DNA from: a phage
Reading direction: 5' to 3' (one strand)
Length of the DNA: 64,000 nt
Sequence record: PZ583741.1
How positions within the stretch are numbered: position 1 is the first letter of the stretch; the number at the start of each line of letters is the position of its first letter. Of the stretch, positions 1 through 64,000 are shown piece after piece. The notes beneath the pieces are model-generated. The model made no database searches. It had not been told where the DNA came from and saw nothing but the letters and a program-made list of their open reading frames with translations. Both the position numbers and the translations under genes were made by a program.

Positions 1-1302
<1,302 letters not shown>

Positions 1303-1385
1303 GGGCTTGGTTTTATCTTATTAGCATGCACAGAACAAATATTATTATCGCATAGCACAATATCTCTACGATGCTGAATATTGTT

Positions 1386-1970
1386 TTAATCATCCAGTTT
1401 CACGCCGGGAATCTTGCCTGCTGCGATGGCTTCATAAATTAGCTTGGCCTCACCCTCGCGCTTGTAATCTTGAGCTACCATTTCTAATACCGCGCAGATA
1501 GATTCAAGTACAGCCTCATGCTTCCTTTCTGATTCTGTGCGGAGTGGGCGGAACTGCGGTTTGTCGATGATGATATCCTTTGCTATTTCCGTGCCCTGCT
1601 CTACGCCGAGTATTTTAGTTATTCCATAAATAACAACCAGTTGGTCTGACGCATATTTAATTGTTACCGGATACCACTCACCGTTGTTGTCGCGATACTC
1701 ACACTCACACCCCACTGGCGGTAGGCCCTCTCCGTTCCATGCGGGCTTTTGCGATGCTGCTAGTGCGGATTCGTATTGGTCCTTGCTAATTTCAATGTCA
1801 TTATCTTCCACTTCAGAATCCATCTCAATGCACCATTCTGACAGACAATCACCATTGGCATCAATGAAGTACAGCGTGGTGTTGCTGCATAAAAAACCAG
1901 CCTCCACCGCACCATCAGGCCGCCCACCACGCTTAGGCAATTCTTGAACTAACAGGTCGATAAGTTTCAT
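1386..1970 (-). CDS. hypothetical protein
   Basis: 194-aa ORF, ATG with GGAGAA RBS. Confidence 0.55.
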   Translation of the reverse strand: MKLIDLLVQELPKRGGRPDGAVEAGFLCSNTTLYFIDANGDCLSEWCIEMDSEVEDNDIEISKDQYESALAASQKPAWNGEGLPPVGCECEYRDNNGEWYPVTIKYASDQLVVIYGITKILGVEQGTEIAKDIIIDKPQFRPLRTESERKHEAVLESICAVLEMVAQDYKREGEAKLIYEAIAAGKIPGVKLDD

Positions 1971-2191
1971 TTTGTTTCTCCATCAAAAAGGATTTCTTTG
2001 TATTCATCACTAACTTCATATGCTTTATTTAGCTCAAATACCTCATAGTGGTTTTGACCACCTTCTCGCCATGAGTGTTTGTCATTTAGTTTTGCGGCAA
2101 CAGCGTCGGCTTCATGCTTGTGTGGATAAATAGCAACGACATTTGATGAGACGCCGCATTCGATACAACCAACATTAAACACAAGCCACAT
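1967..2191 (-). CDS. hypothetical protein
   Basis: 74-aa ORF, AGGAGAA RBS, overlaps downstream gene start by 4 nt. Confidence 0.5.
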   Translation of the reverse strand: MWLVFNVGCIECGVSSNVVAIYPHKHEADAVAAKLNDKHSWREGGQNHYEVFELNKAYEVSDEYKEILFDGETK

Positions 2192-2201
2192 AATTATTCT
2201 C

Positions 2202-2459
2202 CTAACGCCTTATTAACCGCCGCATGCGCATTATCAAGAGCGCGGCGCTTGCTTGATGTTGTCCAGCCTTGCCGGATTGGTCGTCGTAGATTTCAAGTAG
2301 TTGCTGGAGTGCTGATAGTAGCTCTGGCGATTCTGCGATTAATTTTGCGTTATGCCATTGTTCGGTTTTATCACCGTTATATGTTGGAGTGAACGCAATC
2401 TCAACGCCAATATCCGAGACAACATCTGGCGCGTTATCGTCACCATTAACAACCTCCAC
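2202..2459 (-). CDS. hypothetical protein (GTG start)
   Basis: 85-aa ORF, no ATG near 5' end. Confidence 0.35.
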   Translation of the reverse strand: MEVVNGDDNAPDVVSDIGVEIAFTPTYNGDKTEQWHNAKLIAESPELLSALQQLLEIYDDQSGKAGQHQASAALLIMRMRRLIRR

Positions 2460-2496
2460 ACACCCGGCGTACCTTTAAATTTTCTCATCACCAATC

Positions 2497-2640
2497 TCAC
2501 TTAATATATTCAATGATTTCGCATTCACGTATCTGCACCAGACCAAATGGCGCAACCACTTTACCGCACGGACGGATTTTGATTTGCTCAAGGCAGAACA
2601 CTCCGCAGCGTCCGTTTTCTTTGAATTTGACCATTACCAT
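2497..2640 (-). CDS. small hypothetical protein (47 aa, Cys-rich)
   Basis: ORF below track cutoff found by manual translation. Confidence 0.25.
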   Translation of the reverse strand: MVMVKFKENGRCGVFCLEQIKIRPCGKVVAPFGLVQIRECEIIEYIK

Positions 2641-2649
2641 GATTTAACC

Positions 2650-3033
2650 TTAAAAAATAATTAATGTAGGCTGCAATTCTTCTTCATACCAAGTCCAGCC
2701 AATACACCGCCCTTCCATGGCGTCAATGTAAGGCTTTACCCAATCCAAAAATGCCTGAATCTCACCGCTATAGTTTTTGATATCGCTGCGACTGAAGATG
2801 TATTGCTCGTCGCTGTAGTCAAATTTTGGGCAACTATTAACTACGGATGGGTGATGGTAAAAGCTACAGTAGTTACCAATAGAATCCCAGCGCGGTAGTG
2901 TGAAAAATTCATGCTCAGGAAGCTTTACTGGCCTGTCGGCACCAGCAAACATATACTGGATTACATCCATCACCTCTTTCGGTACACCCCCCTTAATCTG
3001 ACACTTAAGAACCAACTCTGTGTACATTCCCAT
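2650..3033 (-). CDS. hypothetical protein
   Basis: 127-aa ORF, GGTGAGGAA RBS. Confidence 0.5.
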   Translation of the reverse strand: MGMYTELVLKCQIKGGVPKEVMDVIQYMFAGADRPVKLPEHEFFTLPRWDSIGNYCSFYHHPSVVNSCPKFDYSDEQYIFSRSDIKNYSGEIQAFLDWVKPYIDAMEGRCIGWTWYEEELQPTLIIF

Positions 3034-3055
3034 CCTTTATTCCTCACCGTTTGAT

Positions 3056-3112
3056 TGATGTAGATACTATGCACCACCACTCAATCTACGTCAATAGCCA
3101 TTGTGATAGAAT
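3056..3112 (+). promoter_or_regulatory. divergent promoter region: inverted motif pair TGATGTAGAT / ATCTACGTCA plus extended -10 TGaTAGAAT
   Basis: motif copies at 3056..3065 and 3084..3093; TAGAAT at 3107..3112 upstream of lysozyme gene. Confidence 0.4.
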
Positions 3113-3137
3113 TAATCATTATTGAACAGGAGGCAGA

Positions 3138-3578
3138 ATGAAACTATCGCAACGCGGCAAAGAACTCATTAAGTCGTTCGAAGGGCTTGAGCTACGCGCT
3201 TATCCAGACCCAGCCACGGGAGGAGCGCCGTGGACCGCTGGATATGGCCACACTGGCGCAGATGTGAAGCCTGGAATGACAGTGACACAGGAAATAGCTA
3301 ACGCATGGCTGGATAGTGACGTGAAGAAGTTTGAGGATGGCGTGTCAGCACTGTTAACTGCACCAACCACTCAGTCTCAATTCGATGCAATGGTGTCTCT
3401 GGCATACAACATTGGACTTGGCAACTTCCGCAAATCAACCCTACTACGCAAGCATAACGAGAAGTGCTACACCTGCGCCGCGAGTCAGTTCCTTGTGTGG
3501 AATCGCGCTGCTGGTAAGGTTATGAATGGCCTGACGCGGAGGCGTAACGCAGAACGCGCTATGTATATGGGGCAATGA
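3138..3578 (+). CDS. endolysin, GH24 (T4-type) lysozyme
   Basis: ELIKSFEGLELRAYPD...GYGHT motif pattern typical of phage lysozymes. Confidence 0.85.
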   Translation: MKLSQRGKELIKSFEGLELRAYPDPATGGAPWTAGYGHTGADVKPGMTVTQEIANAWLDSDVKKFEDGVSALLTAPTTQSQFDAMVSLAYNIGLGNFRKSTLLRKHNEKCYTCAASQFLVWNRAAGKVMNGLTRRRNAERAMYMGQ

Positions 3579-3814
3579 AAAAGCTAAGTAACTGGCTACT
3601 CGGCGCGTGGATTTCATTCTGTTCGCTGTTGCAGTTATGGCCCGATGCAATGATGCATGTATGGGTAATGATGCCGGATGACCTGAAAGCGGCTCTACCG
3701 CCAATCGTGGTGAAAGGGGTGAGTTATTCAATCATGCTGGTTGGCATACTCGGAAAGATGCACGGCATGAGGAAGGAAAACCGGAGGCTGCGCGATGATG
3801 TCGATTCTCGCTAA
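3575..3814 (+). CDS. putative holin / small membrane protein
   Basis: 79 aa, hydrophobic segments, between endolysin and spanin genes, ATGA overlap. Confidence 0.4.
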   Translation: MKKLSNWLLGAWISFCSLLQLWPDAMMHVWVMMPDDLKAALPPIVVKGVSYSIMLVGILGKMHGMRKENRRLRDDVDSR

Positions 3815-4274
3815 ATACTGGCGACCACTGGCAATTATTATAATTGTTGCTGCTGGCGCGTTGTGGGTTCGTAGTGAAGTCATCAACTACGGCGACCAGC
3901 GATACGCAGAAGGCAAAGCTCAGGCAATCGCAGAACAGAAGGCCGCAGACGAACAAGAGGAGCAACGACGCAATGCAGAACTGCAAAAGATTCAGGCCGA
4001 CGCACAGCAAAGGATTGATGCTGCGCGTAATGATTCTGTCAATGCTGCTGCTAAGTCTGGCAGGTTGCGCGCAGAAACAGAGCGCATCCGTAAGCTCGCA
4101 GAGCGTTATACCGGGACTCAGCCAGCAAGCGTACCAACCAGAAAGGTCATCGTTATGCTCACCCAATTGCTTGACGAGAGCAATGATGCTTATAGACGAA
4201 CAGCGGAGGAAGCTGACAGATATTACAACGCTGGACTGACTTGTCAAAAACAGTACGAATCACTAATTAAATGA
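3795..4274 (+). CDS. i-spanin (Rz-like)
   Basis: N-terminal TM helix then charged coiled-coil region; position after endolysin. Confidence 0.65.
   Translation: MMSILAKYWRPLAIIIIVAAGALWVRSEVINYGDQRYAEGKAQAIAEQKAADEQEEQRRNAELQKIQADAQQRIDAARNDSVNAAAKSGRLRAETERIRKLAERYTGTQPASVPTRKVIVMLTQLLDESNDAYRRTAEEADRYYNAGLTCQKQYESLIK
4018..4239 (+). CDS. o-spanin (Rz1-like lipoprotein) embedded in +1 frame of i-spanin
   Basis: signal peptide ending in lipobox LSLAGC; wholly inside 3795..4274. Confidence 0.6.
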   Translation: MLRVMILSMLLLSLAGCAQKQSASVSSQSVIPGLSQQAYQPERSSLCSPNCLTRAMMLIDEQRRKLTDITTLD

Positions 4275-4279
4275 TATAA

Positions 4280-4370
4280 TCACAAGTGCAGCTAGTCCGG
4301 CCAGACGAAAAGCAACTCATCACTGCCTGCTGCATCCCGCCAAAAGATGACCCTGATGAGGAATCCAATA
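4280..4370 (+). promoter_or_regulatory. conserved 5' leader element, copy 1 (hairpin CUCAUCA / UGAUGAG overlapping the SD GAGGAA)
   Basis: ~85 bp with high identity to 42207..42290. Confidence 0.5.
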
Positions 4371-4871
4371 ATGACTCAAGAAGAATTAAAAAGCATCCTT
4401 AATTACAACAGTGAAACGGGAAAATTCCAATGGGTATCAATGAAGTGGAAAAAGTCAAACCGTGTTGGCAGCAAAAAGTCTAACGGCTATATGCAGGTGG
4501 CTATAGGTGGCAAGGTTTATTATCAGCACAGACTGGCTTGGCTTTATATGACTGGTGAGATGCCTGACTCAGAGATTGATCATATAAATGGAATTAGGGA
4601 TGACAACAGGTGGTGTAACTTGAGGTTAGCAACAAGATCACAAAATGAGATGAATACAGTACTCTCATCAGCAAACACCTCTGGTGTAAAAGGGGTTAGT
4701 TGGGATAAGAGGAATAAGAAATGGTGCGCAACAATAGTGATAAATAGAAAAACAGTATGGCTAGGAAGACATTCATCCATCGAGTCAGCAAAAGCGGTGA
4801 TAGAAAGAGCAAGAGCACATATACATGGTGATTTTGCTTGCGATGGAATAAGGCAAGAGAAGCGGGATTGA
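4371..4871 (+). CDS. HNH homing endonuclease with AP2 DNA-binding domain
   Basis: HRLAWLYMTGE...IDHINGIRDDNRWCNLR HNH motif; C-terminal AP2-like region. Confidence 0.85.
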   Translation: MTQEELKSILNYNSETGKFQWVSMKWKKSNRVGSKKSNGYMQVAIGGKVYYQHRLAWLYMTGEMPDSEIDHINGIRDDNRWCNLRLATRSQNEMNTVLSSANTSGVKGVSWDKRNKKWCATIVINRKTVWLGRHSSIESAKAVIERARAHIHGDFACDGIRQEKRD

Positions 4872-4902
4872 TGTGTGAGGCGCAGTATAATTCGCTGCGC
4901 AA

Positions 4903-4933
4903 TAAAAAAGCCCCGTAATGGGGCTTGTGTTTA
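4903..4933. terminator. bidirectional rho-independent terminator
   Basis: hairpin aagccccgtaatggggctt flanked by A-run and T-rich tract. Confidence 0.55.
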
Positions 4934-5149
4934 ATTGGCTTGCTCGGTGTTTTCTCTCTTCTTCCACATCTGTTTTAGCTGGAAATAAGCATAAGCCTCA
5001 TCACCATCTTTCGCATTGCGCTCCATTTGCTCACACCATGCTGATGGTTTTGGTGGCTCACTCTGCTGGCAATGTTGTTGGTTCATCAACAGATTCCTCA
5101 ACCGCAGTTTCGACGATGCGCACCAACGAACACTCAAGGTCCGGTGCAT
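4931..5149 (-). CDS. hypothetical protein (uncertain)
   Basis: 72-aa ORF; overlaps 5058..5366 in another frame. Confidence 0.25.
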   Translation of the reverse strand: MHRTLSVRWCASSKLRLRNLLMNQQHCQQSEPPKPSAWCEQMERNAKDGDEAYAYFQLKQMWKKRENTEQAN

Positions 5150-5366
5150 TGTAATTACCCGCCAGAAACAGAACGCTACCCGTGCTAATCAGCACCTGTT
5201 TTGCGTTTGCCTGCGACAGATTCTGCACGATGAATTGCGCCGTTTCTGTGCCGATTTTCAGCACTGCGCTGCCGTCGCTGTTCAGTGATACCAGTTGCGC
5301 GGAAGTGTCAGCAATATTGGTGAAGTTCGCGTTTCGTTGCGCGATTGTGATGTCGCAGAATGACAT
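5058..5366 (-). CDS. hypothetical protein (uncertain)
   Basis: 102-aa ORF abutting upstream gene. Confidence 0.3.
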   Translation of the reverse strand: MSFCDITIAQRNANFTNIADTSAQLVSLNSDGSAVLKIGTETAQFIVQNLSQANAKQVLISTGSVLFLAGNYNAPDLECSLVRIVETAVEESVDEPTTLPAE

Positions 5367-5635
5367 TATTTAATCTCTCCATTCAGTTCATTAACAATTA
5401 ACGTTGCATAGCCAGCAATATCTTTCCAGCTATCATCATAGGTCGGATCGCCATTCAGAATGCGCCCAATTTTGTGCTGAATCATGTCGAGTGCCTCGCG
5501 CTGGCTTGGCGTCAGGTTATGCCAACCATCCACTTCACGCATCACATCTTTCAGTTCCTGCATGATTTCAGCACCGTCTTTGAATTTGCCATATCTACTG
5601 CCGCGTTCGGTGATGAGTTGCTCTGTATCTTTCAT
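5366..5635 (-). CDS. hypothetical protein
   Basis: 89-aa ORF tightly packed with HNH gene. Confidence 0.5.
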   Translation of the reverse strand: MKDTEQLITERGSRYGKFKDGAEIMQELKDVMREVDGWHNLTPSQREALDMIQHKIGRILNGDPTYDDSWKDIAGYATLIVNELNGEIK

Positions 5636-6121
5636 TTACTTTAATGCTCCGTGATTTTTATGGAAACAATATTTTCCCTCAGCTGCCTTTCTGCATTCCG
5701 CAGCCATTGACAAGTTTGAGAATCTGCCAAGCGCAATCTGCTTTCCGTTCACGGCAATCTTTGCATACCATTTCTTACTCTTGTTATCCCAACTAACTCC
5801 GACAACATTACTCGTGTTATCAGATCGCATAGAAAGATTCTTAGCGTTCTGCTTTCTGCTTACCAATCTGAGATTCTCAATCCTATTATCATCACGAATG
5901 TGGTTTATATGATCGATCTCCATCCCCTCTGGTATCTCACCATTGTGCATTTCCCAAATTATTCTATGCATCAGTCGCACTTTTCCAAAGCAATGAACCT
6001 GCATGTACCCATTACCTGCCATGCTTCCTGCCAGCCTCCCTATTTTCATGTTTCTGTTTGTTTTTATCTTCCAATATAGCAACCCATCACGGTATTCGAA
6101 CACATCATTCCAATCCATCAT
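5636..6121 (-). CDS. HNH homing endonuclease with AP2 domain
   Basis: HRIIWEMHNGEIPEGMEIDHINH...DNRIENLRLV and C-terminal GxHKNHG; paralog of 45718 and 51801 genes. Confidence 0.85.
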   Translation of the reverse strand: MMDWNDVFEYRDGLLYWKIKTNRNMKIGRLAGSMAGNGYMQVHCFGKVRLMHRIIWEMHNGEIPEGMEIDHINHIRDDNRIENLRLVSRKQNAKNLSMRSDNTSNVVGVSWDNKSKKWYAKIAVNGKQIALGRFSNLSMAAECRKAAEGKYCFHKNHGALK

Positions 6122-6320
6122 CACTCTCCTTTATTGTGACTTTGTTATTCTCGTCAACACTGAAGTTGGCGCGAATTAAATCATACATGTCATTTTTAGA
6201 CATATCAGCCAGCGCCACATAGCAACGGGCAAAGTAGCGAACATCACGGAGAGTCAGCGGCTGCCGCTTCTCCACAATGCTGGTGATAATGTCCATCGGC
6301 TCGCGTCGTGGTCTTGGCAT
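6105..6320 (-). CDS. hypothetical protein
   Basis: 71-aa ORF with AAGGAG RBS. Confidence 0.5.
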   Translation of the reverse strand: MPRPRREPMDIITSIVEKRQPLTLRDVRYFARCYVALADMSKNDMYDLIRANFSVDENNKVTIKESDDGLE

Positions 6321-6347
6321 ATTTGCTACTCCTTCTCGAAAAACATC

Positions 6348-6392
6348 TTGACGTTTCTACATCACCTAGTCAATACTTATTGACGTAGATTG
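6348..6392. promoter_or_regulatory. divergent promoter/operator region with motif pair TCTACATCA (6356..6364) and TGACGTAGATTG (6381..6392)
   Basis: strand-switch intergenic region; motif in both orientations. Confidence 0.4.
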
Positions 6393-6419
6393 TACCACAA
6401 CGGAAAAGGTGATGTGGAA

Positions 6420-6617
6420 ATGCAATACAAAGAAATAGCAGCGAGATACCAGAAAGAGGTGCGCGAGGTTATGGAAATCCTTAACGTTCGCGAAGATACC
6501 ATTAAGTATGTGGAAACTGCCATGTGTTCACTGGCGCTTGAGGCGGAGGTTGCTGGTCGTGAAAAGGCTGACGAACTTATATCTGCGGTGGTTTATAGTT
6601 CAGCCAGTAACGGTTGA
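6420..6617 (+). CDS. hypothetical protein
   Basis: ATG at 6420 in ORF 6390..6617. Confidence 0.45.
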   Translation: MQYKEIAARYQKEVREVMEILNVREDTIKYVETAMCSLALEAEVAGREKADELISAVVYSSASNG

Positions 6618-6677
6618 GGATGAAGGTTATCTGTGCGTTGAGCACGTTGTTATCAAATTCTATGGGAGAAATTACAA

Positions 6678-6872
6678 ATGGCGCATGACGAACTGTACGA
6701 AGAATCGTTAATCCAGCGACTGAATGAAGTTGAGCGCACACGCGAATGGCTGGAATGCGAACTGCGAGAAGTGCGCAATCGCCTGCAACGCAAACGCAGT
6801 CAGCAGAAGGACGTTATCGACTGGTCTGGTGATACGCCTAAATTTAATAACCTTGGAGAATGGGTAAAATGA
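6678..6872 (+). CDS. hypothetical protein
   Basis: 64-aa ORF, GGAGAA RBS. Confidence 0.5.
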   Translation: MAHDELYEESLIQRLNEVERTREWLECELREVRNRLQRKRSQQKDVIDWSGDTPKFNNLGEWVK

Positions 6873-7117
6873 GCGCACCACATATGCCGATGATGAACGA
6901 TGAAATGCTATTACAATGCCCGTTTTGTGGTTGTGATGACGTAAGGGTTATTGATGACGGAGAAGGTTTGCACGTTGAGTGTGGAGATTGTTTTTGCCGC
7001 ACTGACTCGTATTGCTGTGCATCCACGGCAATGAAGAAATGGAACACCAGCAACGGACACCAATACACCGCTGACGACTTCAATCAGGCAGCAGCGGAGC
7101 GTGAGCATGGACTATAA
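6869..7117 (+). CDS. zinc-ribbon protein, Lar-like (restriction-alleviation family candidate)
   Basis: CPFCG...C..C zinc ribbon; ATGA overlap with upstream gene. Confidence 0.45.
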   Translation: MSAPHMPMMNDEMLLQCPFCGCDDVRVIDDGEGLHVECGDCFCRTDSYCCASTAMKKWNTSNGHQYTADDFNQAAAEREHGL

Positions 7118-7595
7118 ATCACAAATCATGCGCGTGATTGTCAATCATCCGGGAGCAACGCGTGCATATATTGAAAAGCATTGCGGAGGAAAACATTCAA
7201 GCACCACAACACATCGCCTGCATGAGATGCTTGCGCTTGGATTCATTCGTCGAGAGAAGTCCGTGATTCGTGGTGGTAAGTGGCAGTATAAGTATTTCAT
7301 CTCTGATGATGCAGCAGGAATTGATGATGCGATTAAGTGCCATTTGCTTGATAACGCTGGCGCAGAGGTTAAAGAAATCAGCGCCACAACCGGCATTGAT
7401 TATCGCATCGTAAAAAGCCGCATTCGCATCATGTTTCATAATGGCGATGTGACGCGAAGCTATGACCACCACAAGAAGCTATGGCGTTATTCTTGGCATG
7501 AGCAGGAAGTTAACGTCAGCAACCTGTTCAATTCACTTCTTCGCAACGTAAGAGGTCAGCGTGGGGAAAGCAAAACGCAAGAAGCAAGAGTATGA
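7107..7595 (+). CDS. hypothetical protein (possible winged-helix DNA-binding)
   Basis: ORF 7101..7595, ATG at 7107 with GGAG RBS. Confidence 0.45.
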   Translation: MDYKSQIMRVIVNHPGATRAYIEKHCGGKHSSTTTHRLHEMLALGFIRREKSVIRGGKWQYKYFISDDAAGIDDAIKCHLLDNAGAEVKEISATTGIDYRIVKSRIRIMFHNGDVTRSYDHHKKLWRYSWHEQEVNVSNLFNSLLRNVRGQRGESKTQEARV

Positions 7596-7720
7596 GCCGC
7601 TGCCGCCATGCGAAATGTCAGGAATGCCACAACAGGAGGATGTGATTCTCACCGAAGCTGAGTGGCGCAAGGTGGCAAGAGTGCAAATCATGTTCCGCAA
7701 ACTTGCTGAGGATGTACTAA

Positions 7721-8074
7721 ATGAGATGGGCTATTAAGCATAAATCAGGCATGACTCTGTTTGTTACATCGGATGAGTTTATTGCCAATAACCGTAGAAA
7801 GATGGGATGGATAGTGGAGGAAGTGAAGATGACTAGTAGAGAGCAGTTTGAGCTCCAATGCAGAAATGGGTTGATCAATGGCGGATTAGCAGTGTTTGAA
7901 AATGGTGTTTACGCTTCCGAATTAACAAGAGCTGTCTGGGCTGGATGGAAAGCATCGCGCGCAGCAATTGAAATTGAATTGCCAGAGGAAGAAAGTTTGG
8001 GATGCTACGCTATTTACTATGCAGAAGATGTTATTGAGGCAATTGAACAATCAGGCTTAAAGGTGAAAAAATGA
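7721..8074 (+). CDS. hypothetical protein
   Basis: 117-aa ORF. Confidence 0.5.
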   Translation: MRWAIKHKSGMTLFVTSDEFIANNRRKMGWIVEEVKMTSREQFELQCRNGLINGGLAVFENGVYASELTRAVWAGWKASRAAIEIELPEEESLGCYAIYYAEDVIEAIEQSGLKVKK

Positions 8075-8397
8075 TTATCCAACTAAACGACATTATGAAA
8101 GCAGACATCATTAAGCTTGAAGATTATGACATGCAACTAGCATTTGAAATCGAAACTGTTGAACGCCAACTGCAATATGCGGATAAGAAGAATGATCGCA
8201 TCTGGCATGAGAAAGCACTTAAGGCACGCGATCACATGAAGCGCACGCGAGCACTCATTAAAACGCGACTGGATAAGCTGTATTACGGCGAGGAGCGCAT
8301 GCTGCATGGAGCGATTCTGGCGCAAATCCGCAAGGAAATGCCGATTGGAAAATTCATGTCATACGTTCACCGGGCAAAGCAGGAGGCTGGGTTATGA
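8071..8397 (+). CDS. hypothetical protein
   Basis: 108-aa ORF, AAGGTGA RBS. Confidence 0.5.
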   Translation: MIIQLNDIMKADIIKLEDYDMQLAFEIETVERQLQYADKKNDRIWHEKALKARDHMKRTRALIKTRLDKLYYGEERMLHGAILAQIRKEMPIGKFMSYVHRAKQEAGL

Positions 8398-8582
8398 GCG
8401 AGCCAAAATTTCCAGAACTGCCTGTTGAGGTTCAGGTTGCATTGATTAATGCAGCAAGCGCAATGGCGACAAAGAAGATTGAGGCAATAGGCAGTGATTA
8501 CAACAGGAACATAGACTGGTTTCAGAGGGAGTATCAAAAAATCTGCGACGCACTCTACAAAGAAAACAGGGGTAGACCATGA
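8394..8582 (+). CDS. hypothetical protein
   Basis: 62-aa ORF, AGGAGG RBS. Confidence 0.45.
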   Translation: MSEPKFPELPVEVQVALINAASAMATKKIEAIGSDYNRNIDWFQREYQKICDALYKENRGRP

Positions 8583-8725
8583 TTCCATTGCTGTGGATAT
8601 TATCAGCCTACGCATTCGCGAGGGTATTTGAGGCTGACACTCTGTACCAGATGATTTGCTATGGCGCTCTGTTTTGTCTTTCAGGTGCTGCGCTTGCATT
8701 TATGGATGATGTGATCTCAGACTAA
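8579..8725 (+). CDS. small membrane protein (48 aa)
   Basis: ATGA overlap with upstream gene; hydrophobic. Confidence 0.3.
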   Translation: MIPLLWILSAYAFARVFEADTLYQMICYGALFCLSGAALAFMDDVISD

Positions 8726-8919
8726 CACCGTATATCTTTTGTTCATCATGGGCTGCTATCATTTAATCAGGAGGTAGCCCATGAACATAATCCCTATCAC
8801 TTACTTTCTCACGCTCTACGCACTCACTGATTCGCCATTGTTTGCACTGGCTACCGCCTCATGGTGCTATATCTCCCTGTGTTATAATTCGACCACAAAC
8901 TAACCGTGGAGAGTTAACC

Positions 8920-10332
8920 ATGATTGTCAAGATTGGCGATAAGTGGGTGGTCAAGTCGAAAGACGGCTCACAGCAATTTGGCGAATACGACACAGAAGAA
9001 GCCGCCAAAAAACGCCTCGCAGAAGTGGAGGCATTCAAGCATATGAATAATAAATTGCAGGTTAACGTCCTGACGACCATCAACTCCGCAAGCAATATCA
9101 GTGAGCAAATCATTGATGGCGACCCGCACTACGTGATTAAAAACGTCGTGCCAGTAGTTGATGATGTCGTGATGAACAACGGCCTGTATCCGGGCGAGGA
9201 AATCCGCAAGAGCTATCACGGCCTTGATGGTAAGCCTGCACCATACAATCACCCGATGATTGATGGCAAATACGTTTCCGCAAGCATGACCCGCGCCGCT
9301 AACCAGTTCAGCGTTGGCGCATGGATTGAAAACTCATCCCATGACGGCAGCAAGGTGCTTGTTGACCTGAAGGTAAACAAAGTCATCGCCGAACGCGCAG
9401 AGAAAGGTCAGGAGTTGCTTGGTCGCATTGAGGCGCTGATGAACTCCGCAGACGGCGCTGAGCCAATCCACGTATCCACTGGCTTGTTGCTCAACCGCGA
9501 AGCTGCGGAAGGCACAAGCAAAGGCAAAAAATACTCATGGATTGCACGCAATATGGAATGGGACCACCTCGCCATCCTGCCGCTGGGAGTGCCGGGAGCC
9601 GGAACGCCAGAAGATGGTGTTGGCATCTTTGCCACCAATGGCGAGCAAATCGAACGCATCACCGTAAACCTTGAGGATTCAACCGTGCCGGACGAAAGCG
9701 CTAACAAGATTAATTATAAATCGTGGCTGCATAAAGCCATCAACTACATCACCAATAAATCAGATCTGTCTTTTGAGAATATCAGTGAGCAGATTCGCCA
9801 GATTCTTAAGGCTGAAGTCGGTGAAGATGTCTGGCCTTATATCGTGGCCGTGTACGACGACCGCGTCGGATTTGAAATCAAAGGCCAGATTTTCCAGCAG
9901 TTCTACATCGTTGAAGATGATGTGGTAAAATTGGTCGGTGAGCGGGTCAAGGCTGTTTATAAGACTGAACTTGAGCCGGTAAAATCAACTGAAGGGGAAA
10001 TCTCAATGACTAACGAGGAATTACAGGCGGCATTCGCTGAAGCCCTCAAGCCGGTTCAGGAATCGTTGACAGCTGTCAACCAGAAGCTGACCGACATCGA
10101 AGCTGAAAACGTTAAGCTGAAAGAGCAATTGCAGGCGAATACCGAGCAGGAAGAAACCGCGATGCGTGCTGCTATCATCGCTGAACTGAAACTGCCAGAA
10201 TCAGCTGTGAATGCGCTGAAAGGCGAAGCACTGCGTGAAACCTATGCGCTGACCAGCAAGCCTGCCGCGCTGAAGGGTGGCTTCCAGCCGAACCACGCCG
10301 ATGACGATTTTGATATGGAGGCACCTGAATAA
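8920..10332 (+). CDS. putative scaffolding protein / prohead protease
   Basis: GGAGAG RBS; coiled-coil E/K/L-rich C-terminus; directly upstream of decoration-like and major capsid genes. Confidence 0.6.
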
Positions 10333-10802
10333 TGGCTACTATCCGTTATGGCACCATCATCGGCGGCCCGGCCCGCAAAAATGACCCGCAGATTCGTGAA
10401 GGCATCATGAAGGCAGCGTTGAAGCCGGGTGCACTGGTTGATTTCAATAATAATGACGAAATCATCGGACATGCTACCACTGACGGTCAGGGTTTCCCTT
10501 ACGTGCTTCAGCACAACTACATCGGCGGCGGTGATGTCTCTGAAGCAGTTCCGGCTAATGCCACTGGTATGGCTGTGCAGTGCGAATTTGGCGTAACTTA
10601 TCATGCGCTGGTTGCTGCATCTTCCCAGCTGAAGAAAGGTACTCCGCTGGCAAGTGATGGCACTGGTGCGCTGAAAGTTGCCGCTAATCAGGAAAATATC
10701 CTGTTCTATTCCGATGAAACTTATACCGTTGCCTCTGATGGCGCTGAGCTGGTTGCAGTTCGTCTCGCTGGCAATGCTTCCATTCCTGCTGGAGAAATGT
10801 AA
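10332..10802 (+). CDS. putative head decoration / structural protein
   Basis: 156-aa ORF between scaffold and major capsid genes. Confidence 0.45.
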
Positions 10803-11875
10803 TGGAAAAGATTATTTTTACCAAAGGCTTGGTAGCCAACTCCGCAGTAGTGGCTGACCAGTGGAAACATCTGACCATCGACCGCAAGATGTTCTGCAAT
10901 GCAGAGGCTGAGCTGGCGAAAACCTACGGTGTGAACGCCACCGCGCTGGTAACGAAAGATTACTGGCGCGACGTGGATAACGTCACCACCCGCGTTTTCC
11001 GCAACGAAGCTGGTCAGGATATGATGGCTGACCTGATGGGTATCGCGGCAAACATCAATATCGGTAAGACTGTGGCAATCAGCCGCATTGCTTCCGATGC
11101 TGGTAAGGTTGTCCGCACTCTGTCCGGTCAGGAACCGGAAGATCTGGATAAAACTCGCTACGATTACACTGGCGATGTGATTCCAATCTTCAAAACTGGC
11201 TACAGCCGCGAATGGCGTGAACTGCTGGGTATGCAATCTGAAGGCTTCGACCCGCTGCTGGACGATCAGGCTAACGTCACCTTCAACCTGCGTTCCGATA
11301 TGGCGCAGTACCTGCTGACTGGCGACCAGACTCTGAACGTGAACGGCGTGTACACTGGTTACGGTATCACCAACCACCCGAACACCATTCAGGTTAACCT
11401 GAACACCGATTCCACCGGCCTGAATATCGACCTGCAAACCGCAACGCCAGATAAAATCGTGACCTTCTTCAATCAAGATTTCCAGGCCATTCTGGATGCG
11501 CAGAACGTATTTGAGCAGGTGACTCTGTGGGTTTCCCCGGCAGTGCGCCGCAGCTTCATGCGTCCGTATTCTGATGCTGCTGGCTTTAAAGGTGGCACCG
11601 TTGAGCAGTACATCACTCAGTTCGGCAATGGTCGCATCGGTAAGATTGGCACCAACTTCCTGCTGACTGGCAACCATTTCGTTGGTTACGTTCGCAACGA
11701 CATGTACATCCGTCCGCGTGTTGCTCAACCTGTTTCCACCTACGCAGCAGCCCGTACCAACCCGCACGATAACTTTAACTTTATGGTATGGGCTGCTATG
11801 GGTCTTCAGGTGCGTAAGGATGCTACCGGCAAGTCCAGAGTGTTCAACGGCTACGGCACACAAACTCCGCTGTAA
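10802..11875 (+). CDS. major capsid protein
   Basis: 357 aa, last gene of head triad, followed by strong terminator. Confidence 0.7.
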   Translation: MEKIIFTKGLVANSAVVADQWKHLTIDRKMFCNAEAELAKTYGVNATALVTKDYWRDVDNVTTRVFRNEAGQDMMADLMGIAANINIGKTVAISRIASDAGKVVRTLSGQEPEDLDKTRYDYTGDVIPIFKTGYSREWRELLGMQSEGFDPLLDDQANVTFNLRSDMAQYLLTGDQTLNVNGVYTGYGITNHPNTIQVNLNTDSTGLNIDLQTATPDKIVTFFNQDFQAILDAQNVFEQVTLWVSPAVRRSFMRPYSDAAGFKGGTVEQYITQFGNGRIGKIGTNFLLTGNHFVGYVRNDMYIRPRVAQPVSTYAAARTNPHDNFNFMVWAAMGLQVRKDATGKSRVFNGYGTQTPL

Positions 11876-11877
11876 TA

Positions 11878-11905
11878 GAAAGGGGCGAAAGCCCCTTTGT
11901 GAATT
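11878..11905 (+). terminator. rho-independent terminator
   Basis: hairpin aaaggggcgaaagcccctttg. Confidence 0.6.
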
Positions 11906-11916
11906 TGAGGTGAATA

Positions 11917-12138
11917 ATGGCTAAGTACGAAGTCATCGCACGCGGAATCTTTGTTAAAGAGAAAGGCAAGATTCGTGAATTGCAGCTTGGCGAGGTTATC
12001 ACAGAACCTGCTGAGCATCTGATATCAAAGCTGCGCGTCATGCCTGAGCTGCCAAAGACGTTTGAGGTTGCCACGCCCGCAAAAGAAGGTGACAGCAAAC
12101 AAAAACGCCGTCGTCGCGCAGGTAGCGAAGATGAATAA
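11917..12138 (+). CDS. hypothetical protein
   Basis: 73-aa ORF, GAGGTGA RBS. Confidence 0.5.
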   Translation: MAKYEVIARGIFVKEKGKIRELQLGEVITEPAEHLISKLRVMPELPKTFEVATPAKEGDSKQKRRRRAGSEDE

Positions 12139-12140
12139 AT

Positions 12141-12166
12141 AAAGCCCCTAGTCAGGGGCTTTTGAT
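12141..12166. terminator. bidirectional terminator
   Basis: hairpin agcccctagtcaggggct plus T-tract. Confidence 0.6.
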
Positions 12167-12168
12167 TG

Positions 12169-12705
12169 CTACAGACGCATAGGCATAACAACAATTTTCG
12201 CAGTCTCGCCAGATAGCGCACTAAGACAGCAAACTGCGGCATTTGTGTTTCCATTTAGTTCAAATTTGACACCACAGAATTTATGATTAAACAGCTTCGC
12301 CACTTTCTCAATATCAACAAGGTATCCAGCATTAAAGCCAATTTCCTCTGCTGCTTTCTTCTCCTTTGGTATCACGCGATCAATATCTGGGAATCGACCA
12401 TCAATCTCTTCACAGATACCAGCGCCAACCATCGTGCCAGCTTCATCATGATACGTTGCAATTTTCGACTTAGTATCAATGATGGCGTACTCATAACGTT
12501 TTGTTGGTGACTTTCCAATCTTGATAATCACATTTTCTGTCAGCTTATTGTCATGACTGCCACCAATGAATGCGCGATGACCGTCAGTTGACGCAATGCG
12601 ACCATCATTCATAAAGCAGATTCCATTCAGGTAATATCGAACGTCGTTTCGAGCCTGAAAGATTAATGCTGATTCAAGTAATAATTTGCTGATTTTTAGT
12701 TTCAT
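12169..12705 (-). CDS. truncated DNA polymerase III beta sliding clamp homologue (mini-clamp, 178 aa)
   Basis: VRYYLNG, TDGHR, DGRFPDxxRVIP, EIGFNxxY and C-terminal VVMPMRL match DnaN pocket-forming motifs (DnaN sequence recalled from memory). Confidence 0.8.
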   Translation of the reverse strand: MKLKISKLLLESALIFQARNDVRYYLNGICFMNDGRIASTDGHRAFIGGSHDNKLTENVIIKIGKSPTKRYEYAIIDTKSKIATYHDEAGTMVGAGICEEIDGRFPDIDRVIPKEKKAAEEIGFNAGYLVDIEKVAKLFNHKFCGVKFELNGNTNAAVCCLSALSGETAKIVVMPMRL

Positions 12706-12878
12706 CACTTCACCTTAATCATGTGTTGTTTTGCAACTTTCAGGCATTCTTCAAAAATGCCACCTTTCTTAGCGCTCTGATTGCGCTTGTAATACTGAAT
12801 CGCCGCATCAACTGCCATCTGGTCGATGTCTGGCAGCTTGGCGCGAAGTTGTTTTTCTATGAATGATTCTGGAGACAT
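12705..12878 (-). CDS. small hypothetical protein (57 aa)
   Basis: manual translation; stop overlaps mini-clamp start. Confidence 0.35.
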   Translation of the reverse strand: MSPESFIEKQLRAKLPDIDQMAVDAAIQYYKRNQSAKKGGIFEECLKVAKQHMIKVK

Positions 12879-13060
12879 TTAATATCCTCATCATCGAAGT
12901 GGCGTTCATTCCATCTTTCTGCCGCATCTTCGGCACCGTACTCGCTTCTCTTTTCAGTGCCACAATAACCGCATTCAACAACAAACCTGTCCTGCCAGTT
13001 ATTATCAATGAATGCCGATGGTGTATTTCCGCAAAACGGGCATATTTTTAATTTAATCAT
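12857..13060 (-). CDS. zinc-ribbon protein, Lar-like (second copy)
   Basis: CPFCG...CGYCG zinc ribbon. Confidence 0.45.
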   Translation of the reverse strand: MIKLKICPFCGNTPSAFIDNNWQDRFVVECGYCGTEKRSEYGAEDAAERWNERHFDDEDIKCLQNHS

Positions 13061-13869
13061 CACATCTTCTCCAGAATTGCCATAACCTCGTGAATGTCAG
13101 CAACAGGGATCTGAATAAATTCCTCGTCCTCAGCAACCACATGACCAGCAGGAAGAATCACGTGATCCGCTGGCTTCAATAACTCAATCAGGCGGTCTAC
13201 TGGCTTAATCTTTTTCGACTTCAGAACCTTCGCCGTGACCTTATCCTTTCCTTGTGCTTTGGCCTCTTCGACGGCCTCGTCGATAACTTTAACCGCATCA
13301 TCGCCATGCTCACGCGTTACTGCTACGGCGTTTGCATAGCTGATTTTCCCAGCACTAATGCGAGCTTTTACTTCAGCAGGCACATCACCAAGCGACAGGT
13401 GCATTTGCACGTCAGATACTGAGCGACCTACCTTCTTGGCGATTTCTTCATTCGTCCAGCCAAAGCCTTTCAGTCTCGTGTAAGCCTTTGCGCGTTCAAA
13501 CGGGTCAAGCTGCTTACCCTGACTTGATGACACCATAAAGGCGATTTTATCCGCCTCATCGCCAGTGAAATCTTTGCACTCAATACGAACGATTGGTGCG
13601 CCTCGCTCAATGGCACGCAACGCGCCGAGATAGCGATGCTGACCATCAAGAATGCGGATTCCCTTCTCGTCTGGAATAACTGTTAATGCTGGTAATGGCT
13701 GACCTGATTCCCAGCACTGCGCGAAATACTCCACATGCTGCTCGTCTGCTTCGCGGATGTTGTATCCCGGTTCCAGATAGATTTGCCCCACTGGCACGAG
13801 ATAGGTTTTGTTAACAGCGATGCCGTTGCGAGTTTCTTTGTCTGAATAGATTTTGCTTAGTGTCTTCAT
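13060..13869 (-). CDS. ParB-like nuclease domain protein
   Basis: ILDGQHRY ParB N-terminal domain signature. Confidence 0.75.
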   Translation of the reverse strand: MKTLSKIYSDKETRNGIAVNKTYLVPVGQIYLEPGYNIREADEQHVEYFAQCWESGQPLPALTVIPDEKGIRILDGQHRYLGALRAIERGAPIVRIECKDFTGDEADKIAFMVSSSQGKQLDPFERAKAYTRLKGFGWTNEEIAKKVGRSVSDVQMHLSLGDVPAEVKARISAGKISYANAVAVTREHGDDAVKVIDEAVEEAKAQGKDKVTAKVLKSKKIKPVDRLIELLKPADHVILPAGHVVAEDEEFIQIPVADIHEVMAILEKM

Positions 13870-13870
13870 A

Positions 13871-14062
13871 TCATTCACCGCTTTCTTCTAACAATTGCTC
13901 GTAATATGCGACGTATTCATTAGCCAGATGGTACAGGCGCTCAGCAGACTTGCGTTCTGCATTGCTTAAGTCATCAATAGACTCAATGTTGCCAATTGCA
14001 TCAACGCAATCGTTGAAGTCTTGCTCTGTGTTACGAAATCGACAGTAGGACATGTTTGCCAT
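13871..14062 (-). CDS. hypothetical protein
   Basis: 63-aa ORF. Confidence 0.45.
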   Translation of the reverse strand: MANMSYCRFRNTEQDFNDCVDAIGNIESIDDLSNAERKSAERLYHLANEYVAYYEQLLEESGE

Positions 14063-14064
14063 GA

Positions 14065-14325
14065 TTATTTCTCATCACCCTGAAAAATTCCGCCAAACTC
14101 TTCTACCAGTTCATCAATACATTCGTCCGCCTCAGCGCAATTTCCAGCAGCACTAAGCAGAATATCAACCGCCTCATCATCAGGAATGTTAATTGCCGAG
14201 AAAAACTCAACAATGCATATTTTCACAACCTGATATTCACCTTCTGTCTGGCAGGATGCGAAACTGCAAGCGACCGCATCAATCAGCTTGGCTTTGTCAT
14301 CGCTTGGGTTATCAATATCAAACAT
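14065..14325 (-). CDS. small acidic protein (possible DNA mimic)
   Basis: 86 aa, strongly D/E-rich, GAGGTGA RBS. Confidence 0.5.
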   Translation of the reverse strand: MFDIDNPSDDKAKLIDAVACSFASCQTEGEYQVVKICIVEFFSAINIPDDEAVDILLSAAGNCAEADECIDELVEEFGGIFQGDEK

Positions 14326-14441
14326 TCCATCACCTCTAACATTTATTGTTGTTTCTACGTCACTAACTATAAACGCCCCATCAATCTACGTCAACAGGAA
14401 TATGCTAAAATCATGCTAATCAAACAACAGGAGATTTGAGC

Positions 14442-14561
14442 ATGGGTTCAACAAACGGTCCTTCTCGTTCACGCGCTACTGGCAATACCAAAACTGGCGG
14501 CAAAACTGGCGCAGTGAAGCCAAACGGTTCCACCCGTTCACCATCGCGCGGTAAGAAATAA
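14442..14561 (+). CDS. small basic protein (39 aa)
   Basis: manual ORF; ends taATG into next gene. Confidence 0.3.
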   Translation: MGSTNGPSRSRATGNTKTGGKTGAVKPNGSTRSPSRGKK

Positions 14562-15001
14562 TGTTCGGCGCAGACATGGCCATCATGATCATGTATGTGC
14601 TGGGTTTCGCTTGCACTGGCATGGTCGCGTTTCTGGTGTTCATTCCGGCAATGGTGATGTCTGTGTATCTTGGATGGGTGCTTGTTGATTCATTTTCCGC
14701 CGAATATCTGTATTACCTTGCGCAGTCTATGGTCTGGTTGTTCCCGGCTATTGCACTGCGCAAAAGTACAAAGATGGCGCTCTGCGTGCTGACGATGAGC
14801 CTTTACGAATGGCTGGTTGCGATAGAGTCATTCGTATGGGAATTTATCACGCCTGTAGAAACGCCACTTCATGCGCAGTACGCATTTATTATTATCGGCA
14901 TCCATCTGTTCATCCTTTCCATCACTTTTAAATGGGGCGGCGAAATTGGACATTATTCTTGGCGTGGTCGCCATTGTTTTTTCGCTGATTCAAATCTATA
15001 A
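14561..15001 (+). CDS. membrane protein
   Basis: 146 aa with multiple hydrophobic helices. Confidence 0.5.
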   Translation: MFGADMAIMIMYVLGFACTGMVAFLVFIPAMVMSVYLGWVLVDSFSAEYLYYLAQSMVWLFPAIALRKSTKMALCVLTMSLYEWLVAIESFVWEFITPVETPLHAQYAFIIIGIHLFILSITFKWGGEIGHYSWRGRHCFFADSNL

Positions 15002-15033
15002 GTGCTGGAAACATATCATCAGCGAGACGCACA

Positions 15034-15318
15034 ATGAACGGAGCACTAAGGCAGGCCGCAGAGCAGATTATAAACGGAACGGCAGGACAGGTGATTGACA
15101 AGGCTGGATACGCTTCTATTGGCGCAGGCATTAGCCTGAAAGTTGCAGAGCAAACGCCTGTCACACAATCTTATTTTGAGGCTATGATTCCACACAGCCT
15201 GACAGAGTGGGCGGCAGTGGCATCAATACTTGGCGCGCTGTCTCTGGTAATAAAAAACCTCTTTGAAATGTGGTGGACGGTACGGGAGTCGAAGAAAAAT
15301 GGCAGCACCAACACCTGA
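15034..15318 (+). CDS. hypothetical protein
   Basis: 94-aa ORF. Confidence 0.4.
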   Translation: MNGALRQAAEQIINGTAGQVIDKAGYASIGAGISLKVAEQTPVTQSYFEAMIPHSLTEWAAVASILGALSLVIKNLFEMWWTVRESKKNGSTNT

Positions 15319-15694
15319 AGAATTAGTAAGCCAGATGGCATCCCGTGGAATGACTATCACCACAACGGATGCGTCTGGCATTCTGTGTCTTGTGGCATCA
15401 ATCAGTGAATGCCTTGAACTAAACTATCCAAACGATGATTGCCGACAAAATGCGATCATGCTGTGGGCTTCAATCCTGATTGGGGCTAATACCGCAGGCC
15501 GATATGTTACCAGTCAGAGTGCACCATCCGGAGCGTCGCAATCATTCGCTTATGGCAGCAAGCCGTGGGTTGCGCTGCACAATCAGATGAAACTACTGGA
15601 CACAGCCGGATGCACTAGCGATTTAGTGGAAGACCCTGACGGAAGCGGTAAACCGTGGTTTGCGGTTGTGCGTGGGAGTAAATGCAAATGTTAA
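15299..15694 (+). CDS. hypothetical protein
   Basis: ATG at 15299 in ORF 15263..15694. Confidence 0.4.
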   Translation: MAAPTPEELVSQMASRGMTITTTDASGILCLVASISECLELNYPNDDCRQNAIMLWASILIGANTAGRYVTSQSAPSGASQSFAYGSKPWVALHNQMKLLDTAGCTSDLVEDPDGSGKPWFAVVRGSKCKC

Positions 15695-15837
15695 TGACAA
15701 AAGATTTAATTGAACGACTTGGCAAATTAACAAAAGAGCCGTCATTTACCATTCCAGTATGGTGTAAAACTCGTGAGCAGCGAAGAAAATTCATGCTCGA
15801 TTGTGCGAAAGGTTTAGTGGAGCCTGATAAATCATGA
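15688..15837 (+). CDS. small hypothetical protein (49 aa)
   Basis: manual ORF bridging neighbours with overlapping start/stop. Confidence 0.3.
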   Translation: MLMTKDLIERLGKLTKEPSFTIPVWCKTREQRRKFMLDCAKGLVEPDKS

Positions 15838-16175
15838 CCTCAATCTCTCGGTTCTCCTATACGCAACCATGCACAATCTGGCACAAAAGCGGCACTGATA
15901 AATACGGCAAGCCAACATTCGGTGCACCAGTGGGCATCATGTGCGATTATGGCTTTAACGATGATGTATCGACCGATGCGAAAGGTAATGAGATTGTACA
16001 GAAGAATACTTTCTGGACAGAATACGCTGGCGCTAACGCTGGCGATTACATCATGATTGGCACGGTAACAGATGCTGACCCGCTGGCGGCTGGAGCTAAC
16101 CAGATTCTGAATGTGATTAATTATGGCAACACTTTTCAAAGAAGTGAGCCACCTGATTTTGCACTGGTGACATAA
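15834..16175 (+). CDS. putative neck / head-tail joining protein
   Basis: position between capsid and tail tube genes. Confidence 0.4.
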   Translation: MTSISRFSYTQPCTIWHKSGTDKYGKPTFGAPVGIMCDYGFNDDVSTDAKGNEIVQKNTFWTEYAGANAGDYIMIGTVTDADPLAAGANQILNVINYGNTFQRSEPPDFALVT

Positions 16176-16573
16176 TGCCAGCAAAATTAAGAGGTGTCCG
16201 CCAAGCCGTAGAAAGAACATCGCAGATTGTGGATGAGATAATCGCCACGAAAGCGGTGCGTGCTATGAAATCAGCAACATACATCATCCGCACTGAATCA
16301 GCCACGCTAACGCCAATTGATACATCGACGCTAATTAACAGCCAGTTTGATACCGTGGAAATTAGCGGAACGCGAATCACTGGCAAGGTTGGCTATTCTG
16401 CTAAATATGCTCTGTACGTCCATAACGCCAGCGGAAAACTTGCAGGTAAACCGCGCAGCAATGGTAACGGTACATACTGGTCGCCGGGCGGTGAGCCGCA
16501 ATTTTTAACCAAAGGGGCGCGGCGCACAAAAGACCTTGTCGATGGCGCGATTAAGAAGGAGATGACACTCTAA
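16175..16573 (+). CDS. putative head-tail connector (HK97 gp10-like)
   Basis: PIDTSTL motif resembling gp10-family PxDTG block. Confidence 0.45.
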   Translation: MPAKLRGVRQAVERTSQIVDEIIATKAVRAMKSATYIIRTESATLTPIDTSTLINSQFDTVEISGTRITGKVGYSAKYALYVHNASGKLAGKPRSNGNGTYWSPGGEPQFLTKGARRTKDLVDGAIKKEMTL

Positions 16574-16947
16574 TGAATATGCTTGAACTGGTTGATGCAT
16601 ATCTTCAGGATGCTGGATTGTATGATGGCTGGACTTCGCAGTTGCAGTTCTGGAATGACACCGGAGATGGCAAAGAACAATTTATTGTCCTGCAATCCAA
16701 TGGTGGCACGCAGGTAATGGATGGCCTCGGCGGTGATTTCTATTTCTCGTTATACGTTGTTGGCAAACAAGGCCAGTACAACGTTGCTGATGTTGATGCG
16801 AAAGCCAATGAGATTATCGAATACATTAAGACGCATCCGATTGATTCATGCGTTAACTACATCCAGTTGCAGGCTCCGCTCGGTAGGCCAATGCTGACGG
16901 AAGAAAAAAGACCTGTGCATGAGTTGCTTTTGCGGGTTGTTAAATAA
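16573..16947 (+). CDS. putative neck / tail completion protein
   Basis: AAGGAGA RBS; position before tail tube. Confidence 0.4.
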   Translation: MNMLELVDAYLQDAGLYDGWTSQLQFWNDTGDGKEQFIVLQSNGGTQVMDGLGGDFYFSLYVVGKQGQYNVADVDAKANEIIEYIKTHPIDSCVNYIQLQAPLGRPMLTEEKRPVHELLLRVVK

Positions 16948-16975
16948 ATAAAGCCGCACTTGGCGGCCTTATTAC
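16948..16975 (+). terminator. putative terminator
   Basis: hairpin gccgcacttggcggc. Confidence 0.4.
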
Positions 16976-17001
16976 TGGTTTAAGCATTGCCAGCGTGCTT
17001 T

Positions 17002-17067
17002 CTTAATATCCAGCCCCGTAACCCATACATACCCCTACATATGATTGCGATAATGCTGGATATTAAG
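17002..17067. repeat. 13-bp perfect inverted repeat CTTAATATCCAGC / GCTGGATATTAAG separated by 40 bp, in a ~560 bp ORF-free region
   Basis: read directly: 17002..17014 and 17055..17067. Confidence 0.6.
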
Positions 17068-17458
17068 TGTTGTGGTGGCCGGTGCTGATCTCCGGCATAA
17101 GGCGCTTATTCGGCGGCGTCGAGCTTGCTTATTCGCTTGAGCCATCCTCGTGAGTCAGCCACGTCCCACTGCGCATCAGCCTGCGCATTCACCACAACGG
17201 AAAGAGCACTGATGCGCTCACTAGGGACTCCTTAGCCATAACCAACGGGCTTCTGGTACACCAATGCTCTTACCTGTTGTGTGCCCATTATTAATCACAG
17301 CGGGCCACTGCGCCGAATTTGTTTACAAGGAATCGGAAGACCTTGCTGACTTACAGGCTATTACGCCGCTATCAGAACAACATCATCGTTTGCATTTATC
17401 TTTGTGGTCAGTTTCTAAAAAGTCCGCAAAGTCGCTCACGAAAACTATCTGAGATACA

Positions 17459-17501
17459 ATCTACACCACAAAAATAACGCTGTCAACACCTGTGATATAA
17501 T
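17459..17501 (+). promoter_or_regulatory. tail-gene promoter: ATCTACACCA - N12 - TGTCAACACC - TGaTATAAT
   Basis: extended -10 at 17493..17501; same architecture as 19179..19227. Confidence 0.45.
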
Positions 17502-17537
17502 CACCACGTTAGCAGCTAACACAATTCGGAGATCGAA

Positions 17538-18257
17538 ATGGCTATTTGTGTAAATGATAAAGGCGTTCTGGTCGGTCGCATGACCCGACTGTTCCTTGCT
17601 GAAGGATGCGGTGACGCAGTTCCGTCAGCAGAAGACTGGAGGTATTTAGGATCAACCACCAGTAAAGGCGTTGACTACTCGCCGCAGACTACCACGTCGG
17701 AAGCGGATACCGCTGGCGGTTTTGTTTCCACTCTCGTTACCAGCTCTGATATGACCATTAGTGCAGAGGTGGAAATTCGCAAAAATGACCCAAGCGATGA
17801 GTTTGGCTTCCATCGCCTGGTTGAGATTTACACCACTGAACTGAAAGCGCGTCGCCAGCCTTCATTATGGGTGCGCGAGGTGACTGGTGCGACTATCGTC
17901 ACCGCGTACTGCAACATCACCAGCATCAGCTACGAAGGCGGCACTAACGACATCGTTACTGGAAGCCTTGAGTTTAAGGTGTATGATTCTGACAGCGTTA
18001 CCGTCGAAAGCCTTGAGCCTCTGAAGTTCACTACCGACCTGCAATCAACTGGCAGCACTGGCAGCCCGTTAACTGTTGCTGTTGAAGGTGGCGTCAATCC
18101 TTACACTTACGTGTGGCGCAAAGATGGCGTAGTTGTTGGTGGTGAATCAGGCGCATCACTGGCAAGCCCTACCGATGGTGTGTACACCGTAACGGTGACT
18201 GACTCGTCTACCGACCCTGAAATCATCATCAGCAAGGCTTGCACCGTATCCCAATAA
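17538..18257 (+). CDS. major tail (tube) protein with C-terminal Ig-like domain
   Basis: 239 aa; Ig-like C-terminal region; upstream of tape measure. Confidence 0.65.
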   Translation: MAICVNDKGVLVGRMTRLFLAEGCGDAVPSAEDWRYLGSTTSKGVDYSPQTTTSEADTAGGFVSTLVTSSDMTISAEVEIRKNDPSDEFGFHRLVEIYTTELKARRQPSLWVREVTGATIVTAYCNITSISYEGGTNDIVTGSLEFKVYDSDSVTVESLEPLKFTTDLQSTGSTGSPLTVAVEGGVNPYTYVWRKDGVVVGGESGASLASPTDGVYTVTVTDSSTDPEIIISKACTVSQ

Positions 18258-18290
18258 AGAAAAAGCCCCGAAAGGGGCTTTGTTTTATTC
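18258..18290. terminator. bidirectional terminator
   Basis: hairpin agccccgaaaggggct plus T-tract. Confidence 0.6.
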
Positions 18291-18482
18291 TGCTGGTGGT
18301 TCTGGCAGTGGCATCCAGTGGGTTATATCATCAGGACATACTGTTCGATAGCCACCATCCACCCAACTATCCCAATACCCATCACAATCTAACCACATCA
18401 CCTCTACATAAATTCCATCTGTAACAAGGACATCTAGAAAGTCATCCGGCATCCGCTCGCTACACTTAATCCACTGGCTCAT
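18285..18482 (-). CDS. DUF551-like phage protein
   Basis: C-terminal WMPLPEPP motif. Confidence 0.45.
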   Translation of the reverse strand: MSQWIKCSERMPDDFLDVLVTDGIYVEVMWLDCDGYWDSWVDGGYRTVCPDDITHWMPLPEPPAE

Positions 18483-18622
18483 ATCACCTTATCCTCATCA
18501 AAAATCACACCAATCACACGAAGCAAGTCTTTCGCCATGCGTTCAGCTTCTTCGTAATCATAACCTGCATCGACATACAGTTCAGTATAGAAAATCAGGT
18601 CAACTTTTGTTTGCTCGTTCAT
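18479..18622 (-). CDS. small hypothetical protein (47 aa)
   Basis: manual ORF filling gap in minus-strand island. Confidence 0.25.
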   Translation of the reverse strand: MNEQTKVDLIFYTELYVDAGYDYEEAERMAKDLLRVIGVIFDEDKVI

Positions 18623-18813
18623 TTCTTGTCGCCACTATTAACTAATGCCCAAACAAGTGCCGCAACCCATCCAATAAAGCTCCATCCGACAAGAATATTC
18701 AGAACACAGATTGCAGTCGTATTTACGTGCTTGCGTTGCAGAGCCACAAAAGATGGCAGAAGGTACGCAAATATCACCAAACCAACGAAAAACAACAAAA
18801 TAACAACGTCCAT
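18619..18813 (-). CDS. small two-helix membrane protein, superinfection-immunity-like
   Basis: LGWSFIGWVAALVWAL GW-rich TM pattern; GAGGT RBS. Confidence 0.4.
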   Translation of the reverse strand: MDVVILLFFVGLVIFAYLLPSFVALQRKHVNTTAICVLNILVGWSFIGWVAALVWALVNSGDKK

Positions 18814-18845
18814 AGCTAACCTCAATTGTTAATAACTTGTTTATA

Positions 18846-19139
18846 TTACATGCCATTCTTTTCGCACAAAGCAACAGATACATCACGCAACTGCTCTTTG
18901 GTCATATCCTTGCGCGCATAAACCATTTCTACGATAGCAAGTCCGATTATTTCTGCTGATTCGTTGTTTTTTGTGGAACCATTAACTACCACCTCGGCAA
19001 GATTCTTGCTGATACCGTTATCGCGAGCATCGGCAGTGTTTAATGCGATGTCGCCAATGTTCTTGCACACCTCGGAAGTTGCTACAGCAGAGAAAGAGGA
19101 AACCAATAGTGCAGATGCGATCAACATTTTAATTTTCAT
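18846..19139 (-). CDS. secreted protein with signal peptide (exclusion candidate)
   Basis: N-terminal MKIKMLIASALLVSSFSAVA signal-like; GAGGTGAG RBS. Confidence 0.5.
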   Translation of the reverse strand: MKIKMLIASALLVSSFSAVATSEVCKNIGDIALNTADARDNGISKNLAEVVVNGSTKNNESAEIIGLAIVEMVYARKDMTKEQLRDVSVALCEKNGM

Positions 19140-19178
19140 AACTCACCTCATTTATTCATATCTCGTTTCGATGACTTG

Positions 19179-19227
19179 AATCTACATCACCACCTCGCAG
19201 GTGTCAACACCACTGAGATGATATAAT
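19179..19227 (+). promoter_or_regulatory. tail-gene promoter: ATCTACATCA - N12 - GTCAACACC - TGaTATAAT
   Basis: extended -10 at 19219..19227. Confidence 0.45.
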
Positions 19228-19256
19228 CAACATCAGTCAAATTCAGGATGCAAAAC

Positions 19257-19964
19257 ATGAGCAATCGCACGCCACTAACAGAAATCGGGGAGATGCGCAT
19301 CTCGCTTTCTGACAGGAGTTTTTTCTTCAAGCCATCATTCCGCGCCATGAATGAAATCGGCACACCAAAAGAAATCGTCGAGGTGTATGCTAAGCTCAAC
19401 GGCATTGATTATGTTGCGCCATTGCAGCACGTGGAATACCTGCCATTTGGCGCGCAGATGCAGGTCATGAAAACCATCAGTAAGCCTGTGTATGGTCGCC
19501 ATGTACTGAGCGCGGCCTATATTGTCATGCAGTCATGCAGTGAAGATGATATTTCTGTGCTGATTGGTGGATGGAAACCAACACCACGCGGCGTGCGATA
19601 TGTCCCCAGCATCATGCCAGTGAGCGACATTATTATTATTGCGCGCAACCTGATGCAGCACGGCATCATTGGTAAGTCCCCACTCAAAGTACCTGAGCGT
19701 CTGGAAGAGCATGGCAAGAAAACAACAAACGAGTTTCATGCGTCGCAATACATCATCTCAGCACGCACGCATTTCGACATGACGCGCGATGAGGCTGAAA
19801 ACCTGTCCATGACAGAGTTTCAGATGATGATTAAGAATAAATATCCAGAGCCGAAAGGGTTAACGAAAGAAGAGCGCGCGGCAGAGTATAATCAGGCCAA
19901 AGCAGACCGTGAGCGCATGAAGGCACTGGCTGAACGCAAAGCGAAAAAAGCGAGGAATACATAA
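19257..19964 (+). CDS. putative tail assembly chaperone
   Basis: immediately upstream of tape measure gene. Confidence 0.45.
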   Translation: MSNRTPLTEIGEMRISLSDRSFFFKPSFRAMNEIGTPKEIVEVYAKLNGIDYVAPLQHVEYLPFGAQMQVMKTISKPVYGRHVLSAAYIVMQSCSEDDISVLIGGWKPTPRGVRYVPSIMPVSDIIIIARNLMQHGIIGKSPLKVPERLEEHGKKTTNEFHASQYIISARTHFDMTRDEAENLSMTEFQMMIKNKYPEPKGLTKEERAAEYNQAKADRERMKALAERKAKKARNT

Positions 19965-22339
19965 TGGCTGAAGAAGTCGGCGGAATTGTCTATGAAGTCG
20001 GGATGGATGTTAAAGGCCTGAAGGCTGGCGCGACAACAGCCAACAAGACTTTAGATGACCTTGAATCATCAACCAACAAAACCACAAGCGCGCTTGGCAG
20101 GCTGGATAAAAATGCCAGAAATGCTGGCAGCGGAATGAAGAATGCTGGCGGCGCAGCTTCAGGGCTAAAAACCAGTATGTCGATGCTGGCTAGCGCAATA
20201 TCCGTGTCACTGATTATCGAATGGGGTAAGCGATTCCTTGAGGTTGCTGATAACATGACGCAGCTTCAGGCAAGGATTGCTCGCCTGTCAACTGATGCGA
20301 AAACCGCGAACGAAACATTCAGTTCACTGGCAAATATCGCCTCAACCACTGGTGCAAGCCTGAGTGACACTACGAAGTTGTGGGAGACATTGACGTCATC
20401 ACTGAAAGAGGCTGGAGCGACAAATGCGCAGGTTCTGAACCTTACCGATACCCTGCAAAAAATAGGACGAATCGGCGGGTCATCAACCGAAGAAATGGCG
20501 AACGCATTACGTCAGTTCGGTCAGTCAATCGCATCTGGCACAATCCGTGCAGAAGAGTTCAACTCCATCCTTGAGCAGATGCCTGAGCTTGCTCGCCAGA
20601 TAGCTGCTGGTCTTGGTATTTCAATGGGTGAACTTCGAGCCAGAATGCTCGACGGAAAACTGACGGCGGAAGATGCACTGAACGCCATTCAGGACAGAAC
20701 AAGAGTCGTCAATGCTGAGTTTGAAAAACTTCCTCGCACAATGGATCAGGCTGTTGGTTCTCTTGAGATTTCATTCTCCAAACTTGTGGTTGCCGTTAAC
20801 GATGCTACTGACGCATCAAAAACAGCAGTTGAGATTATCGACCAGCTGGCAAAATACATTGATTTCCTCGGTGACAAGTCAACCAGCACGAGCGATAAAA
20901 TTCTGTCTCTCGCCACGGTTATATCGAAGTTAAACCCGGGCGCGTGGGCGCAAATGGGAGTTGATGCGCTTTTTGGTGATGACGATATTGAGAAGCAAAA
21001 ACAATATAACGATCAGGTTGAGCGATTCGTTAAGGCATCGGCGGAAGGCTACGAACAGACAAAAAAACAGGCTGAAGCAACAAAACACCTGAAGATTGCG
21101 CAAGCACCAACAAAAGATAAAAAAGGCAAAGGAAAGGGTAAGAGCGCAGAGGAACGTCAGGCTGAATCAGTCGCTGAAAAGCTGGAGAAATTACGCCAGC
21201 AGACCATGCTTAATGCCACATCTACCAGCGAATTATCCCGCGAGCAAGCCATTCTCAATGCTCAGCAATCACTTGGAAAGGCGGCGACTCAGGAGCAAAT
21301 AAAACTGGCTGGTGAATATGCCGCTAAGATTTGGGACCAGAAGAATGCGTTGAAGGAGCAGGCAGAAGCGGAGAAGGAAAGGCAGCGTGTAGAAAAATCA
21401 TATCAGGGACTACGCGCCATTGCGTCACCAACGACTGGCATTGACAGTGAATACCAGCAACGCATGGCTGACCTTGATGCTTATGCTGCTGCGTACCCGC
21501 AGAAAATTACGGAGATTGAACAGACTCGCGCAGCAATTGAAGCGCAATATCGCCAGCAGCGAATGGATGCCATGTGGGCAGAATGGCAGCAACAAAGCCT
21601 CGGAGCGCAACTTTTCGGTACGGCGCTTGATTCGGCAATGAGTACGGCATCAAACAGCATAACCGGATTACTGACAGGTACAATGAGTGTACAGGATGCA
21701 ATGCGCAGCCTCGGCTCTACTGTACTGAACTCTCTGGTAAATAGTTTCGTCGAAATGGGTGTGCAGTGGGTTAAATCTGCGGTTATGGGGCAGACTGCGC
21801 AGGTTGCAGCAACCGCTACCACAACAGCGGCGCAAACAGCAGGACTGGCAACTACCACAGCCGCCTCAACTGCGGCGGCAGCCACCACTACGGCGGCATG
21901 GACCCCAGCTGCAATTGTTGCTTCAATCGGTTCATTCGGCGGTGCGGCTGCAATTGGTGTAGGTGCTGTACTTGGGGCGTTGGCGATGGGGATAGCTGGC
22001 AAGCGCAAGAATGGCGGTCCTGTTAGCGCCGGAAGCATGTACGAAGTGGGCGAAAATGGCTTGCCTGAAATATTCCAGGCGTCCAACGGTCGCCAGTACA
22101 TGATTCCCGGTAACGATGGCTCAGTTATCAGCAACAAAGACCTGACAGGCGGTGGTAGTGGCGTTGTGGTTTATAATAACGTGATAAATAACAGCTCAGC
22201 GCAGGTTAGCAGCAGCGCCAGAGATAACGGTGACGGCAGCGTGACGATTGAGACGATTGTGAGTGATATTTCTGAAAATGGCCCGATAGGGCAAGCCATC
22301 TCAAGAAACTACAACACCAACAGACGAGCAACAGAGTAA
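19964..22339 (+). CDS. tail tape measure protein
   Basis: 791 aa, coiled-coil, Ala/Thr/Gly-rich hydrophobic segment. Confidence 0.85.
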   Translation: MAEEVGGIVYEVGMDVKGLKAGATTANKTLDDLESSTNKTTSALGRLDKNARNAGSGMKNAGGAASGLKTSMSMLASAISVSLIIEWGKRFLEVADNMTQLQARIARLSTDAKTANETFSSLANIASTTGASLSDTTKLWETLTSSLKEAGATNAQVLNLTDTLQKIGRIGGSSTEEMANALRQFGQSIASGTIRAEEFNSILEQMPELARQIAAGLGISMGELRARMLDGKLTAEDALNAIQDRTRVVNAEFEKLPRTMDQAVGSLEISFSKLVVAVNDATDASKTAVEIIDQLAKYIDFLGDKSTSTSDKILSLATVISKLNPGAWAQMGVDALFGDDDIEKQKQYNDQVERFVKASAEGYEQTKKQAEATKHLKIAQAPTKDKKGKGKGKSAEERQAESVAEKLEKLRQQTMLNATSTSELSREQAILNAQQSLGKAATQEQIKLAGEYAAKIWDQKNALKEQAEAEKERQRVEKSYQGLRAIASPTTGIDSEYQQRMADLDAYAAAYPQKITEIEQTRAAIEAQYRQQRMDAMWAEWQQQSLGAQLFGTALDSAMSTASNSITGLLTGTMSVQDAMRSLGSTVLNSLVNSFVEMGVQWVKSAVMGQTAQVAATATTTAAQTAGLATTTAASTAAAATTTAAWTPAAIVASIGSFGGAAAIGVGAVLGALAMGIAGKRKNGGPVSAGSMYEVGENGLPEIFQASNGRQYMIPGNDGSVISNKDLTGGGSGVVVYNNVINNSSAQVSSSARDNGDGSVTIETIVSDISENGPIGQAISRNYNTNRRATE

Positions 22340-22370
22340 AAAGAAGCCCCTCACGGGGCTTTGTTCATTA
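22340..22370 (+). terminator. rho-independent terminator
   Basis: hairpin agcccctcacggggct. Confidence 0.55.
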
Positions 22371-23430
22371 TCTCGCTCATTAATTCAGGTGAGTATTTCA
22401 GCCATTCTGTTGCCCCATCAAAACCCGTCAGTCCTGCGCTTTCATATTTCTTATGGTAATACTTTTCAATGCGCATGGCTTCGGCTCCGGTCGTTTTTAT
22501 TTTATGTATGAGGTTGAAGTCGAATGGTGTTCCTGATTTAAGTTGCGATAATCTTTTTCTGATTTTATTAGTTATTCCAACCTTAATAATTCCATCGGCC
22601 ATCAAGAAATACACATATCCGGTCAATGATGGATTATATCCACCTTTTGCACAAGAAGGGCAGCCACTACCTTTCATATGTGTATTTGGTGATTGCATGA
22701 ATATCCCATGAATAGGGCAAACTATTTTTACCTTACTCATCACATTTCTATAATCAACAAGATGATAGTCATATCTTGAATCGTGAATTTTATTTGACCT
22801 GATGATGAACTCACCTACCTTTAAAGTTCTTCCTTCAACTCTAGACTGAATGCCGCATGACGGACACCCTTTGCCGTTTACATGTGATATGGCTCTCTGA
22901 GTAAATAACCCGTGTATGTTGCATTTAATATTAACATCGGCATCCATGCCATTAAAATTAGCAGCAGAGTAATCATATCTCAATCCATGCCTAGCAACAG
23001 CCCTAGAAATAAAACTATCAATAGAATGCGTTTTCTTTTCGGATATCCTTTTATATCCGCACAATCTACACCCTAAACCTTCAAGGTGTTTATAAGGAAG
23101 CTGTTCGAAATCCCCATGGGTTGCGCATGTTATTGTTATTTTCGTGTGTGAGTTTATATATTCAACTTTAGAATAGTCATAAGAGTCACCATGCTTTGCA
23201 ATCGCATCAGTCACAAACTCACGCGTTGTTTTCCTCTTACCTCCAGAGCATGATTGGCACCCGGCCCCATTCAAATGAGCGTCTGGAGTTTGCTCAAAAT
23301 CACCGTGATAATGGCACGTTATAATTATCTTCATCTTTGAACGGATGTACACTGATTTATCATAAACGTACTTATCGCCATGAACCGATTTAGCTTTGGC
23401 AATGAATTCTTCGGTAGTTAGCTTGCGCAT
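22351..23430 (-). CDS. GIY-YIG (T5orf172-type) nuclease with four N-terminal tandem zinc-binding repeats
   Basis: four ~65-aa repeats of C..HG.F.Q.P..H..G.GC..C; C-terminal GYVYFL...KVGIT GIY-YIG-like domain. Confidence 0.7.
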   Translation of the reverse strand: MRKLTTEEFIAKAKSVHGDKYVYDKSVYIRSKMKIIITCHYHGDFEQTPDAHLNGAGCQSCSGGKRKTTREFVTDAIAKHGDSYDYSKVEYINSHTKITITCATHGDFEQLPYKHLEGLGCRLCGYKRISEKKTHSIDSFISRAVARHGLRYDYSAANFNGMDADVNIKCNIHGLFTQRAISHVNGKGCPSCGIQSRVEGRTLKVGEFIIRSNKIHDSRYDYHLVDYRNVMSKVKIVCPIHGIFMQSPNTHMKGSGCPSCAKGGYNPSLTGYVYFLMADGIIKVGITNKIRKRLSQLKSGTPFDFNLIHKIKTTGAEAMRIEKYYHKKYESAGLTGFDGATEWLKYSPELMSEIMNKAP

Positions 23431-23564
23431 TTTGAACCCTCGGTTAAAGGTGGTTTGAAGTGATGCAGCAGGCGATAACCAATCGCTTTTCGGACGCCTC
23501 CTAGCTGCACTTATTATTGTACCATCAGCGTGCTAAAATACAACAATACGAGATGGAGACTATC

Positions 23565-27366
<3,802 letters not shown>

Positions 27367-27405
27367 TACAATATACATCAAATTCACAAAGGAGCATTTA
27401 TTATA

Positions 27406-29673
27406 ATGGCTACCACACCAACCAATAAACCAATTCCGTCAGAAGACCCGCGCGACCTGAAGTTTAATGCTGGTAAAATTGACGAAGTTGTCAACTCTGA
27501 CAATCACTACTACACCGATCGCTTTGGTCATCGCCGCTTTACAATTGCAGGATTCCAACACACCGCAGAAGAAGCAATTCGTAACTATGGCTACATCACA
27601 ATGGATAGCTTCGAGGATGGCGCGACGCTGACGTTACCGAATCAGGTTTTGCGCTATGAAGTTACTGGAGAATATTACCGCTGGGATGGTGAATTCCCTA
27701 AAACAGTCGCTTCTGGTTCAGCTCCTGCATCCGCTGGCGGTGTTGGAATTGGGAAATGGCTGAGCGTCGGTGATGCAGTCCTGCGCAGCCAGATTTCAGA
27801 CCCGGATGGTGCGTCCAATTACCCGGAATTGCAGATGGCAAGATGGCGTGATGAGGGTGATGTTCGAGGCTGGGGTGCTAAAGGGGATGGTGTAACGGAT
27901 AGTACGGAGAATATAGCTGCTTCACTAAATTCTCAAAAAGCTGTCGTAGCATCAGACGGTGTATTCTCTAGTTCTGGTATTAATAGTAATTACTGTAACT
28001 TAGACGGTAGAGGCAGTGGTGTACTAAGTCACCGTTCAAGTACAGGTAACTACTTAGTATTTAACAATCTACGCTCAGGTCGCTTAAGTAATATTACGGT
28101 AGAAAGTAATAAGGCGACCGATACCACTCATGGGCAGCAGGTATCTCTTGCTGGTGGCAATGATGTTACTATAAGTGATGTTAATTTCTCAAACGTTAAG
28201 GGCACTGGTTTCAGTTTAATCACATACCCTAATGATGCACCCTCTGATGGGCTTATGATTAAAGGCATTCGAGGTAGCTACTCCGGCTATGCTACTAATA
28301 AGGCGGCTGGATGCATACTTGCTGATTCCTCGGTTAACTCCCTCATAAATAACGTCATTGCTAAGAACTACCCTCAGTTCGGAGCCGTAGAGTTGAAAGG
28401 TACAGCCAGTTACAACATAGTCAGTAATGTTATAGGGACAGATTGCCAGCATGTAACTTACAACGGTACTGAGGGACCAATGGCTCCCTCTAATAACCTT
28501 ATCAATGGGGTAGTGGCTAATAATCCTAAGTATGCAGCGGTTGTTGCAGGCAAAGGTAGTACGAACTTAATATCAGACGTGCTCGTAGATTACTCAACCT
28601 CTGATGCTAGGCAGGCTCATGGTGCTACCGTAGAAGGTTCTGATAACGTCATAAATAATGTGCTTATGTCAGGATGTGATGGTACTAACTCTTTAGGGCA
28701 AACTCAGACTGCTACAATTGCGCGCTTTATAGGTACAGCTAATAACAACTATGCGTCTGTATTTCCTAGCTACAGTGCTACAGGTGTTATTGCTTTCGAA
28801 TCAGGTTCTACCCGTAACTTCGTAGAGGTAAAGCATCCGGGAAGGAGAAACGACCTTCTCAGTAAGGCTGGTACTATTGAAGGTGCAGTTACTATTGACG
28901 GCACTAGTAATAGCAACGTAGTGCACGCTCCTGCATTAGGACAGTACATAGGCAGTATGTCCGGTAGGTTCGAATGGCGGATTAAGTCCATATCACTTCC
29001 GTCAGGCGTTCTTACCTCGGCTGATAAGTACAGAATGCTTGGGGATGGTGATGTGTCATTAGCTGTAGGTGGGGGTACTTCTTCTCAAGTTCGCCTATTT
29101 ACTTCTGATGGTACTTATCGGGCAGTATCACTCACCAAGGGTAACGTGCGTCTTCCTACCAGTAGCACTGGTTATTTGCAGTTAGGTTCTGATGCAATAA
29201 CCCCAGATCGTACTGGTACATACGCATTAGGTTCCGCAAGTCTAGCATGGTCTGGCGGTTTTACTCAATCAGAATTCATTGTTGTCTCAGATGCTAGGGA
29301 TAAAACAGAGCCTCTTATTATCTCAGATGCTTTACTGGATGCTTGGTCTGAAGTTGACTTTGTGCAGTTTCAGTACTTGGACCGAATTGAGGAGAAGGGC
29401 GCAGACTCAGCTAGGTGGCACTTCGGCATCATCGCTCAGCGAGCTAAGGAGGCATTCGAACGTCACGGTATAGATGCACATCGTTATGGCTTCCTGTGCT
29501 TCGACAGTTGGGATGCTGTATACGAGGAAGATGCCAATGGCTCTCGTAAACTGATTACACCAGCAGGTTCCCGCTACGGTATACGTTACGATGAAGTACT
29601 GATATTAGAGGCTGCGTTGATGCGGCGTACTATTAAGCGTATGCAGGAAGCATTAGCTGTTATGTCTAAGTGA
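27406..29673 (+). CDS. tail fibre / tailspike with C-terminal S74 intramolecular chaperone domain
   Basis: SDARDK autoproteolysis motif at codon ~628 (nt 29287); central repetitive beta-helix-like region. Confidence 0.8.
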   Translation: MATTPTNKPIPSEDPRDLKFNAGKIDEVVNSDNHYYTDRFGHRRFTIAGFQHTAEEAIRNYGYITMDSFEDGATLTLPNQVLRYEVTGEYYRWDGEFPKTVASGSAPASAGGVGIGKWLSVGDAVLRSQISDPDGASNYPELQMARWRDEGDVRGWGAKGDGVTDSTENIAASLNSQKAVVASDGVFSSSGINSNYCNLDGRGSGVLSHRSSTGNYLVFNNLRSGRLSNITVESNKATDTTHGQQVSLAGGNDVTISDVNFSNVKGTGFSLITYPNDAPSDGLMIKGIRGSYSGYATNKAAGCILADSSVNSLINNVIAKNYPQFGAVELKGTASYNIVSNVIGTDCQHVTYNGTEGPMAPSNNLINGVVANNPKYAAVVAGKGSTNLISDVLVDYSTSDARQAHGATVEGSDNVINNVLMSGCDGTNSLGQTQTATIARFIGTANNNYASVFPSYSATGVIAFESGSTRNFVEVKHPGRRNDLLSKAGTIEGAVTIDGTSNSNVVHAPALGQYIGSMSGRFEWRIKSISLPSGVLTSADKYRMLGDGDVSLAVGGGTSSQVRLFTSDGTYRAVSLTKGNVRLPTSSTGYLQLGSDAITPDRTGTYALGSASLAWSGGFTQSEFIVVSDARDKTEPLIISDALLDAWSEVDFVQFQYLDRIEEKGADSARWHFGIIAQRAKEAFERHGIDAHRYGFLCFDSWDAVYEEDANGSRKLITPAGSRYGIRYDEVLILEAALMRRTIKRMQEALAVMSK

Positions 29674-29749
29674 GTAATACTAGTACGGTTAGATCAGTAG
29701 AGTTGGTTAACAGTAGCCTACGTACTACCAGGCTATTATTTATCAAGGT

Positions 29750-29782
29750 ATAAAACCCCGCCCAGGCGGGGTTTGTTTTATC
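29750..29782. terminator. bidirectional terminator
   Basis: hairpin aaaccccgcccaggcggggttt. Confidence 0.6.
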
Positions 29783-29783
29783 A

Positions 29784-30293
29784 TCAGAACGGAATGTCGT
29801 CGTCGAAGTCAATCGGCGGCTCATTGCCTCCTTGTGGGCTTTGTTGTTTTTGTGGCTGTTGTTGTTGCGGATTTGTCCCCCATCCACCTTGAGGTTGCTG
29901 TCCTGATTGCTGGCGTGGTTGTTGCTGATCAGAATCATCACGTCTACCACCAAGCATCTGCATAACACCACCCATCTGCGGAATGACAATCTCAGTGGTG
30001 TATTTTTCAACGCCGCTCTGGTCTGTCCATTTGCGAGTGAGTAATTTACCTTCCACGTACACCTGAGAGCCTTTCCGCAGGTATTCACCAGCAACTTCTG
30101 CCAGCTTCCCGAAGATAACCACGCGATGCCATTCAGTTTGCTCTTTCTTTTCACCTGTGGCCTTGTCATTCCACTGTTCTGATGTTGCAACGGAAAGATT
30201 GGCAATTGCAGAACCTGATGCTGAATATCTAATTTCCGGGTCATTACCAACTCGACCAAGGATTATGCACTTATTAATACCAATCGAAGACAT
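29784..30293 (-). CDS. ssb: single-stranded DNA-binding protein
   Basis: OB-fold region, Gln/Gly-rich linker, C-terminal DFDDDIPF tail. Confidence 0.9.
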
Positions 30294-30793
30294 TACTTGA
30301 ATCTCCCGTTTTTATCTCTTAATCTGCCATTATGATTCTCTGTGGCGTGTAATGATGCGTGCTCTGACTTCGTCATAAGCATTAGGTTACTTGGATGGTT
30401 GTTTGTTTTATCATGGTCTATATGATGAACGCATTCATTGTGAAACAACCTCCTCCCAATAATGCCTTCCATAACTACAACATGCTCTCCTCTTCCTTTG
30501 TTTTCACCCATAGTTATCTCGACATAACCGTTCGGTTTTACAGAGCGCCCCTTGCCAACTCCTTTCTTTGATTTTGATATATTTTGCTTCCATTCTTCAG
30601 TAAACTCTCGTTTTTTACCCCTAAGTCCTGAGCCAAGCCTTCCCTCTGCGGCAGCAATTCTTATTGCATCCCCTCTGCTTCTCAATATTCCGGCTTTCTT
30701 AAATCTAAACCTCAATGTTGACATGGCTATTCCTGTTTCATTGGAGATTTGAGGGATGCTCATGCCAGACAAATACATATCAAACTCATTCAT
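30293..30793 (-). CDS. HNH endonuclease
   Basis: [18 protein letters not shown] motif; GGAGG RBS before ATG at 30793. Confidence 0.75.
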
Positions 30794-30873
30794 ATGCACC
30801 TCCTTGTGCAATATAGTAATTTACAACCATCAAGTCAACTTTTAATTACTTTATTTACGCCGCGTGCCATTTA

Positions 30874-31533
30874 TTAAAATCCTTCAATTGGAGTTGGTTT
30901 ATGTTCGGTTTTTTCTTCCTGCGGTTCTGGCTGCTGTGGTTGCTGTTTGGCCAGTTTTGCAGGGTTAAATGATTCACCTGATACCATGAATTTAGCCTTC
31001 ATCTCCTGATAAGCGCCAACAATAACGCGAGTTGCTGCATCATCACCACGAAACGCCTTGTATTCTTCGCCATAGATTGAAGTTAATTCTTCCATGCTCG
31101 CTGCGTTTCGAATTAATGCGACTGCGTCTTTTGGTGATTTGCGAGCGGCATTACCGTCATCATCAGCCTGAGCAATACCAAACATTGCCGCGATGGAATA
31201 TCTGCGTGCGTACGTCATTGCGGAACCATACCCTTGCGCATCCTTCTTGGCTACTGGCATTGGCATCACTGATGACATGTACTCGCCAGACTCATGCATT
31301 ATCGTTGTTTCAAGTTTAAGCACATCCATTGAGTCGCCATCAATGGCATTCTGGATGATTATAAGACCATTAGCCTCAAGCGCTGGACGTATCGCATCAA
31401 GGAATGACTCAAGGTTTGCGTAATTGCTTTTCAGGTGTGGGTTTTTGGCGTTTTTCTTTGCGCCGCTACTCATCACCTTGCGAGCCTCAACCAGAGCCTT
31501 AATCAGATTTGCTTTCTGTTCCGAGAAAATCAT
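30874..31533 (-). CDS. ERF-family single-strand annealing protein
   Basis: GSAMTYARRY and surrounding ERF-like pattern. Confidence 0.8.
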   Translation of the reverse strand: MIFSEQKANLIKALVEARKVMSSGAKKNAKNPHLKSNYANLESFLDAIRPALEANGLIIIQNAIDGDSMDVLKLETTIMHESGEYMSSVMPMPVAKKDAQGYGSAMTYARRYSIAAMFGIAQADDDGNAARKSPKDAVALIRNAASMEELTSIYGEEYKAFRGDDAATRVIVGAYQEMKAKFMVSGESFNPAKLAKQQPQQPEPQEEKTEHKPTPIEGF

Positions 31534-31550
31534 TTACATCACCTCACTAA

Positions 31551-32489
31551 TTATAAATTAAATTGTTTTTTGAACCATTCTGGCGTTTCCATTTCTATTA
31601 CAGGATTACCCATTGAATAACCCGGCCACGAATTGGCCTTTTTGCACGCCTTGTAAATTTCCATTGCACCATTTAACTGGATGCGACCGATTCGTAATTG
31701 CTCCTCTGTCAATCGAATCAACGCAGGAATAAACGGCGCTTTCTTTTCCTGCACGAGAAGATTCACAGAGCGTGGCGCATGACCATATGCCGCAACAAAC
31801 ATGTCGTGCTGCATCGCCATTTTCATAAAGTAGCCAAGTCGCGCAGCATGGCGGAAAAACTCATCAGGCTTGGCGCTAACTGCCGTCTTGTAGTCAATGA
31901 TTTCGCCACCTTTTGTCAGGCAGTCAAAGCGAACTTTTGCTTTTTCTCCATTAAGTTCACCGAGGATTGACACTTCCGCATAAGCACCAGAAAGAAGGCT
32001 GCTGTAATAGCTGTTTGCGTGAATTACAGCACGCATTTGCTGAATAGCATCATAATAATGCCCTTCTAACAAAATGCGACCATTGGAGTTAATTTCAGCA
32101 ATAAGACGCTCTTCGTCGTAAATCTTCACTGGCTCGCCAGTTGCACGAATGATTTTGATCACATCAGCTTTCGACTTCCCTGAGAGTCCTTTGATGCCTC
32201 GCTCTTTCGCCCATGAGTTCATGTCACTGACAGTAACTAGCAGATCATCACCAAAATCTTCTTTGGTTGGCATGCGAGCATATTCAGCATCGAAACGCTC
32301 AGGTTCAAGCAGAGCTGTATGACTTCCGGTTCCGAAGATAAGTGCTTTTGATTGCTCATCTTCTTCGTCTTTGTAGCGCCAAGCTGCTGGGCATCTGTCA
32401 AGTATATTCCATAACCCAGAACCATTAATATGCTCGGTGTCAGCGTGGTATTGCTCATTAGTTAATTCATTATTGAAATAGACCTTCAT
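31551..32489 (-). CDS. PD-(D/E)XK family exonuclease (recombination partner of ERF)
   Basis: D...E.K-type motif; adjacency to ERF. Confidence 0.55.
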   Translation of the reverse strand: MKVYFNNELTNEQYHADTEHINGSGLWNILDRCPAAWRYKDEEDEQSKALIFGTGSHTALLEPERFDAEYARMPTKEDFGDDLLVTVSDMNSWAKERGIKGLSGKSKADVIKIIRATGEPVKIYDEERLIAEINSNGRILLEGHYYDAIQQMRAVIHANSYYSSLLSGAYAEVSILGELNGEKAKVRFDCLTKGGEIIDYKTAVSAKPDEFFRHAARLGYFMKMAMQHDMFVAAYGHAPRSVNLLVQEKKAPFIPALIRLTEEQLRIGRIQLNGAMEIYKACKKANSWPGYSMGNPVIEMETPEWFKKQFNL

Positions 32490-32526
32490 TGTTAACCTCA
32501 CTCATCATCACGTAAATGAATCTACA

Positions 32527-32967
32527 TCAATCCACATCAAAAGGCAAGCCAAAATAGGTCAACACTGCAATCTTTATCTGGTCGAGTCCACACGCCACCG
32601 CAGAGAATGCACCAGCGCTGGCGCTATCGTTGAGAAACGGTATCTGTCCTGGTTGCCATTTGCTAAGCGTTGAATCATGGCGCTTCAACTCTATCGTCGC
32701 TTTATGCCACCCACCCCCGGGCGTCAGGATTATCACATCAGACACCCCTGACCTGACACCTTTCCTTGCGCGCGATGCAAGATGCTGCACTGAGTTGCTT
32801 TTGGTCTCCTGAGACGGATGGAACCACAGCACATCAGGAAACCGGTAATCCATCCACCACTTGAACGCTATCAATTCGGAATCCTCAAGCGGACACTCGC
32901 CGCGGTAACCATCATCAAAAATTAATACCTTGTCACTCAGCTCATGCTGCTTGAATCGCTTTTTCAC
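32527..32967 (-). CDS. VRR-NUC domain nuclease
   Basis: DVIILTPGGGWHKATIELKRHD...Q pattern; GTG start with AGGAGAG RBS. Confidence 0.55.
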   Translation of the reverse strand: MKKRFKQHELSDKVLIFDDGYRGECPLEDSELIAFKWWMDYRFPDVLWFHPSQETKSNSVQHLASRARKGVRSGVSDVIILTPGGGWHKATIELKRHDSTLSKWQPGQIPFLNDSASAGAFSAVACGLDQIKIAVLTYFGLPFDVD

Positions 32968-34876
32968 TATTCTCTCCTGTAAAATCTTTTCTGTGGATTA
33001 TGTCGCGACCTTTATCATTAATACGATGCGTGATGCGTTTTGGCGCTTTAATCAATCCCGCATACATCATGAACTGCTTGGCGTTCTGGCATTTCAGGAT
33101 TTTTCCAGCCATTGACTTATCATCAAGGTGAGGAAATACTGCCTTTGCCTTGAACATATTTTTCATGTGAGTTGCGCCGCCATAAGGGTAGAAAACTTCG
33201 TTAGCCCAGCCTTCTTTGCCATCACAACGATTAATCCAGTAGCGATATAAAATACCATCTCCATCCTTCGTTAACTGGACTTTGAAATCCATAACATCAG
33301 CCCACTCATTATCCGTATACGCACGCTCATTCAGTGCCGCATTCGGGTCACGCAAAACATGATCACAATGCCGGCAATAGCGCGCTGTCGGGTCGTTTTT
33401 AGTACCGCATCCATCATCAAAAATACGGATTCCATGCTTATCGAAGCCGCAACGGATGTAACTGAAAAACTCCTCGCAGCGACCATCTTGCGACAATGCA
33501 TCTTTGCCAATGCAGCGGCGCGCAGATGGGCTGTTCATTGTTCCGCATTTCGGACACGGAACTTGTTCGCCGCTGCGTTTTGAACGTTGCGCTTCAGCCT
33601 CTTCCAGAATAGGGTCTTCATACAGCTGACCAAGCTCAAACATCGTTCCTGAGAAATCAAGAACCAGATGGTCTTCTTTATGATACCCGGCATCAATTTG
33701 CTCTTTCTTCAGCAGGCGCATTCCGCGACCAAGCAGCTGAACAAGAAGAGTGAGTGACATTATTTTTCGTAATATGCAGCTCGTATCCCATAACGGTATA
33801 TTTACGCCAGTGGTAAGGGCTGCTATCTGGAATGTGAATTTTTTACGCCCGGTGTATGCATCTTTTAGAGCCTTCCTTCTGGCTTTTGACCCAATATCTT
33901 CTGTAACTATTGAATAACTTCCTTCAGGCAAATATTTTGCCGCCTCCTGGCAATGCTTTTTACCAGCACATGTAATTAGCACTCCGTTCCTGTTTTTAGT
34001 CAACTCCATAACCTTGAGCATGATTTTCTGCGTCAACGTACCTTGCTCAAGAATTTCTTTCTGCATCTGCTTGAGCTGCTCGGCGGTAAAGTCCTGAGTG
34101 CCATCAACATCTGAACCATGAAAATCCGAAAGGTCATAATGCAGACTATCAACATCATGAAGACCAAAAATTGTTGGCACAAGAAAACCGTTTTCAACCA
34201 TGTACTTGGTGTCTATGTTGATAATCTCTTTCTTCCAGAAAGCGCCTTTTATTGATGTAGTTCCGCGAAACGGTGAGCCTGTATAACCTATTATTCTTAA
34301 CTCATGGCCGTGCTTATCTTTGCACCTTTTCATTAGCTCATTAATTATCACTGCATACTGCGTATCACCATCATTAACAACGTCAATGTCATTAACCATA
34401 TGATTTTCATCGATCAGCAGAAATCTTGGGCAAAAGTCAGAAAGCGCGCCTTTTGCAATAACATTCCCTGACTCATCCTTTTTGTCAAACAAAGCATTTG
34501 CAACAGTACCCTCAGAGCCACAGATTATTGGGTACGTAGAACTTTTCCTACCCAACGAAGCACTGAATAGTGAGTTTCTAACACCAAGCGCCCATAGCTC
34601 TTCCGCATCTTGCTCCACTATTTCGCCCTGTCTTGATAAAATCATCCCTGAATAGCCCATTTCCTGAAAACGCTTTGCTATCATGGCAATCATTAGTGAC
34701 TTTCCGCTACCGACGCTTGCTGTTACATAGCTCGGGCCAACATAATGACGAATAACATCGCCAGTTAACTTATATATCAACCACTGATAAGGTCTTGGCT
34801 CGATATCACCAGTATCCAAGCAGGATTTCAGCAAGTTAATGTCAATCTCTGAAATCATCTTGTCTATTTTGTGCAT
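32942..34876 (-). CDS. superfamily-2 DNA helicase with C-terminal zinc ribbons
   Basis: Walker A SVGSGKS, Walker B LLIDENH, Cys clusters. Confidence 0.75.
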   Translation of the reverse strand: MHKIDKMISEIDINLLKSCLDTGDIEPRPYQWLIYKLTGDVIRHYVGPSYVTASVGSGKSLMIAMIAKRFQEMGYSGMILSRQGEIVEQDAEELWALGVRNSLFSASLGRKSSTYPIICGSEGTVANALFDKKDESGNVIAKGALSDFCPRFLLIDENHMVNDIDVVNDGDTQYAVIINELMKRCKDKHGHELRIIGYTGSPFRGTTSIKGAFWKKEIINIDTKYMVENGFLVPTIFGLHDVDSLHYDLSDFHGSDVDGTQDFTAEQLKQMQKEILEQGTLTQKIMLKVMELTKNRNGVLITCAGKKHCQEAAKYLPEGSYSIVTEDIGSKARRKALKDAYTGRKKFTFQIAALTTGVNIPLWDTSCILRKIMSLTLLVQLLGRGMRLLKKEQIDAGYHKEDHLVLDFSGTMFELGQLYEDPILEEAEAQRSKRSGEQVPCPKCGTMNSPSARRCIGKDALSQDGRCEEFFSYIRCGFDKHGIRIFDDGCGTKNDPTARYCRHCDHVLRDPNAALNERAYTDNEWADVMDFKVQLTKDGDGILYRYWINRCDGKEGWANEVFYPYGGATHMKNMFKAKAVFPHLDDKSMAGKILKCQNAKQFMMYAGLIKAPKRITHRINDKGRDIIHRKDFTGENSEKAIQAA

Positions 34877-35397
34877 TATTTTACCCTACCAAATTCACCA
34901 TGATACTTTTTTGATGCTTCCGCATAAACTTTTGCTGCTTCTTCTTTTGTATCATATCTGCCGAGCCATATTTTTTTATTATTTACATGTATAGAGCAAG
35001 TCCATTTTTTTGTTTGCTTGCAAAAACCAACCCCCTTTACACCGGATGTGTTATGGCTTGGAATCCTCATGTTTCTTAAATTTCCATTAAAGTTTGTTTC
35101 TCTTAGATTTTCTATCCTGTTATTCAATCTATTACCATCTTTATGGTCTATTATTAACTCAGGCCAATAACCATGCACTAAAGCCCAAATTATTCTATGA
35201 ACCTTTATATCAACACCTAAAAAGCCAACCTGAAGATATCCACTTACAGTCTTAGAACCTGCAATAGCGCCACGTTTAACCCTGTTTGTTGTTGTTCTTT
35301 TCCATATGAGATTTATTCCGTCATATGAAAAATACTCCCGCAACGTGGATACTGGTATTGACTTCTCTTTTAACTTCATCAATTCGAAATCATTCAC
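34876..35397 (-). CDS. HNH homing endonuclease with AP2 domain
   Basis: HRIIWALVHG...IDHKDGNRLNNRIENLR; AP2-like C-terminus. Confidence 0.8.
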   Translation of the reverse strand: MNDFELMKLKEKSIPVSTLREYFSYDGINLIWKRTTTNRVKRGAIAGSKTVSGYLQVGFLGVDIKVHRIIWALVHGYWPELIIDHKDGNRLNNRIENLRETNFNGNLRNMRIPSHNTSGVKGVGFCKQTKKWTCSIHVNNKKIWLGRYDTKEEAAKVYAEASKKYHGEFGRVK

Positions 35398-35459
35398 TTT
35401 ACGTTACCCTCATTCAGTGTTACGCTTAAAGCATACAAACAGTAACAGATGGAGTCAAC

Positions 35460-36410
35460 ATGTTTTCTTGGGAAGAGATACAACAAAAGATGATTGGAAA
35501 TTGGGAGGCGGCACTACTGTCAATAGTCAACATAGACAGGAAAATTTTTTCTGGAAAACATCAACCATGCCCTCATTGCATGGGGGTTGACCGGTTCCGT
35601 TGGGATAATCACTTCGAAACAAAAGGCGACGGCGGAGCAATCTGCAATCAGTGCGGTTCCGGTAGTGGCATGAACTGGCTGATGAAACTCTCCGGCATGA
35701 GCTTTCCCGAAGCACTGGAGGCGCTGGGTGGATTCCTGAACATGCACCCGCGTGAAAAGCTGGAGGCAATCAGGAAGGAGCTGCCGAAGATAAATCACAA
35801 CGATGACTTCATCACAGAGCAGGAAGTCGCAGCAATCATGGCTAAAACGACGCGTGTCTCGATGAATGAGTGGACTTTGATAAACGGTATTGGTTGCGAC
35901 GTTAATGTCGCCAGAGGTAAATCTGGAGAGCTTATTGTGGTTGAGATGGTGCGTGCTGACACAATGAAGCCGTGCAACGTGGCATTCATTGGCATGGATG
36001 GTGATGCATTCAAAACATTTTATAAAGCAGGATACAACAAAGACTCAGCCATAAACGGAAAACTCACGCGAGGCTCGATAAGCCCAATCGGAGAAGACAA
36101 CGGAAAGTTCATTTATCTGGTATCTGATTATGCCGATGCATGGAAATGCCATTACTTCACTGGCGCTCATGTCTGGTGTTGCTGGTCGCCGGAAAACATG
36201 TGGGAAGTGGTGCGTTCTGTTAGCGATGAGACGAAGGCGAGATTGCGCTGCATAGTTAATTATAAATTTGACGAACTTTGCGCTGCGGAAAATTCAGGGC
36301 TTCCGGTGATGTTGCCTGATGATGCTGACACTATCAGGATGGCGAAGAGAATCAGAAGAAAGATTTATGATGCTGGCGAGTTGATAGAGAAAATGTCAGT
36401 CAGCAGATAA
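35460..36410 (+). CDS. DNA primase (P4-alpha-type zinc-ribbon primase domain)
   Basis: CPHCMGVDRFRWD...GAICNQCGSG zinc-ribbon motif. Confidence 0.65.
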   Translation: MFSWEEIQQKMIGNWEAALLSIVNIDRKIFSGKHQPCPHCMGVDRFRWDNHFETKGDGGAICNQCGSGSGMNWLMKLSGMSFPEALEALGGFLNMHPREKLEAIRKELPKINHNDDFITEQEVAAIMAKTTRVSMNEWTLINGIGCDVNVARGKSGELIVVEMVRADTMKPCNVAFIGMDGDAFKTFYKAGYNKDSAINGKLTRGSISPIGEDNGKFIYLVSDYADAWKCHYFTGAHVWCCWSPENMWEVVRSVSDETKARLRCIVNYKFDELCAAENSGLPVMLPDDADTIRMAKRIRRKIYDAGELIEKMSVSR

Positions 36411-36440
36411 AAGAAACCCTCCAATCGGAGGGTTTTTGTT
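36411..36440. terminator. bidirectional terminator
   Basis: hairpin aaaccctccaatcggagggttt plus T-tract. Confidence 0.55.
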
Positions 36441-36441
36441 A

Positions 36442-36843
36442 TCAGCGTTTCATCTTGTCAATTTCATCGTCAATAATCTTTATTATCTCTCGCTTTGCAT
36501 TCCTCCATGCATAAATGGCATCAAGCGAAGCTCTGTCTTTTGAATCACCGGTAGCTGTTGAATACAGGATTATGTCTCCCATCTTACAAAATGTATCTAT
36601 GTAAACAGCCCTAAAAAGACCATCGCCGCAACTCCAGCACAAGCAATTATTTATTTTCTTGCAATCATTACCAATGATTCCGGTGCTAAACAACTGAATC
36701 CAGCCAATAGGTTCACCAATGGAAATGTCATACTCATCACTATGACCACTAACAGAGCACTCAAGACGGAACGTTCGATATTCATGCAGATTGAGACATA
36801 ATGATCTGTAAATAAGGAATTTAGATCTTTTCTTAACGCTCAT
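36442..36843 (-). CDS. hypothetical protein
   Basis: 133-aa ORF, GAGGGGG RBS. Confidence 0.5.
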   Translation of the reverse strand: MSVKKRSKFLIYRSLCLNLHEYRTFRLECSVSGHSDEYDISIGEPIGWIQLFSTGIIGNDCKKINNCLCWSCGDGLFRAVYIDTFCKMGDIILYSTATGDSKDRASLDAIYAWRNAKREIIKIIDDEIDKMKR

Positions 36844-38435
36844 CACAACCCCCTCATAAATCTCATGCGCTTAACGGCAGCAGAAAGATAATTTCTAACC
36901 GTTGAGTTCATCCGCAGACCATCCCATGAACCATCACTGCACATCTTAATTGCTCTTGGATTATCCCTGTCCAGCATTAGTGGTGAATGTTTGTTCTCCT
37001 CAATAGCAAGAAGAACTTCATAAACAAATTTATCAGGCGTTAACGTGATGTTGTTCGAGTCAGCAGAATTGATTATCTTTTCGACTCTGTCACGGCACAG
37101 CTTGTTCTTTATAACAGACAAATAAGGCGTTTTAATGAATGCTTGTGATTCACAAATTCGCTTTATTTTTTCAACAATGTTCGACCACTCAGTATTCTCA
37201 AGTCCATCAAATGCCTGTTCACCCTCAAGGAATCTTTTCAGCCCCGCGAGGTGTTCAAGAACAGTGAGATAACCCCACTCGATATGCTCCGTCGTAACTG
37301 ATGGTGTCATTCCCTGACGACTTGACAGATCGGTATACGCCGCCAGAGTTGCAAGATCGACAATCATTAGACCCATGCGAGGGATAACATCACCAACAAC
37401 ACCATCGCAATCACCAAGCTCACTTTCCAGTTTCATAGACAGAGATCTGTGCAGTTTTTTCGCATTATCATCAGCCCATACAACGTGAGTTTTCGCGGTA
37501 AGAACCCTACCTTTCCACTCATTGATTATTTTTCTTGAAAGCGTACCACTCACTTCCACATCCTTCATCGCTGGCATTTCCTCACCAGCAAGATGTCCAA
37601 GCTGGAACAGAACGCGACCCATACCGCCATCTTTCTGCCATGAACGCGCAGCATCTATTCCCTGCTCTGGTGTGACAGTAATCAGCGGAACAAATTTTGC
37701 GTTTTCAATTCCACCGTCTTTTGTTGCAATTTCGTACTCATTCATTGCCGACTTTAGCGCGCGCCCAACGCTGTGATCCATCATCGCAAGTCGCTTATAA
37801 TCTATAACTCCTTTTCCATCATCGCCACCAGTAAGTGGCACTATCCATCCCTCAGCGCTTGCTGCCGCCATGATGCGTTTTGGGTTTTGTTCCCAAGTAA
37901 GGTTTTCAAGCAACTCCTTGATTATTGGTCTGTTAGGAACCCACACGCCGCCATCAGTGAGGCCTCTATACCACGCCATAGTACCGCCAAGATATGCATT
38001 ACGCGGGTTATTCCAGTCTTCAAGATGTTGCTTGTCATCATTCACAACGTAGAGCAAAGACCCACCTCCGGCAATCAGGTCTAACTGCATCTGTTTCGTA
38101 GATGTTGATTTAGACGCGCAAACTCTGGACCCTATTCCCAGCGCATTGGCATATGCCCTGACGAAACTCACCGGGGCACCCTTACCTGCACCAGAGCGAG
38201 CTACCAGAAATATGCCAGTATTGCAGATACTACCTGTTGGACCAATCAAGTATCGTCCAGCCATCGCCTGAGCAAGACCCAAAGCGCCAGTTAAACGATA
38301 TCTTCCACCTCCATCACGGCGCTCAAACCCCCTTGCGATCTCATCCATAAACTCACCAAGTGCCCCGGGAGCATCCCGCTTTATGCCCATAGCCAGAGAC
38401 TCAAAATCAATCGAACTCATCAATACACCATCCAT
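36843..38435 (-). CDS. P-loop NTPase, putative replication helicase/ATPase
   Basis: Walker A ARSGAGKG, Walker B-like LLYVVNDD. Confidence 0.55.
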   Translation of the reverse strand: MDGVLMSSIDFESLAMGIKRDAPGALGEFMDEIARGFERRDGGGRYRLTGALGLAQAMAGRYLIGPTGSICNTGIFLVARSGAGKGAPVSFVRAYANALGIGSRVCASKSTSTKQMQLDLIAGGGSLLYVVNDDKQHLEDWNNPRNAYLGGTMAWYRGLTDGGVWVPNRPIIKELLENLTWEQNPKRIMAAASAEGWIVPLTGGDDGKGVIDYKRLAMMDHSVGRALKSAMNEYEIATKDGGIENAKFVPLITVTPEQGIDAARSWQKDGGMGRVLFQLGHLAGEEMPAMKDVEVSGTLSRKIINEWKGRVLTAKTHVVWADDNAKKLHRSLSMKLESELGDCDGVVGDVIPRMGLMIVDLATLAAYTDLSSRQGMTPSVTTEHIEWGYLTVLEHLAGLKRFLEGEQAFDGLENTEWSNIVEKIKRICESQAFIKTPYLSVIKNKLCRDRVEKIINSADSNNITLTPDKFVYEVLLAIEENKHSPLMLDRDNPRAIKMCSDGSWDGLRMNSTVRNYLSAAVKRMRFMRGL

Positions 38436-38710
38436 ACGCGCAAGAATTTACCATGGATAACACCATGTTTCACCGTTAACACAGCACCCACCCTGTCAGC
38501 CTCAATTTTTAGCGCCCTCTGAAGTGACGCCATTGTCATCTGAAAACCTCGCTCTATGTCGTATGCGTAGCACCCATCTCTGCCACCAATCAAAATTGAA
38601 GTTGAATACCCGTTCTCAAAGTAAAACTGACACCCATCAGGAGCGGTAAGATTATTTATCACGTCGTGAGCAAGCGATGTCGTAACAGGGAATATCGGAG
38701 CGCAACTCAT
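38420..38710 (-). CDS. hypothetical protein
   Basis: ATG at 38710 with GAGGTGAG RBS. Confidence 0.45.
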   Translation of the reverse strand: MSCAPIFPVTTSLAHDVINNLTAPDGCQFYFENGYSTSILIGGRDGCYAYDIERGFQMTMASLQRALKIEADRVGAVLTVKHGVIHGKFLRVWMVY

Positions 38711-38717
38711 ACTCACC

Positions 38718-38948
38718 TCACTCAACTCGCTTAATGTGCAAAACTTCATCGAAATATGAGCACGTTCTGAATTTCATCCCAAAATCCTCACCAACCCTTC
38801 CGAGACACGCGCGAAATCTTTCAACAGAAAGCCCTTTATCTGCAATATCCTCATAAGCAATTGAATTAACCTGGCCAACATCCATATGTTTTGCAACGCG
38901 ATACACGAATTCCATCTTTGAACCATCACGATACATTTTGTTTCTCAT
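38718..38948 (-). CDS. hypothetical protein
   Basis: ATG at 38948 with GAGGTGA RBS. Confidence 0.45.
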   Translation of the reverse strand: MRNKMYRDGSKMEFVYRVAKHMDVGQVNSIAYEDIADKGLSVERFRACLGRVGEDFGMKFRTCSYFDEVLHIKRVE

Positions 38949-39126
38949 AGTCACCTCAATCCGCATTCCAACAGTAACTATAGATAAAAAATAAAATTAA
39001 CGCAACGCAAAACAGGTCTAACCAGCAACAACAGCTACCACACTTAACAACTAGTCTGACCACCATCTCGTATCAGATATATGTGGATGGTGCCCGTCGT
39101 TTAATTTGTGCTCGATTTTTACCTAA

Positions 39127-39470
39127 TTTACCGTATATTTATTGGTCAGTTTTTGCATAACTAATTGATTTATATGATTTACCGGTTTTACCGGAACTCT
39201 AAGGAGTATTTTCATCATTGAGAGTAGTAGTATATTAATTGGTCTAATTTTTAAATAACTCTAATAAAATCAATATATTAATATAAGAAAGTAACTTGCT
39301 TACTTATATAGGATTTACCGGGTAAAACCGGTAACTCCTCCGCATCCCGCGTCATTACTGGATTGATTTTTACCACCTGTAGGTAAATACAGTAGTTTTT
39401 AAGTCAGGATTGTTTTTGTAAGATGTTGATTACCGGTACTTTATTTGAAAAACCGGGATTTACCGGGTTT
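39127..39470. repeat. iteron-like array: at least 8 copies of TTTACCGG in direct and inverted orientation inside a ~640 bp AT-rich ORF-free region (candidate replication origin or genome terminus)
   Basis: copies near 39127, 39178, 39187, 39314, 39322(inv), 39430(palindromic TACCGGTA), 39452(inv), 39460. Confidence 0.55.
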
Positions 39471-39544
39471 TTGTTGTGTGATTAATAATTGCGCAATTGG
39501 TCATGTTTCAACAGAACACACTGATGCGACATCTGAAAATCATA

Positions 39545-39574
39545 TTGACGTAGAATTACAACTGATGTAGATTG
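39545..39574. promoter_or_regulatory. early promoter/operator with motif copies TTGACGTAGAAT and TGATGTAGATTG
   Basis: A-module motif at strand-switch region. Confidence 0.35.
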
Positions 39575-39603
39575 AACTCATCGAAACAAACGAGGGTGAA
39601 GAG

Positions 39604-39789
39604 ATGAAAGAAGAAAGCACGTACAGCATTGACCAGATGAAGTTATTCAGCGATATATGCATGGCATTGTCACAACAGGTTCCAAGCCTGCCTGCTGATA
39701 TGCGCTCAAATGCCATCATTGATGCGGCAAACATGATTTGCGAGGCATATGCGATGACTGAAGATGAATATAAGGATTCGAAGAAATGA
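39604..39789 (+). CDS. small acidic early protein
   Basis: 61 aa, GAGGGTGAAG RBS. Confidence 0.5.
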   Translation: MKEESTYSIDQMKLFSDICMALSQQVPSLPADMRSNAIIDAANMICEAYAMTEDEYKDSKK

Positions 39790-40188
39790 CAGGCGCAGCA
39801 TTCGAGCTTATCGCCAGTCTGGTTATCGCGGCATTCATTATCATCGCAGTGGCAGTTTATAAATCAGGATATAAGGAGTGACAGAATGAGCAGCTGGCAT
39901 AATGAACACATCATGCAATGGTATCGTCGCCGCATTAAGACAATCATTAACTCTCACGAGGTGCAATAAATGGCAAAGACTATCTATCGTCGCGAGAAGC
40001 TGGAATAAGAACTCGGTCACGTTGGCGCGCAGAACTTCATGAGCAAGCAGGCACGCAATGCAATGGAATCTATCCGCGTAAATCGCGTTGTGCGCGTGTT
40101 CAATGGCGAGGGTAAACGAAGAGTAATGGATGAGCTGATTATCGTATTTTGACCTCGATTCAGCGCTCTTATTTTTAATGGTGATGAT

Positions 40189-40422
40189 ATGGCAAAAGTA
40201 AAAACATATGAGTTCTGGTTTGTGCAGAACAAAATTCATGCAAGCAAGATAATCAAGCGAGCGCACTGGTGGAATAAGTGGCTAATCCTGTCAGGATGCA
40301 TTGTGCTGGCAAAGTGCAAATTCAAAGCGATTGACATCACAGATGAGGATTCACTCAAAATCGCAAAGATTGAGTTTGAAGAAGATGGCTATTACGAAGA
40401 AATTATGGGGGTTAGGGTATGA
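40189..40422 (+). CDS. hypothetical early protein
   Basis: 77-aa ORF. Confidence 0.45.
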   Translation: MAKVKTYEFWFVQNKIHASKIIKRAHWWNKWLILSGCIVLAKCKFKAIDITDEDSLKIAKIEFEEDGYYEEIMGVRV

Positions 40423-40820
40423 GTGAAGTTAAAACATACGCAGTGAATTGCAATGACGCATGGCTAAACACCGAAGGTGATAACATCTCCGGGTCATACG
40501 TTAAGTACAAAGACCATCAGGAAGTGGTTGCCGCTATTGAGGCCAAGTGCGCGGCGCTAGCAGCGGAGAATGCGGCGCTTAAACAGTCGGAGAAGGAATT
40601 TAATAACTTCTGTCGTCAGGAGTACTACGGTTGGGAGGACAACTTCACGGAAACCCCAGCCACCGATGATTTTCTGGTTGAAATTGAACGCAAAGCAATC
40701 CGCAAGTTCATTAACAGTATTGAACACATTCTTCGCGACAAGTTGTCACCGTATGACACAGAAGAGATGCTTGAGGATATGCGTATTTTCCTGGAAGAGC
40801 AGAGTGGTGAGCAAAAATGA
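40419..40820 (+). CDS. hypothetical early protein
   Basis: 133-aa ORF, overlapping stop/start. Confidence 0.5.
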   Translation: MSEVKTYAVNCNDAWLNTEGDNISGSYVKYKDHQEVVAAIEAKCAALAAENAALKQSEKEFNNFCRQEYYGWEDNFTETPATDDFLVEIERKAIRKFINSIEHILRDKLSPYDTEEMLEDMRIFLEEQSGEQK

Positions 40821-41119
40821 CAATCACAAAACAACGTGTAGAAGAAATAATATCGCGCATTGAAATGTATGGGCATGGTGCCGGGTATACCGCAGAAGAG
40901 GTTTATGACCTTGCTATACTGGCGCTGAATTTATCAAATATCGCAAACCTGAAGCGATACGAACTTGATATGGATGGTTGCGACTCGTGCGGTCAGGATT
41001 GTGGCGCTGACATGAGCGAAGACCCTGAAGGCGAATTTGTCATGTTCGACGATGTTGTCAAGATGGTTCAGTTCGACACTACCAACCTGCAATTCGAAAG
41101 CCTGGCTAAAAGTGAATAG
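40817..41119 (+). CDS. hypothetical early protein
   Basis: 100-aa ORF. Confidence 0.5.
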   Translation: MTITKQRVEEIISRIEMYGHGAGYTAEEVYDLAILALNLSNIANLKRYELDMDGCDSCGQDCGADMSEDPEGEFVMFDDVVKMVQFDTTNLQFESLAKSE

Positions 41120-41182
41120 CTACCCGTTCATATTAATTATCAGTGCGCTCTATGTGTCGCACGCTTTAGTGGAGGCATACCA

Positions 41183-41290
41183 ATGAACAACCACAAACGA
41201 CGCCGATACACCACTGGCGCTAAAATCTTCCTTGCTGTTTATGTGCTGGCACTTGTAGCAGCTGTTGCAGGAGTTGTGCATTATGTTTAA
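41183..41290 (+). CDS. small membrane peptide (35 aa)
   Basis: strong GGAGG RBS; basic N-terminus then TM helix. Confidence 0.35.
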   Translation: MNNHKRRRYTTGAKIFLAVYVLALVAAVAGVVHYV

Positions 41291-41462
41291 CGATATCAGT
41301 GACGCAATGCAAAACATGTGGGAACGCTACTGGGACGGTATGATGACGTGTCATTACATGATGGTGCAGCTCGGCAATCGCATTGAGGTTGTACCTGACA
41401 ATGGTGTGCATGACATCAAGTACATGTGCTCTACGAGGGATTATGCTAATGCAAACAACTAA
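41283..41462 (+). CDS. hypothetical protein
   Basis: ATG at 41283 in ORF 41265..41462. Confidence 0.4.
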   Translation: MFNDISDAMQNMWERYWDGMMTCHYMMVQLGNRIEVVPDNGVHDIKYMCSTRDYANANN

Positions 41463-41622
41463 AGCCAAGGTTTGGCAACTCGCCAAGCAGCACGAATTGG
41501 ACGATTTTATAGCGAAGGTTGCCAAAACATTCCCAGATGCGCTTGAAATCGTTCATGTGCAGACGCAAACAGAAAATGCATGGTGCTATGCTGGCAAGCG
41601 TGGTAATGATAGTGTACAATAA
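41443..41622 (+). CDS. hypothetical protein
   Basis: internal ATG of ORF 41383..41622. Confidence 0.35.
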   Translation: MLMQTTKAKVWQLAKQHELDDFIAKVAKTFPDALEIVHVQTQTENAWCYAGKRGNDSVQ

Positions 41623-41665
41623 ACGCATAACCACCATTGCTTTCACTCATATCATCACCCAACCT

Positions 41666-41695
41666 TTGACCCGCCTTGTGCGGGTTCTTTTTTGT
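41666..41695 (+). terminator. rho-independent terminator
   Basis: hairpin gacccgccttgtgcgggtt plus T-run. Confidence 0.55.
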
Positions 41696-41770
41696 CATTA
41701 ACAGCATGGCGTAGAATCTGTTACAATATCGAATAACGGGAAAAAAGCGGAATATTGATAGGGTTTATAT

Positions 41771-42187
41771 ATGGCTAAAAAGCTATTCAGTAAAGAAAAT
41801 CAACCACAAAATAAACGTGGGAAAGACAAGCGTAAGTTGCTCGTTGAAGCTCTTGAGAGAAAGGGGTTTAGTGAGGAAAAGCTCTATGACGCCATCGTTG
41901 AGATGGCGATGATTGAGCGTGATACTGCAATGATGAAAGAGCTTATCGTTCGATTCAGTCCGTTACCTAAGCCTGTCGCCCCTGTTTTTGAAGTTGATTT
42001 CCCTGATGACGGAACTCCGGTAGAGAAGATTGATGCTGTTATTCGTGGCATAGCTGCTGGTGTTATACCTGTGGACATTGGAAAGACATTTGCGGAGGTT
42101 ATCAGGACTGGGCTTGATATTGCTGAAGTTACCGAACTCGCCGCGCGCCTTGAGCGACTGGAGAAATTACTGGCGCAGCAACAGTAA
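41771..42187 (+). CDS. putative terminase small subunit
   Basis: 138 aa, immediately upstream of large terminase; coiled-coil C-terminus. Confidence 0.45.
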   Translation: MAKKLFSKENQPQNKRGKDKRKLLVEALERKGFSEEKLYDAIVEMAMIERDTAMMKELIVRFSPLPKPVAPVFEVDFPDDGTPVEKIDAVIRGIAAGVIPVDIGKTFAEVIRTGLDIAEVTELAARLERLEKLLAQQQ

Positions 42188-42206
42188 CTGATTTATAATA
42201 ATTAAT

Positions 42207-42290
42207 GCGGCTAGGGGGCACCCGAAAAGCGACTCATCACCGCCTGCCGCATTCACTTCAATGATGCCCTGATGAGGAATCTATATATGG
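42207..42290 (+). promoter_or_regulatory. conserved 5' leader element, copy 2 (same hairpin/SD arrangement as 4280..4370)
   Basis: aligned by eye to copy 1. Confidence 0.5.
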
Positions 42291-44806
42291 CACGCAAAAG
42301 ACTGTCAGCACCAGCAATTGAAAAACTCGAAGAGATTATTGGCGATGGCGTGATTGATACGCCTGAATCCGCGGTGTTCGGTGTTGTTAATACAGATAAG
42401 CAGATTGTTCGCAAACTAAAAATGACGCAAAGCGGAGTTGATGACGTTAGCGACTCTGATATTAACGTTGATCACCTGATACCAGAAAAGCTGGAAAAGC
42501 TACTTTACCCCAAGCGAAATAAGATTGTGTTTGGCGGGCGCGGATGCTTAGCCATCGGCACAATGGTTAGGATGTTTGATGGTAGCCTAAAACGCGTAGA
42601 GGATATCGCTGTTGGCGATAAGGTTATGGGTCCAGACAGTAAACCACGAAATGTTTTAAGCATCTGCCGTGGGTTTGATGACATGTATACGGTTCATCAA
42701 AAATATGCTGAGGACTACACTGTCAACTCAAGTCACATACTGTCATTACGAAAGATTCCATCTGCTATCAGTGACGAGACAAAAACACCGGATGGTAAAA
42801 GAATTTATCGTTATTACCCAAATGACCCTGAAATACTTAATATCGGTGTTTCAGAATATTTGTCGCGCGCAACTTCCACGAAGTTCCGTCATGTCTTTAA
42901 AGGGTGGCGAACAGGATGGGATTTTCAGGAACAAAGCGTTCCAATTGACCCGTACTTTCTTGGTTTATGGTTAGGTGATGGCTCATCTCGTAGTGTTGAA
43001 GTATGCACGCCTGATCCAGAGATAGTTGACTACCTTCACGGTGTGGCAAGCCAATATGGGATGCAGGTAAAGGTTCGCGACGATGATAGATGCCCTGTCT
43101 ATGCGATAACTAATGGTCGAGCTGCTGGCATGGGGAAAAACACCAACCCTTTACTAACTAAAATGCAGCAGCTTGGGGTGATTAATAATAAACACATACC
43201 TGACTGCTATATTAAAAACAGCAGACAGGTAAGACTTCAGATTCTGGCTGGGCTATTGGATACTGATTCGCATTACCACAAAGAAAAGAAAAGCTATTGT
43301 TTTACATCAATAAATAAAGATATAGCCTTCTCTTTGATGGATGTGGCAAGATCACTTGGCTTCAAGTCAAGCATAATCAAAAAGACCGATGTCACCTTTG
43401 AGTATAAAGGTGAGAAAAGAATATACGAAAAGGATGTGTGGGAGGTGTTCGTTAGTGGTGAACTTCATACAATCCCATGCCGAGTAAAAAGGAAGATAGC
43501 AGAGAAAACCAAGTCAACCCGTGGAAAGATGACTGAGGTGTCATTGTCTTATGCCGGGCATGGTGTATACGCTGGATTCACTCTTGATGGCGATCATCTT
43601 TTCTTGCTTGCTGATGGCACAGTTACACACAACAGCGGAAAAACAAGAACAGTAACTACAATACTTACGGAGCGTGCACGCTTTAAGCCTGACAGGATAG
43701 CTTGTTTCCGTGAGATTCAGCAGTCTATTGAGGATAGTTCGTATCAGGAACTGAAAGACGAGATTGACAGGAAGGGCGAGACAAAAGAGTTTCGCGTAAT
43801 CAACAACGAAATAACACACAAGGTAACGAAAGCAAAGTTCCGCTTTAAAGGTCTGTATCGCAACCAGACGACCGTTAAAGGCTTTGCTGGCATTACAGTC
43901 GCTTGGGTTGAGGAGGCTGAAAACGTTAGCCAGACAAGCTGGGAAATCCTCACTCCAACTGTTCGCGCTGATGGCTCTGAGATATGGGTGACATTCAACC
44001 CAAATAAGGAGCATGACCCCACATGGAAGACGTGGGTTGAGCCGTTTTATAGCAAACTGCGCTCAAGTGGCGGTATTTACGAAGACGAAGAAAACCTGAT
44101 TATTGAATGTAACTATTCAGATAATCCGTGGTTTTGGGATACGCCACTACCCAGCCAAATGCAACGAATGAAAGAGACAGACTTCGACCGCTATCAATGG
44201 GTTTGGGGTGGTCGCTTTAACAAGAGGAATGACGAGCAGGTCTTTGGCGGCAAATGGCGCATTGATAACTTTGAGGTTAAACCTGAATGGCACGGCCCAT
44301 ACTTCGGGATGGACTTCGGGTTTTCCACTGATCCTACCGCAATGATTGAAGTTTACATCGAAGAACTACCAGGTGCACGGCGCAACATTTATATTAATCG
44401 CGAATATGGCAAGGTTGGCCTTGAGATTACCGATACACCAGCTGCGATGGAGCAATCATTCCCGATGGCTAAGCGCGCGCGATGGTATGCAGACTGCGCT
44501 CGACCGGAAACCATCAGCCACATCAAGCGTTCTGGCTTTGATATTCATCCATGCACAAAATGGCCGGGAAGCGTTGAGGATGGCGTAACGTGGCTGCGCG
44601 GCTGCGACAGTATCATCATCCATGAGCGATGCAAGGAAATGCAGAATGAAGCGGCAATGTACAGCTATAAGGTTGATAAGCTGACCGGAAATGTACTCAC
44701 GGATATTGTTGATGCATATAACCATTACTGGGATGCCGTTCGCTATGCGCTTAATGACCACATCGTCCAGCGCGGTAGCGGAATGCTAATCCGGCGCAGG
44801 AGATAA
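42287..44806 (+). CDS. terminase large subunit, intein-containing
   Basis: Walker A GRG|SGKT split by intein; C-terminal nuclease region. Confidence 0.9.
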   Translation: MARKRLSAPAIEKLEEIIGDGVIDTPESAVFGVVNTDKQIVRKLKMTQSGVDDVSDSDINVDHLIPEKLEKLLYPKRNKIVFGGRGCLAIGTMVRMFDGSLKRVEDIAVGDKVMGPDSKPRNVLSICRGFDDMYTVHQKYAEDYTVNSSHILSLRKIPSAISDETKTPDGKRIYRYYPNDPEILNIGVSEYLSRATSTKFRHVFKGWRTGWDFQEQSVPIDPYFLGLWLGDGSSRSVEVCTPDPEIVDYLHGVASQYGMQVKVRDDDRCPVYAITNGRAAGMGKNTNPLLTKMQQLGVINNKHIPDCYIKNSRQVRLQILAGLLDTDSHYHKEKKSYCFTSINKDIAFSLMDVARSLGFKSSIIKKTDVTFEYKGEKRIYEKDVWEVFVSGELHTIPCRVKRKIAEKTKSTRGKMTEVSLSYAGHGVYAGFTLDGDHLFLLADGTVTHNSGKTRTVTTILTERARFKPDRIACFREIQQSIEDSSYQELKDEIDRKGETKEFRVINNEITHKVTKAKFRFKGLYRNQTTVKGFAGITVAWVEEAENVSQTSWEILTPTVRADGSEIWVTFNPNKEHDPTWKTWVEPFYSKLRSSGGIYEDEENLIIECNYSDNPWFWDTPLPSQMQRMKETDFDRYQWVWGGRFNKRNDEQVFGGKWRIDNFEVKPEWHGPYFGMDFGFSTDPTAMIEVYIEELPGARRNIYINREYGKVGLEITDTPAAMEQSFPMAKRARWYADCARPETISHIKRSGFDIHPCTKWPGSVEDGVTWLRGCDSIIIHERCKEMQNEAAMYSYKVDKLTGNVLTDIVDAYNHYWDAVRYALNDHIVQRGSGMLIRRRR
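42545..43633 (+). mobile_element. intein (363 aa) with LAGLIDADG homing endonuclease domain inside terminase Walker A motif
   Basis: starts CLAIGT, ends VTHN followed by extein Ser; two LAGLIDADG motifs (LGLWLGDGSS, LAGLLDTDSH). Confidence 0.8.
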
Positions 44807-44807
44807 A

Positions 44808-44840
44808 AATAAAGCCCTCATCTGAGGGCTACTTTCATTT
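44808..44840. terminator. bidirectional terminator
   Basis: hairpin agccctcatctgagggct. Confidence 0.55.
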
Positions 44841-44987
44841 AATCAATGCTCGTCGACCAAGTTCAGCAATCCATTCCGCCGCATCCTCTATTTTGTTGAA
44901 CTCATAAAGATGCTTGCCGTCTTCCATGACATAAAACAGAATGCGACCAAATTTATTTTTCTTTGCGCTAAATTTAACATCTTTCAT
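44835..44987 (-). CDS. small hypothetical protein (50 aa)
   Basis: manual ORF with strong GGAAGGAG RBS, convergent with terminase. Confidence 0.4.
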   Translation of the reverse strand: MKDVKFSAKKNKFGRILFYVMEDGKHLYEFNKIEDAAEWIAELGRRALIK

Positions 44988-45014
44988 ATTTTCACTCCTT
45001 CCGTTTCATGAGTT

Positions 45015-45120
45015 CAATCTACATCACAAGCATATCCACGTCAACATTTATTGTTGTTGATAAATCTGCATCACCACACTTGACCAATCTACACCGAGCG
45101 CATAGTATAATCTACATCAG
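45015..45120. promoter_or_regulatory. cluster of at least four ATCTACATCA-type motif copies with -10-like TATAAT
   Basis: copies at 45015, 45063, 45086 and 45108. Confidence 0.4.
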
Positions 45121-45139
45121 GCTTACCGGAGATATCACT

Positions 45140-45346
45140 ATGCGCAGCTATGCAGGATTTACACAGGAGGAAAAAGAACAGGTTTATTCACTGGCGCGGG
45201 CTGGCGTGCCTGATGAGGTGATTTGCTGTCGGTATGATATCGACGAGGACTTCCTGCTGCGTGTTATTGATGACGTTTTCGTTAACCTGCAAGAGAAGCG
45301 AGGATATAAGGGTATCTGCTGCAAGAATGATTTTTTGAGAGGGTGA
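45140..45346 (+). CDS. hypothetical protein
   Basis: ATG at 45140 with GGAG RBS. Confidence 0.45.
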   Translation: MRSYAGFTQEEKEQVYSLARAGVPDEVICCRYDIDEDFLLRVIDDVFVNLQEKRGYKGICCKNDFLRG

Positions 45347-45508
45347 TGTGGTGATTATTGAAAAAACAAATGAATGCCACAGTCTGTATATAAATACAGA
45401 ACTAGTCATCAATTTAAGGCAATGTGACGACTGGGTTCAGCTTGACAAACACCAAGCCGCGCAACTAATCGAAGTCCTGCAACGCTGGGTTAATGGTGAG
45501 GAGATTGA

Positions 45509-45718
45509 ATGATGAGCGTTTATTTTTATTGCGGTCACATTGAGCGACAAGGAAGCGTAGCGAGCGTTGGTAGTTTCTGCGGATTATCAATTGGACCTGA
45601 TGCTGTTAGCGCATATGAAGATGTCATGAGAGCGCAGGTGAAGGAAATCCAGTCAATCACTGAGAGCGGCGCTTTTAATCTTTCTGTTATTTTTGATAAA
45701 TTCGAAAAGGTGGAGTGA
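45509..45718 (+). CDS. hypothetical protein
   Basis: 69-aa ORF. Confidence 0.45.
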   Translation: MMSVYFYCGHIERQGSVASVGSFCGLSIGPDAVSAYEDVMRAQVKEIQSITESGAFNLSVIFDKFEKVE

Positions 45719-46194
45719 TGATTGATTGGGTATCTTTATTTGATTATGATGGAGCGTCTTTGGTGTGGAAGCATGGAAGGGGAGGTGTTTCCGTTGGCAG
45801 CATTGCGGGAACGGTTAATGCTGGCGGGTACATTCAGCTCAAAGTTAACGGAAGATTTTATTATGCCCACAGAATTATATGGGAAATGCATAACGGTCCT
45901 ATACCGGAAGGTATGGAGATTGACCACATAAATCATAACAAGGCGGACAACAGGATTGAGAATTTGCGTCTTGTTCGACACAAAACTAACACTAAAAACG
46001 CGCCTAAATACAAAAATAACACCAGCGGCGTTACTGGTGTGAGTTGGTATAAGAGAGATAAAAAATGGCTAGCACAAATAATGGTTGATGGCAATTACAT
46101 ACGTCTTGGTCTTTTTGATAATTTCGAAGCAGCAGTCGACGTGAGAAAGGAAGCAGAACTAAGGTATGGATTTCACAAGAACCACGGCGCTTGA
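45718..46194 (+). CDS. HNH homing endonuclease with AP2 domain
   Basis: HRIIWEMHNGPIPEGMEIDHINH...DNRIENLRLV; C-terminal GFHKNHG. Confidence 0.85.
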   Translation: MIDWVSLFDYDGASLVWKHGRGGVSVGSIAGTVNAGGYIQLKVNGRFYYAHRIIWEMHNGPIPEGMEIDHINHNKADNRIENLRLVRHKTNTKNAPKYKNNTSGVTGVSWYKRDKKWLAQIMVDGNYIRLGLFDNFEAAVDVRKEAELRYGFHKNHGA

Positions 46195-46222
46195 TGATAT
46201 AATGACCCTTGCAGAAATGTGA

Positions 46223-47461
<1,239 letters not shown>

Positions 47462-47516
47462 GTTATCTTACAAGGCATCTCGTGGGGTGCCTCAGTAAGA
47501 CAACCGGAGATAGAGC

Positions 47517-47702
47517 ATGAAAACCAAAATGATTCACAAGTCAGAAGTAAAAATTGGCGACACGGTAATTCACTGCGGTGAGATGAAGACGGTTGGCATG
47601 GAAACATTTGGCAAGGATGAGTTTATGGGACTCCTACTGTGGGGTGATAGCTATCGCTGCGGCTACAAGATGGTTGAGGTTGTAACTGAGGTTAAGTTTT
47701 GA
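47517..47702 (+). CDS. hypothetical early protein
   Basis: 61 aa, GGAGA RBS. Confidence 0.5.
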   Translation: MKTKMIHKSEVKIGDTVIHCGEMKTVGMETFGKDEFMGLLLWGDSYRCGYKMVEVVTEVKF

Positions 47703-47746
47703 ATAGCACGAATTGCTAAACCTTCCGCAAGGCCGTTTGATATAGT
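47703..47746 (+). promoter_or_regulatory. B-module promoter cassette 1: ATAGCACGAATTGCTAAA - N20 - TATAGT
   Basis: palindrome TAGCA-N5-TGCTA; -10 hexamer 38 bp after motif start. Confidence 0.5.
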
Positions 47747-47966
47747 GGTCTTGTTGAAGCAAAACAATCAATCATGGGGTTACACAAATGCAAGTTTATA
47801 AATCACCTGGCGGCGCTCGTTACGTTGTTGTTGATGGCATGGTGTACTGCAAGCCGCTAACCGGATTCACATTTCGCTCGTCAATGACGGTGGATCGATA
47901 CCTTTAGTTGATAGGTTGGGGATTTCTTAGGTTTGAAAAGGTAATCAAGCCTATAATGACCGTCAA

Positions 47967-48010
47967 ATAGCACGAATTGTTAAAATGGGATTCATCCTGA
48001 ATGGTATGAT
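47967..48010 (+). promoter_or_regulatory. B-module promoter cassette 2 (variant TTGTTA; -10 TATGAT)
   Basis: same 38-bp spacing. Confidence 0.4.
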
Positions 48011-48162
48011 CCACACATCAACCACAAGAATGGAAGTTAAGTGACGATATACGAACATAAATTCAGCAGTATGGGTATTGATATGCTCCTGCACTATGTA
48101 GACGAAAAATACGCAAATCTCATGCTTAATACGCATGGCGGCACAATAACGAGGATTGAGAT

Positions 48163-48426
48163 ATGAGTAAGTACAACCGTGAGATTATCGGCCTGGATGG
48201 GGAAGTAACCACAGTGGATGTATATCGAGTCCTGGATGCATTCCAGGTAACAGACCAAGCTATACAGCACGCAATCAAGAAGATGCTGTGCACTGGACTT
48301 AGAGGGCATAAGGACTATCTTACTGACATTGAAGACTCCATTGAATCACTGCAAAAAGCCAAGGAACTTTACGATCAGCGCAAGAGTTACGAGCGGCGAT
48401 ACAATTTATCTTTTACAGATAAATAG
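48163..48426 (+). CDS. hypothetical early protein
   Basis: 87 aa, GAGGA RBS; stop TAG lies inside next motif. Confidence 0.5.
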   Translation: MSKYNREIIGLDGEVTTVDVYRVLDAFQVTDQAIQHAIKKMLCTGLRGHKDYLTDIEDSIESLQKAKELYDQRKSYERRYNLSFTDK

Positions 48427-48466
48427 CACGAATTGCTAAACCCGCTCAGAAGGGTTTTGTTATAGT
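48423..48466 (+). promoter_or_regulatory. B-module promoter cassette 3
   Basis: motif plus TGtTATAGT extended -10. Confidence 0.5.
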
Positions 48467-48495
48467 TAGTTCACACCAAACGAGAGGAAATAAAG

Positions 48496-48714
48496 ATGAT
48501 TACTATTAACCTGTCAGATAAACAAGCAGCAGAACTCAAGTCCATGCTTTCAATCTTTGAGAAGCCAAATGACCAGGTAATTGCCAAAGAGGTAGTGGCT
48601 CAGATTAACAACCAGCAATTCGACGTAAGTGACTTCGAGTCATCGCGCCAGTACGAGGCAATGAGTGTTAATGCTGCATACCTGACTAACTGGGATAATG
48701 CGACTAAGAAATGA
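48496..48714 (+). CDS. hypothetical early protein
   Basis: 72 aa, GAGAGGAAA RBS. Confidence 0.5.
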   Translation: MITINLSDKQAAELKSMLSIFEKPNDQVIAKEVVAQINNQQFDVSDFESSRQYEAMSVNAAYLTNWDNATKK

Positions 48715-48860
48715 TTTTATACATACATGAGTACTGGACGGGGAAGTTTAACACAGTTCGACATGTCCGTGTTTACGAAGATTATGTAAATGCATTCAAT
48801 CAGCAGAAGGTTCTTGGTGGCACCATCAAGGTTTGCGATGTTGTGGATGAGATTTACTAA
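48711..48860 (+). CDS. small hypothetical protein (49 aa)
   Basis: manual ORF, ATGA overlap. Confidence 0.35.
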   Translation: MILYIHEYWTGKFNTVRHVRVYEDYVNAFNQQKVLGGTIKVCDVVDEIY

Positions 48861-48904
48861 ATAGCACGAATTGCTAAAGCAGTCTTGGGGTAATTTGTTA
48901 TAGT
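48861..48904 (+). promoter_or_regulatory. B-module promoter cassette 4
   Basis: motif plus TGtTATAGT. Confidence 0.5.
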
Positions 48905-48934
48905 TACCACATCAAAACTAACGAGGTTATAAGA

Positions 48935-49039
48935 ATGAGTGAATTAATTAAAACTATCGCGGACTATCCATTTGCTTCGCTTTTTCTTGCTATTGCAATA
49001 TATGAAATTGTAAAGATTATTGTCAAATGTATTAAATAG
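48935..49039 (+). CDS. small membrane peptide (34 aa)
   Basis: manual ORF, GAGG RBS. Confidence 0.3.
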   Translation: MSELIKTIADYPFASLFLAIAIYEIVKIIVKCIK

Positions 49040-49079
49040 CACGAATTTCTAAAACATTATCGGGGTATCTTACTATAGT
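49036..49079 (+). promoter_or_regulatory. B-module promoter cassette 5 (variant TTTCTA)
   Basis: motif plus TATAGT at fixed spacing. Confidence 0.45.
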
Positions 49080-49109
49080 TACCCCATCAAAACGAAACAG
49101 GAAGCAGAA

Positions 49110-49289
49110 ATGAAATTTCAACAAGGCGAGCCAAAGCTACAAGTCAACCACTTCGATGGTTACGCAACATTCATCATAGCCCAGGCTTGCGGGATGCGAG
49201 ATGAACCTCACGTTCACACCATTCACTTAACAGAAGAACAGGCACGAGAACTGGCTTACGAAATTCTTGAGCAATTGAACCGAATTTAA
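49110..49289 (+). CDS. hypothetical protein (59 aa)
   Basis: GGAAG RBS. Confidence 0.4.
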   Translation: MKFQQGEPKLQVNHFDGYATFIIAQACGMRDEPHVHTIHLTEEQARELAYEILEQLNRI

Positions 49290-49338
49290 CGCGCATAAAA
49301 CGCATTCTAACGAACGATAATTTAAGTAAGGCGATTCT

Positions 49339-49497
49339 ATGATTAAGGTTGTTTTTATTGCTGATGATGGTGTTTATCCATTATTATCTAATGGTGATGT
49401 TATTTACGTGCAAGACATGGGTTGCGCATATATCTATACAGATGAGTTTGGTGACTCTTATTATATTGAGAAATGGGAAGTTGAGGAGATTGCATGA
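49339..49497 (+). CDS. small protein, paralog 1 (52 aa)
   Basis: MIKVVFIADDG...; similar to next ORF. Confidence 0.4.
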   Translation: MIKVVFIADDGVYPLLSNGDVIYVQDMGCAYIYTDEFGDSYYIEKWEVEEIA

Positions 49498-49655
49498 TTA
49501 AGCTTGTTTATGTGGGTGAGAGTGATTATGTGGCGCTCATTCAGAGTGGTGATGTGTTCTTCGCAGAGATGAGTGATGATGGTAGTTTCTACATCGTAAA
49601 GAACAAGAATGGCGAAGATATCTACCTTTCAAAAGATGAGGTCATCATTTACTAA
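49494..49655 (+). CDS. small protein, paralog 2 (53 aa)
   Basis: MIKLVYVGESD...; tandem duplicate. Confidence 0.4.
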   Translation: MIKLVYVGESDYVALIQSGDVFFAEMSDDGSFYIVKNKNGEDIYLSKDEVIIY

Positions 49656-49780
49656 TGGATAACTACGAATCACCAGTAGAGTGGTGTAAGCGAATGCAGG
49701 ACGAAGCTAAAACTGGTGAAGAGGCGATGGCTTACTACGAACTGGCGCAAATTTGGATGGAACGTGAGAAGAAAGAATGA
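49655..49780 (+). CDS. small hypothetical protein (41 aa)
   Basis: manual ORF with overlapping start/stop. Confidence 0.3.
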   Translation: MDNYESPVEWCKRMQDEAKTGEEAMAYYELAQIWMEREKKE

Positions 49781-49920
49781 GCTTCACTGAATACGTTATC
49801 GCATGCGAGAGACTGGTCTTTGACATGAAGACTTTTCACTGGTTCATCATCAAGGATTTAATTAAGCCTTACAAGCAAGGCGTTACGCCAGAGGCTTTTG
49901 TTAAGTCATTCTACAAATAG
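49777..49920 (+). CDS. small hypothetical protein (47 aa)
   Basis: manual ORF; stop TAG inside next motif. Confidence 0.35.
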   Translation: MSFTEYVIACERLVFDMKTFHWFIIKDLIKPYKQGVTPEAFVKSFYK

Positions 49921-49960
49921 CACGAATTGCTAAACGCAGTCGCCATGGATGGCATATAAT
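49917..49960 (+). promoter_or_regulatory. B-module promoter cassette 6 (-10 TATAAT)
   Basis: motif plus consensus -10 at fixed spacing. Confidence 0.5.
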
Positions 49961-49993
49961 TACCACATCAACACAACGAAGAGAGATATAATA

Positions 49994-50140
49994 ATGAAAA
50001 ATGTATTTGGCATCAGCTATGAAGAAGAGTTTGTTGATTGCCTTATTTACCTGAATGAGATCTACGGAGATGAGTTTGAATGTGATGGTGATTCACTTCA
50101 TGCAAAAATAGAACTTGAAACATTTGGGGAGGTTGTCTAA
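49994..50140 (+). CDS. hypothetical protein (48 aa)
   Basis: ATG at 49994 in ORF 49949..50140. Confidence 0.4.
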   Translation: MKNVFGISYEEEFVDCLIYLNEIYGDEFECDGDSLHAKIELETFGEVV

Positions 50141-50382
50141 TGATGTTTGGATTATCAGAAGCACACTTCAACGCAGTTAAACGCCAGGCAGCAAAGTTGA
50201 ACGAAGAGTACAGCAAGTTATCGCCAAAACAGCGCAAGGACGATAAGCAGGTTGCGGCATTGATTTCAAAGATGTGGGAGCCAGTTTTCACAATCATTAG
50301 TCGAGACCGCTTTGTTTGGACCAGTGGGTATCTTAAGGGTAGAGTAGGTCACGACGAGAATGGGAATAGTCTTTATGAGTAA
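50140..50382 (+). CDS. hypothetical protein
   Basis: 80 aa, GGGAGG RBS. Confidence 0.5.
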   Translation: MMFGLSEAHFNAVKRQAAKLNEEYSKLSPKQRKDDKQVAALISKMWEPVFTIISRDRFVWTSGYLKGRVGHDENGNSLYE

Positions 50383-50557
50383 TTGCAATAAGCATAGGTA
50401 TAAGTACGCTTTCAGTTCAAAACTTACAGCCCACGACATAAAACTACTTAATCTAGGTTACTTCAAATCCAGCAAAAATGAAAATCATGTCGGGGATTAT
50501 AGATCATTTTATGAGTGCGTTAATTGCGGCGAGATGATTGCGATGGGGGTATTATGA
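50360..50557 (+). CDS. hypothetical protein (zinc-finger-like)
   Basis: 65-aa ORF; start uncertain (50360 or 50375). Confidence 0.35.
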   Translation: MGIVFMSNCNKHRYKYAFSSKLTAHDIKLLNLGYFKSSKNENHVGDYRSFYECVNCGEMIAMGVL

Positions 50558-50640
50558 GTGAGTTAACAATCTGGTTTATCGCAGGTCTGATTACTTGGGC
50601 TTACTTTTTAATCGTTTAGATTGAGCTTGTTAAAAAGAGC

Positions 50641-50669
50641 TTGCATCACTGACAGGAATTATCTAATAT
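50641..50669 (+). promoter_or_regulatory. sigma70-like promoter (TTGCAT - 17 bp - TAATAT) upstream of tRNA
   Basis: hexamers and spacing read from sequence. Confidence 0.4.
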
Positions 50670-50838
50670 TAACCACGTAGACAAACGAGGCCACCAGGTG
50701 GCAACGGCGCACGGAGCGCACTACACGGCAAGTCCGTAGCTCATTAAGTAGCGTATGCGGCATTAAGACCTAGCGCAAATAGGCAGATTAATCGGCTGTA
50801 TCAGGCAGCCCCGGAGCCGTAACCGGGACTCATTCAAA

Positions 50839-50916
50839 GCTCTGCTAGCTCAATTGGACAGAAGCAACGACCTTCTAAGTCGCAGGTTACTGGTTCGAAT
50901 CCAGTGCGGAGCGCCA
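50839..50916 (+). tRNA. tRNA-Arg (anticodon UCU), CCA encoded
   Basis: 7-bp acceptor stem, GG in D-loop, anticodon loop CUUCUAA, T-loop TTCGAAT, 3' GCCA. Confidence 0.75.
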
Positions 50917-50931
50917 ATAAAGGAGTTCATT

Positions 50932-51114
50932 ATGTGGGATGTGAAGTTGTCAATTCGCTTAATGGGCCGCTCGTGCAAGAATTGCACTCAAGAATACATC
51001 GCGTCAGTTGCCGCAATCAGCGCTGAGGATGCGGTAGCGAAAGTAAAGGAGATGTCAGGCGCTGACCCTGACACCCACAAATTCCTGGTAGCTTACGTTC
51101 GTGAGCAAAAGTAA
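50932..51114 (+). CDS. hypothetical protein (60 aa)
   Basis: AAGGAG RBS; track ORF 50854 overlaps the tRNA so start moved. Confidence 0.45.
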   Translation: MWDVKLSIRLMGRSCKNCTQEYIASVAAISAEDAVAKVKEMSGADPDTHKFLVAYVREQK

Positions 51115-51154
51115 AAAGTGTTATACCCTCGTTAAGTTTCGTTTCTCTCGTTGT

Positions 51155-51184
51155 TTTTAGCCCTCGCTTGAGGGCTTTTTTTCG
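51155..51184 (+). terminator. rho-independent terminator
   Basis: hairpin agccctcgcttgagggct plus T6. Confidence 0.6.
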
Positions 51185-51225
51185 TCTGCAATATGCTATA
51201 ATCTGGAATCAACAAAGGAGGATTT

Positions 51226-51732
51226 ATGAGCAAAGCAGCATTAAAGATGGGTGAGGGAAATTTCAAGGCGCTCTACAACAAGAAGTATGGCGACATTGCT
51301 ATGGTGGCAATCAACCGCAAGTACACGCCTGAGGAAGTTTTCGATTTCGCCGTTAGATACTTCTCCTGGGCTGAGAGCGAGGCAATTAAGGCTATTGAGA
51401 CGGCTGCTTTCCAGGGTGTGGTTAGCGAGAGCCTCGTACACAAGCCTAGAGTATTCACCTTAACTGGGCTGGCGCTCTTTATGGGTGTCAATATCAATAG
51501 ATTCGCTCGCTGGCGTACTGAGGCTGGATACTCTGATGTGATGGAATTCATTGATAACGTTATTTACGAGCAGAAGTACCAGCTTGGTGTCGCAGGCATC
51601 ATCAACTCTACCATCGTTGGTAAAGAGCTAGGAATTGATAAGCCGCAGGAGATTAAGATTAGCAACAACTCCACAGCTAACGATGTTGACAGTATGAAGG
51701 AAGCACTTGAGTCCGTGATCAGTAAGCTATAG
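51226..51732 (+). CDS. terminase small subunit
   Basis: 168 aa, HTH-like TLTGLALFMGVNINRFARW; AAGGAGG RBS; upstream of large terminase. Confidence 0.6.
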   Translation: MSKAALKMGEGNFKALYNKKYGDIAMVAINRKYTPEEVFDFAVRYFSWAESEAIKAIETAAFQGVVSESLVHKPRVFTLTGLALFMGVNINRFARWRTEAGYSDVMEFIDNVIYEQKYQLGVAGIINSTIVGKELGIDKPQEIKISNNSTANDVDSMKEALESVISKL

Positions 51733-51800
51733 CACTTATTGTTAAAAGAATGGGCCCAATCAATGAGATAATTGGGTCACTAACTTAACGAGGTGATGAT

Positions 51801-52313
51801 ATGAATTGGCATGATTATTTTGAATACAAAGATGGGAAGATTTACTGGAAAGATTACGATAGCGAGAAGCTTGGAAGGAGAAGGATACAGCGAAGATTCA
51901 TAGGGAAAGAGGTTGGCGGCATTGATAAAAGCCTAGGGTATGTTAGGGTAAACATGCCTGGTAAAAAATATTGGGTTCATAGAATAATCTGGGAAATGCA
52001 TAACGGAGCAATACCAGAAGGTATGCAAATTGACCATATAAATCATGTTAGAAATGATAACAGGATAGAAAACATTAGGTTAGTTACAATTCAGGAAAAT
52101 AGAAAGAATCAGTCAATAAATTCTAGGAATAAGACCGGGGTTACCGGAGTCTGCATAGTATCTAGGACTGGCAAGTATGTAGCTCAAATAAAAAAGGATG
52201 GAGAGAATATTCACTTGGGATTCTTTGATAATATTCACGACGCATCGATTGTCAGGGCGAGGGCTGAATTTATTCTTGGGTATCATAAAAACCACGGGAG
52301 GAAAGATGAGTGA
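51801..52313 (+). CDS. HNH homing endonuclease with AP2 domain, between terminase subunits
   Basis: HRIIWEMHNGAIPEGMQIDHINH...DNRIENIRLV; C-terminal GYHKNHG. Confidence 0.85.
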   Translation: MNWHDYFEYKDGKIYWKDYDSEKLGRRRIQRRFIGKEVGGIDKSLGYVRVNMPGKKYWVHRIIWEMHNGAIPEGMQIDHINHVRNDNRIENIRLVTIQENRKNQSINSRNKTGVTGVCIVSRTGKYVAQIKKDGENIHLGFFDNIHDASIVRARAEFILGYHKNHGRKDE

Positions 52314-53877
52314 TTTGATAGTTTGGGATGAGTTAAATCATGCGCAGAAGATGGCTATCAAGGCCATCTCTGAGCATAGTTTCGAGGGGTTCTTGCGGTG
52401 TTTCTTCCAGATAACTCAGGGCGAGAGATTCAAAATGAATTGGCATGCGAAGTACCTTTGCCGCGTCATTGATGAGATTCTTGAGGGTAAGAGAAAGGAT
52501 ACCATCATAAACGTATCTCCGGGATCTGCCAAAACCGAACTGTTTAGCATCCACTTCCCTGTATATAGCATGATTAAGATTAAGAAGGTTAGGAATCTTA
52601 GTTTGTCGTTCTCTGACTCATTGGTTAAGCGCAACTCCAAGCGCGTAAGGGATTTGATAAAATCAAAGGAGTTCCAGGAGCTTTGGCCCTGCACCTTTGG
52701 AACGTGCAGGGATGACGAGATTCAGGTTCTTGATGAGAATGGCAAAGTTAGGTTTGAGTCTATATCTAAGGCGATGGCTGGTCAGGTGACAGGAAGCAGG
52801 GGCGGCTACATGACTGACGATTATAGTGGTTGCATAATGCTGGATGACCCACTAAAGCCTGATGACGCGTTAAGTAATGTAAGAAGAGAGGCTGTCAATA
52901 TGCTTCTCAAGAACACAATCCGTTCACGTCGAGCTAGCTCAGTAAAGGGAAAAGAAACGCCAATACTTTCCGTGCAGCAAAGACTTCATGTTCTGGACAC
53001 TAGCCACTTCATGGAGTCAGGGCAAATGGGCATAAAGTTCGACGTAGTGAAAGTTCCAGCCATAGTCACAGAGGATTACGCCGACACGCTTCCTGATTGG
53101 ATCAAACAACAATTTATTGATGATGTTCTTTCATCACCATTTGTAGAGCGGGATGGAGTTAAGTATTACAGCTACTTTCCGGCAAAGGAGTCAATAGAAG
53201 ACCTGATGGCTATGTGGGATGCTGACCCGTACACGTTCCTTAGTCAGTACCAGCAGGAACCTGTAGCTCTGGGCGGCAATCTTATTAATGTGGATTGGTT
53301 CCAGCGCCTTAGTGATACATTCATACCTCCAGCCAAGTATGATTATCGATTCATCACATGCGATACCGCGATGACCACTAAAAGTTACAGCGACTTCTCT
53401 GTTCTTCAGTTGTGGGGCTATAAAGATGCTAAGATTTACCTTATTGATCAGCGCAGGGGTAAATGGGAGGCCCCAGAGTTGGAGGCTGAACTTCTGGACT
53501 TTGAGAAGAAATCAAGGGCAACCAGTCAGTCAGATGGTATCCTCAGAAAGATTATTATCGAGAAGAAAGCGTCTGGTATCGGCCTGATTCAATCAGCTGG
53601 CAGGGTTATGCGAACACCGATAGAGCCATACGTACCGGATAATGACAAGCTAACCAGGGTGATGAGTGCACTACCACAGATTAAGGCTGGTAACGTAGTT
53701 CTTCCAGAGTCATCGCCGTGGCTAAACGGATTGCTCACTGAGGTTGCGGCTTTTACGGCAGATGACTCGCATAAGCACGACGACCAAATTGACTGTCTAA
53801 CAATGGCGGTAAACCTTGTACTTAACATCGCTGATGATCCTAAGGCGAGACTGATGCGCATAGCGGGAATGAAATAG
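52306..53877 (+). CDS. terminase large subunit
   Basis: Walker A-like VSPGSAKTE; C-terminal nuclease Asp residues; overlaps HNH stop by 8 nt. Confidence 0.8.
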   Translation: MSDLIVWDELNHAQKMAIKAISEHSFEGFLRCFFQITQGERFKMNWHAKYLCRVIDEILEGKRKDTIINVSPGSAKTELFSIHFPVYSMIKIKKVRNLSLSFSDSLVKRNSKRVRDLIKSKEFQELWPCTFGTCRDDEIQVLDENGKVRFESISKAMAGQVTGSRGGYMTDDYSGCIMLDDPLKPDDALSNVRREAVNMLLKNTIRSRRASSVKGKETPILSVQQRLHVLDTSHFMESGQMGIKFDVVKVPAIVTEDYADTLPDWIKQQFIDDVLSSPFVERDGVKYYSYFPAKESIEDLMAMWDADPYTFLSQYQQEPVALGGNLINVDWFQRLSDTFIPPAKYDYRFITCDTAMTTKSYSDFSVLQLWGYKDAKIYLIDQRRGKWEAPELEAELLDFEKKSRATSQSDGILRKIIIEKKASGIGLIQSAGRVMRTPIEPYVPDNDKLTRVMSALPQIKAGNVVLPESSPWLNGLLTEVAAFTADDSHKHDDQIDCLTMAVNLVLNIADDPKARLMRIAGMK

Positions 53878-53917
53878 CACAAATTGCTAAACACTAAAGC
53901 CACGGATGGCGTATAGT
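53874..53917 (+). promoter_or_regulatory. B-module promoter cassette 7 (variant ATAGCACAAATTGCTAAA)
   Basis: terminase stop TAG is inside motif; TATAGT at fixed spacing. Confidence 0.45.
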
Positions 53918-53946
53918 TACTTCACACAAAAGAGAGGAGAAGAAAG

Positions 53947-54279
53947 ATGAAGGCAGTATTTAAAGGTTATAAAAAAGCTGGTCGTTTGGAATTTACTATT
54001 GGTAAGATTTATGAGTTATCAGAAACACGCGGAGTGGGTGGATATATGGTGGTGACTGATGACGGTGGCTTTCGGGCAATATTTATCCCAGACAACATCT
54101 ATGATTTCGAGGTGTTGATCCCAGATGAATTTATCGGTAAAGAAAAGCAATTCAAATATTACATCAATGGCGAAGCTGTTTCTAAAGTCAAGTTCGATGA
54201 TACACTGTTATGCGTCAAGGAATTTAAATCTGATGGCATTGATACATCATCAATCAAGTTCGAAGTAAAATTCGAGTAA
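53947..54279 (+). CDS. hypothetical protein
   Basis: 110 aa, GAGAGGAG RBS, own promoter and terminator. Confidence 0.5.
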   Translation: MKAVFKGYKKAGRLEFTIGKIYELSETRGVGGYMVVTDDGGFRAIFIPDNIYDFEVLIPDEFIGKEKQFKYYINGEAVSKVKFDDTLLCVKEFKSDGIDTSSIKFEVKFE

Positions 54280-54298
54280 CCACAAAAGCTATGATAAA

Positions 54299-54325
54299 CT
54301 AGCCCCTAAATGGGGCTTTTTTATT
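54299..54325 (+). terminator. rho-independent terminator
   Basis: hairpin agcccctaaatggggct plus T6. Confidence 0.6.
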
Positions 54326-54335
54326 GGAGAAAAAC

Positions 54336-55562
54336 ATGGTCAAGACAGACAGCTACGCCAATATCTTTCTAGGCGGCAGTGATGGTAGTGAGATTTACGG
54401 GAGCTTGCAGAACCAAGCGCCTACAATTCTGGCTTCGCTTTATGCGGATAATGCACTGGTGCGTCGAATTATCGACACAATCCCGGAGACGGCATTAGCG
54501 GCAGGATTCCACATTGACGGCATTGATGACGAGCCTGCATTCTGGTCTCGCTGGGACTATCTGGAGTTGACAAGGCACATCAACGAAGCGTGGTCGTGGG
54601 CTAGATTGTTCGGTGGAGCGGCAATTGTCGCTATCGTTAAGGACAACAGAGCTCTAACAAGCCCAGTCAGAGAAGGTTCTGAGCTTGAAACTGTTCGCGT
54701 ATACGACCGCACACAAGTAAAAGTCCAAACTCGAGAGGAGAATCCGCGCAACGCACGTTTTGGTAATCCACTAACCTATCGCATCACCACTAATGAGAGC
54801 GATATGTTTTACGATGTGCATTACAGCCGCATTCATATCATCGACGGAGAGCGAATCCCTAACGTAATGCGTCGGCAAAATGATGGCTGGGGCCGCAGCG
54901 TTCTCTCCAGTGATATTCTTGACTCAATCAAGGATTACACCAACTGCGAACGACTAGCGACTCAACTGCTCAAGCGTAAACAGCAAGCGGTCTGGAAAGT
55001 CAAGGACCTGGCATTGCTTTGTGATGATAGTGAAGGAGTTGGCGCGGCTCGTTTACGTCTCGCTCAAGTTGATAACAACAGCGGAGTTGGTCAGGCAATT
55101 GGCATTGATGCGGAATCGGAAGAATACAGCATTCTGAACTCTGATATTGGTGGGATTGATGCGTTCCTGGATAAGAAGTTCGACAGAATCGTTGCTCTGA
55201 GCGGCATCCATGAAATAATCCTGAAGAACAAGAACGTCGGCGGCTTATCATCAAGCCAGAATACAGCGCTTGAGACATTCCATAAGCTAGTCGATCGAAA
55301 GCGTAACGCTGAACTGCTGCCGATTCTCGGGTTCCTGATTCCGTTCATTTCAGACGAGCAAGAATGGTCAGTGGAGTTTAATCCTCTGGCTCAGGAATCA
55401 AGTAAAGATAAAGCGGAGACCCTTGAGAAGAACGTAAACAGTATAGCAACACTAATTGCAGCTGGCGCTATGGATACTAGCGAAGCGCGTGATACACTAC
55501 GAACTATCGCGCCAGAGATTAAGATTGGCGATGGCAATATCGAACCTAAAGAACCAGTCTAG
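54336..55562 (+). CDS. putative portal protein
   Basis: 408 aa; between large terminase and scaffold. Confidence 0.5.
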   Translation: MVKTDSYANIFLGGSDGSEIYGSLQNQAPTILASLYADNALVRRIIDTIPETALAAGFHIDGIDDEPAFWSRWDYLELTRHINEAWSWARLFGGAAIVAIVKDNRALTSPVREGSELETVRVYDRTQVKVQTREENPRNARFGNPLTYRITTNESDMFYDVHYSRIHIIDGERIPNVMRRQNDGWGRSVLSSDILDSIKDYTNCERLATQLLKRKQQAVWKVKDLALLCDDSEGVGAARLRLAQVDNNSGVGQAIGIDAESEEYSILNSDIGGIDAFLDKKFDRIVALSGIHEIILKNKNVGGLSSSQNTALETFHKLVDRKRNAELLPILGFLIPFISDEQEWSVEFNPLAQESSKDKAETLEKNVNSIATLIAAGAMDTSEARDTLRTIAPEIKIGDGNIEPKEPV

Positions 55563-55631
55563 GAAGCAATGGCGACGACAGAGGAACCTAATGAATGATG
55601 AATTTGATGGCTTTTAGTGAGGAGAATTGGG

Positions 55632-56717
55632 ATGTCTAAAGCCCGCTATGACAGTGTAAAGTTTAAAGCAACAATCGACGAGAATGGATTCTTAGTTGAC
55701 ACTCCGGTAGTCGCTCGTCTCGGCGTGCAAGTCTACTACATGGAAGATGGTCGAACGGTTCGAGAGTTTCGCCCGGCAGAGGAGGTTTTCAATGATGAAT
55801 CTCTGGCAAGCTACCAGGGTAAGCCAATGACTCTTGATCATGTTTTCGTTAACTCAGAGAACGCTAAAGAGGTAGTAGTCGGCTCAGTTGCTGGAAAGGC
55901 AGAGCCATTAGGCAGCTCCGTGGTTGCTCCAATTGTTATTTACGATAATGCCGCCATTCAGGAAGCTATGTCAGGTAACGCAAAGGAGTTATCCGTTGGA
56001 TACTCATCAGTCATTGATTACACCCCAGGTTGGGGTGACCCTGTTACTGGTGAGTACTTCCTTAAGTCTGAAAGTGAGCTATTCGACGTACCAGAAGGAT
56101 GGCAGGAGTTCGACGCAATTCAGCGTGACATTAAAGTGAACCATCTCGCAATGGTATATCGCGGTCGCGCAGGTATTGCCAAATTGAATATGGACGGTGA
56201 GCAGGAAAACCCGTATACTACTGACGTTGATATCAATAAAGAGGATAAACAGGAAATGATTAAGATTAAACTAGACGGCGCGCAGGAATTCGAAGTCGCC
56301 CCAGAAATCGCTTCTCACATCGAAGCGCTGAACGCAAAGGCTGACACTGCAATCGCAGAGCGCGACTCGCTGAAAGCTAAGGTAGATGCAATTCCAGCTG
56401 AAATCGAGAAAGCAGTAGCTAAAGCTAAAGCTGATGCCGATGCCCTAGCCGCTCTGGTTGCTGTTGCTGCTGAAGCTGGTGTTAAGGCTGACGGCCTGGA
56501 TGCTAAAGGCATTAAAGTTGCTTACGTTAAAGAAGTCTCCAGTCTTGATGTTTCCGAGAAGTCTGACGCTTACATCGACGCAGCGTTCGACATTGCCAAA
56601 GAATCTGATAAAATGGCTGAAGTACGTAAAGCGACTACCGCTTCCGACAAATCTGACAGCGCCGAAGAGCCTAAGAAATTAGACCCGCGTGCTCGTTTAG
56701 CTAAAATTAAGAAATAA
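55632..56717 (+). CDS. putative scaffolding protein / prohead protease
   Basis: GAGGAG RBS; Ala/Lys/Glu-rich coiled-coil C-terminus. Confidence 0.55.
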   Translation: MSKARYDSVKFKATIDENGFLVDTPVVARLGVQVYYMEDGRTVREFRPAEEVFNDESLASYQGKPMTLDHVFVNSENAKEVVVGSVAGKAEPLGSSVVAPIVIYDNAAIQEAMSGNAKELSVGYSSVIDYTPGWGDPVTGEYFLKSESELFDVPEGWQEFDAIQRDIKVNHLAMVYRGRAGIAKLNMDGEQENPYTTDVDINKEDKQEMIKIKLDGAQEFEVAPEIASHIEALNAKADTAIAERDSLKAKVDAIPAEIEKAVAKAKADADALAALVAVAAEAGVKADGLDAKGIKVAYVKEVSSLDVSEKSDAYIDAAFDIAKESDKMAEVRKATTASDKSDSAEEPKKLDPRARLAKIKK

Positions 56718-56729
56718 GGAGTTATAAAC

Positions 56730-57239
56730 ATGGCAATTCGTTCCGTAGCACTGGCTGGTATGGTTTCTGATACCTCTCTGTATAACATCGACGGCGCTTG
56801 CGTAGTTGGCGGCAGCGATGCAATTCCGGTTGGTACTGTTGTTGGTGTAACAGCCGCTCAGCCTATAGATGGTCACAAAGTTGTTGGCCTTCCAGCTGTA
56901 ACTGGCACGGCAGTTAAACCTTATGGTGTTGTTGTTAAATCTCATTACGAGACTCCAGATGGCACAGCTCGCGTAAATGAAGCAGTTAACGTAATGACTC
57001 ATGGTCGCATCTGGGTTCGCACCACTTTAGCAGCCGCGCCAGTTTTTGGTAGCAAGGTTTTCGTAAACGCAAGTGGTGTAGTTGTTGCTGAAGCGGCTAC
57101 TACTACTTGGGAAACTGGTTTTACATTTGCTGGCGGTTACATCGCAAACACTGGCACAGACCCACAAAACCTGAGCGTTGATGGTGCCCTAGTTGAGGTT
57201 CAGCTTATCCAATCCACGGACTCAACCGTTGCAGCATAA
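56730..57239 (+). CDS. putative head decoration protein
   Basis: 169 aa between scaffold and major capsid genes. Confidence 0.45.
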   Translation: MAIRSVALAGMVSDTSLYNIDGACVVGGSDAIPVGTVVGVTAAQPIDGHKVVGLPAVTGTAVKPYGVVVKSHYETPDGTARVNEAVNVMTHGRIWVRTTLAAAPVFGSKVFVNASGVVVAEAATTTWETGFTFAGGYIANTGTDPQNLSVDGALVEVQLIQSTDSTVAA

Positions 57240-57253
57240 TAGTTAAGACTAAA

Positions 57254-57280
57254 CTAACCCGCTTCGGCGGGTTTTTTATT
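57254..57280 (+). terminator. rho-independent terminator (UUCG loop)
   Basis: aacccgcttcggcgggtt plus T6. Confidence 0.6.
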
Positions 57281-57362
57281 GCCTATCATCTCATCATTGC
57301 GTGGTCTAAAAACTCGTGTATAATGAACACGTAGACACCTAACTGAAAAGGAACAATAAAGA

Positions 57363-58304
57363 ATGGCCATTAAATTTGATGCAGAACAAGCAAAAATCAC
57401 CGCTCATCTCGAGCAAATGGGCGTAGACAAAGCTGATGCCGCTGGTATCTGGACCGTTAAGCAACTGACCGCCAATCTGGCACGTGCTTACGAAAAAGAA
57501 TATCCAGACAACTCCGTTGTTAATATCTTCCCTGTAACCAATGAAATCCCAGGTCATGCGAAATATTTCGAATATCCAGAATTTGACGGCGTTGGCATTG
57601 CTCAGATTATCGCTGATTACTCTGACGACTTGCCGCTGGTTGATGCGTTTATGACAGAGAAACAAGGTAAAGTGTTCCGCTTCGGTAACGCGTTCCTGAT
57701 CTCTACTGATGAAATCAAAGCTGGCGCTGCTACTGGTCAATCGCTGTCATCTCGTAAGCAGGCGTTGGCATTCGAAGCGCACGATAACCTGTTGGATAAA
57801 CTGGTATGGTCCGGCTCTACACCGCACGGCATTCCTAGCGTATTCGACCATCCGAACATCAACAACGTTGTTGCTGGTACGTGGAACTCCGCAGCTGCCG
57901 CCATGACTGATATTACCGCACTTATTGATGCAATCGAGACTTCGACTAATGGCACTCACACCGCAACTGATATTCTGCTGCCTGCTTCCGCTCGCCGCTT
58001 GATGCAAGAGCTGGTTCCTAACACCTCTATCAGTTACGCGCAGCTGTTCGCCACCAACAACTCGGGTATCAATCTGCGTTACCTTCAGTTCCTGGATAAC
58101 TACGATGGCGCAGGCGGCAAAGCTGCTCTGGCTTTTGAGAAGGATGCATTAAATATGTCTATCGAGATCCCGGAGGCCACTAACGTACTTCCTGGTCAAA
58201 TGAAGGATTTACATATCAAGTACCCCGTAACCTCTAAGGCTACAGGTTTGATTTTATATCGTCCTCTGACGATGGCGGTAATGAAAGGCATTACCTACGA
58301 GTAA
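57363..58304 (+). CDS. major capsid protein
   Basis: 313 aa; own promoter and strong terminator. Confidence 0.65.
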   Translation: MAIKFDAEQAKITAHLEQMGVDKADAAGIWTVKQLTANLARAYEKEYPDNSVVNIFPVTNEIPGHAKYFEYPEFDGVGIAQIIADYSDDLPLVDAFMTEKQGKVFRFGNAFLISTDEIKAGAATGQSLSSRKQALAFEAHDNLLDKLVWSGSTPHGIPSVFDHPNINNVVAGTWNSAAAAMTDITALIDAIETSTNGTHTATDILLPASARRLMQELVPNTSISYAQLFATNNSGINLRYLQFLDNYDGAGGKAALAFEKDALNMSIEIPEATNVLPGQMKDLHIKYPVTSKATGLILYRPLTMAVMKGITYE

Positions 58305-58307
58305 TAA

Positions 58308-58333
58308 ATGGCCCTCTTCGGAGGGCTTTTTTA
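58308..58333 (+). terminator. rho-independent terminator (UUCG loop)
   Basis: gccctcttcggagggc plus T6. Confidence 0.6.
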
Positions 58334-58396
58334 CGTCTGTACCAAATGGAATTGTTGGGTTATAATCACTCAATCAGATAAACAAAGGAGACAAAA

Positions 58397-58642
58397 ATGA
58401 TTCGTTTAGAACACACTGGCGCTTGCCTTATCGTTTACAGTGGCGAGAAATATCTACCTGGTGACACTTTCGAGGTTGATGTAATTTGCGACGGACTAAA
58501 GCGTTTAATCGCAGAGGGCAAACTCACCATTGATGGTGATGCCAAAGCAACCAAACAGATTGCGCAGGAAGTTGTTAGCAAGAAAAAGCGCAAGGAACCG
58601 AAAACCATCTCCGAAGCTGAGACTGGCAACGAGTACAAATAA
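58397..58642 (+). CDS. hypothetical structural protein
   Basis: 81 aa, AAGGAG RBS. Confidence 0.45.
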   Translation: MIRLEHTGACLIVYSGEKYLPGDTFEVDVICDGLKRLIAEGKLTIDGDAKATKQIAQEVVSKKKRKEPKTISEAETGNEYK

Positions 58643-58683
58643 CAAACAGGGGGCTTAGGCCTCCTTTATTGTATGGAGCTAAT

Positions 58684-59085
58684 ATGAATGATGCAATTTT
58701 GGCGTTTATGCGCTCACTCGTTCCTGCGCTCAAGGCAGTGGATGACGAATCAATTAATGTATGGATTGATTTGGCACGTCTATACGTATGCGAAAGCAAG
58801 TTTGGCGCAGACAAAGATAAGGCAGTAGGACTTTACGCATTACACTTGATGCTTGCTGATGGCGCATTTAAGGGTGAGAATGAAGGATTGGAAACATACA
58901 GCCGTAGAATGGCAAGTTATGCACTGAGCGGTGAATTCTCTATCACCTACGATAACCAATCAGCAATCCAGGGTGATTTATCATCTTCCTCCTGGGGTCG
59001 TATGTACAAAGCACTGCTCCGCAAGAAAGGTGGCGGCTTTGGATTGATTACTTCCGCTGGTGGCGGTGGGTGCGGTTGCCGATGA
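58684..59085 (+). CDS. putative head-tail connector
   Basis: gene order. Confidence 0.4.
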   Translation: MNDAILAFMRSLVPALKAVDDESINVWIDLARLYVCESKFGADKDKAVGLYALHLMLADGAFKGENEGLETYSRRMASYALSGEFSITYDNQSAIQGDLSSSSWGRMYKALLRKKGGGFGLITSAGGGGCGCR

Positions 59086-59453
59086 ACTACAGCGAAATCG
59101 AATCAATCACTCGCTCTGGAATTAACTTCTTTAGTGATGCTAATGGTGTTTACGAGATGAGCACTGGCGCTGGATATGTTGAAATCGTTAACGGAGTTGA
59201 AGTAGAAGTGCCAGCGCAAACATTCCAGCTAAAAGGCTTAGTGCGAGAAATCAAGACGCGCGATATTGATGGTGAGTTTATCCAGTTTGGCGATAAGCGC
59301 GGAATCTTCACGGCTCAGGTGGAAATTAAGCAGGGTTATCAGATTAAAGTTGATGGTGAGACTTTTGTTGTCGTTGACCCGCGCCCAGTTAAACCGACTG
59401 GCACAGTTGTTGGGTATAGACCGATTCTTCGTAGGGTGGCTACTTATGGCTAG
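59082..59453 (+). CDS. putative head-tail joining protein
   Basis: ATGA overlap with upstream gene. Confidence 0.4.
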   Translation: MNYSEIESITRSGINFFSDANGVYEMSTGAGYVEIVNGVEVEVPAQTFQLKGLVREIKTRDIDGEFIQFGDKRGIFTAQVEIKQGYQIKVDGETFVVVDPRPVKPTGTVVGYRPILRRVATYG

Positions 59454-59883
59454 AAATATTGGAAGCGTTGCTACGTTTGAGAAATCTATTGCTGACTGGA
59501 TTGACAGAGCAGATAATGGATTTGAAATTGTAGTAGCTAATACAGTTACCAAGACAGCTAATGCAATTGTTGACCTTTCTCCTGTCGACACTGGTAGGTT
59601 CAAAGCTAACTGGCAAATCACCGCAAACTCACCAGCTCAGCAATCACTGAATGAGTACGATCAGACTGGTGGGCAGACAAAAACATATCTCGCCAGACAG
59701 GCTAGAGCTGTCGCCAACTCAAAAGCTACGAGTGTTATTTATATAACCAACCGACTTGATTACGCTGCTGGGCTTGAGTATGGGGCATCAAATCAGGCTC
59801 CAGCTGGCGTTTTGGGTGTTGTGCAAGCAAGGTTGGGCAGGTACTTCCAGGAAGCGGTAGAGGAGGCTCGTCGTGCAATATGA
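59446..59883 (+). CDS. putative HK97 gp10-like head-tail connector
   Basis: SPVDTGRFKANW motif. Confidence 0.45.
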   Translation: MARNIGSVATFEKSIADWIDRADNGFEIVVANTVTKTANAIVDLSPVDTGRFKANWQITANSPAQQSLNEYDQTGGQTKTYLARQARAVANSKATSVIYITNRLDYAAGLEYGASNQAPAGVLGVVQARLGRYFQEAVEEARRAI

Positions 59884-60274
59884 ATTATCATTAGCAGCAA
59901 GGAAATTCGTCAACGATTTGTTGGTAAATGAATTTCCGGTCAGGTATCCAGTTGCGTGGGAGAACGCTAAGTTTACTCCTCCTGTCGATGGCTCAATCTG
60001 GCTTAAGTACGACTACACGGAAGTTGACACCGTAACTTACGGATTAAGCAGGAAGTGCAAATACTACGTAGGCATGGTGCAGATTTCAGTATTCTTCAGT
60101 CCTGGTACTGGAATTGATAAGCCGAGACGTATTGCTAATCAATTGGCAGAATCTATCGTTGATGGTACAATGCTTGACAGCGGGACCATTTATGAGTCTG
60201 GAGTTGTTAACCCCGTTATCAAATCCAAGTCTGGGTGGTTTATCCCGGTTCGTTTTTATGTTCGTCTAGACTAA
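59873..60274 (+). CDS. putative tail completion protein (GTG start)
   Basis: AGGAGG RBS 6 nt before GTG. Confidence 0.4.
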   Translation: MQYELSLAARKFVNDLLVNEFPVRYPVAWENAKFTPPVDGSIWLKYDYTEVDTVTYGLSRKCKYYVGMVQISVFFSPGTGIDKPRRIANQLAESIVDGTMLDSGTIYESGVVNPVIKSKSGWFIPVRFYVRLD

Positions 60275-60289
60275 CAAAAGGAAAAATAC

Positions 60290-60946
60290 ATGGCTCATTT
60301 ATCAAACGGCACCCAGGTGTTCGTAGAAGGCTCTCGCGGAACTGCAATTGACGTAACAGCAATTTCTAACGCAGTTACACCTGTTTTAACTGTATCTGAC
60401 GCATCAGGCTTGGTTGTTGGTGATTACCTGCTTTTCACCTCCTCTGCTTCGACGCTTCTGGCTGACAAGCAGGTTCGCGTAACTGCAATCTCTGGCACGT
60501 CAGTAACTGTTGAAGGTATTGATACATCCAGCACTACCAAGTTCCCAGCTGGTTTAACTGGTGAAGTTGTTAAGATCACTTCATGGTTCGAAGTTCCTTG
60601 TGTTCAGGATGTATCTACTGATGGTGGCGAACAGCAATTCGTTAACTTCCAGTGTCTTTCTGATGACCGTGAACAGCAGATTCCTACTTATAAGTCTGCG
60701 GTAACGAACACCTTCACCTTCGCTCACGAGTACACCAACCCGGTCTATCCGGTTCTGCGTAACTACGATGAGTCAGGTCAGGTTGTTGCAATTCGCCTGT
60801 TCGTACCTCGCGCTCAGGAAATGCGCTTGCAGTCCGGCACTATCGCTTTCAACGACACCCCTACCATTGGTGTTAACGAAATCGAAACGGTATCCATCGC
60901 AGTATCCATTCGTGGTCGCCTGTCCTCTGTGGCAGCTGAAGTTTAA
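60290..60946 (+). CDS. major tail (tube) protein
   Basis: 218 aa, AAGGAA RBS, upstream of chaperone pair and tape measure. Confidence 0.6.
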   Translation: MAHLSNGTQVFVEGSRGTAIDVTAISNAVTPVLTVSDASGLVVGDYLLFTSSASTLLADKQVRVTAISGTSVTVEGIDTSSTTKFPAGLTGEVVKITSWFEVPCVQDVSTDGGEQQFVNFQCLSDDREQQIPTYKSAVTNTFTFAHEYTNPVYPVLRNYDESGQVVAIRLFVPRAQEMRLQSGTIAFNDTPTIGVNEIETVSIAVSIRGRLSSVAAEV

Positions 60947-60949
60947 AGC

Positions 60950-60977
60950 ATAAACCCTCTTCGGAGGGTTTTTTATT
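60950..60977 (+). terminator. rho-independent terminator (UUCG loop)
   Basis: aaccctcttcggagggtt plus T5. Confidence 0.6.
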
Positions 60978-61029
60978 GCTACCAACCTGCTATAATGCAA
61001 TCTCACAAACAATAAGAGGATTAACTAAG

Positions 61030-61344
61030 ATGGCAAAGTTCAAACTTTCACTGGCGGCACTCCCAGACTTTAAGCTACCAGTAAAATTTAAGCTGGCTAA
61101 CGACCAGGATGTAGAGGTTATCTTTACAGTCAAGCACAAGAAAACATCAGAGCTTCAGGTGTTACTACAGAAAGAAGACCTGAGTACTAAAGAATTGATT
61201 ATGGCAATCGCCTCTGATTGGGACTTGGAAGAGGAATATAACGAGGATAACGTTAATGAGTTCTCTGACCTGTTCCCAGCTTCAACCGTTGCCCTTACTA
61301 CCGCTTATATGCAAGCGCTTGCTGGTCAGCGAGTAAAAAACTAA
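61030..61344 (+). CDS. tail assembly chaperone (G-like)
   Basis: 104 aa directly before tape measure; AGAGGA RBS. Confidence 0.55.
   Translation: MAKFKLSLAALPDFKLPVKFKLANDQDVEVIFTVKHKKTSELQVLLQKEDLSTKELIMAIASDWDLEEEYNEDNVNEFSDLFPASTVALTTAYMQALAGQRVKN
61335..61341 (+). promoter_or_regulatory. -1 programmed frameshift slippery heptamer A_AAA_AAC
   Basis: X_XXY_YYZ in zero frame, 1 codon before the stop. Confidence 0.5.
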
Positions 61345-61664
61345 AACGAGCGGTGTATCTACAGTACCAGTCAGAGCCAACTGATGCCGAACTGGAAGCT
61401 ATTGGGATGCGCCGCTCTGATTACGAAGACGAAGAGCCTGAGGTTTTGCACTTTGACGACAACATGATGAAGGCGTGGGACATTTATTGCTCAATGGCTA
61501 CGCAGTGGAGAGTCGGAGCTAACGGAGCTACAGGCCTAGATTACAACGTGCTAAACTTCCTCTTTAGAGTGTATAATGTTTCTGAAGAAGAATTGGTACT
61601 CAGCGATTTACGCATCCTTGAAGCTAAGGCTCTTGAGATGATGGATAACCTGAGAAAAAAATAA
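61338..61664 (+). CDS. tail assembly chaperone extension (GT-like, reached by -1 frameshift)
   Basis: -1 frame ORF open from slip site to 61664, no ATG of its own. Confidence 0.45.
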   Translation, partial: KLKRAVYLQYQSEPTDAELEAIGMRRSDYEDEEPEVLHFDDNMMKAWDIYCSMATQWRVGANGATGLDYNVLNFLFRVYNVSEEELVLSDLRILEAKALEMMDNLRKK

Positions 61665-61688
61665 CCCGCTTCGGCGGGTTTTCTATTA
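61661..61688 (+). terminator. terminator/attenuator hairpin (same sequence as 57256..57273)
   Basis: aacccgcttcggcgggtt followed by ttctatt. Confidence 0.4.
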
Positions 61689-61699
61689 TGGAGGCTTAG

Positions 61700-64000
61700 A
61701 TGGCAACAAATGAATTAGCCGGAATCACACTAGCCGTAGACGTCTCGCAGGTAGACAGGGGAACGCAATCCCTACAAAAGTTCAGACAGGCCAACCAACA
61801 GGCTGCATCTGGGATTAGTGAGTTCGTCAATGCTGAGCAGGTTGCTAAAAACCAGGCTAGAGATACCGCTCGCGCACTTGCTGAGCAACAGGCATCTTTA
61901 GCTAAATTGCAAACAGCTATTGACCCAACTGCGGCAAAATTCCGCAAGCTGCAGGAGGCTGCTGTAGGTCTTGATAAGGCGTTCGCTGCTGGAGTGGTTC
62001 CCGATGAGGAGTTTTTCCGCTTAGGCGAGGCACTTGAAACGCAGAATGCAAAACTTGCTCGTTCACGTGCGGCGCTAACTGAAGAGGGTAGAGCAGCTGC
62101 TCAGGCTGCAAAAGATAAAGCAAAAGCAAAGGCTGAAGCGGATAGATTTATCGCATCACTTGAGCGTCAGGCTCAGGCGGCAACATTGACGCGTGAGGAG
62201 TACCTAAAGTTACAAGCGGCCCAGCTTGGAGTAAGTTCTCAGGCAGCGCCTATTATTGACAGAATCGCCGATGCATCACAGAAGGCAAACACCCAGCTAA
62301 TTGCTCAGAGCAAGGCTTTTCAACGATCTGGCTTAAGCGCTGGTCAATACAAGAACGCAATTTCTCAGCTGCCAGCGCAGATTACTGATATTGGCACGTC
62401 GCTTGCTGGCGGCATTCCTATTTGGCTTATTGCAATTCAGCAAGGTGGGCAGATCAAGGATTCATTTGGCGGTATTGGTAACACCTTTAGATTCGCGCTT
62501 GCAGCCTTAAACCCATTTAATGTAGCTGTTGGTGTTTTGGGTGGCGCACTTATTGCTCTTGGTGTTGGTGCAGCTCAGGCTGAAAGTGAATTCAGAGCAT
62601 TAAACTCCGCAATTGCTTTCTCCAACAACTCTACAATCGCATCAATCTCACAGGTTAGAGAGTTGGTTAGCTCTGTTTATGATGCAACAGGTGCTACCAG
62701 AGGACTTGTGACTAGCATCGCAACAAGCCTTATTGAGCAAGGGAACCTTACGCTGACGCAGATTGACAAGATTACTAAATCGACCGCAAGATGGGCGCAG
62801 TTGACAGGTAAGGATGCGAAGGAGATTACTGGTTACTATAACCAGATTGCAAGCGACCCAATCCAGGGTTTAGTTGATTTGGATAAGCGCTTTAACTTCC
62901 TCACACAGGGGCAGTTGACGACAATCGAAAACCTGAGAAAGACAAAGGGAGAAGTTGAGGCCGTTACTGCTGCGATTGATATTTTCAGCAAGTCTCAGGA
63001 AGCCAACCTTAACGACATAGCTGCGCAGTTAACTCCGCTTGAGCTAGCCTGGAATGATTTCAGAAAGTACATCTCTGATATCTGGGATGCAATTAGTCGT
63101 AGAACTGTCGGGGCGCTGAACCTATTTGTTGACGTAATCGCCGGAACGATTGAACAGATCAGGGTATTCATTAACCAGGGTGATGTTCTGATTGGTGAAT
63201 TCGTAATTAGCGCAACTCAGGCATTGCAGAACATTCCTGGTCTTGATGGCGTTGGTGATGATGTTATCAAGGGGCAGCAGAAGATTATCGATGCCGCCAA
63301 GAAGCAAAACCTTGAGCTAGAGAAGTCTATCAAGGAGCGAGATGCCAGAATCAGAGAGGGAGAGCTTGGTTACGTTACTCGCAGAGAAAATCAGAATACA
63401 AATGAGCAATCAGGGACAGATGAGGAATTTGCAAAAAGGAAGAAGGCGCTTCAGGATGAGCTTGATGCGATCAAGAAGAACAGGAAAGAAGAAAATAGTA
63501 GGGTTAAGGAGCAAAGAGATTTAACAATTGGTTATGAATCTGGCGTTCTGGCGCTTCAGGCTCAACTCAAGGTGCTTCAGGAAAACAGGGATATTGGCGC
63601 AGTAATAAGCAATGAGCGCAAGCAGTATCTTCATGAGGAGGCCAAATTCAGGATTCTTGAGCAGAGACAACTTGATGGCTCAATTACCAAAGAGCAAGCA
63701 AGACTTCTCATTGAAAAGGATAAAGTTCTTGAGTTAGCCAGACAGAAGGCTGAGCTAGGTGATCAGATTGCTTTGCAGGAGCGAGCTAATAAGTTAGCTG
63801 AAGATAACCGCAAGAAGATTCTTCAGATTAACAATGAGGCAAGTAACATTGATTTGGGTGCTGGTTTATCATCTCGCGAGCAGCAGAGAGCCAAAGAGAT
63901 TCAGGCTCTTCAATCCAATCAGGTTAATGCTGGTGGTTCTGTTGATGATGTTGATTTTCAGCAACTTCTCGAAGCAAGACGTAACTTTTATGCTCAGGAG
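61700..64000 (+). CDS. tail tape measure protein (3' end beyond window)
   Basis: open frame from ATG 61700 to window end; coiled-coil; hydrophobic Gly/Ala-rich segment. Confidence 0.8.
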   Translation, partial: MATNELAGITLAVDVSQVDRGTQSLQKFRQANQQAASGISEFVNAEQVAKNQARDTARALAEQQASLAKLQTAIDPTAAKFRKLQEAAVGLDKAFAAGVVPDEEFFRLGEALETQNAKLARSRAALTEEGRAAAQAAKDKAKAKAEADRFIASLERQAQAATLTREEYLKLQAAQLGVSSQAAPIIDRIADASQKANTQLIAQSKAFQRSGLSAGQYKNAISQLPAQITDIGTSLAGGIPIWLIAIQQGGQIKDSFGGIGNTFRFALAALNPFNVAVGVLGGALIALGVGAAQAESEFRALNSAIAFSNNSTIASISQVRELVSSVYDATGATRGLVTSIATSLIEQGNLTLTQIDKITKSTARWAQLTGKDAKEITGYYNQIASDPIQGLVDLDKRFNFLTQGQLTTIENLRKTKGEVEAVTAAIDIFSKSQEANLNDIAAQLTPLELAWNDFRKYISDIWDAISRRTVGALNLFVDVIAGTIEQIRVFINQGDVLIGEFVISATQALQNIPGLDGVGDDVIKGQQKIIDAAKKQNLELEKSIKERDARIREGELGYVTRRENQNTNEQSGTDEEFAKRKKALQDELDAIKKNRKEENSRVKEQRDLTIGYESGVLALQAQLKVLQENRDIGAVISNERKQYLHEEAKFRILEQRQLDGSITKEQARLLIEKDKVLELARQKAELGDQIALQERANKLAEDNRKKILQINNEASNIDLGAGLSSREQQRAKEIQALQSNQVNAGGSVDDVDFQQLLEARRNFYAQE

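Follow-up and report, generated by a model that had tools for sequence, protein, structure and literature searches.

A structured leader RNA, very probably conserved across Drexlerviridae, precedes a variable tRNA slot in T1-like phages

Transcription unit upstream of terS

The window analyzed here, a 64,000-nt stretch of phage DNA (PZ583741.1), carries a transcription unit of ~510 nt between an upstream block of small ORFs and the packaging genes. The unit comprises a promoter, a leader with several hairpins, a single tRNA gene and a small ORF, and is closed by an intrinsic terminator ahead of terS. Its features are as follows.

50641–50669, + strand: sigma-70-type promoter read from the sequence (-35 TTGCAT at 50641–50646, 17-nt spacer, -10 TAATAT at 50664–50669)
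50676–50689, + strand: predicted single-stranded 5' end of the RNA, CGUAGACAAACGAG (alignment conservation)
50690–50702, + strand: hairpin H1, GCCAC-CAG-GUGGC, 5 bp (covariation)
50703–50706, + strand: linker AACG between H1 and H2 (invariant in alignments A2 and A3)
50707–50719, + strand: hairpin H2, GCGC-ACGGA-GCGC (family-wide covariation)
50734–50760, + strand: hairpin H3, interrupted stem CCGU..GCU-CAUUAAGU-AGC..GCGG (pairing in the alignment)
50769–50783, + strand: hairpin H3b, CCUA-GCGCAAA-UAGG (alignment A2)
50795–50809, + strand: hairpin H4, GCUGU-AUCAG-GCAGC, directly abutting H5 (covariation)
50810–50827, + strand: hairpin H5, CCCGG-AGCCGUAA-CCGGG (covariation)
50828–50838, + strand: conserved tail ACUCAUUCAAA, its 3' end being the predicted RNase P site 50838/50839
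50839–50916, + strand: tRNA-Arg, anticodon UCU, reading AGA (ARAGORN; Rfam RF00005)
50920–50926, + strand: ribosome-binding site AAAGGAG (sequence)
50932–51114, + strand: 60-aa ORF (ORF list)
51159–51183, + strand: intrinsic terminator AGCCCUCGCUUGAGGGCU followed by U7 (terminator scan)
51226–51732: terS (Pfam GP3_package match), with its own TGCTATAAT promoter

An earlier sequence-only reading had placed a sigma70-like promoter 170 nt before the tRNA, and the end of the -10 element indeed lies 170 nt from the tRNA gene. An A-rich stretch, GTTAAAAAGAG, is found just 5' of this promoter. Only 7 of 12 consensus positions are matched, which accounts for its absence from the list of a simple promoter scanner. 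The site is nearly invariant in 27 aligned relatives. At the matching position, distant relatives (T1, NBD2, RAD2, phiJLA23 and IMG/VR loci) carry a stronger promoter of the form TTGAC[CG]-17/18-TAnnnT, often with TG before the -10; the T1 copy, with TG and 9/12 matches, was called by the scanner. Transcription in the window is predicted to start near 50675–50677.

The only tRNA found by ARAGORN in the 64-kb window is the tRNA-Arg (TCT) at 50839–50916 on the + strand, so that the predictor accepts the cloverleaf which the earlier reading had assigned to an AGA-reading tRNA-Arg(UCU). At 53.4 bits for RF00005, where the gathering score is 29, it belongs to the tRNA family, and its CCA end is encoded in the DNA. 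The leader itself had been described as not folding into a second tRNA. In agreement, neither ARAGORN nor Rfam (E ≤ 10) reported a second tRNA or tRNA-like element within 50620–50838, and the longer leaders of Rtp, AugustePiccard and JulesPiccard gave no such match either. A pseudo-tRNA was also rejected: the leader has no acceptor stem, and the H4 loop is 5–7 nt long and not conserved in sequence. In the 15 phage ORFs of the window AGA occurs at 8.8 and AGG at 4.9 per 1000 codons, the two making up 29% of arginine codons. We take this to be several-fold above E. coli usage. The codon-usage comparison suggested earlier thus leaves AGA supply by the tRNA a plausible role.

The 60-aa ORF behind the tRNA matches PHROGs family phrog_2919 (E = 8e-29) and has no Pfam match. 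Its homologues begin directly after the leader element in L179, L180, L233, L210 and Webervirus.

Covariation and architecture of the leader

Both hairpins singled out in the sequence-only reading, GCCACC/GGTGGC and GCGC-acgga-GCGC, are present, at 50690–50702 and 50707–50719 respectively. The same reading had called the whole leader structured, a description that covariation upholds and on which folding energy is uninformative. The minimum free energy of the window leader (-46.5 kcal/mol) is close to that of shuffled sequences (-45.4 kcal/mol; z = -0.25). Thermodynamics thus does not show folding beyond chance, and it is covariation, not energy, that justifies the term.

Within Braunvirinae (alignment A2, 27 distinct sequences) 99.8% of the cells in paired columns are paired, and 10 of 30 pairs show compensatory change, compared to 0 or 1 in slid controls. 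Family-wide (alignment A6), pairing was 95.7% against 64.7% in shuffles, with compensatory change at 15 of 16 pairs, A6 and A8 being alignments fitted to the structure of the model. Because the sequences are related, independent compensatory events are fewer than the cell counts suggest, and blocks may have moved by recombination. When subfamilies were aligned with MAFFT, the stems of the 5' core came out misaligned; the comparison therefore relied on alignments fitted to the model and on a hairpin test between anchors. With segment boundaries chosen by hand, this test showed that each of the 11 H1 stems closes a hairpin flanked by the anchors GAG and AAC (combined p against shuffles = 2e-16), and the anchor-to-anchor test of H2 gave a combined p of 5e-14. 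For H5 the family-wide combined p was 3e-15. H1, H2 and the terminal hairpin were additionally recovered by single-sequence folds in seven lineages.

The individual stems contribute unequally. Across the family, H1 occurs with 11 distinct stems, H2 with 9 and H5 with 8. Within Braunvirinae H1 is paired in 100% of cells and changes in a compensatory manner at 4 of its 5 pairs. H2 never varies in this subfamily; in A6 all four of its pairs (4/4) are compensatory, and the stems seen are GCAUC, GUGAGA, GCAGC, GCGGC, GUAGC, GUGAC, GCCAG, UGCC and GCGC. H3 is 100% paired, one pair changing from G-C to A-U and another occurring as U.G, C-G or U-A. H3b never varies and is for that reason uninformative in either direction. 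Compensatory changes affect 3 of 5 pairs in H4, including U.G to A-U, and 2 of 5 pairs in H5 within Braunvirinae. In T1, L208, L209, NBD2, L233, phiJLA23 and L235, a hairpin that differs in sequence lies next to H5, at most 1 nt away (0–1 nt). The G.U pairs (U.G in H3 in 16 sequences, in H4 in 25) fit the + strand only, making the structure specific to that strand.

The unpaired segments are conserved in sequence. The RNA 5' end has the family consensus CGU[A/G][A/G]AC.(A/U)A(A/C)GAG, within which GTAG, A and AG never change in alignments A2 and A3. It lies at a constant distance from the -10 in all lineages, and CGUAGAC..GAG was unpaired in models and folds. The AACG linker recurs in T1, NBD2, L209, L233, L236, L180, L223 and phiJLA23. 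Among relatives the H2 loop reads ACGGA, GCGGA or GCGAUA, with the core CG(G/A)A, and the H5 loop keeps the form A..C(C)GUAA. The tail, AACAAUUCAAG in T1, ACAAAUUC in NBD2 and ACUCAUUCUAG in phiJLA23, has an A/U-rich core ending in AUUCAA.

A site of variable insertion follows H3, at ~50762, where relatives carry additional hairpin modules of 15–130 nt. Some Braunvirinae members have further hairpin modules, including a duplicated H4–H5 module. Both H3 and H3b are specific to Braunvirinae, H3b being absent in TR2 and ES.

Several further contacts and motifs were considered. Kissing of the H2 and H5 loops through ACGG and CCGU was rejected, as it is broken in DTL, TR2, ES and T1. CsrA-type GGA loops were likewise discarded: H2 alone has one, and DTL and T1 are without it. 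A candidate closing helix GUAG/CUAC (or positions 12/64) shows A-U, G.U and G-C pairs with one exception; GUAG never varies, and an all-against-all covariation scan was too noisy to judge this helix. A resemblance of GCUCAUUAA in H3 to boxA is confined to Braunvirinae.

Distribution of the element and the cargo slot

The leader was matched by 89 phage records; a T1-type terS is carried by roughly 1,000, mostly Drexlerviridae. Across Drexlerviridae the element keeps a fixed position, 650–800 nt upstream of terS. A covariance model built from Braunvirinae only (R1) matched T1 at 7617–7733 (E = 7e-4) and also NBD2. Of 73 other T1-like loci it matched 47, all of them (47/47) on the + strand and at 686–870 relative to a terS start at 1501. 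Model R2 matched held-out lineages at the syntenic site: RAD2 (2e-6), L220, L225 and L226 (~1e-6 each), L180 (9e-4) and the Hanrivervirus phage herni (0.004). Elsewhere in the 64-kb window and in the T1 genome (48.8 kb), R2 gave no match at E ≤ 1. The window copy scored 104.8 bits with R1 and 88.3 bits with R2, with all parts at their expected coordinates, and it runs from promoter to C(C)GUAA-loop hairpin at the syntenic site, as proposed for the Drexlerviridae leader RNA. Very probably, then, the family shares a conserved structured RNA element, of which 50670–50838 of the window is a copy. That the window carries a Braunvirinae version, to which H3 and H3b were added in that subfamily, is strongly supported.

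Pattern searches of sequence collections reached less far. A first scan with a 14-base pattern reported 120 stretches, one of which (L021) was real. Longer patterns returned 8 viral, 20 metagenome and 6 genome stretches; ~14 were true, all from close Braunvirinae relatives.

The element is previously unannotated: neither Rfam nor the genome annotations inspected contain it. Rfam 15 gave no match to any curated family for the window leader at E ≤ 10, and none for the leaders of twelve relatives including T1; the sole match nearby was YrlA, at 21 bits against 69 and overlapping the tRNA of Rtp. Literature searches for a described RNA or transcriptome of the T1 family found nothing relevant. GOLLD and ROOL are structured non-coding RNAs of 500–800 nt, often located beside phage tRNA genes. 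The present element differs from them in sequence and structure, in line with the Rfam result. In several records ORFs have been placed over the element or the tRNA, or 200–460 nt have been left blank.

The tRNA does not travel with the element. T1 has no tRNA in its whole genome, yet the element is present, and most T1-like loci also lack a tRNA. In T1 and most relatives the tail is directly followed by a small ORF with its ribosome-binding site, the position at which the window has its tRNA-Arg(UCU) gene between the tail and the 60-aa ORF. Where this slot is filled, its contents vary: Arg-UCU, Arg-CCU, Ser-GCU, Trp plus Arg, Arg plus Val, or six tRNAs. BEK3 has kept the leader with a different tRNA-Arg sequence behind it. 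The presence of the element in tRNA-less phages, and its persistence while tRNA identity changes, indicate that the tRNA is cargo inserted behind an older RNA. On this comparison of sequences the tRNA is a lineage-specific passenger behind a pre-existing conserved RNA element. The sequence-only reading had left a choice between a pre-tRNA leader and a small RNA derived from one. That choice no longer holds, as the element in T1 and most T1-like phages is independent of any tRNA.

Phage tRNAs are usually read as codon-supply or anti-defence genes. Here they occupy a defined expression slot behind a conserved RNA, with identities that differ by lineage, which offers a mechanism-level picture of tRNA gain and swapping in small virulent phages. 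T1 is a classical coliphage whose relatives are common laboratory contaminants and therapy candidates, and whose gene regulation is almost unstudied. A covariation-supported RNA at a fixed site family-wide provides a testable handle on it.

Readings of the element's function

Our best guess, which we hold tentatively, is that the element acts in cis as a regulatory leader. Host RNA polymerase would start near 50676 and transcribe the leader, the tRNA and the 60-aa ORF up to the 51159–51183 terminator. From general tRNA biology, RNase P would be expected to cut at 50838/50839 and leave a free leader RNA of ~163 nt. A factor may read the invariant unpaired motifs, namely the 5' CGUAGAC, AACG, the H2 loop and the H5 loop. 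The element would thereby set how much transcription or translation reaches the cargo slot from the strong promoter. Just before the ORF, the last hairpin of many relatives appears to have turned into a full intrinsic terminator. Taken as a whole, this account of identity and mechanism is in our estimate an even bet.

A role in cis is suggested by the location of the element: a promoter always precedes it and genes in the same orientation follow. A U-run of up to U8, and after it a ribosome-binding site and AUG, come behind the last hairpin in L225, L223, L180, Hanrivervirus and Webervirus (a 9–10 bp stem with U8 in L225; U7 in Hanrivervirus). These terminal hairpins rest on folds and direct reading, as the simple terminator scanner misses hairpins with long loops. 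The T1 tail is predicted by folding to pair with the ribosome-binding site. One ad hoc complementarity in L225 is a candidate alternative pairing and is not conserved in L223. No U-run follows H5 in the window copy or in any tRNA-carrying lineage. The window copy thus has no attenuator-type terminator between promoter and gene, and termination control cannot be the element's role there. Cleavage by RNase P would also detach the leader from the ORF, and this speaks against control of translation in cis. The expansions seen in Braunvirinae (H3, H3b and the duplicated H4–H5) resemble a stable or scaffold RNA more than they do an attenuator.

A processed small RNA comes a close second to the cis-acting leader. 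In its trans-acting form, functional once released and then using its conserved single-stranded 5' end or its loops to pair with host or phage RNAs or to titrate a protein, we consider it possible if rather unlikely. Release could occur by RNase P at the tRNA in the window, by U-run termination in relatives, or by RNase E in the A/U-rich tail. The element has its own strong promoter, and its invariant single-stranded 5' end followed by hairpins is the layout of small RNAs with a 5' seed. Some lineages add a terminator-type 3' end with U7–U8. The modular hairpin expansions with the duplicated H4–H5 module, and the full conservation of the element even where a tRNA separates it from the ORF, point the same way. 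Against this, the T1 group has neither terminator nor tRNA, and so no evident release mechanism, and the element never stands alone: genes of the same orientation are always joined to it on the downstream side. Within the window no complement of the 5' motif was found. Set beside Hfq-type small RNAs, the window copy shows the promoter of its own and the conserved single-stranded seed; a Rho-independent 3' terminator with U-tail, and targets in the form of complementary sites in the window, were not found.

Precedent for a small RNA comes from T4, whose RNAC and RNAD (species 1 and 2) are stable small RNAs from the tRNA region with unknown role (PMC3014915; PMC9697503). They too are structured non-tRNA RNAs beside phage tRNA genes, co-transcription being presumed in the window, although homology to the T1-family element is not demonstrated. 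The latter further differs in having its own promoter and core motifs, in being mostly tRNA-free and in doubling as an mRNA 5' end. In E. coli, the tRNA-precursor spacer 3'ETS-leuZ sponges the small RNAs RyhB and RybB (PMC6191717). It is similarly a non-tRNA piece of a tRNA primary transcript with a possible role of its own after processing, but it is host-encoded and lies on the 3' side, whereas the T1-family element is phage-encoded, on the 5' side and mostly independent of tRNAs. The c4 RNA of phages P1 and P7 is a leader-borne antisense RNA that is released by RNase P and acts on its own operon. Such release would fit the window phage; unlike c4, the element gave no match to the Rfam C4 family or any other at E ≤ 10, and no complementary target sites were found downstream.

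It is doubtful, though conceivable, that the element represents a new class of phage regulatory RNA common to all T1-like phages, either a leader that is riboswitch-like or senses a factor, or a small RNA directed against the host or its defences, and that it gates a strongly transcribed cargo slot. Different lineages would then have filled this slot repeatedly, with one to six tRNA genes and with small ORFs. If so, tRNA acquisition would be organized around the RNA and not random.

A processive antitermination signal of the put/nut type, by which RNA polymerase would read through the terminator at 51159 and later ones, is improbable. Its appeal lies in the promoter-proximal position, where the block of packaging and structural genes begins, the 0–1 nt gap between the last two hairpins (H4/H5) in all lineages, and the seven strong + strand terminators within 13 kb of late genes. 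Four of these seven, however, precede their own TATAAT or TGnTATAAT promoters, including one before terS, so global antitermination is not required, and RNase P cleavage at an inserted tRNA would sever the tether to RNA polymerase. The put RNA of HK022 has a two-stem-loop layout, which the adjacent hairpins H4 and H5 may resemble. The lambda PR'-tR' ('6S RNA')/Q system likewise pairs a strong promoter with a short non-coding leader 5' of packaging and structural genes, and several relatives share its terminator, which the window copy lacks. Unlike in lambda and HK022, the downstream genes here have their own promoters, and no Q-like factor was identified.

A DNA-level element (a replication origin or binding palindromes) or a small protein gene on either strand is very improbable. 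The site is intergenic with inverted repeats, and in T1, NBD2, phiJLA23 and L225 no stop codon interrupts the minus strand anywhere in the leader. The arm sequences nonetheless change freely while pairing is kept, which is unlike the evolution of protein operators, and the G.U pairs restrict the structure to the + strand. No GC skew switch marks a replication origin at the element. The differences in leader length (17, 43, 50, 61, 83 and 133 nt) include no multiple of 3, hence no reading frame is conserved, and the + strand is full of stop codons. A leader peptide or minus-strand ORF was thereby ruled out, by these indel lengths together with the compensatory changes. A pac site was rejected by analogy with T1, whose terminal repeat occupies 1–2800 and whose element lies at 7617.

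An ordinary pre-tRNA leader or spacer with incidental, functionless hairpins would suit a segment directly 5' of a tRNA whose folding energy is no better than shuffled, but this is scarcely credible and already contradicted by the element's distribution, since its stems covary in T1 and in the tRNA-less majority of T1-like phages, the tRNA has been swapped behind a leader that stays, and 99.8% of pair cells are kept across the 27 distinct sequences.

The CGTAGAC motif is found again right after a second promoter at 57330. At the DNA level, this repeat could be a DNA-binding or initial-transcribed-sequence signal.

Transcription unit and genomic context of the tRNA

A single tRNA was found in the window, a tRNA-Arg(UCU) called by ARAGORN and scoring 53.4 bits with the Rfam tRNA model, in agreement with the sequence-only reading. 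The promoter named in that reading is likewise present by sequence reading; it agrees with the consensus at only 7 of 12 positions, which puts it under the threshold of a simple promoter scanner. The features of the region are as follows.

50641-50669, + strand: promoter by sequence reading, with -35 TTGCAT (50641-50646), a 17-nt spacer and -10 TAATAT (50664-50669)
50670-50838, + strand: structured leader (the element)
50839-50916, + strand: tRNA-Arg(TCT), ARAGORN call, sole tRNA of the window
Downstream of the tRNA: 60-aa ORF, phrog_2919, with no assigned function
51159-51183, downstream of the 60-aa ORF: strong terminator
51226-51732: terS (small terminase), with its own TGCTATAAT promoter
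After terS: HNH endonuclease, then terL

Promoter, leader, tRNA, ORF and terminator are therefore arranged as a self-contained transcription unit of ~510 nt. Both leader hairpins quoted earlier were located (50690-50702 and 50707-50719), and the view that the leader is not a second tRNA held, with no match there from ARAGORN or Rfam (E<=10). No known RNA family was found in the window leader by Rfam at the same threshold, and its folding energy relative to shuffles (z = -0.25) gave, by energy alone, no sign of structure. Codon usage, proposed earlier as a check, ran as expected, with AGA at 8.8 and AGG at 4.9 per 1000 codons in the 15 phage ORFs of the window. These frequencies are well above E. 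coli usage, making AGA supply a reasonable role for the tRNA. The tRNA itself is ordinary; the interest lies in its leader.

From ~47.4 kb to its end the window is a Braunvirinae coliphage (Rtp-like, T1-like; Drexlerviridae), ~96% identical to vB_Ec-G8, with ~92% identity to vB_EcoD_SU57 over the 1 kb around the tRNA and leader. The T1-like phage thus occupies only the last ~16.6 kb, homology to vB_Ec-G8 beginning at ~47404. The first 47 kb are a different entity, with an int-alpA RNA (RF02996, 42204-42267, 42.6 bits) and matches to phage records from Salmonella and E. coli; GC skew changes sign near 40 kb. At the junction near 47404 two records may have been joined, or the phage genome may have its physical left end there. 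The HNH endonuclease ORF (51801-52313; Pfam HNH_3, E = 8.5e-22) lies between terS and terL, whereas in SU57 terL directly follows terS, so it looks like a mobile homing-endonuclease insertion.

A conserved plus-strand RNA fold at a fixed genomic position

The leader matched 89 phage records, and a tRNA-Arg directly followed it in all 18 fetched loci. In two Braunvirinae leader alignments (A1, A2) the promoter was nearly invariant and the hairpin arms changed in concert. A seven-helix structure was tested on 27 distinct Braunvirinae sequences against shuffles and against versions slid by 1-3 columns. Standard pairs filled 99.8% of pair cells compared with 90.8% in shuffles, and compensatory changes were seen in 10 of 30 pairs, but in only 0 or 1 pair of the slid versions. 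Hairpin H1 occurs as GCCAC/GUGGC, CCAUC/GAUGG, CUAGC/GCUAG or ACCAC/GUGGU, H4 as GCUG/CAGC or GUCG/CGAC, and H5 as CCCGG/CCGGG or GCUGG/CCAGC. On the opposite strand the U.G pairs of H3 and H4 would become C.A mismatches, which places the structure on the + strand, in the tRNA sense.

Whole hairpin modules are added after H3 and H3b, or H4-H5 is duplicated, in Rtp, AugustePiccard, JulesPiccard, OzMSK and A110b, giving leaders of up to 367 nt. Rtp, AugustePiccard and JulesPiccard share a 58-nt insertion between H3b and H4, the H4-H5 module is tandemly duplicated in the 3' part of the JulesPiccard (L006) and A110b (L015) leaders, and other relatives have GAGG..CCUC and CCC..GGG modules after H3. 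Leader lengths differ by 17, 43, 50, 61, 83 and 133 nt, which excludes a reading frame kept in either orientation. In T1, NBD2, phiJLA23 and L225 (a fetched relative locus, as are all L-numbers) no stop codon interrupts the minus strand of the whole leader; this is probably a matter of base composition, since every frame is disrupted by the indels and the compensatory changes.

A covariance model of the Braunvirinae 5' domain (R1) was run against other Drexlerviridae. It matched phage T1 at 7617-7733 (E = 7e-4), squarely within the ST58-ST57 intergenic gap, and ARAGORN found no tRNA anywhere in T1. R1 also matched Vilniusvirus NBD2 immediately 5' of a tRNA-Ser(GCU) and, more weakly, equivalent gaps in Webervirus RAD2, Rogunavirus phiJLA23 and Jk06, and two IMG/VR contigs. 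Among 80 T1-like loci gathered by terS alignment, 73 were non-Braunvirinae; R1 matched 47 of these, all on the + strand and 650-800 nt 5' of terS, and almost none of these loci had a tRNA. The element is independent of the tRNA, and its framing as a pre-tRNA leader fails on its presence in T1 and in loci mostly lacking tRNAs.

For a second model (R2) we used a wider yet incomplete set of lineages and held out the others. R2 hit the syntenic site in held-out RAD2 (E = 2e-6), L220, L225 and L226 (E ~1e-6), L180 (E = 9e-4), Hanrivervirus herni (E = 0.004), L212, L215 and L218 (E = 0.06) and Rogunavirus (E = 0.16). Searched in full, the window and the T1 genome gave no other R2 match at E<=1. Homology was also evident on direct comparison of the raw sequences, with the same order of parts in every lineage.

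1: promoter TTGAC[CG]-17/18-TAnnnT, often with TG preceding the -10
2: 6-7 nt, then CGU(A/G)(A/G)AC..(A/C)GAG
3: short hairpin H1, then AACG
4: H2, 4-6 bp, with loop ACGGA, GCGGA, GCGAUA or ACGAUU, then a variable stretch
5: a hairpin abutting the final hairpin, whose loop is A..C(C)GUAA(G)
6: tail, e.g. AACAAUUCAAG

Between lineages the arms differ and always pair, with 11 distinct versions of H1, 9 of H2 and 8 of H5. Shuffle tests of the segments between anchors, with segment ends of our choosing, gave combined p values of 2e-16 (H1), 5e-14 (H2) and 3e-15 (H5). In the family-wide alignment A6, which was fitted to the tested structure, 95.7% of cells pair versus 64.7% in shuffles, with compensatory change in 15 of 16 pairs; the sequences are related, and cell counts exceed the number of independent events. 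In seven lineages, independent folds of single sequences contained H1, H2 and the terminal hairpin.

A variable cargo slot behind the element

Conserved promoter, + strand fold and position are combined with a variable slot directly behind the tail. In T1, L208 and L209 an ST57-type ORF follows, its ribosome-binding site adjoining the tail directly; in L179, L180, L233, L210 and Webervirus the ORF in this place is homologous to the 60-aa ORF of the window. In the window itself, the tail (..AUUCAAA) and the ribosome-binding site of the 60-aa ORF (AUAAAGGAG) directly flank the tRNA. Other lineages carry Arg-CCU (as in TR2 and ES), Ser-GCU, Trp+Arg, Arg+Val or six tRNAs. Beyond what was first proposed, the leader is a candidate structured RNA common to Drexlerviridae, and a cargo slot for tRNAs follows it.

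BEK3 (L018) keeps the same leader before a tRNA-Arg(UCU) of quite different sequence (910-986), which points to exchange of tRNA cassettes behind the leader. A third tRNA-Arg(UCU) sequence occurs in IME542 and MM01, whose leader has an extra 3' hairpin. The six-tRNA array belongs to an IMG/VR T1-like contig (L235, 320-967: Arg-CCT, Ser-TGA, Ser-GCT, Asn, Trp, Met) with a diverged element copy (promoter TTGCAT-17-TATAAT; H5 GCCGG-AUUCCGUAA-CCGGC).

In several tRNA-less lineages a U-run comes after the terminal hairpin, which then looks like an intrinsic terminator a few bases 5' of the ORF. In L225 it comprises a 9-10 bp GC-rich stem and U8; similar U-runs occur in L223, L180, Hanrivervirus (U7) and Webervirus. 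The U-run is absent from tRNA-bearing lineages and from T1.

Possible functions and annotation

In the window, host RNA polymerase would start at ~50676 and read through up to the terminator at 51159, and RNase P cleavage at 50838/50839 would free a leader of ~163 nt. We tentatively favour a cis-acting regulatory leader, because the element is always joined to co-oriented downstream genes, a terminator often ends it right before the ORF, and base pairing between tail and ribosome-binding site is predicted in the T1 fold. Nearly as likely, if somewhat doubtful, is a processed trans-acting small RNA. This would suit the conserved single-stranded 5' end, the modular hairpin expansions and the complete retention of the element where a tRNA, and hence RNase P, parts it from the ORF; T4 RNAC and RNAD (PMC3014915, PMC9697503) and 3'ETS-leuZ (PMC6191717) are precedents. 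Processive antitermination is less likely, as most late-gene terminators are followed by promoters of their own. A plain pre-tRNA leader is contradicted by the conserved fold and occurrence without a tRNA, a DNA-level site by the + strand-specific fold and compensatory arm changes, and a coding region by the frame-breaking length differences (17-133 nt).

No Rfam 15 family matched the element in the window or twelve relatives including T1, the annotated records inspected had no RNA annotation of the region (blank or ORF-overlaid), and we found no description in the literature. In our view it is a new RNA family whose general type is known, that of phage non-coding RNAs which are linked to a tRNA or form a promoter-proximal leader. 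Three entries are likely annotation problems: ORF 26 of DTL (L009; CDS 929-1189) overlaps an unannotated tRNA (914-991), the start of herni gp51 (L183; CDS 1704-2006) overlaps the R2 match at 1658-1749, and a CDS upstream of the TR2 leader (L003; 999-1235) is named 'transcriptional repressor' with no evident basis. Three records assigned to non-enterobacterial hosts have near-identical Braunvirinae sequence, leader and tRNA included, and are probably contaminants or carry mislabelled hosts: MG065688 'Campylobacter phage A110b' (L015), PP134917 'Pseudomonas phage PsgS01F' (database record H24) and a 46.7-kb Nitratidesulfovibrio liaohensis assembly contig (L168).

A second promoter, TTGCGT-17-TGTATAAT (within 57256-57340), follows a terminator upstream of ORF 57363-58304. 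Behind it CGTAGAC recurs at 57330 with the spacing of the leader-start motif, and no hairpins follow; in T1 the motif occupies a post-promoter position solely at the leader. The recurrence could be coincidental, or it could mark a signal that both transcripts share in their initially transcribed sequence. In the late region the terminator hairpin AACCCGCTTCGGCGGGTT occurs in identical form at 57256-57273 and 61663-61680; the T1 leader unit ends in a nearly identical hairpin (L186, 8320-8337). TGnTATAAT promoters directly behind several terminators form a repeated terminator-promoter module.

Follow-up and report, generated by a model that had tools for sequence, protein, structure and literature searches.

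The window analysed here is a stretch of 64,000 nt of phage DNA (sequence record PZ583741.1), in which a T1-like genome joins an unrelated siphovirus mid-gene at ~47.4 kb. The T1-like genome is that of a coliphage of the Drexlerviridae, Braunvirinae, and its late/structural module carries four UUCG hairpins, at 57256, 58310, 60952 and 61663, which an earlier sequence-only reading had described as transcription terminators. Three further hairpins of the same series, absent from that reading, were found at 58648 and, upstream, at 51159 and 54301. All seven are given below, with the loop in brackets, the z-score of the fold and the terminator score (d).

51159-51182, + strand: hairpin T0a, AGCCCUC(GCUU)GAGGGCU and a run of seven T, upstream of the small terminase gene; z -3.03, d ~47
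54301-54322, + strand: hairpin T0b, AGCCCC(UAAAU)GGGGCU and a run of six T, directly upstream of the ribosome-binding site of the portal gene; z -4.58, d ~45
57256-57277, + strand: hairpin T1, AACCCGC(UUCG)GCGGGTT and a run of six T, beginning 16 nt past the stop of the 169-aa phrog_1989 virion protein gene (56730-57239); z -2.99, d ~43
58310-58332, + strand: hairpin T2, GGCCCTC(UUCG)GAGGGCT and a run of six T, 5 nt past the stop of the major capsid gene (57363-58304); z -2.90, d ~42
58648-58671, + strand: hairpin T2b, AGGGGGC(UUAG)GCCUCCU and TTTATTG (stem-loop 58648-58665), 5 nt past the 81-aa gene (58397-58642) and 19 nt ahead of the next ATG (58684); z -1.8, d ~24 (the weakest)
60952-60974, + strand: hairpin T3, AAACCCTC(UUCG)GAGGGTTT and a run of six T, 5 nt past the stop of the major tail protein gene (60290-60946); z -3.58, d ~34
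61663-61682, + strand: hairpin T4, AACCCGC(UUCG)GCGGGTT and TTTT then C, overlapping the TAA stop (61662-61664) of the T part of the tail chaperone gene, with a GGAGG ribosome-binding site (61690-61694) and the tape-measure ATG (61700) downstream, 19 nt from hairpin to ATG; z -1.7, d ~29 (26 on the - strand)

All seven hairpins have 5-8 pairs, at least four of them GC, and a 4-5 nt loop, and a T-run follows directly on each stem; fold energies are -12 to -16 kcal/mol and z-scores -1.7 to -4.6. In the four UUCG hairpins the loop is closed by a C-G pair on the + strand, and it reads as UUCG on the sense strand only. Each of these four follows a structural gene, as had been claimed (phrog_1989 virion protein, major capsid protein, major tail protein and tail chaperone G-T), and the T-run before the tape-measure gene is indeed incomplete, reading TTTTC. 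The whole series lies inside the 5% non-coding DNA of positions 51226-64000, five members in or near the flagged region being 0-16 nt from a stop codon, and in the window seven hairpins were found on the + strand and one on the - strand, the latter being the mirror image of T4.

Terminator scores were calculated with the formula of d'Aubenton Carafa et al. (1990), using modern energy parameters, so that the values, positive on the + strand for all seven (24-47), are only relative. The tail scores ranged from 4.4 to 5.6, T1, T2 and T3 having six T, and T4 and T2b being weaker. Since the stems are short (5-6 GC pairs, core -7 to -11 kcal/mol) and only four U are present in T4 and three in T2b before the interruption, efficiency may be low. 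A scan of positions 47000-64000 with the Rfam 15 covariance models, at E up to 1, matched none of the hairpins and gave a tRNA-Arg (50839-50913) as its sole hit. An RNase III site needs a double-stranded stem of ~20 bp or more, a length that the stems of 5-8 bp do not reach.

Promoter-like elements and gene units

Reading of the intergenic sequence gave three promoter-like elements, as follows.

57297-57324, + strand: TTGCGT, a 16 nt spacer and TATAAT (at 57319), upstream of the ATG of the major capsid gene (57363)
58361-58366, + strand: TATAAT -10 element with a weak -35, ahead of the 81-aa gene (58397-58642)
60988-60996, + strand: extended -10 element TGcTATAAT (TATAAT at 60991), ahead of the ATG of the tail chaperone gene (61030)

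On the + strand of positions 51226-64000, TATAAT occurs four times, and three of these are intergenic and just downstream of hairpins T1, T2 and T3, at a distance of 12-45 nt (binomial P ~5e-4 against 5% non-coding DNA). A strict two-hexamer promoter scan gave 23 sites against 21.3 expected and did not recover the intergenic TATAAT elements with a weak -35; the element at 57297-57324 was missed because its -35 matches at only 3 of 6 positions. In that element every alignable relative has retained the block cattgcgtgg.ctaaaaactcgtgtataatgaa, whose -10 region, ctcgtgtataat, is also present in Rogue1. The TATAAT at 58361 was kept in 11 of 11 relatives, with a divergent spacer. The -35 region of the element at 60988 would overlap the T-run of hairpin T3, and the GenBank record of Rogue1 annotates a 'promoter, extended -10 region' at the equivalent place. 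The version at 60988 was found only in the window and in SU57, the other relatives having a ~330-bp moron with its own promoter there.

At the sequence level, the succession of candidate promoter, gene and terminator known as a transcripton was seen for the capsid gene (57319 to T2), the 81-aa gene (58361 to T2b) and the chaperones (60991 to T4). No candidate promoter was found in the sequence after hairpins T2b or T4, either for the genes at 58684-60946 or for the tape-measure gene, so that the proposal of a TATAAT after every UUCG hairpin applied to the copies at 57256, 58310 and 60952 and not to that at 61663.

Repeated stems and the same junctions in related phages

Of the two repeats reported by the sequence-only reading, AACCCGCTTCGGCGGGTT was exact at 57256-57273 and 61663-61680 on the + strand. 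The second, placed at 58311 and 60953, was identical over the 14-nt core CCCTCTTCGGAGGG (58312-58325 and 60955-60968, + strand), while its flanks differed, with G...C at 58311/58326 and A...T at 60954/60969. Shuffling of the window gave an expectation of 0.00-0.03 matches for the repeated hairpin sequences, a null that is too generous. At least 120 viral contigs contain the exact 20-mer AACCCGCTTCGGCGGGTTTT, 119 of them without any other similarity to the window phage, and a 65-nt query around hairpin T1 also matched 514 phage records from many genera. The CCCGC hairpin is thus a generic sequence, shared by hundreds of phages that are not related to this one, and with AACCCGCTTCGGCGGGTTTT in at least 119 unrelated contigs the identity calls for no more than convergence on a good terminator. 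The identity of the two CCCGC copies would reflect a small repertoire of near-optimal stems, the family using few of them, and is no evidence of a special reused element; the earlier wording of identical hairpins being reused, which suggests copying, was too strong.

We compared 20 related loci from six Drexlerviridae lineages and found that the gene junctions bearing a hairpin with a T-run are the same, whereas the stems and loops are unrelated. Five shared junctions carry this arrangement in Braunvirinae, Rogunavirinae, Webervirus, Tempevirinae, Tunavirinae and Jhansiroadvirus, and 115 hairpins were co-oriented with the genes against 23 on the opposite strand, as counted with a score that includes the T-run. 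In the alignable relatives stem pairing was retained at 100%, with compensatory changes. Hairpin T1 reads CCTCC/GGAGG in relatives, two pairs being compensatory and pairing 100%. For hairpin T2, pairing was 100% across 16 sequences with changes on both sides in 5 of 6 pairs, a covariation score that 0 of 500 shuffles reached, while slid controls paired only 34-62%. Hairpin T2b reads GGGCGC(UUCG)GCGUCC in most relatives, with one compensatory pair. The UUCG loop is not essential, since T2 has UUAG or UCAG in relatives and T2b has UUAG in the window.

Hairpin T0b was also kept in relatives and is of the same class as T2b and T4. Hairpin T3 was invariant in close relatives; Rogunavirinae-like and other genera carry unrelated hairpins at that junction. 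Hairpin T4, its tail and the ribosome-binding site were unchanged in 10 Braunvirinae relatives whose coding flanks differ by 2-6%, other subfamilies having unrelated hairpins with runs of six or seven T there. Without any variation in the close clade, T3 and T4 show no covariation of their own, and their support comes entirely from these non-alignable replacements. The SU57 record lists hairpin T2 as an ARNold terminator, and in that of phage CEB_EC3a a 'terminator' feature lies beneath a partial (60%) match to the intergenic region of hairpin T1.

Probable leaky termination and other readings of the hairpins

The anatomy, position, orientation, conservation and covariation described above are properties of the sequences themselves, and from them we infer termination and its efficiency, since no experimental 3'-end data were found for any T1-like phage (our literature search returned neither 3'-end mapping nor RNA-seq). 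The four UUCG hairpins are very probably intrinsic (Rho-independent) terminators, part of a co-oriented set of seven in the late structural module, three of them followed by a promoter restart and three others acting as leaky attenuators. The central proposal of the sequence-only reading, that intrinsic terminators punctuate the structural module, agrees with their position, their positive scores, the 7:1 orientation and the conservation of the junctions across Drexlerviridae with compensatory changes.

The T1-like group is transcribed by the host sigma-70 RNA polymerase. As the RNA emerges, a GC-rich stem of 5-8 bp with a very stable C(UUCG)G tetraloop would form just before the U-run, releasing part of the polymerases, so that transcript abundance would step down after genes needed in bulk, namely those for the phrog_1989 virion protein, the major capsid protein, the major tail protein and the tail chaperones. 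The TATAAT promoters after T1, T2 and T3 would restart transcription for the next gene, and T0b, T2b and T4 would act as leaky attenuators that reduce the output of the portal gene, of the connector and tail genes, and of the tape-measure gene, respectively. T2b and T4 sit on the next ribosome-binding site, 19 nt from the ATG, and must therefore be read through; as neither has a promoter after it, transcription of the five connector and tail genes (58684-60946) and of the tape-measure gene would depend on read-through alone. Such obligatory read-through would leave the units attenuated and not insulated, so that the 'insulated mono- or bicistronic units' proposed earlier were too strong a description, while the suggestion that the copy at 61663 attenuates rather than stops transcription fits the adjoining ribosome-binding site and the lack of a promoter. 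The series as a whole reads as graded attenuation with three promoter re-boosts.

Terminators of this kind are familiar. UUCG loops were reportedly found to be over-represented in E. coli terminators by d'Aubenton Carafa et al. (1990). Hairpins with UUCG and GAAA tetraloops act as rho-independent terminators and were found in phage T4 mRNA (Tuerk 1988, as cited in a passage of PMC3972237). The CUUCGG hairpins of the phage T4 intercistronic regions (Tuerk et al. 1988) have the same GC-rich stem of 5-8 bp, C-G-closed UUCG and 3' U-run and the same intergenic position just past stop codons, likewise in a coliphage using the host RNA polymerase; we saw no structural difference, the copies described here being known from sequence. 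The hairpins are thus probably an ordinary, long-known kind of terminator, and a leaky one, which makes the finding real but unremarkable. Terminator/promoter architecture has also been described for the 'transcriptons' of phage T1, a member of the same virus family, and the window shares with it orthologous gene junctions and, at the sequence level, the same alternation of terminators and promoters. Hairpins occupy these junctions in Tunavirinae and Tempevirinae loci too, although stem and loop sequences are unrelated between subfamilies and UUCG loops dominate in the Braunvirinae genome of the window. For TLS, the paper's own authors were unable to confirm transcriptons, and the direct repeat ATAGCAC...TAAA was absent from the 57-62 kb stretch.

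Leakiness has precedents as well. The T-phi terminator of phage T7 is leaky and follows the major capsid gene 10, although in T7 the hairpin is longer and the RNA polymerase is the phage's own, while the window phage would rely on host polymerase, with short hairpins and sigma-70 promoters interspersed. In one phage, LUZ7, more than 60% of the mapped terminators were leaky, tuning expression by stepwise read-through (PMC9163698). The likeness to both lies in the site, after the most abundant structural genes, and in downstream genes that depend on read-through.

We considered whether the hairpins might instead serve mainly as intercistronic mRNA stabilisers, blocking 3'-to-5' exonucleases after endonuclease cleavage in the AU-rich spacer, so that capsid and tail-tube segments outlive those downstream and expression differences arise from decay and not from termination. 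We regard this as unlikely. The exceptional stability of UUCG hairpins, the short U-runs of T2b and T4, and the location of T0b, T2b and T4 on the next ribosome-binding site without a promoter, where a strong terminator would be costly and a stabiliser harmless, are in line with it, but a pure exonuclease barrier needs no T-run, and one follows every hairpin, reaching six or seven T at the T4 equivalent in other subfamilies. The score behind the 115:23 orientation bias includes the T-run, and the two roles are compatible in that this protective hairpin would also form the end of a terminated transcript. REP/BIME elements and other E. coli intercistronic stabiliser hairpins are likewise repeated extragenic palindromes between operon genes. 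REP elements are imperfect palindromes of ~35 nt with a consensus of their own and no U-run, often in inverted clusters, and none of these traits is seen in the window hairpins.

Less probable still is that the units of hairpin, T-run and ATTGC serve as joints for recombination at the DNA level, kept identical by ectopic exchange as in the PeSL (promoter-early stem-loop) cassettes of T4-like phages, an established precedent in which the same composite of terminator and promoter is repeated (PMC4122927). Variable genes adjoin the hairpins in relatives, where morons and HNH endonuclease genes are always inserted after the T-run and ahead of the following promoter (L011 and Rogue1 for the T1 site, L004 and Rogue1 for the T2 site, most relatives for the T3 site); in addition, GGGTTTTTTATTGC is common to T1 and T3, and across lineages the T1 and T4 sites carry the stem alleles CCCGC and CCTCC in every combination. 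However, PeSLs are longer, highly similar repeats in hyperplastic early-gene regions, with documented recombination between them (PMC4122927), while the window hairpins share only 14-25 nt of generic sequence and thus do not resemble a mobile cassette of that type. The same 20-mer, often with its ATTGCC tail, recurs in the unrelated viral contigs; insertion of morons between terminator and promoter is expected because this is the only harmless place; and the indels adjoin the hairpins, no recombinant junction having been mapped inside one.

For the hairpin at 61663 alone, a role mainly as a translational or leader element of the tape-measure gene, through the context of its ribosome-binding site or as a 5' leader transcribed from an internal TATAAT at 61572, seems at least as doubtful as the recombination joints, and probably slightly more so. 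The invariance of hairpin, tail and GGAGG in the 10 relatives, against the divergence of their coding flanks, would suit such a role, as would the retention of GTGTATAATGT within the G-T reading frame in two subfamilies with a nucleotide identity of only 68% there, and a weak alternative fold that pairs UUUCU with part of GGAG. That fold, however, makes up only 15% of the ensemble, the TATAAT at 61572 encodes a conserved Tyr-Asn in the motif FLF.VYNV (a motif absent in tinuso), and the T4 junction of other subfamilies has full, terminator-like T-runs. Chance palindromes without function are the least credible reading of all: the stems are short and the z-scores reach only -1.7 for T4 and -1.8 for T2b, but the shuffle expectation was 0.00-0.03 and the hairpins are exclusively intergenic, and chance is effectively refuted by their common orientation, the covariation of T1 and T2 and the family-wide conservation of the junctions.

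Setting and anatomy of the hairpins

The window joins two phages. Positions 1 to ~47400 match Jerseyvirus/Kagunavirus-like siphoviruses (e.g. HC6, VSt472 and Segz_1), similarity to whose portal gene ends at ~47400-47406, and from 47404 the match is to T1-like Drexlerviridae, with Escherichia phage vB_Ec-G8 (G8) showing 99.4% identity at the junction (G8 record position 25903). Since the join interrupts the first phage's portal gene, it looks like an assembly chimera or a record concatenation rather than a natural recombinant. The Drexlerviridae part (module B) shows 95.7% identity to vB_Ec-G8 over 55-63 kb, and 87-90% identity to SU57, DTL, JulesPiccard and vB_EcoS phages; all the hairpins under study are located wholly inside it. 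The hairpins of positions 1-47400 are of another terminator style, AAGCCCC-loop-GGGGCTT flanked on either side by A- and T-runs (at e.g. 1288, 4908, 12141, 18262, 22343, 29753 and 36412), bidirectional by appearance and none with a UUCG loop.

Genes, hairpins and candidate promoters of module B (T1 and T4 are hairpin names here, not the coliphages)
51159-51182, + strand, hairpin T0a
54301-54322, + strand, hairpin T0b
56730-57239, + strand, 169-aa virion protein (phrog_1989)
57256-57277, + strand, hairpin T1
57319 (TATAAT), + strand, candidate promoter before the capsid gene: TTGCGT, 16 nt spacer, TATAAT
57363-58304, + strand, major capsid protein
58310-58332, + strand, hairpin T2
58361 (TATAAT), + strand, candidate promoter before the 81-aa gene, weak -35
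58397-58642, + strand, 81-aa protein
58648-58671, + strand, hairpin T2b
58684-60274, + strand, four connector/neck genes
60290-60946, + strand, major tail protein
60952-60974, + strand, hairpin T3
60991, + strand, candidate promoter before the chaperone gene, extended -10 TGcTATAAT
61030-61344, + strand, tail chaperone G
to 61664, + strand, chaperone T extension, -1 frame
61663-61682, + strand, hairpin T4
from 61700, + strand, tape-measure protein

The sequence-only reading had described two pairs of identical hairpins, each copy following a structural gene. The first pair was confirmed, AACCCGCTTCGGCGGGTT being exact at both 57256 and 61663. In the second, placed at 58311 and 60953, a 14-nt core, CCCTCTTCGGAGGG, is common to 58312 and 60955, but its flanks are not identical (G...C at 58311/58326 vs A...T at 60954/60969). 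The location after structural genes held for all four, with stop-to-hairpin distances of 16, 5, 5 and -2 nt for T1, T2, T3 and T4, respectively. Six T follow T1, T2 and T3, while T4, ahead of the tape-measure gene, is followed by TTTT and then C, with no promoter before the ATG, in agreement with the suggestion that this copy lacks a full T-run and may attenuate. Three more members of the series were found, at 51159 (T0a), 54301 (T0b) and 58648 (T2b), the last with the sequence AGGGGGC(UUAG)GCCUCCU followed by TTTATTG.

The predicted fold was found in 7/7 hairpins (-12 to -16 kcal/mol in 45-nt windows, z -1.7 to -4.6). A terminator score of the d'Aubenton-Carafa type, computed with ViennaRNA energies and of which only relative values are meaningful, was positive for all seven on the + strand (T0a 47, T0b 45, T1 43, T2 42, T2b 24, T3 34, T4 29) and ~0 or negative on the - strand except at T4 (26). 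One uniform detector gave 7 (+) versus 1 (-) matches in 51-64 kb, the single - match being the mirror of T4, and 115 versus 23 by strand over 20 related loci. A role of T4 as a minus-strand terminator was rejected, its score there being incidental, because the AAA AAA (Lys-Lys) codons ending the chaperone gene read as a 'T-run' on the opposite strand and because SU57 has no minus-strand gene nearer than ~9.5 kb downstream, where a separate bidirectional terminator shields it. An Rfam scan of 47-64 kb (E up to 1) gave tRNA as its sole match and no curated RNA family for the hairpins, so that no known RNA family applies; an RNase III site was ruled out, as the stems are too short.

The Drexlerviridae part also carries a tRNA-Arg gene with anticodon TCT (50839-50916, +); one arginyl-tRNA is reported in other T1-like phages. 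A slippery heptamer, A_AAA_AAC, lies at 61335-61341, at the end of the chaperone G frame (61030-61344), and chaperone G followed by T (in the -1 frame, to 61664) is spanned by one 213-position PHROG profile. By its sequence, this is the usual programmed -1 frameshift site, predicted to yield the G-T tail chaperone.

Conservation, covariation and identity of the copies

The hairpins were compared across 20 related loci, namely 11 from IMG/VR (found via the capsid protein), SU57 and 8 GenBank records spanning the family, with junctions alignable within Braunvirinae and Rogunavirinae. At T1, most relatives have AGCCTCC(TTCG)GGAGGTT, while the window, G8 and the contig L010 have AACCCGC(TTCG)GCGGGTT; two pairs had double-sided changes and every cell (100%) was paired, as compared with 42-70% in slid controls. 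At T2, both sides had changed in 5/6 pairs among 16 sequences with 100% pairing (slid controls 34-62%), a covariation score reached by 0/500 shuffles, and the loop varied between UUCG, UUAG and UCAG. T2b showed one compensatory pair and has a UUCG loop in most relatives versus UUAG in the window, and T3 and T4 did not vary in the close clade. All junctions (5/5) in other subfamilies likewise held a GC-rich hairpin with a T-run, unrelated in sequence. These hairpins were detected independently per locus, and the family-wide MAFFT alignment of the T4 junction was left out of the pair counts, because it set different stems out of register.

Hairpins at the chaperone/tape-measure junction in other subfamilies
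Rogue1, CCTCC(CTTTGT)GGAGG-T7
TSK1, GCGCC(TACG)GGCGC-T6
tinuso, GCGCC(GCGA)GGCGC-T6
Vc1, GCCCC(ATTTTA)GGGGC-T6
pSf2, CCGCC(GTTT)GGCGG-T7

Position and structure are thus kept while sequence turns over, as is characteristic of RNA hairpins with a function. Co-orientation, a U-run and a site next to a stop codon in combination identify the hairpins, at the level of sequence, as intrinsic terminators. T2 is annotated as a terminator in the SU57 record; in that of CEB_EC3a, the stretch that partially matches (60%) the T1 intergenic region overlaps a 'terminator' feature. An additional role as mRNA stabilisers does not conflict with termination, and the two probably coexist, although stabilisation by itself leaves the universal U-runs unexplained.

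Shuffling gave an expectation of 0.00-0.03 matches for the repeated hairpin sequences, and a chance origin of the hairpins is excluded. The identity of the copies is nevertheless much less remarkable than these statistics imply. The exact 20-mer AACCCGCTTCGGCGGGTTTT occurs in at least 120 viral contigs; among the matches listed, 119 have no other similarity to module B, and the GC content of the unrelated contigs ranges from 30% to 67%. A 65-nt query around T1 matched 514 phage records (Klebsiella, Pseudomonas, Vibrio and other phages). In Drexlerviridae, UUCG-loop stems are limited to a handful (CCCGC, CCTCC, (G)CCCTC, GCACCC, GGGCGC, GGCC and GCGCC). With such a small repertoire and so generic a 20-mer, one stem at two sites is unsurprising. 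Gene conversion from T4 to T1 in this lineage was discarded, since coincidence within the repertoire suffices. L010 carries the CCCGC stem at T1 and a different stem at T4, and T1 with its flanks (65/65 nt) is also found in the ACG-M12, SCS31, ECH1, G8, UALMA_PCEc3 and PsgS01F records. In unrelated contigs (L032, L038, L050, L057, L058 and others), CCCGC(UUCG)GCGGG often has TTTTTTATTGCC or TTTTTTTATGCC as its tail, in many cases directly ahead of GGAG.

Candidate promoters, predicted read-through and alternative readings

A TATAAT had been proposed after each hairpin copy; it is present after three (57319, 58361 and 60991) and absent after the copy at 61663, where the hairpin lies 19 nt from the tape-measure ATG with a GGAGG ribosome-binding site in between. 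These three are 3/4 of the TATAAT on the + strand of 51226-64000, and all fall in its 5% non-coding DNA (P ~5e-4). A strict sigma-70 scan gave 23 sites versus 21.3 expected, showing no enrichment, and missed all three because their -35 elements are weak; the candidate promoters were thus called from intergenic TATAAT enrichment and conservation. The fourth TATAAT lies 91 nt ahead of T4, within the G-T reading frame. The sequence GTGTATAATGT (61570-61580) is identical in Braunvirinae and Rogunavirinae, with 68% surrounding nucleotide identity; it could be an internal tape-measure promoter or just a conserved Val-Tyr-Asn-Val.

Two classes of hairpin were distinguished. In class 1 (T1, T2 and T3), a -10 element comes 12-45 nt after the hairpin with its T6 run; the promoter blocks are kept in relatives, and the Rogue1 record has an extended -10 promoter annotated at the equivalent site of the chaperone gene. 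In class 2 (T0b, T2b and T4), the hairpin and a short T-run stand directly on the next ribosome-binding site (e.g. ...TTTTCTATTATGGAGGcttagATG), leaving no room for a promoter, so that three stretches, namely the portal gene, 58684-60946 (five genes) and the tape-measure gene, would be transcribed by read-through only. The proposed row of insulated mono- or bicistronic units does not survive this requirement, which points instead to graded attenuation with three promoter re-boosts, predicted to leave capsid, tail-tube and chaperone transcripts above those of the tape-measure and connector genes. Termination by the polymerase, its efficiencies and the promoter activities are predictions here. 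T1-like phages have no RNA polymerase or sigma factor of their own and use the host enzyme (PMC11447400). Leaky terminators tuning structural-gene dosage have experimental documentation in other phages; in LUZ7, substantial read-through occurs at >60% of termination sites (PMC9163698).

Instead of static leaky terminators, the series might be a timing device overridden by late phage antitermination, through a protein or RNA acting on host RNA polymerase. This is conceivable because, throughout Drexlerviridae, essential genes with no promoter of their own (tape-measure, portal and connector) are directly preceded by terminator-like hairpins, whose T-runs in several subfamilies are a full T6-7; we consider it unlikely, and we know of no late regulator for T1-like phages. 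That the hairpin units are PeSL-like recombination joints seems very improbable: the morons and HNH genes of relatives are always inserted between the hairpin T-run and the next promoter, and GGGTTTTTTATTGC is common to T1 and T3, but this sequence is short and generic, with the same tail seen in unrelated contigs, and the terminator-promoter gap is the sole place for a neutral insertion. We give even less credence to T4 being mainly a leader or translational element of the tape-measure gene, as the conserved internal GTGTATAATGT that would favour it is explicable by protein conservation (FLF.VYNV).

The proposed graded series of intrinsic terminators has precedents. According to PMC3972237, citing Tuerk et al. 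(1988), C(UUCG)G hairpins first came to light in intercistronic regions of phage T4, and rho-independent terminators are known to be capped by UUCG and GAAA tetraloops. Between 8 and 21 predicted terminators are a routine entry in T1-like phage genome papers (PMC4070988, PMC7718038), and the description of phage T1 published in 2004 gives the sequence-only model nearly word for word. That model was essentially right in its overall interpretation, and the observation behind it is real in anatomy, orientation, conservation and covariation. The hairpins are, as predicted from sequence, short intrinsic terminators of a textbook kind, in a phage family for which such an architecture has already been described, and they matter little beyond annotation. 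The literature searched contained neither a transcriptome nor a Term-seq study for any T1-like phage. With the predicted terminators and three candidate promoters placed, the late module of this phage group has a working transcription map, which would explain how capsid and tail tube can exceed tape-measure and connector proteins. The short hairpins may also serve as compact terminators for synthetic constructs.

Insertions and direct repeats

Relatives carry extra genes (small morons, a 1.4-kb ORF and HNH endonucleases) exactly between a terminator T-run and the next promoter, at 4656-5000 in L011, 3390-5000 and 5949-6525 in Rogue1 (L014) and 5943-6529 in L004, and after the T3 hairpin in L003-L008 and L011-L013. 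The window has none of these insertions, whereas its closest relative G8 carries a moron downstream of the major tail protein gene. The T-run-to-promoter gaps, where relatives hold morons and homing endonucleases, are safe insertion points of use in phage engineering.

The T1-family direct repeat ATAGCACnnnTTGnTAAA (ATAGCAC-NNN-TTGNTAAA) occurs in eight co-oriented + strand copies versus 0.65 expected.

Copies of the T1-family direct repeat, early and terminase region
47703, + strand
47967, + strand
48423, + strand
48861, + strand
49036, + strand
49917, + strand
51729, + strand
53874, + strand

All eight lie in 47.7-53.9 kb and none next to hairpins T1, T2, T3 or T4, indicating that the repeat is not part of the hairpin feature in this genome. 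In most relatives, one copy immediately after T3 heads a ~330-bp moron that is missing from the window and SU57. For phage TLS, this direct repeat has been described as a candidate enhancer or 'stoperator'.

What the first reader, a model, noticed from the sequence alone, without database searches (positions are those of the whole stretch)
61030..61664. Programmed -1 frameshift site in the module B tail chaperone pair
The G-like ORF ends ...GTA AAA AAC TAA. The heptamer A_AAA_AAC (61335..61341) is a canonical slippery site, and a -1 shift opens directly into the 61353..61664 frame, which has no ATG of its own and ends just before the tape measure start.
Basis: partly seen in the sequence, partly recalled or inferred. 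Interest (0 to 1): 0.4.

Follow-up and report, generated by a model that had tools for sequence, protein, structure and literature searches.

The report
Tail chaperone G/GT frameshift site
This is the well-known programmed -1 ribosomal frameshift that lets a T1-like phage make a short and a long tail-assembly chaperone from one gene pair; it is real but ordinary, and a close relative already carries the same annotation.

Summary
G (61030-61344, 104 aa, Pfam Phage_TAC_4) ends GTA AAA AAC TAA. A_AAA_AAC (61335-61341) is the only in-register slippery heptamer in G. A -1 shift there reads into the DUF1799 frame, which ends at 61664, giving a 211-aa GT fusion. The pair lies between the major tail gene and the tape measure gene of an Rtp-like Drexlerviridae genome.

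Comparative evidence supports the frameshift. All 36 protein-retrieved relatives, down to 28% identity, keep a slippery Lys-codon site in the last three sense codons of G, with T in the -1 frame. The GTG at 61353 exists only in the window's own clade. The T-frame peptide LKRAV is conserved upstream of that GTG.

New here is a strong hairpin (61348-61417, -34.3 kcal/mol) starting 6 nt after the heptamer. It is the second most stable local fold in the window. It is far more stable than 1000 synonymous recodings of the same peptide (z -4.4). Covariation evidence is lacking.

The feature is already known: GenBank PQ659294.1 (92% identical) annotates the joined frameshift product, and genome announcements for several T1-like phages mention it. 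No experiment on this clade was found. Interest is low.

The parts
60290..60946 (+). Major tail (tube) protein gene, upstream neighbour
   Evidence: Pfam Phage_tail_3 3.6e-68; PHROG 584 major tail protein 9e-87
60952..60971 (+). Terminator-like hairpin with a T-rich tail, between the major tail gene and G
   Evidence: Terminator scan; T1's record annotates a rho-independent terminator at the same place
61030..61344 (+). G-like tail assembly chaperone ORF, 104 aa, zero frame
   Evidence: Pfam PF08748 Phage_TAC_4, 111.4 bits against a cutoff of 21.1, full length; translation
61335..61341 (+). Slippery heptamer A_AAA_AAC, followed directly by the G stop TAA at 61342-61344
   Evidence: Only in-register XXXYYYZ in G. 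Conserved in Rtp-like, T1-like, Tempevirinae, Dhillonvirus and Variovorax phage relatives
61341..61664 (+). T segment read in the -1 frame (first codon CTA at 61341-61343, stop TAA at 61662-61664), 107 aa; DUF1799 domain
   Evidence: Pfam PF08809, 59 bits against a cutoff of 26; PHROG 17368 positions 109-210. The peptide LKRAVYL is conserved starting from the codon that overlaps the G stop
61030..61664 (+). Predicted GT fusion product, 211 aa (61030-61341 joined to 61341-61664)
   Evidence: PHROG 17368 (213 positions) covers both halves. The orthologous join is annotated in PQ659294.1
61348..61417 (+). Candidate frameshift-stimulating hairpin. Outer stem 61348-61360 with 61405-61417 (13 bp); inner helices 61362-61366 with 61400-61404 and 61367-61371 with 61391-61395. 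A 6-nt spacer separates it from the heptamer
   Evidence: -34.3 kcal/mol, z -5.72 against dinucleotide shuffles. Only 3 of 12785 windows on the + strand are as stable. z -4.36, 0 of 1000 against synonymous recodings. Pair probability 0.99 in contexts up to 311 nt. Kept in all 10 distinct sequences of the clade
61353..61355 (+). GTG, the only candidate independent start for T; it lies inside the 5' arm of the hairpin
   Evidence: Present only in the Rtp-like clade (10 of 56 distinct junctions); elsewhere the codon is GTT, GTC, GTA, GCG or TCC. The nearest GAG is only 2 nt upstream
61663..61680 (+). Terminator-like hairpin between T and the tape measure gene
   Evidence: Terminator scan; T1 annotates a terminator at the same place
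61700..64000 (+). Tape measure protein gene, 5' part; it runs off the window
   Evidence: Open for 766 codons; Pfam TMP_2 3.7e-49; PHROG 24 2e-149

Best explanation
Most ribosomes translating G decode ...GTA AAA AAC and terminate at TAA 61342-61344, giving the 104-aa chaperone G. A minority slip one base back on A_AAA_AAC. This happens either by tandem re-pairing of the P-site Lys and A-site Asn tRNAs, or by slippage of the P-site Asn tRNA while the stop codon occupies the A site; both routes give the same protein. Those ribosomes then read CTA AAA CGA GCG GTG... to the TAA at 61662-61664 and make the 211-aa GT fusion (...QRVKN-LKRAVYLQ...).

The 70-nt hairpin that begins 6 nt after the heptamer probably pauses the ribosome and raises the slip rate on a heptamer that is weak in E. 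coli. It also buries the GTG at 61353 and the ATG at 61407.

By analogy with lambda, many copies of G and a few of GT would coat the tape measure protein. The T (DUF1799) domain would recruit the major tail protein, and neither chaperone would end up in the virion.

Shown here: the sequence anatomy, family membership, conservation of the arrangement, and the thermodynamic exceptionality of the hairpin. Inferred: that the shift occurs, its rate, the hairpin's stimulatory role, and the roles of G and T in assembly.
For: - Anatomy.
- Gene order and families: G is Phage_TAC_4, T is DUF1799, flanked by Phage_tail_3 and TMP_2. PHROG 17368 spans both halves.
- Conservation: all 28 loci retrieved by protein from viral contigs and all 8 hand-picked distant phage records keep a slippery Lys-codon site in the last three sense codons of G, before its stop. 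In 35 of the 36, T reads in the -1 frame of G; L031 has indels inside G but keeps the same junction. The sites are A_AAA_AAC (T1, Rtp-like, Tempevirinae, Dhillonvirus at 28-30% identity, Variovorax phage), G_GGA_AAC (Pseudomonas phage), A_AAG (Eastlansingvirus) and A_AAA_G (Webervirus).
- In Dhillonvirus the -1 frame opens exactly at the heptamer and has no start codon for about 70 codons.
- GTG 61353 is confined to the window's clade. The peptide L-K-R-A-V upstream of it is kept through synonymous Arg changes CGA/AGG/CGC/CGG.
- Gene callers left T uncalled or truncated in T1, tiwna, slyngel, rolling, Sf12, VAC8 and R656.
- PQ659294.1 annotates the join.
- The literature describes this frameshift for T1-like phages (PMC4319613, PMC6763657, PMC8407766).
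- Hairpin. It meets all four criteria of Sharma et al. 2014 for a stimulatory hairpin. The same paper reports A_AA.A_AA.C and G_GG.A_AA.C as low-efficiency heptamers in E. coli that are nonetheless used for programmed frameshifting (PMC4066793).
Against: - No experimental evidence for a GT product in this phage or its clade was found.
- A_AAA_AAC is a poor shifter in E. coli (PMC4066793), so the rate may be very low.
- The hairpin has no covariation support. Its arms are almost invariant in the clade, with two one-sided changes that keep pairing. The short hairpin of the T1-type clades shows no significant covariation. Third-position variability in paired sites (4 of 17) against unpaired sites (35 of 89) is not significant.
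- L015 has A_AAA_AAC without a stable hairpin, so a hairpin is not obligatory.
- The window's clade does have a GTG 8 nt after the G stop, so some reinitiation cannot be excluded.
Confidence: 0.85

Rival explanations
1. T is made as a free 103-aa protein by independent initiation, or by termination-reinitiation, at GTG 61353, 8 nt after the G stop. No frameshift is needed.
For: GTG is present in all 10 distinct Rtp-like sequences. Many depositors annotate T this way. The OzMSK record's note says the frameshifted product 'also has independent RBS'. The short distance from the G stop would suit translational coupling.
Against: The codon is GTT, GTC, GTA, GCG or TCC in the other 46 distinct junctions, while the -1 arrangement and the slippery site persist. 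The T-frame peptide is conserved upstream of the GTG. The only purine-rich element (GAG, 61348-61350) is 2 nt from the GTG, too close for a Shine-Dalgarno sequence. The GTG sits in a stem with pair probability 0.99. In Dhillonvirus no start codon exists for about 70 codons.
Confidence: 0.08
2. The fusion arises by transcriptional slippage: RNA polymerase adds one A in the A6 run, and normal translation of that mRNA gives GT with the junction ...VKK-LKR....
For: A homopolymeric A6 run is present. One deposited relative differs in run length (A5 in MN840485.1), which shows the run is error-prone for polymerases or sequencers.
Against: Relatives keep the -1 arrangement with runs too short for polymerase slippage: GCA AAG GTC, GCA AAA GTT and CTG GGA AAC. 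From general knowledge rather than a test here, efficient slippage by E. coli RNA polymerase needs runs of about 8-9 or more. The downstream RNA hairpin at ribosomal spacing fits a translational mechanism.
Confidence: 0.04
3. The downstream frame is not expressed, or the two-ORF layout is a sequencing error in a single gene.
For: None beyond the absence of experimental data.
Against: The T frame matches Pfam DUF1799 above threshold and PHROGs 17368 and 680. It is conserved as protein in 1136 phage records. The same frame offset is seen in more than 50 independently sequenced genomes.
Confidence: 0.01

Closest known systems
Phage lambda G/GT tail assembly chaperone frameshift (Levin et al. 1993; Xu et al. 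2004, 2013, 2014; reviewed in PMC5009743)
   Same: The position between the major tail gene and the tape measure gene. A short ORF followed by a -1 ORF. An in-register XXXYYYZ heptamer with a Lys codon near the end of G (lambda G_GGA_AAG, verified). The expected products are abundant G and rare GT.
   Different: There is no detectable sequence relationship. Lambda is Phage_TAC_2 plus Phage_tail_T; this locus is Phage_TAC_4 plus DUF1799. The heptamer ends in AAC (weak in E. coli) rather than AAG. The G stop follows the heptamer directly, whereas lambda has 5 further codons. A very stable hairpin follows after 6 nt.
Escherichia phage vB_ecoS_OzMSK (PQ659294.1), CDS XLM52745.1 'tape measure chaperone', joined from two pieces
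   Same: It is the orthologous locus at 91.7% nucleotide identity, with the same GTA AAA AAC TAA junction and the same hairpin (-32.7 kcal/mol).
   Different: It has a ~315-bp insert carrying an extra 249-nt ORF upstream of G. The base of the hairpin reads GAGGGCGG instead of ACGAGCGG.
Phage T1 gp40/gp39 (ST40/ST39, NC_005833) and T1-like phages Stevie, Skenny and Solomon
   Same: Homologous G and T (about 51-58% identity), the same A_AAA_AAC TAA site and the same gene order. The frameshift is noted in PMC4319613, PMC6763657 and PMC8407766.
   Different: T1 has a short 11-bp GGCGGUU...AACCGCC hairpin (-15.9 kcal/mol) instead of the long one. It has GTT in place of the GTG. The T1 RefSeq record still lacks the join.
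IS-element and dnaX -1 frameshift signals in E. coli (Sharma et al. 2014, PMC4066793)
   Same: A heptamer followed by a hairpin that starts 4-10 nt downstream. A_AAA_AAC is reported there as used by IS elements despite its low intrinsic efficiency.
   Different: The biological product differs: a chaperone pair rather than a transposase or a polymerase subunit. No upstream Shine-Dalgarno-like stimulator is present here.

Membership tests
Conserved tail-assembly-chaperone -1 frameshift of long-tailed dsDNA phages (G/GT class, Xu et al. 2004) | The two ORFs lie between the major tail protein gene and the tape measure gene | tested here: met
   60290-60946 is Phage_tail_3 and 61700 onward is TMP_2
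Conserved tail-assembly-chaperone -1 frameshift of long-tailed dsDNA phages (G/GT class, Xu et al. 2004) | The second ORF overlaps the first in the -1 frame and lacks a conserved start of its own | tested here: met
   GTG 61353 occurs in only 10 of 56 distinct junctions
Conserved tail-assembly-chaperone -1 frameshift of long-tailed dsDNA phages (G/GT class, Xu et al. 2004) | An in-register slippery sequence lies within the overlap | tested here: met
   A_AAA_AAC at 61335-61341 is unique in G; 0.07 are expected by chance
Conserved tail-assembly-chaperone -1 frameshift of long-tailed dsDNA phages (G/GT class, Xu et al. 2004) | The arrangement is conserved among diverged relatives | tested here: met
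   36 protein-retrieved loci at 28-98% identity
Conserved tail-assembly-chaperone -1 frameshift of long-tailed dsDNA phages (G/GT class, Xu et al. 2004) | Two products, G and GT, are made at a fixed ratio; both are needed for tail assembly and absent from virions | not testable with these tools
   This needs infected-cell proteomics and genetics. No such data for this clade were found
Pfam PF08748 Phage_TAC_4 | Score above the gathering threshold over the full domain | tested here: met
   111.4 bits against 21.1; residues 1-104 match profile positions 1-124
Pfam PF08809 DUF1799 | Score above the gathering threshold | tested here: met
   59.0 bits against 26; T residues 21-101 match profile positions 1-80
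Lambda G and T sequence families (PF06894 Phage_TAC_2, PF06223 Phage_tail_T) | Detectable sequence or profile similarity | tested here: not met
   The Pfam scan assigns different families. The best BLASTP E-value is 0.12. hhalign probability is 0.8%
-1 PRF stimulatory hairpin (criteria of Sharma et al. 2014, PMC4066793) | A hairpin of 17-140 nt that starts 4-10 nt after the motif, has a G-C first pair followed by at least 3 pairs, and has an unfolding energy of at least 7.6 kcal/mol | tested here: met
   70 nt; 6-nt spacer; G61348-C61417 followed by A-U, G-C and C-G; 32.9-34.3 kcal/mol
-1 PRF stimulatory hairpin (criteria of Sharma et al. 2014, PMC4066793) | The structure is selected beyond the coding constraint | tested here: met
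   z -4.36, 0 of 1000 synonymous recodings as stable
-1 PRF stimulatory hairpin (criteria of Sharma et al. 2014, PMC4066793) | Compensatory base changes across relatives | tested here: inconclusive
   The arms are nearly invariant in the clade, with only A-U to G-U type changes. The short hairpin of the T1-type clades has 1 compensatory change, not significant
-1 PRF stimulatory hairpin (criteria of Sharma et al. 2014, PMC4066793) | Raises frameshift frequency in a reporter | not testable with these tools
   Needs an experiment
Any Rfam family | A match at the gathering score | tested here: not met
   Only three chance-level matches between 60900 and 61750, none at the hairpin

The most novel reading that the evidence does not exclude
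The -34 kcal/mol hairpin has two roles. It boosts -1 slippage on a heptamer that is intrinsically weak in E. coli, and it sequesters the GTG at 61353 and the ATG at 61407 so that no free T domain is made. Drexlerviridae clades would then have swapped between 'weak A_AAA_AAC plus hairpin' (a long or a short version) and 'strong A_AAG without hairpin' to hold the G:GT ratio constant. This would give a natural allelic series for studying how the frameshift rate is tuned.
Probability: 0.35. Interest if true: 0.3.

Novelty: already known. Interest (0 to 1): 0.15.

Why it matters
Practically, it matters for annotation. Most deposited relatives, including the T1 reference record, call T as a separate or truncated gene or miss it altogether, so the 211-aa GT product is usually absent from protein databases. 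Biologically, it adds nothing new to the G/GT paradigm. The one modest addition is a well-supported candidate stimulatory hairpin. Its apparent trade-off with slippery-site strength across Drexlerviridae clades could be tested cheaply with reporters.

Tried and rejected
- A search of the 5.8-billion-protein set with the fusion sequence returned a single DUF1799 hit and was uninformative.
- A PDB sequence search found nothing.
- Remote homology between DUF1799 and lambda T was suggested by a 12-residue BLASTP fragment but rejected by hhalign at probability 0.8%.
- A formal covariation test on the short T1-type hairpin gave no support. Both arms encode conserved residues (R-A-V and K-P-P), so that alignment cannot separate structure from coding.
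- Third-position variability inside and outside the stems of the window's hairpin did not differ significantly with only 10 distinct sequences.
- No upstream Shine-Dalgarno-like stimulator was found.
- No Rfam family matched.
- A strict rule that 'a weak heptamer always has a hairpin' fails: L015 has A_AAA_AAC without a stable fold.
- The recoding z-scores for the GC-rich Pseudomonas and Variovorax phages are not trustworthy, because the codon-usage model came from this coliphage.
- Loci L040-L069 were fetched with a DNA pattern that contains the heptamer, so they cannot be used to estimate how often the heptamer is conserved.
- Structure prediction was not run. It would not change the verdict.

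Full report
**Observation**

G starts at ATG 61030 and ends ...CAG CGA GTA AAA AAC TAA, with the stop at 61342-61344 (104 aa). AAAAAAC occupies 61335-61341 in the register A_AAA_AAC. It is the only in-register XXXYYYZ heptamer in G.

The -1 frame is open from 61269 to the TAA at 61662-61664. Slipping back one base at the heptamer continues CTA AAA CGA GCG GTG... and gives a 211-aa fusion. The tape measure ATG is at 61700, and that ORF stays open for 766 codons to the end of the window.

The downstream frame has a GTG at 61353 and internal ATGs from 61407 onward, so it is not free of start codons. The listed ORF simply begins at that GTG.

Chance is an unlikely explanation. In-register heptamers occur at 0.0029 per codon in the window's ORFs, so 0.07 are expected in a 25-codon overlap. 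This is the only one in a genuine gene that opens into a long -1 frame.

**Context**

The window is two unrelated phage genomes abutted near 47,404-47,406.
- Positions 1 to about 47,406 match an HC6/VSt472/seszw-like siphovirus.
- Positions from about 47,404 to 64,000 match an Rtp-like member of the Drexlerviridae, the T1-like coliphages. Its best match is vB_Ec-G8 at 95.8%.

G is a full-length Pfam Phage_TAC_4 domain (111 bits). The T segment is DUF1799 (59 bits). PHROG 17368, a 213-position profile, matches G over its positions 1-107 and T over 109-210, so fused products are already represented in that family.

**Comparative test**

tblastn with the fusion finds 1136 phage records, and the match is split into two frames in every full-length hit listed. 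I read the junction in 28 loci retrieved by protein similarity from viral contigs and in 8 hand-picked distant phage records.

All 36 keep a slippery Lys-codon site in the last three sense codons of G, before its stop. In 35 of them T reads in the -1 frame of G; L031 has indels inside G but keeps the same junction.

| Clade | Junction |
|---|---|
| Rtp-like, T1, Tempevirinae, Dhillonvirus (28-30% identity), Variovorax phage | A_AAA_AAC + stop |
| Pseudomonas phage R656 | G_GGA_AAC TGA |
| Eastlansingvirus and AHP24-like | GCA AAG GTC TAA |
| Webervirus | GCA AAA GTT TAA |

In Dhillonvirus the -1 frame opens exactly at the heptamer and has no start codon for about 70 codons.

The codon aligned with GTG 61353 is GTG only in the 10 distinct Rtp-like sequences. 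It is GTT, GTC, GTA, GCG or TCC in the other 46. That count includes 30 loci fetched with a pattern containing the heptamer, which are valid for this question but not for heptamer frequency.

The T-frame peptide L-K-R-A-V-Y-L is conserved from the codon that overlaps the G stop. Its Arg codon changes synonymously (CGA, AGG, CGC, CGG). This shows purifying selection on translation upstream of any possible start.

Gene callers illustrate the problem. T is uncalled in tiwna, slyngel and rolling. It is truncated to an internal ATG in T1 (ST39), Sf12, VAC8 and R656.

One record, MN840485.1, has A5 instead of A6, which puts T in the +1 frame. This is probably a homopolymer sequencing error.

**Downstream structure**

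The 79 nt from the G stop fold into a hairpin spanning 61348-61417. It has a 13-bp outer stem and two 5-bp helices.

- Stability: -34.3 kcal/mol, z = -5.72 against dinucleotide shuffles, with none of 200 as stable.
- Spacing: the stem starts 6 nt after the heptamer.
- Rank: it is the second most stable 79-nt fold on the + strand of the whole window; 3 of 12,785 sliding windows are as stable.
- Context: the outer stem keeps pair probability 0.99 when up to 311 nt are folded.
- Coding control: I held the T-frame peptide fixed and resampled synonymous codons from this phage's usage. The native fold is 16 kcal/mol more stable than the mean recoding (z = -4.36, 0 of 1000).
- Clade conservation: all 10 distinct sequences of the clade keep the hairpin, at -31.6 to -35.1 kcal/mol.
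- Published criteria: it satisfies the four hairpin criteria of Sharma et al. 2014. That paper also reports that A_AA.A_AA.C and G_GG.A_AA.C are inefficient heptamers in E. coli yet are used for programmed frameshifting (PMC4066793).

Other clades have a different, shorter hairpin 5-7 nt after the site. In the recoding control T1 scores z = -3.85, Dhillonvirus -3.07, tiwna -2.3 and Webervirus -2.0. The A_AAG clade, which encodes nearly the same peptide as the window, has none (Sf12, z = +1.24).

Limits of this evidence:
- Covariation is absent or untestable.
- L015 has A_AAA_AAC without a stable fold.
- The recoding scores for the GC-rich phages are unreliable.

The hairpin is therefore a strong candidate stimulator, not a demonstrated one. 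It also buries GTG 61353 and ATG 61407. No upstream Shine-Dalgarno-like stimulator exists, and no Rfam family matches.

**Mechanism**

The best explanation (confidence 0.85) is programmed -1 ribosomal frameshifting at A_AAA_AAC. It would yield abundant G and rare GT, helped by the hairpin and perhaps by the adjacent stop codon. By analogy with lambda, G and the G part of GT bind the tape measure protein, the T domain recruits the major tail protein, and neither is present in virions (PMC5009743).

Rivals:
- Free T made from GTG 61353 by coupling or reinitiation (0.08). It may coexist with frameshifting in this clade, but it cannot explain the family-wide pattern.
- Transcriptional slippage in the A6 run (0.04). 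Relatives with A3-A4 or G3A3 sites contradict it.
- No expression, or a sequencing error (0.01).

The junction peptide distinguishes these: VKN-L for ribosomal slippage, VKK-L for transcriptional slippage, and MYLQ for initiation at the GTG.

**Comparison with what is known**

Functionally this is the lambda G/GT arrangement. I verified the lambda site G_GGA_AAG, in register and five codons before the G stop.

It is not a sequence relative of the lambda pair. Lambda GT is Phage_TAC_2 plus Phage_tail_T, there is no significant BLASTP match, and hhalign gives probability 0.8%.

The same frameshift is already annotated as a joined CDS in the 92%-identical phage OzMSK. It is also mentioned for the T1-like phages Stevie, Skenny and Solomon and for the Dhillonvirus-like phage eiAU. 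I found no experimental demonstration for this clade.

**Verdict**

The finding is correct and its interpretation is supported. It is an already known feature, so interest is low (0.15). The useful by-products are a concrete candidate stimulatory hairpin, a slippery-site and hairpin pattern across clades that could be tested with reporters, and the observation that most database records, including the T1 reference, still mis-annotate T.

Noticed in passing
window 47404-47406: The window is two unrelated phage genomes abutted. Positions 1 to about 47406 match HC6/VSt472/seszw-like siphoviruses at about 90%. Positions from about 47404 to 64000 match Rtp-like Drexlerviridae (vB_Ec-G8, 95.8%). The nature of the junction (concatenated dataset, chimeric assembly or genome ends) was not examined.
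   Followed up: partly
window 60947-61029; L001 1053-1354; L003 1068-1316: Most Rtp-like relatives carry a roughly 315-bp insert with a 249-nt hypothetical ORF between the major tail gene and G. The window, like phage SU57, lacks it and has only a terminator-like hairpin there.
   Followed up: partly
L002 (MN840485.1, phage 2725-N35) 1100-1160: The slippery run is A5 instead of A6, so the annotated G runs 13 codons further and T lies in the +1 frame. This is probably a homopolymer sequencing error in the deposited record.
   Followed up: partly
L070 (NC_005833, phage T1) 1501-2135: The T1 reference record has no joined GT product. ST39 is called from an internal ATG, which leaves about 150 nt of conserved T-frame coding sequence unannotated. 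tiwna, slyngel and rolling have no T gene called at all.
   Followed up: yes
window 60952-60971 and 61663-61680: Terminator-like GC hairpins with T-rich tails flank the G-T pair, at the same places as the rho-independent terminators annotated in T1. They may step expression down from the major tail protein to the chaperones to the tape measure protein.
   Followed up: partly
L012-L014, L016, L017, L034 (Eastlansingvirus/AHP24-like); L015: This clade replaces A_AAA_AAC with GCA AAG GTC (an A_AAG tetramer) and has no stable downstream fold, although it encodes nearly the same peptide. Its relative L015 keeps A_AAA_AAC but also lacks a stable fold.
   Followed up: partly
window ~9566, ~29751, ~36366 (+ strand): Other 79-nt segments fold about as stably as the frameshift hairpin (-34.7, -34.1 and -33.5 kcal/mol). 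All lie in the other phage genome and were not examined.
   Followed up: no
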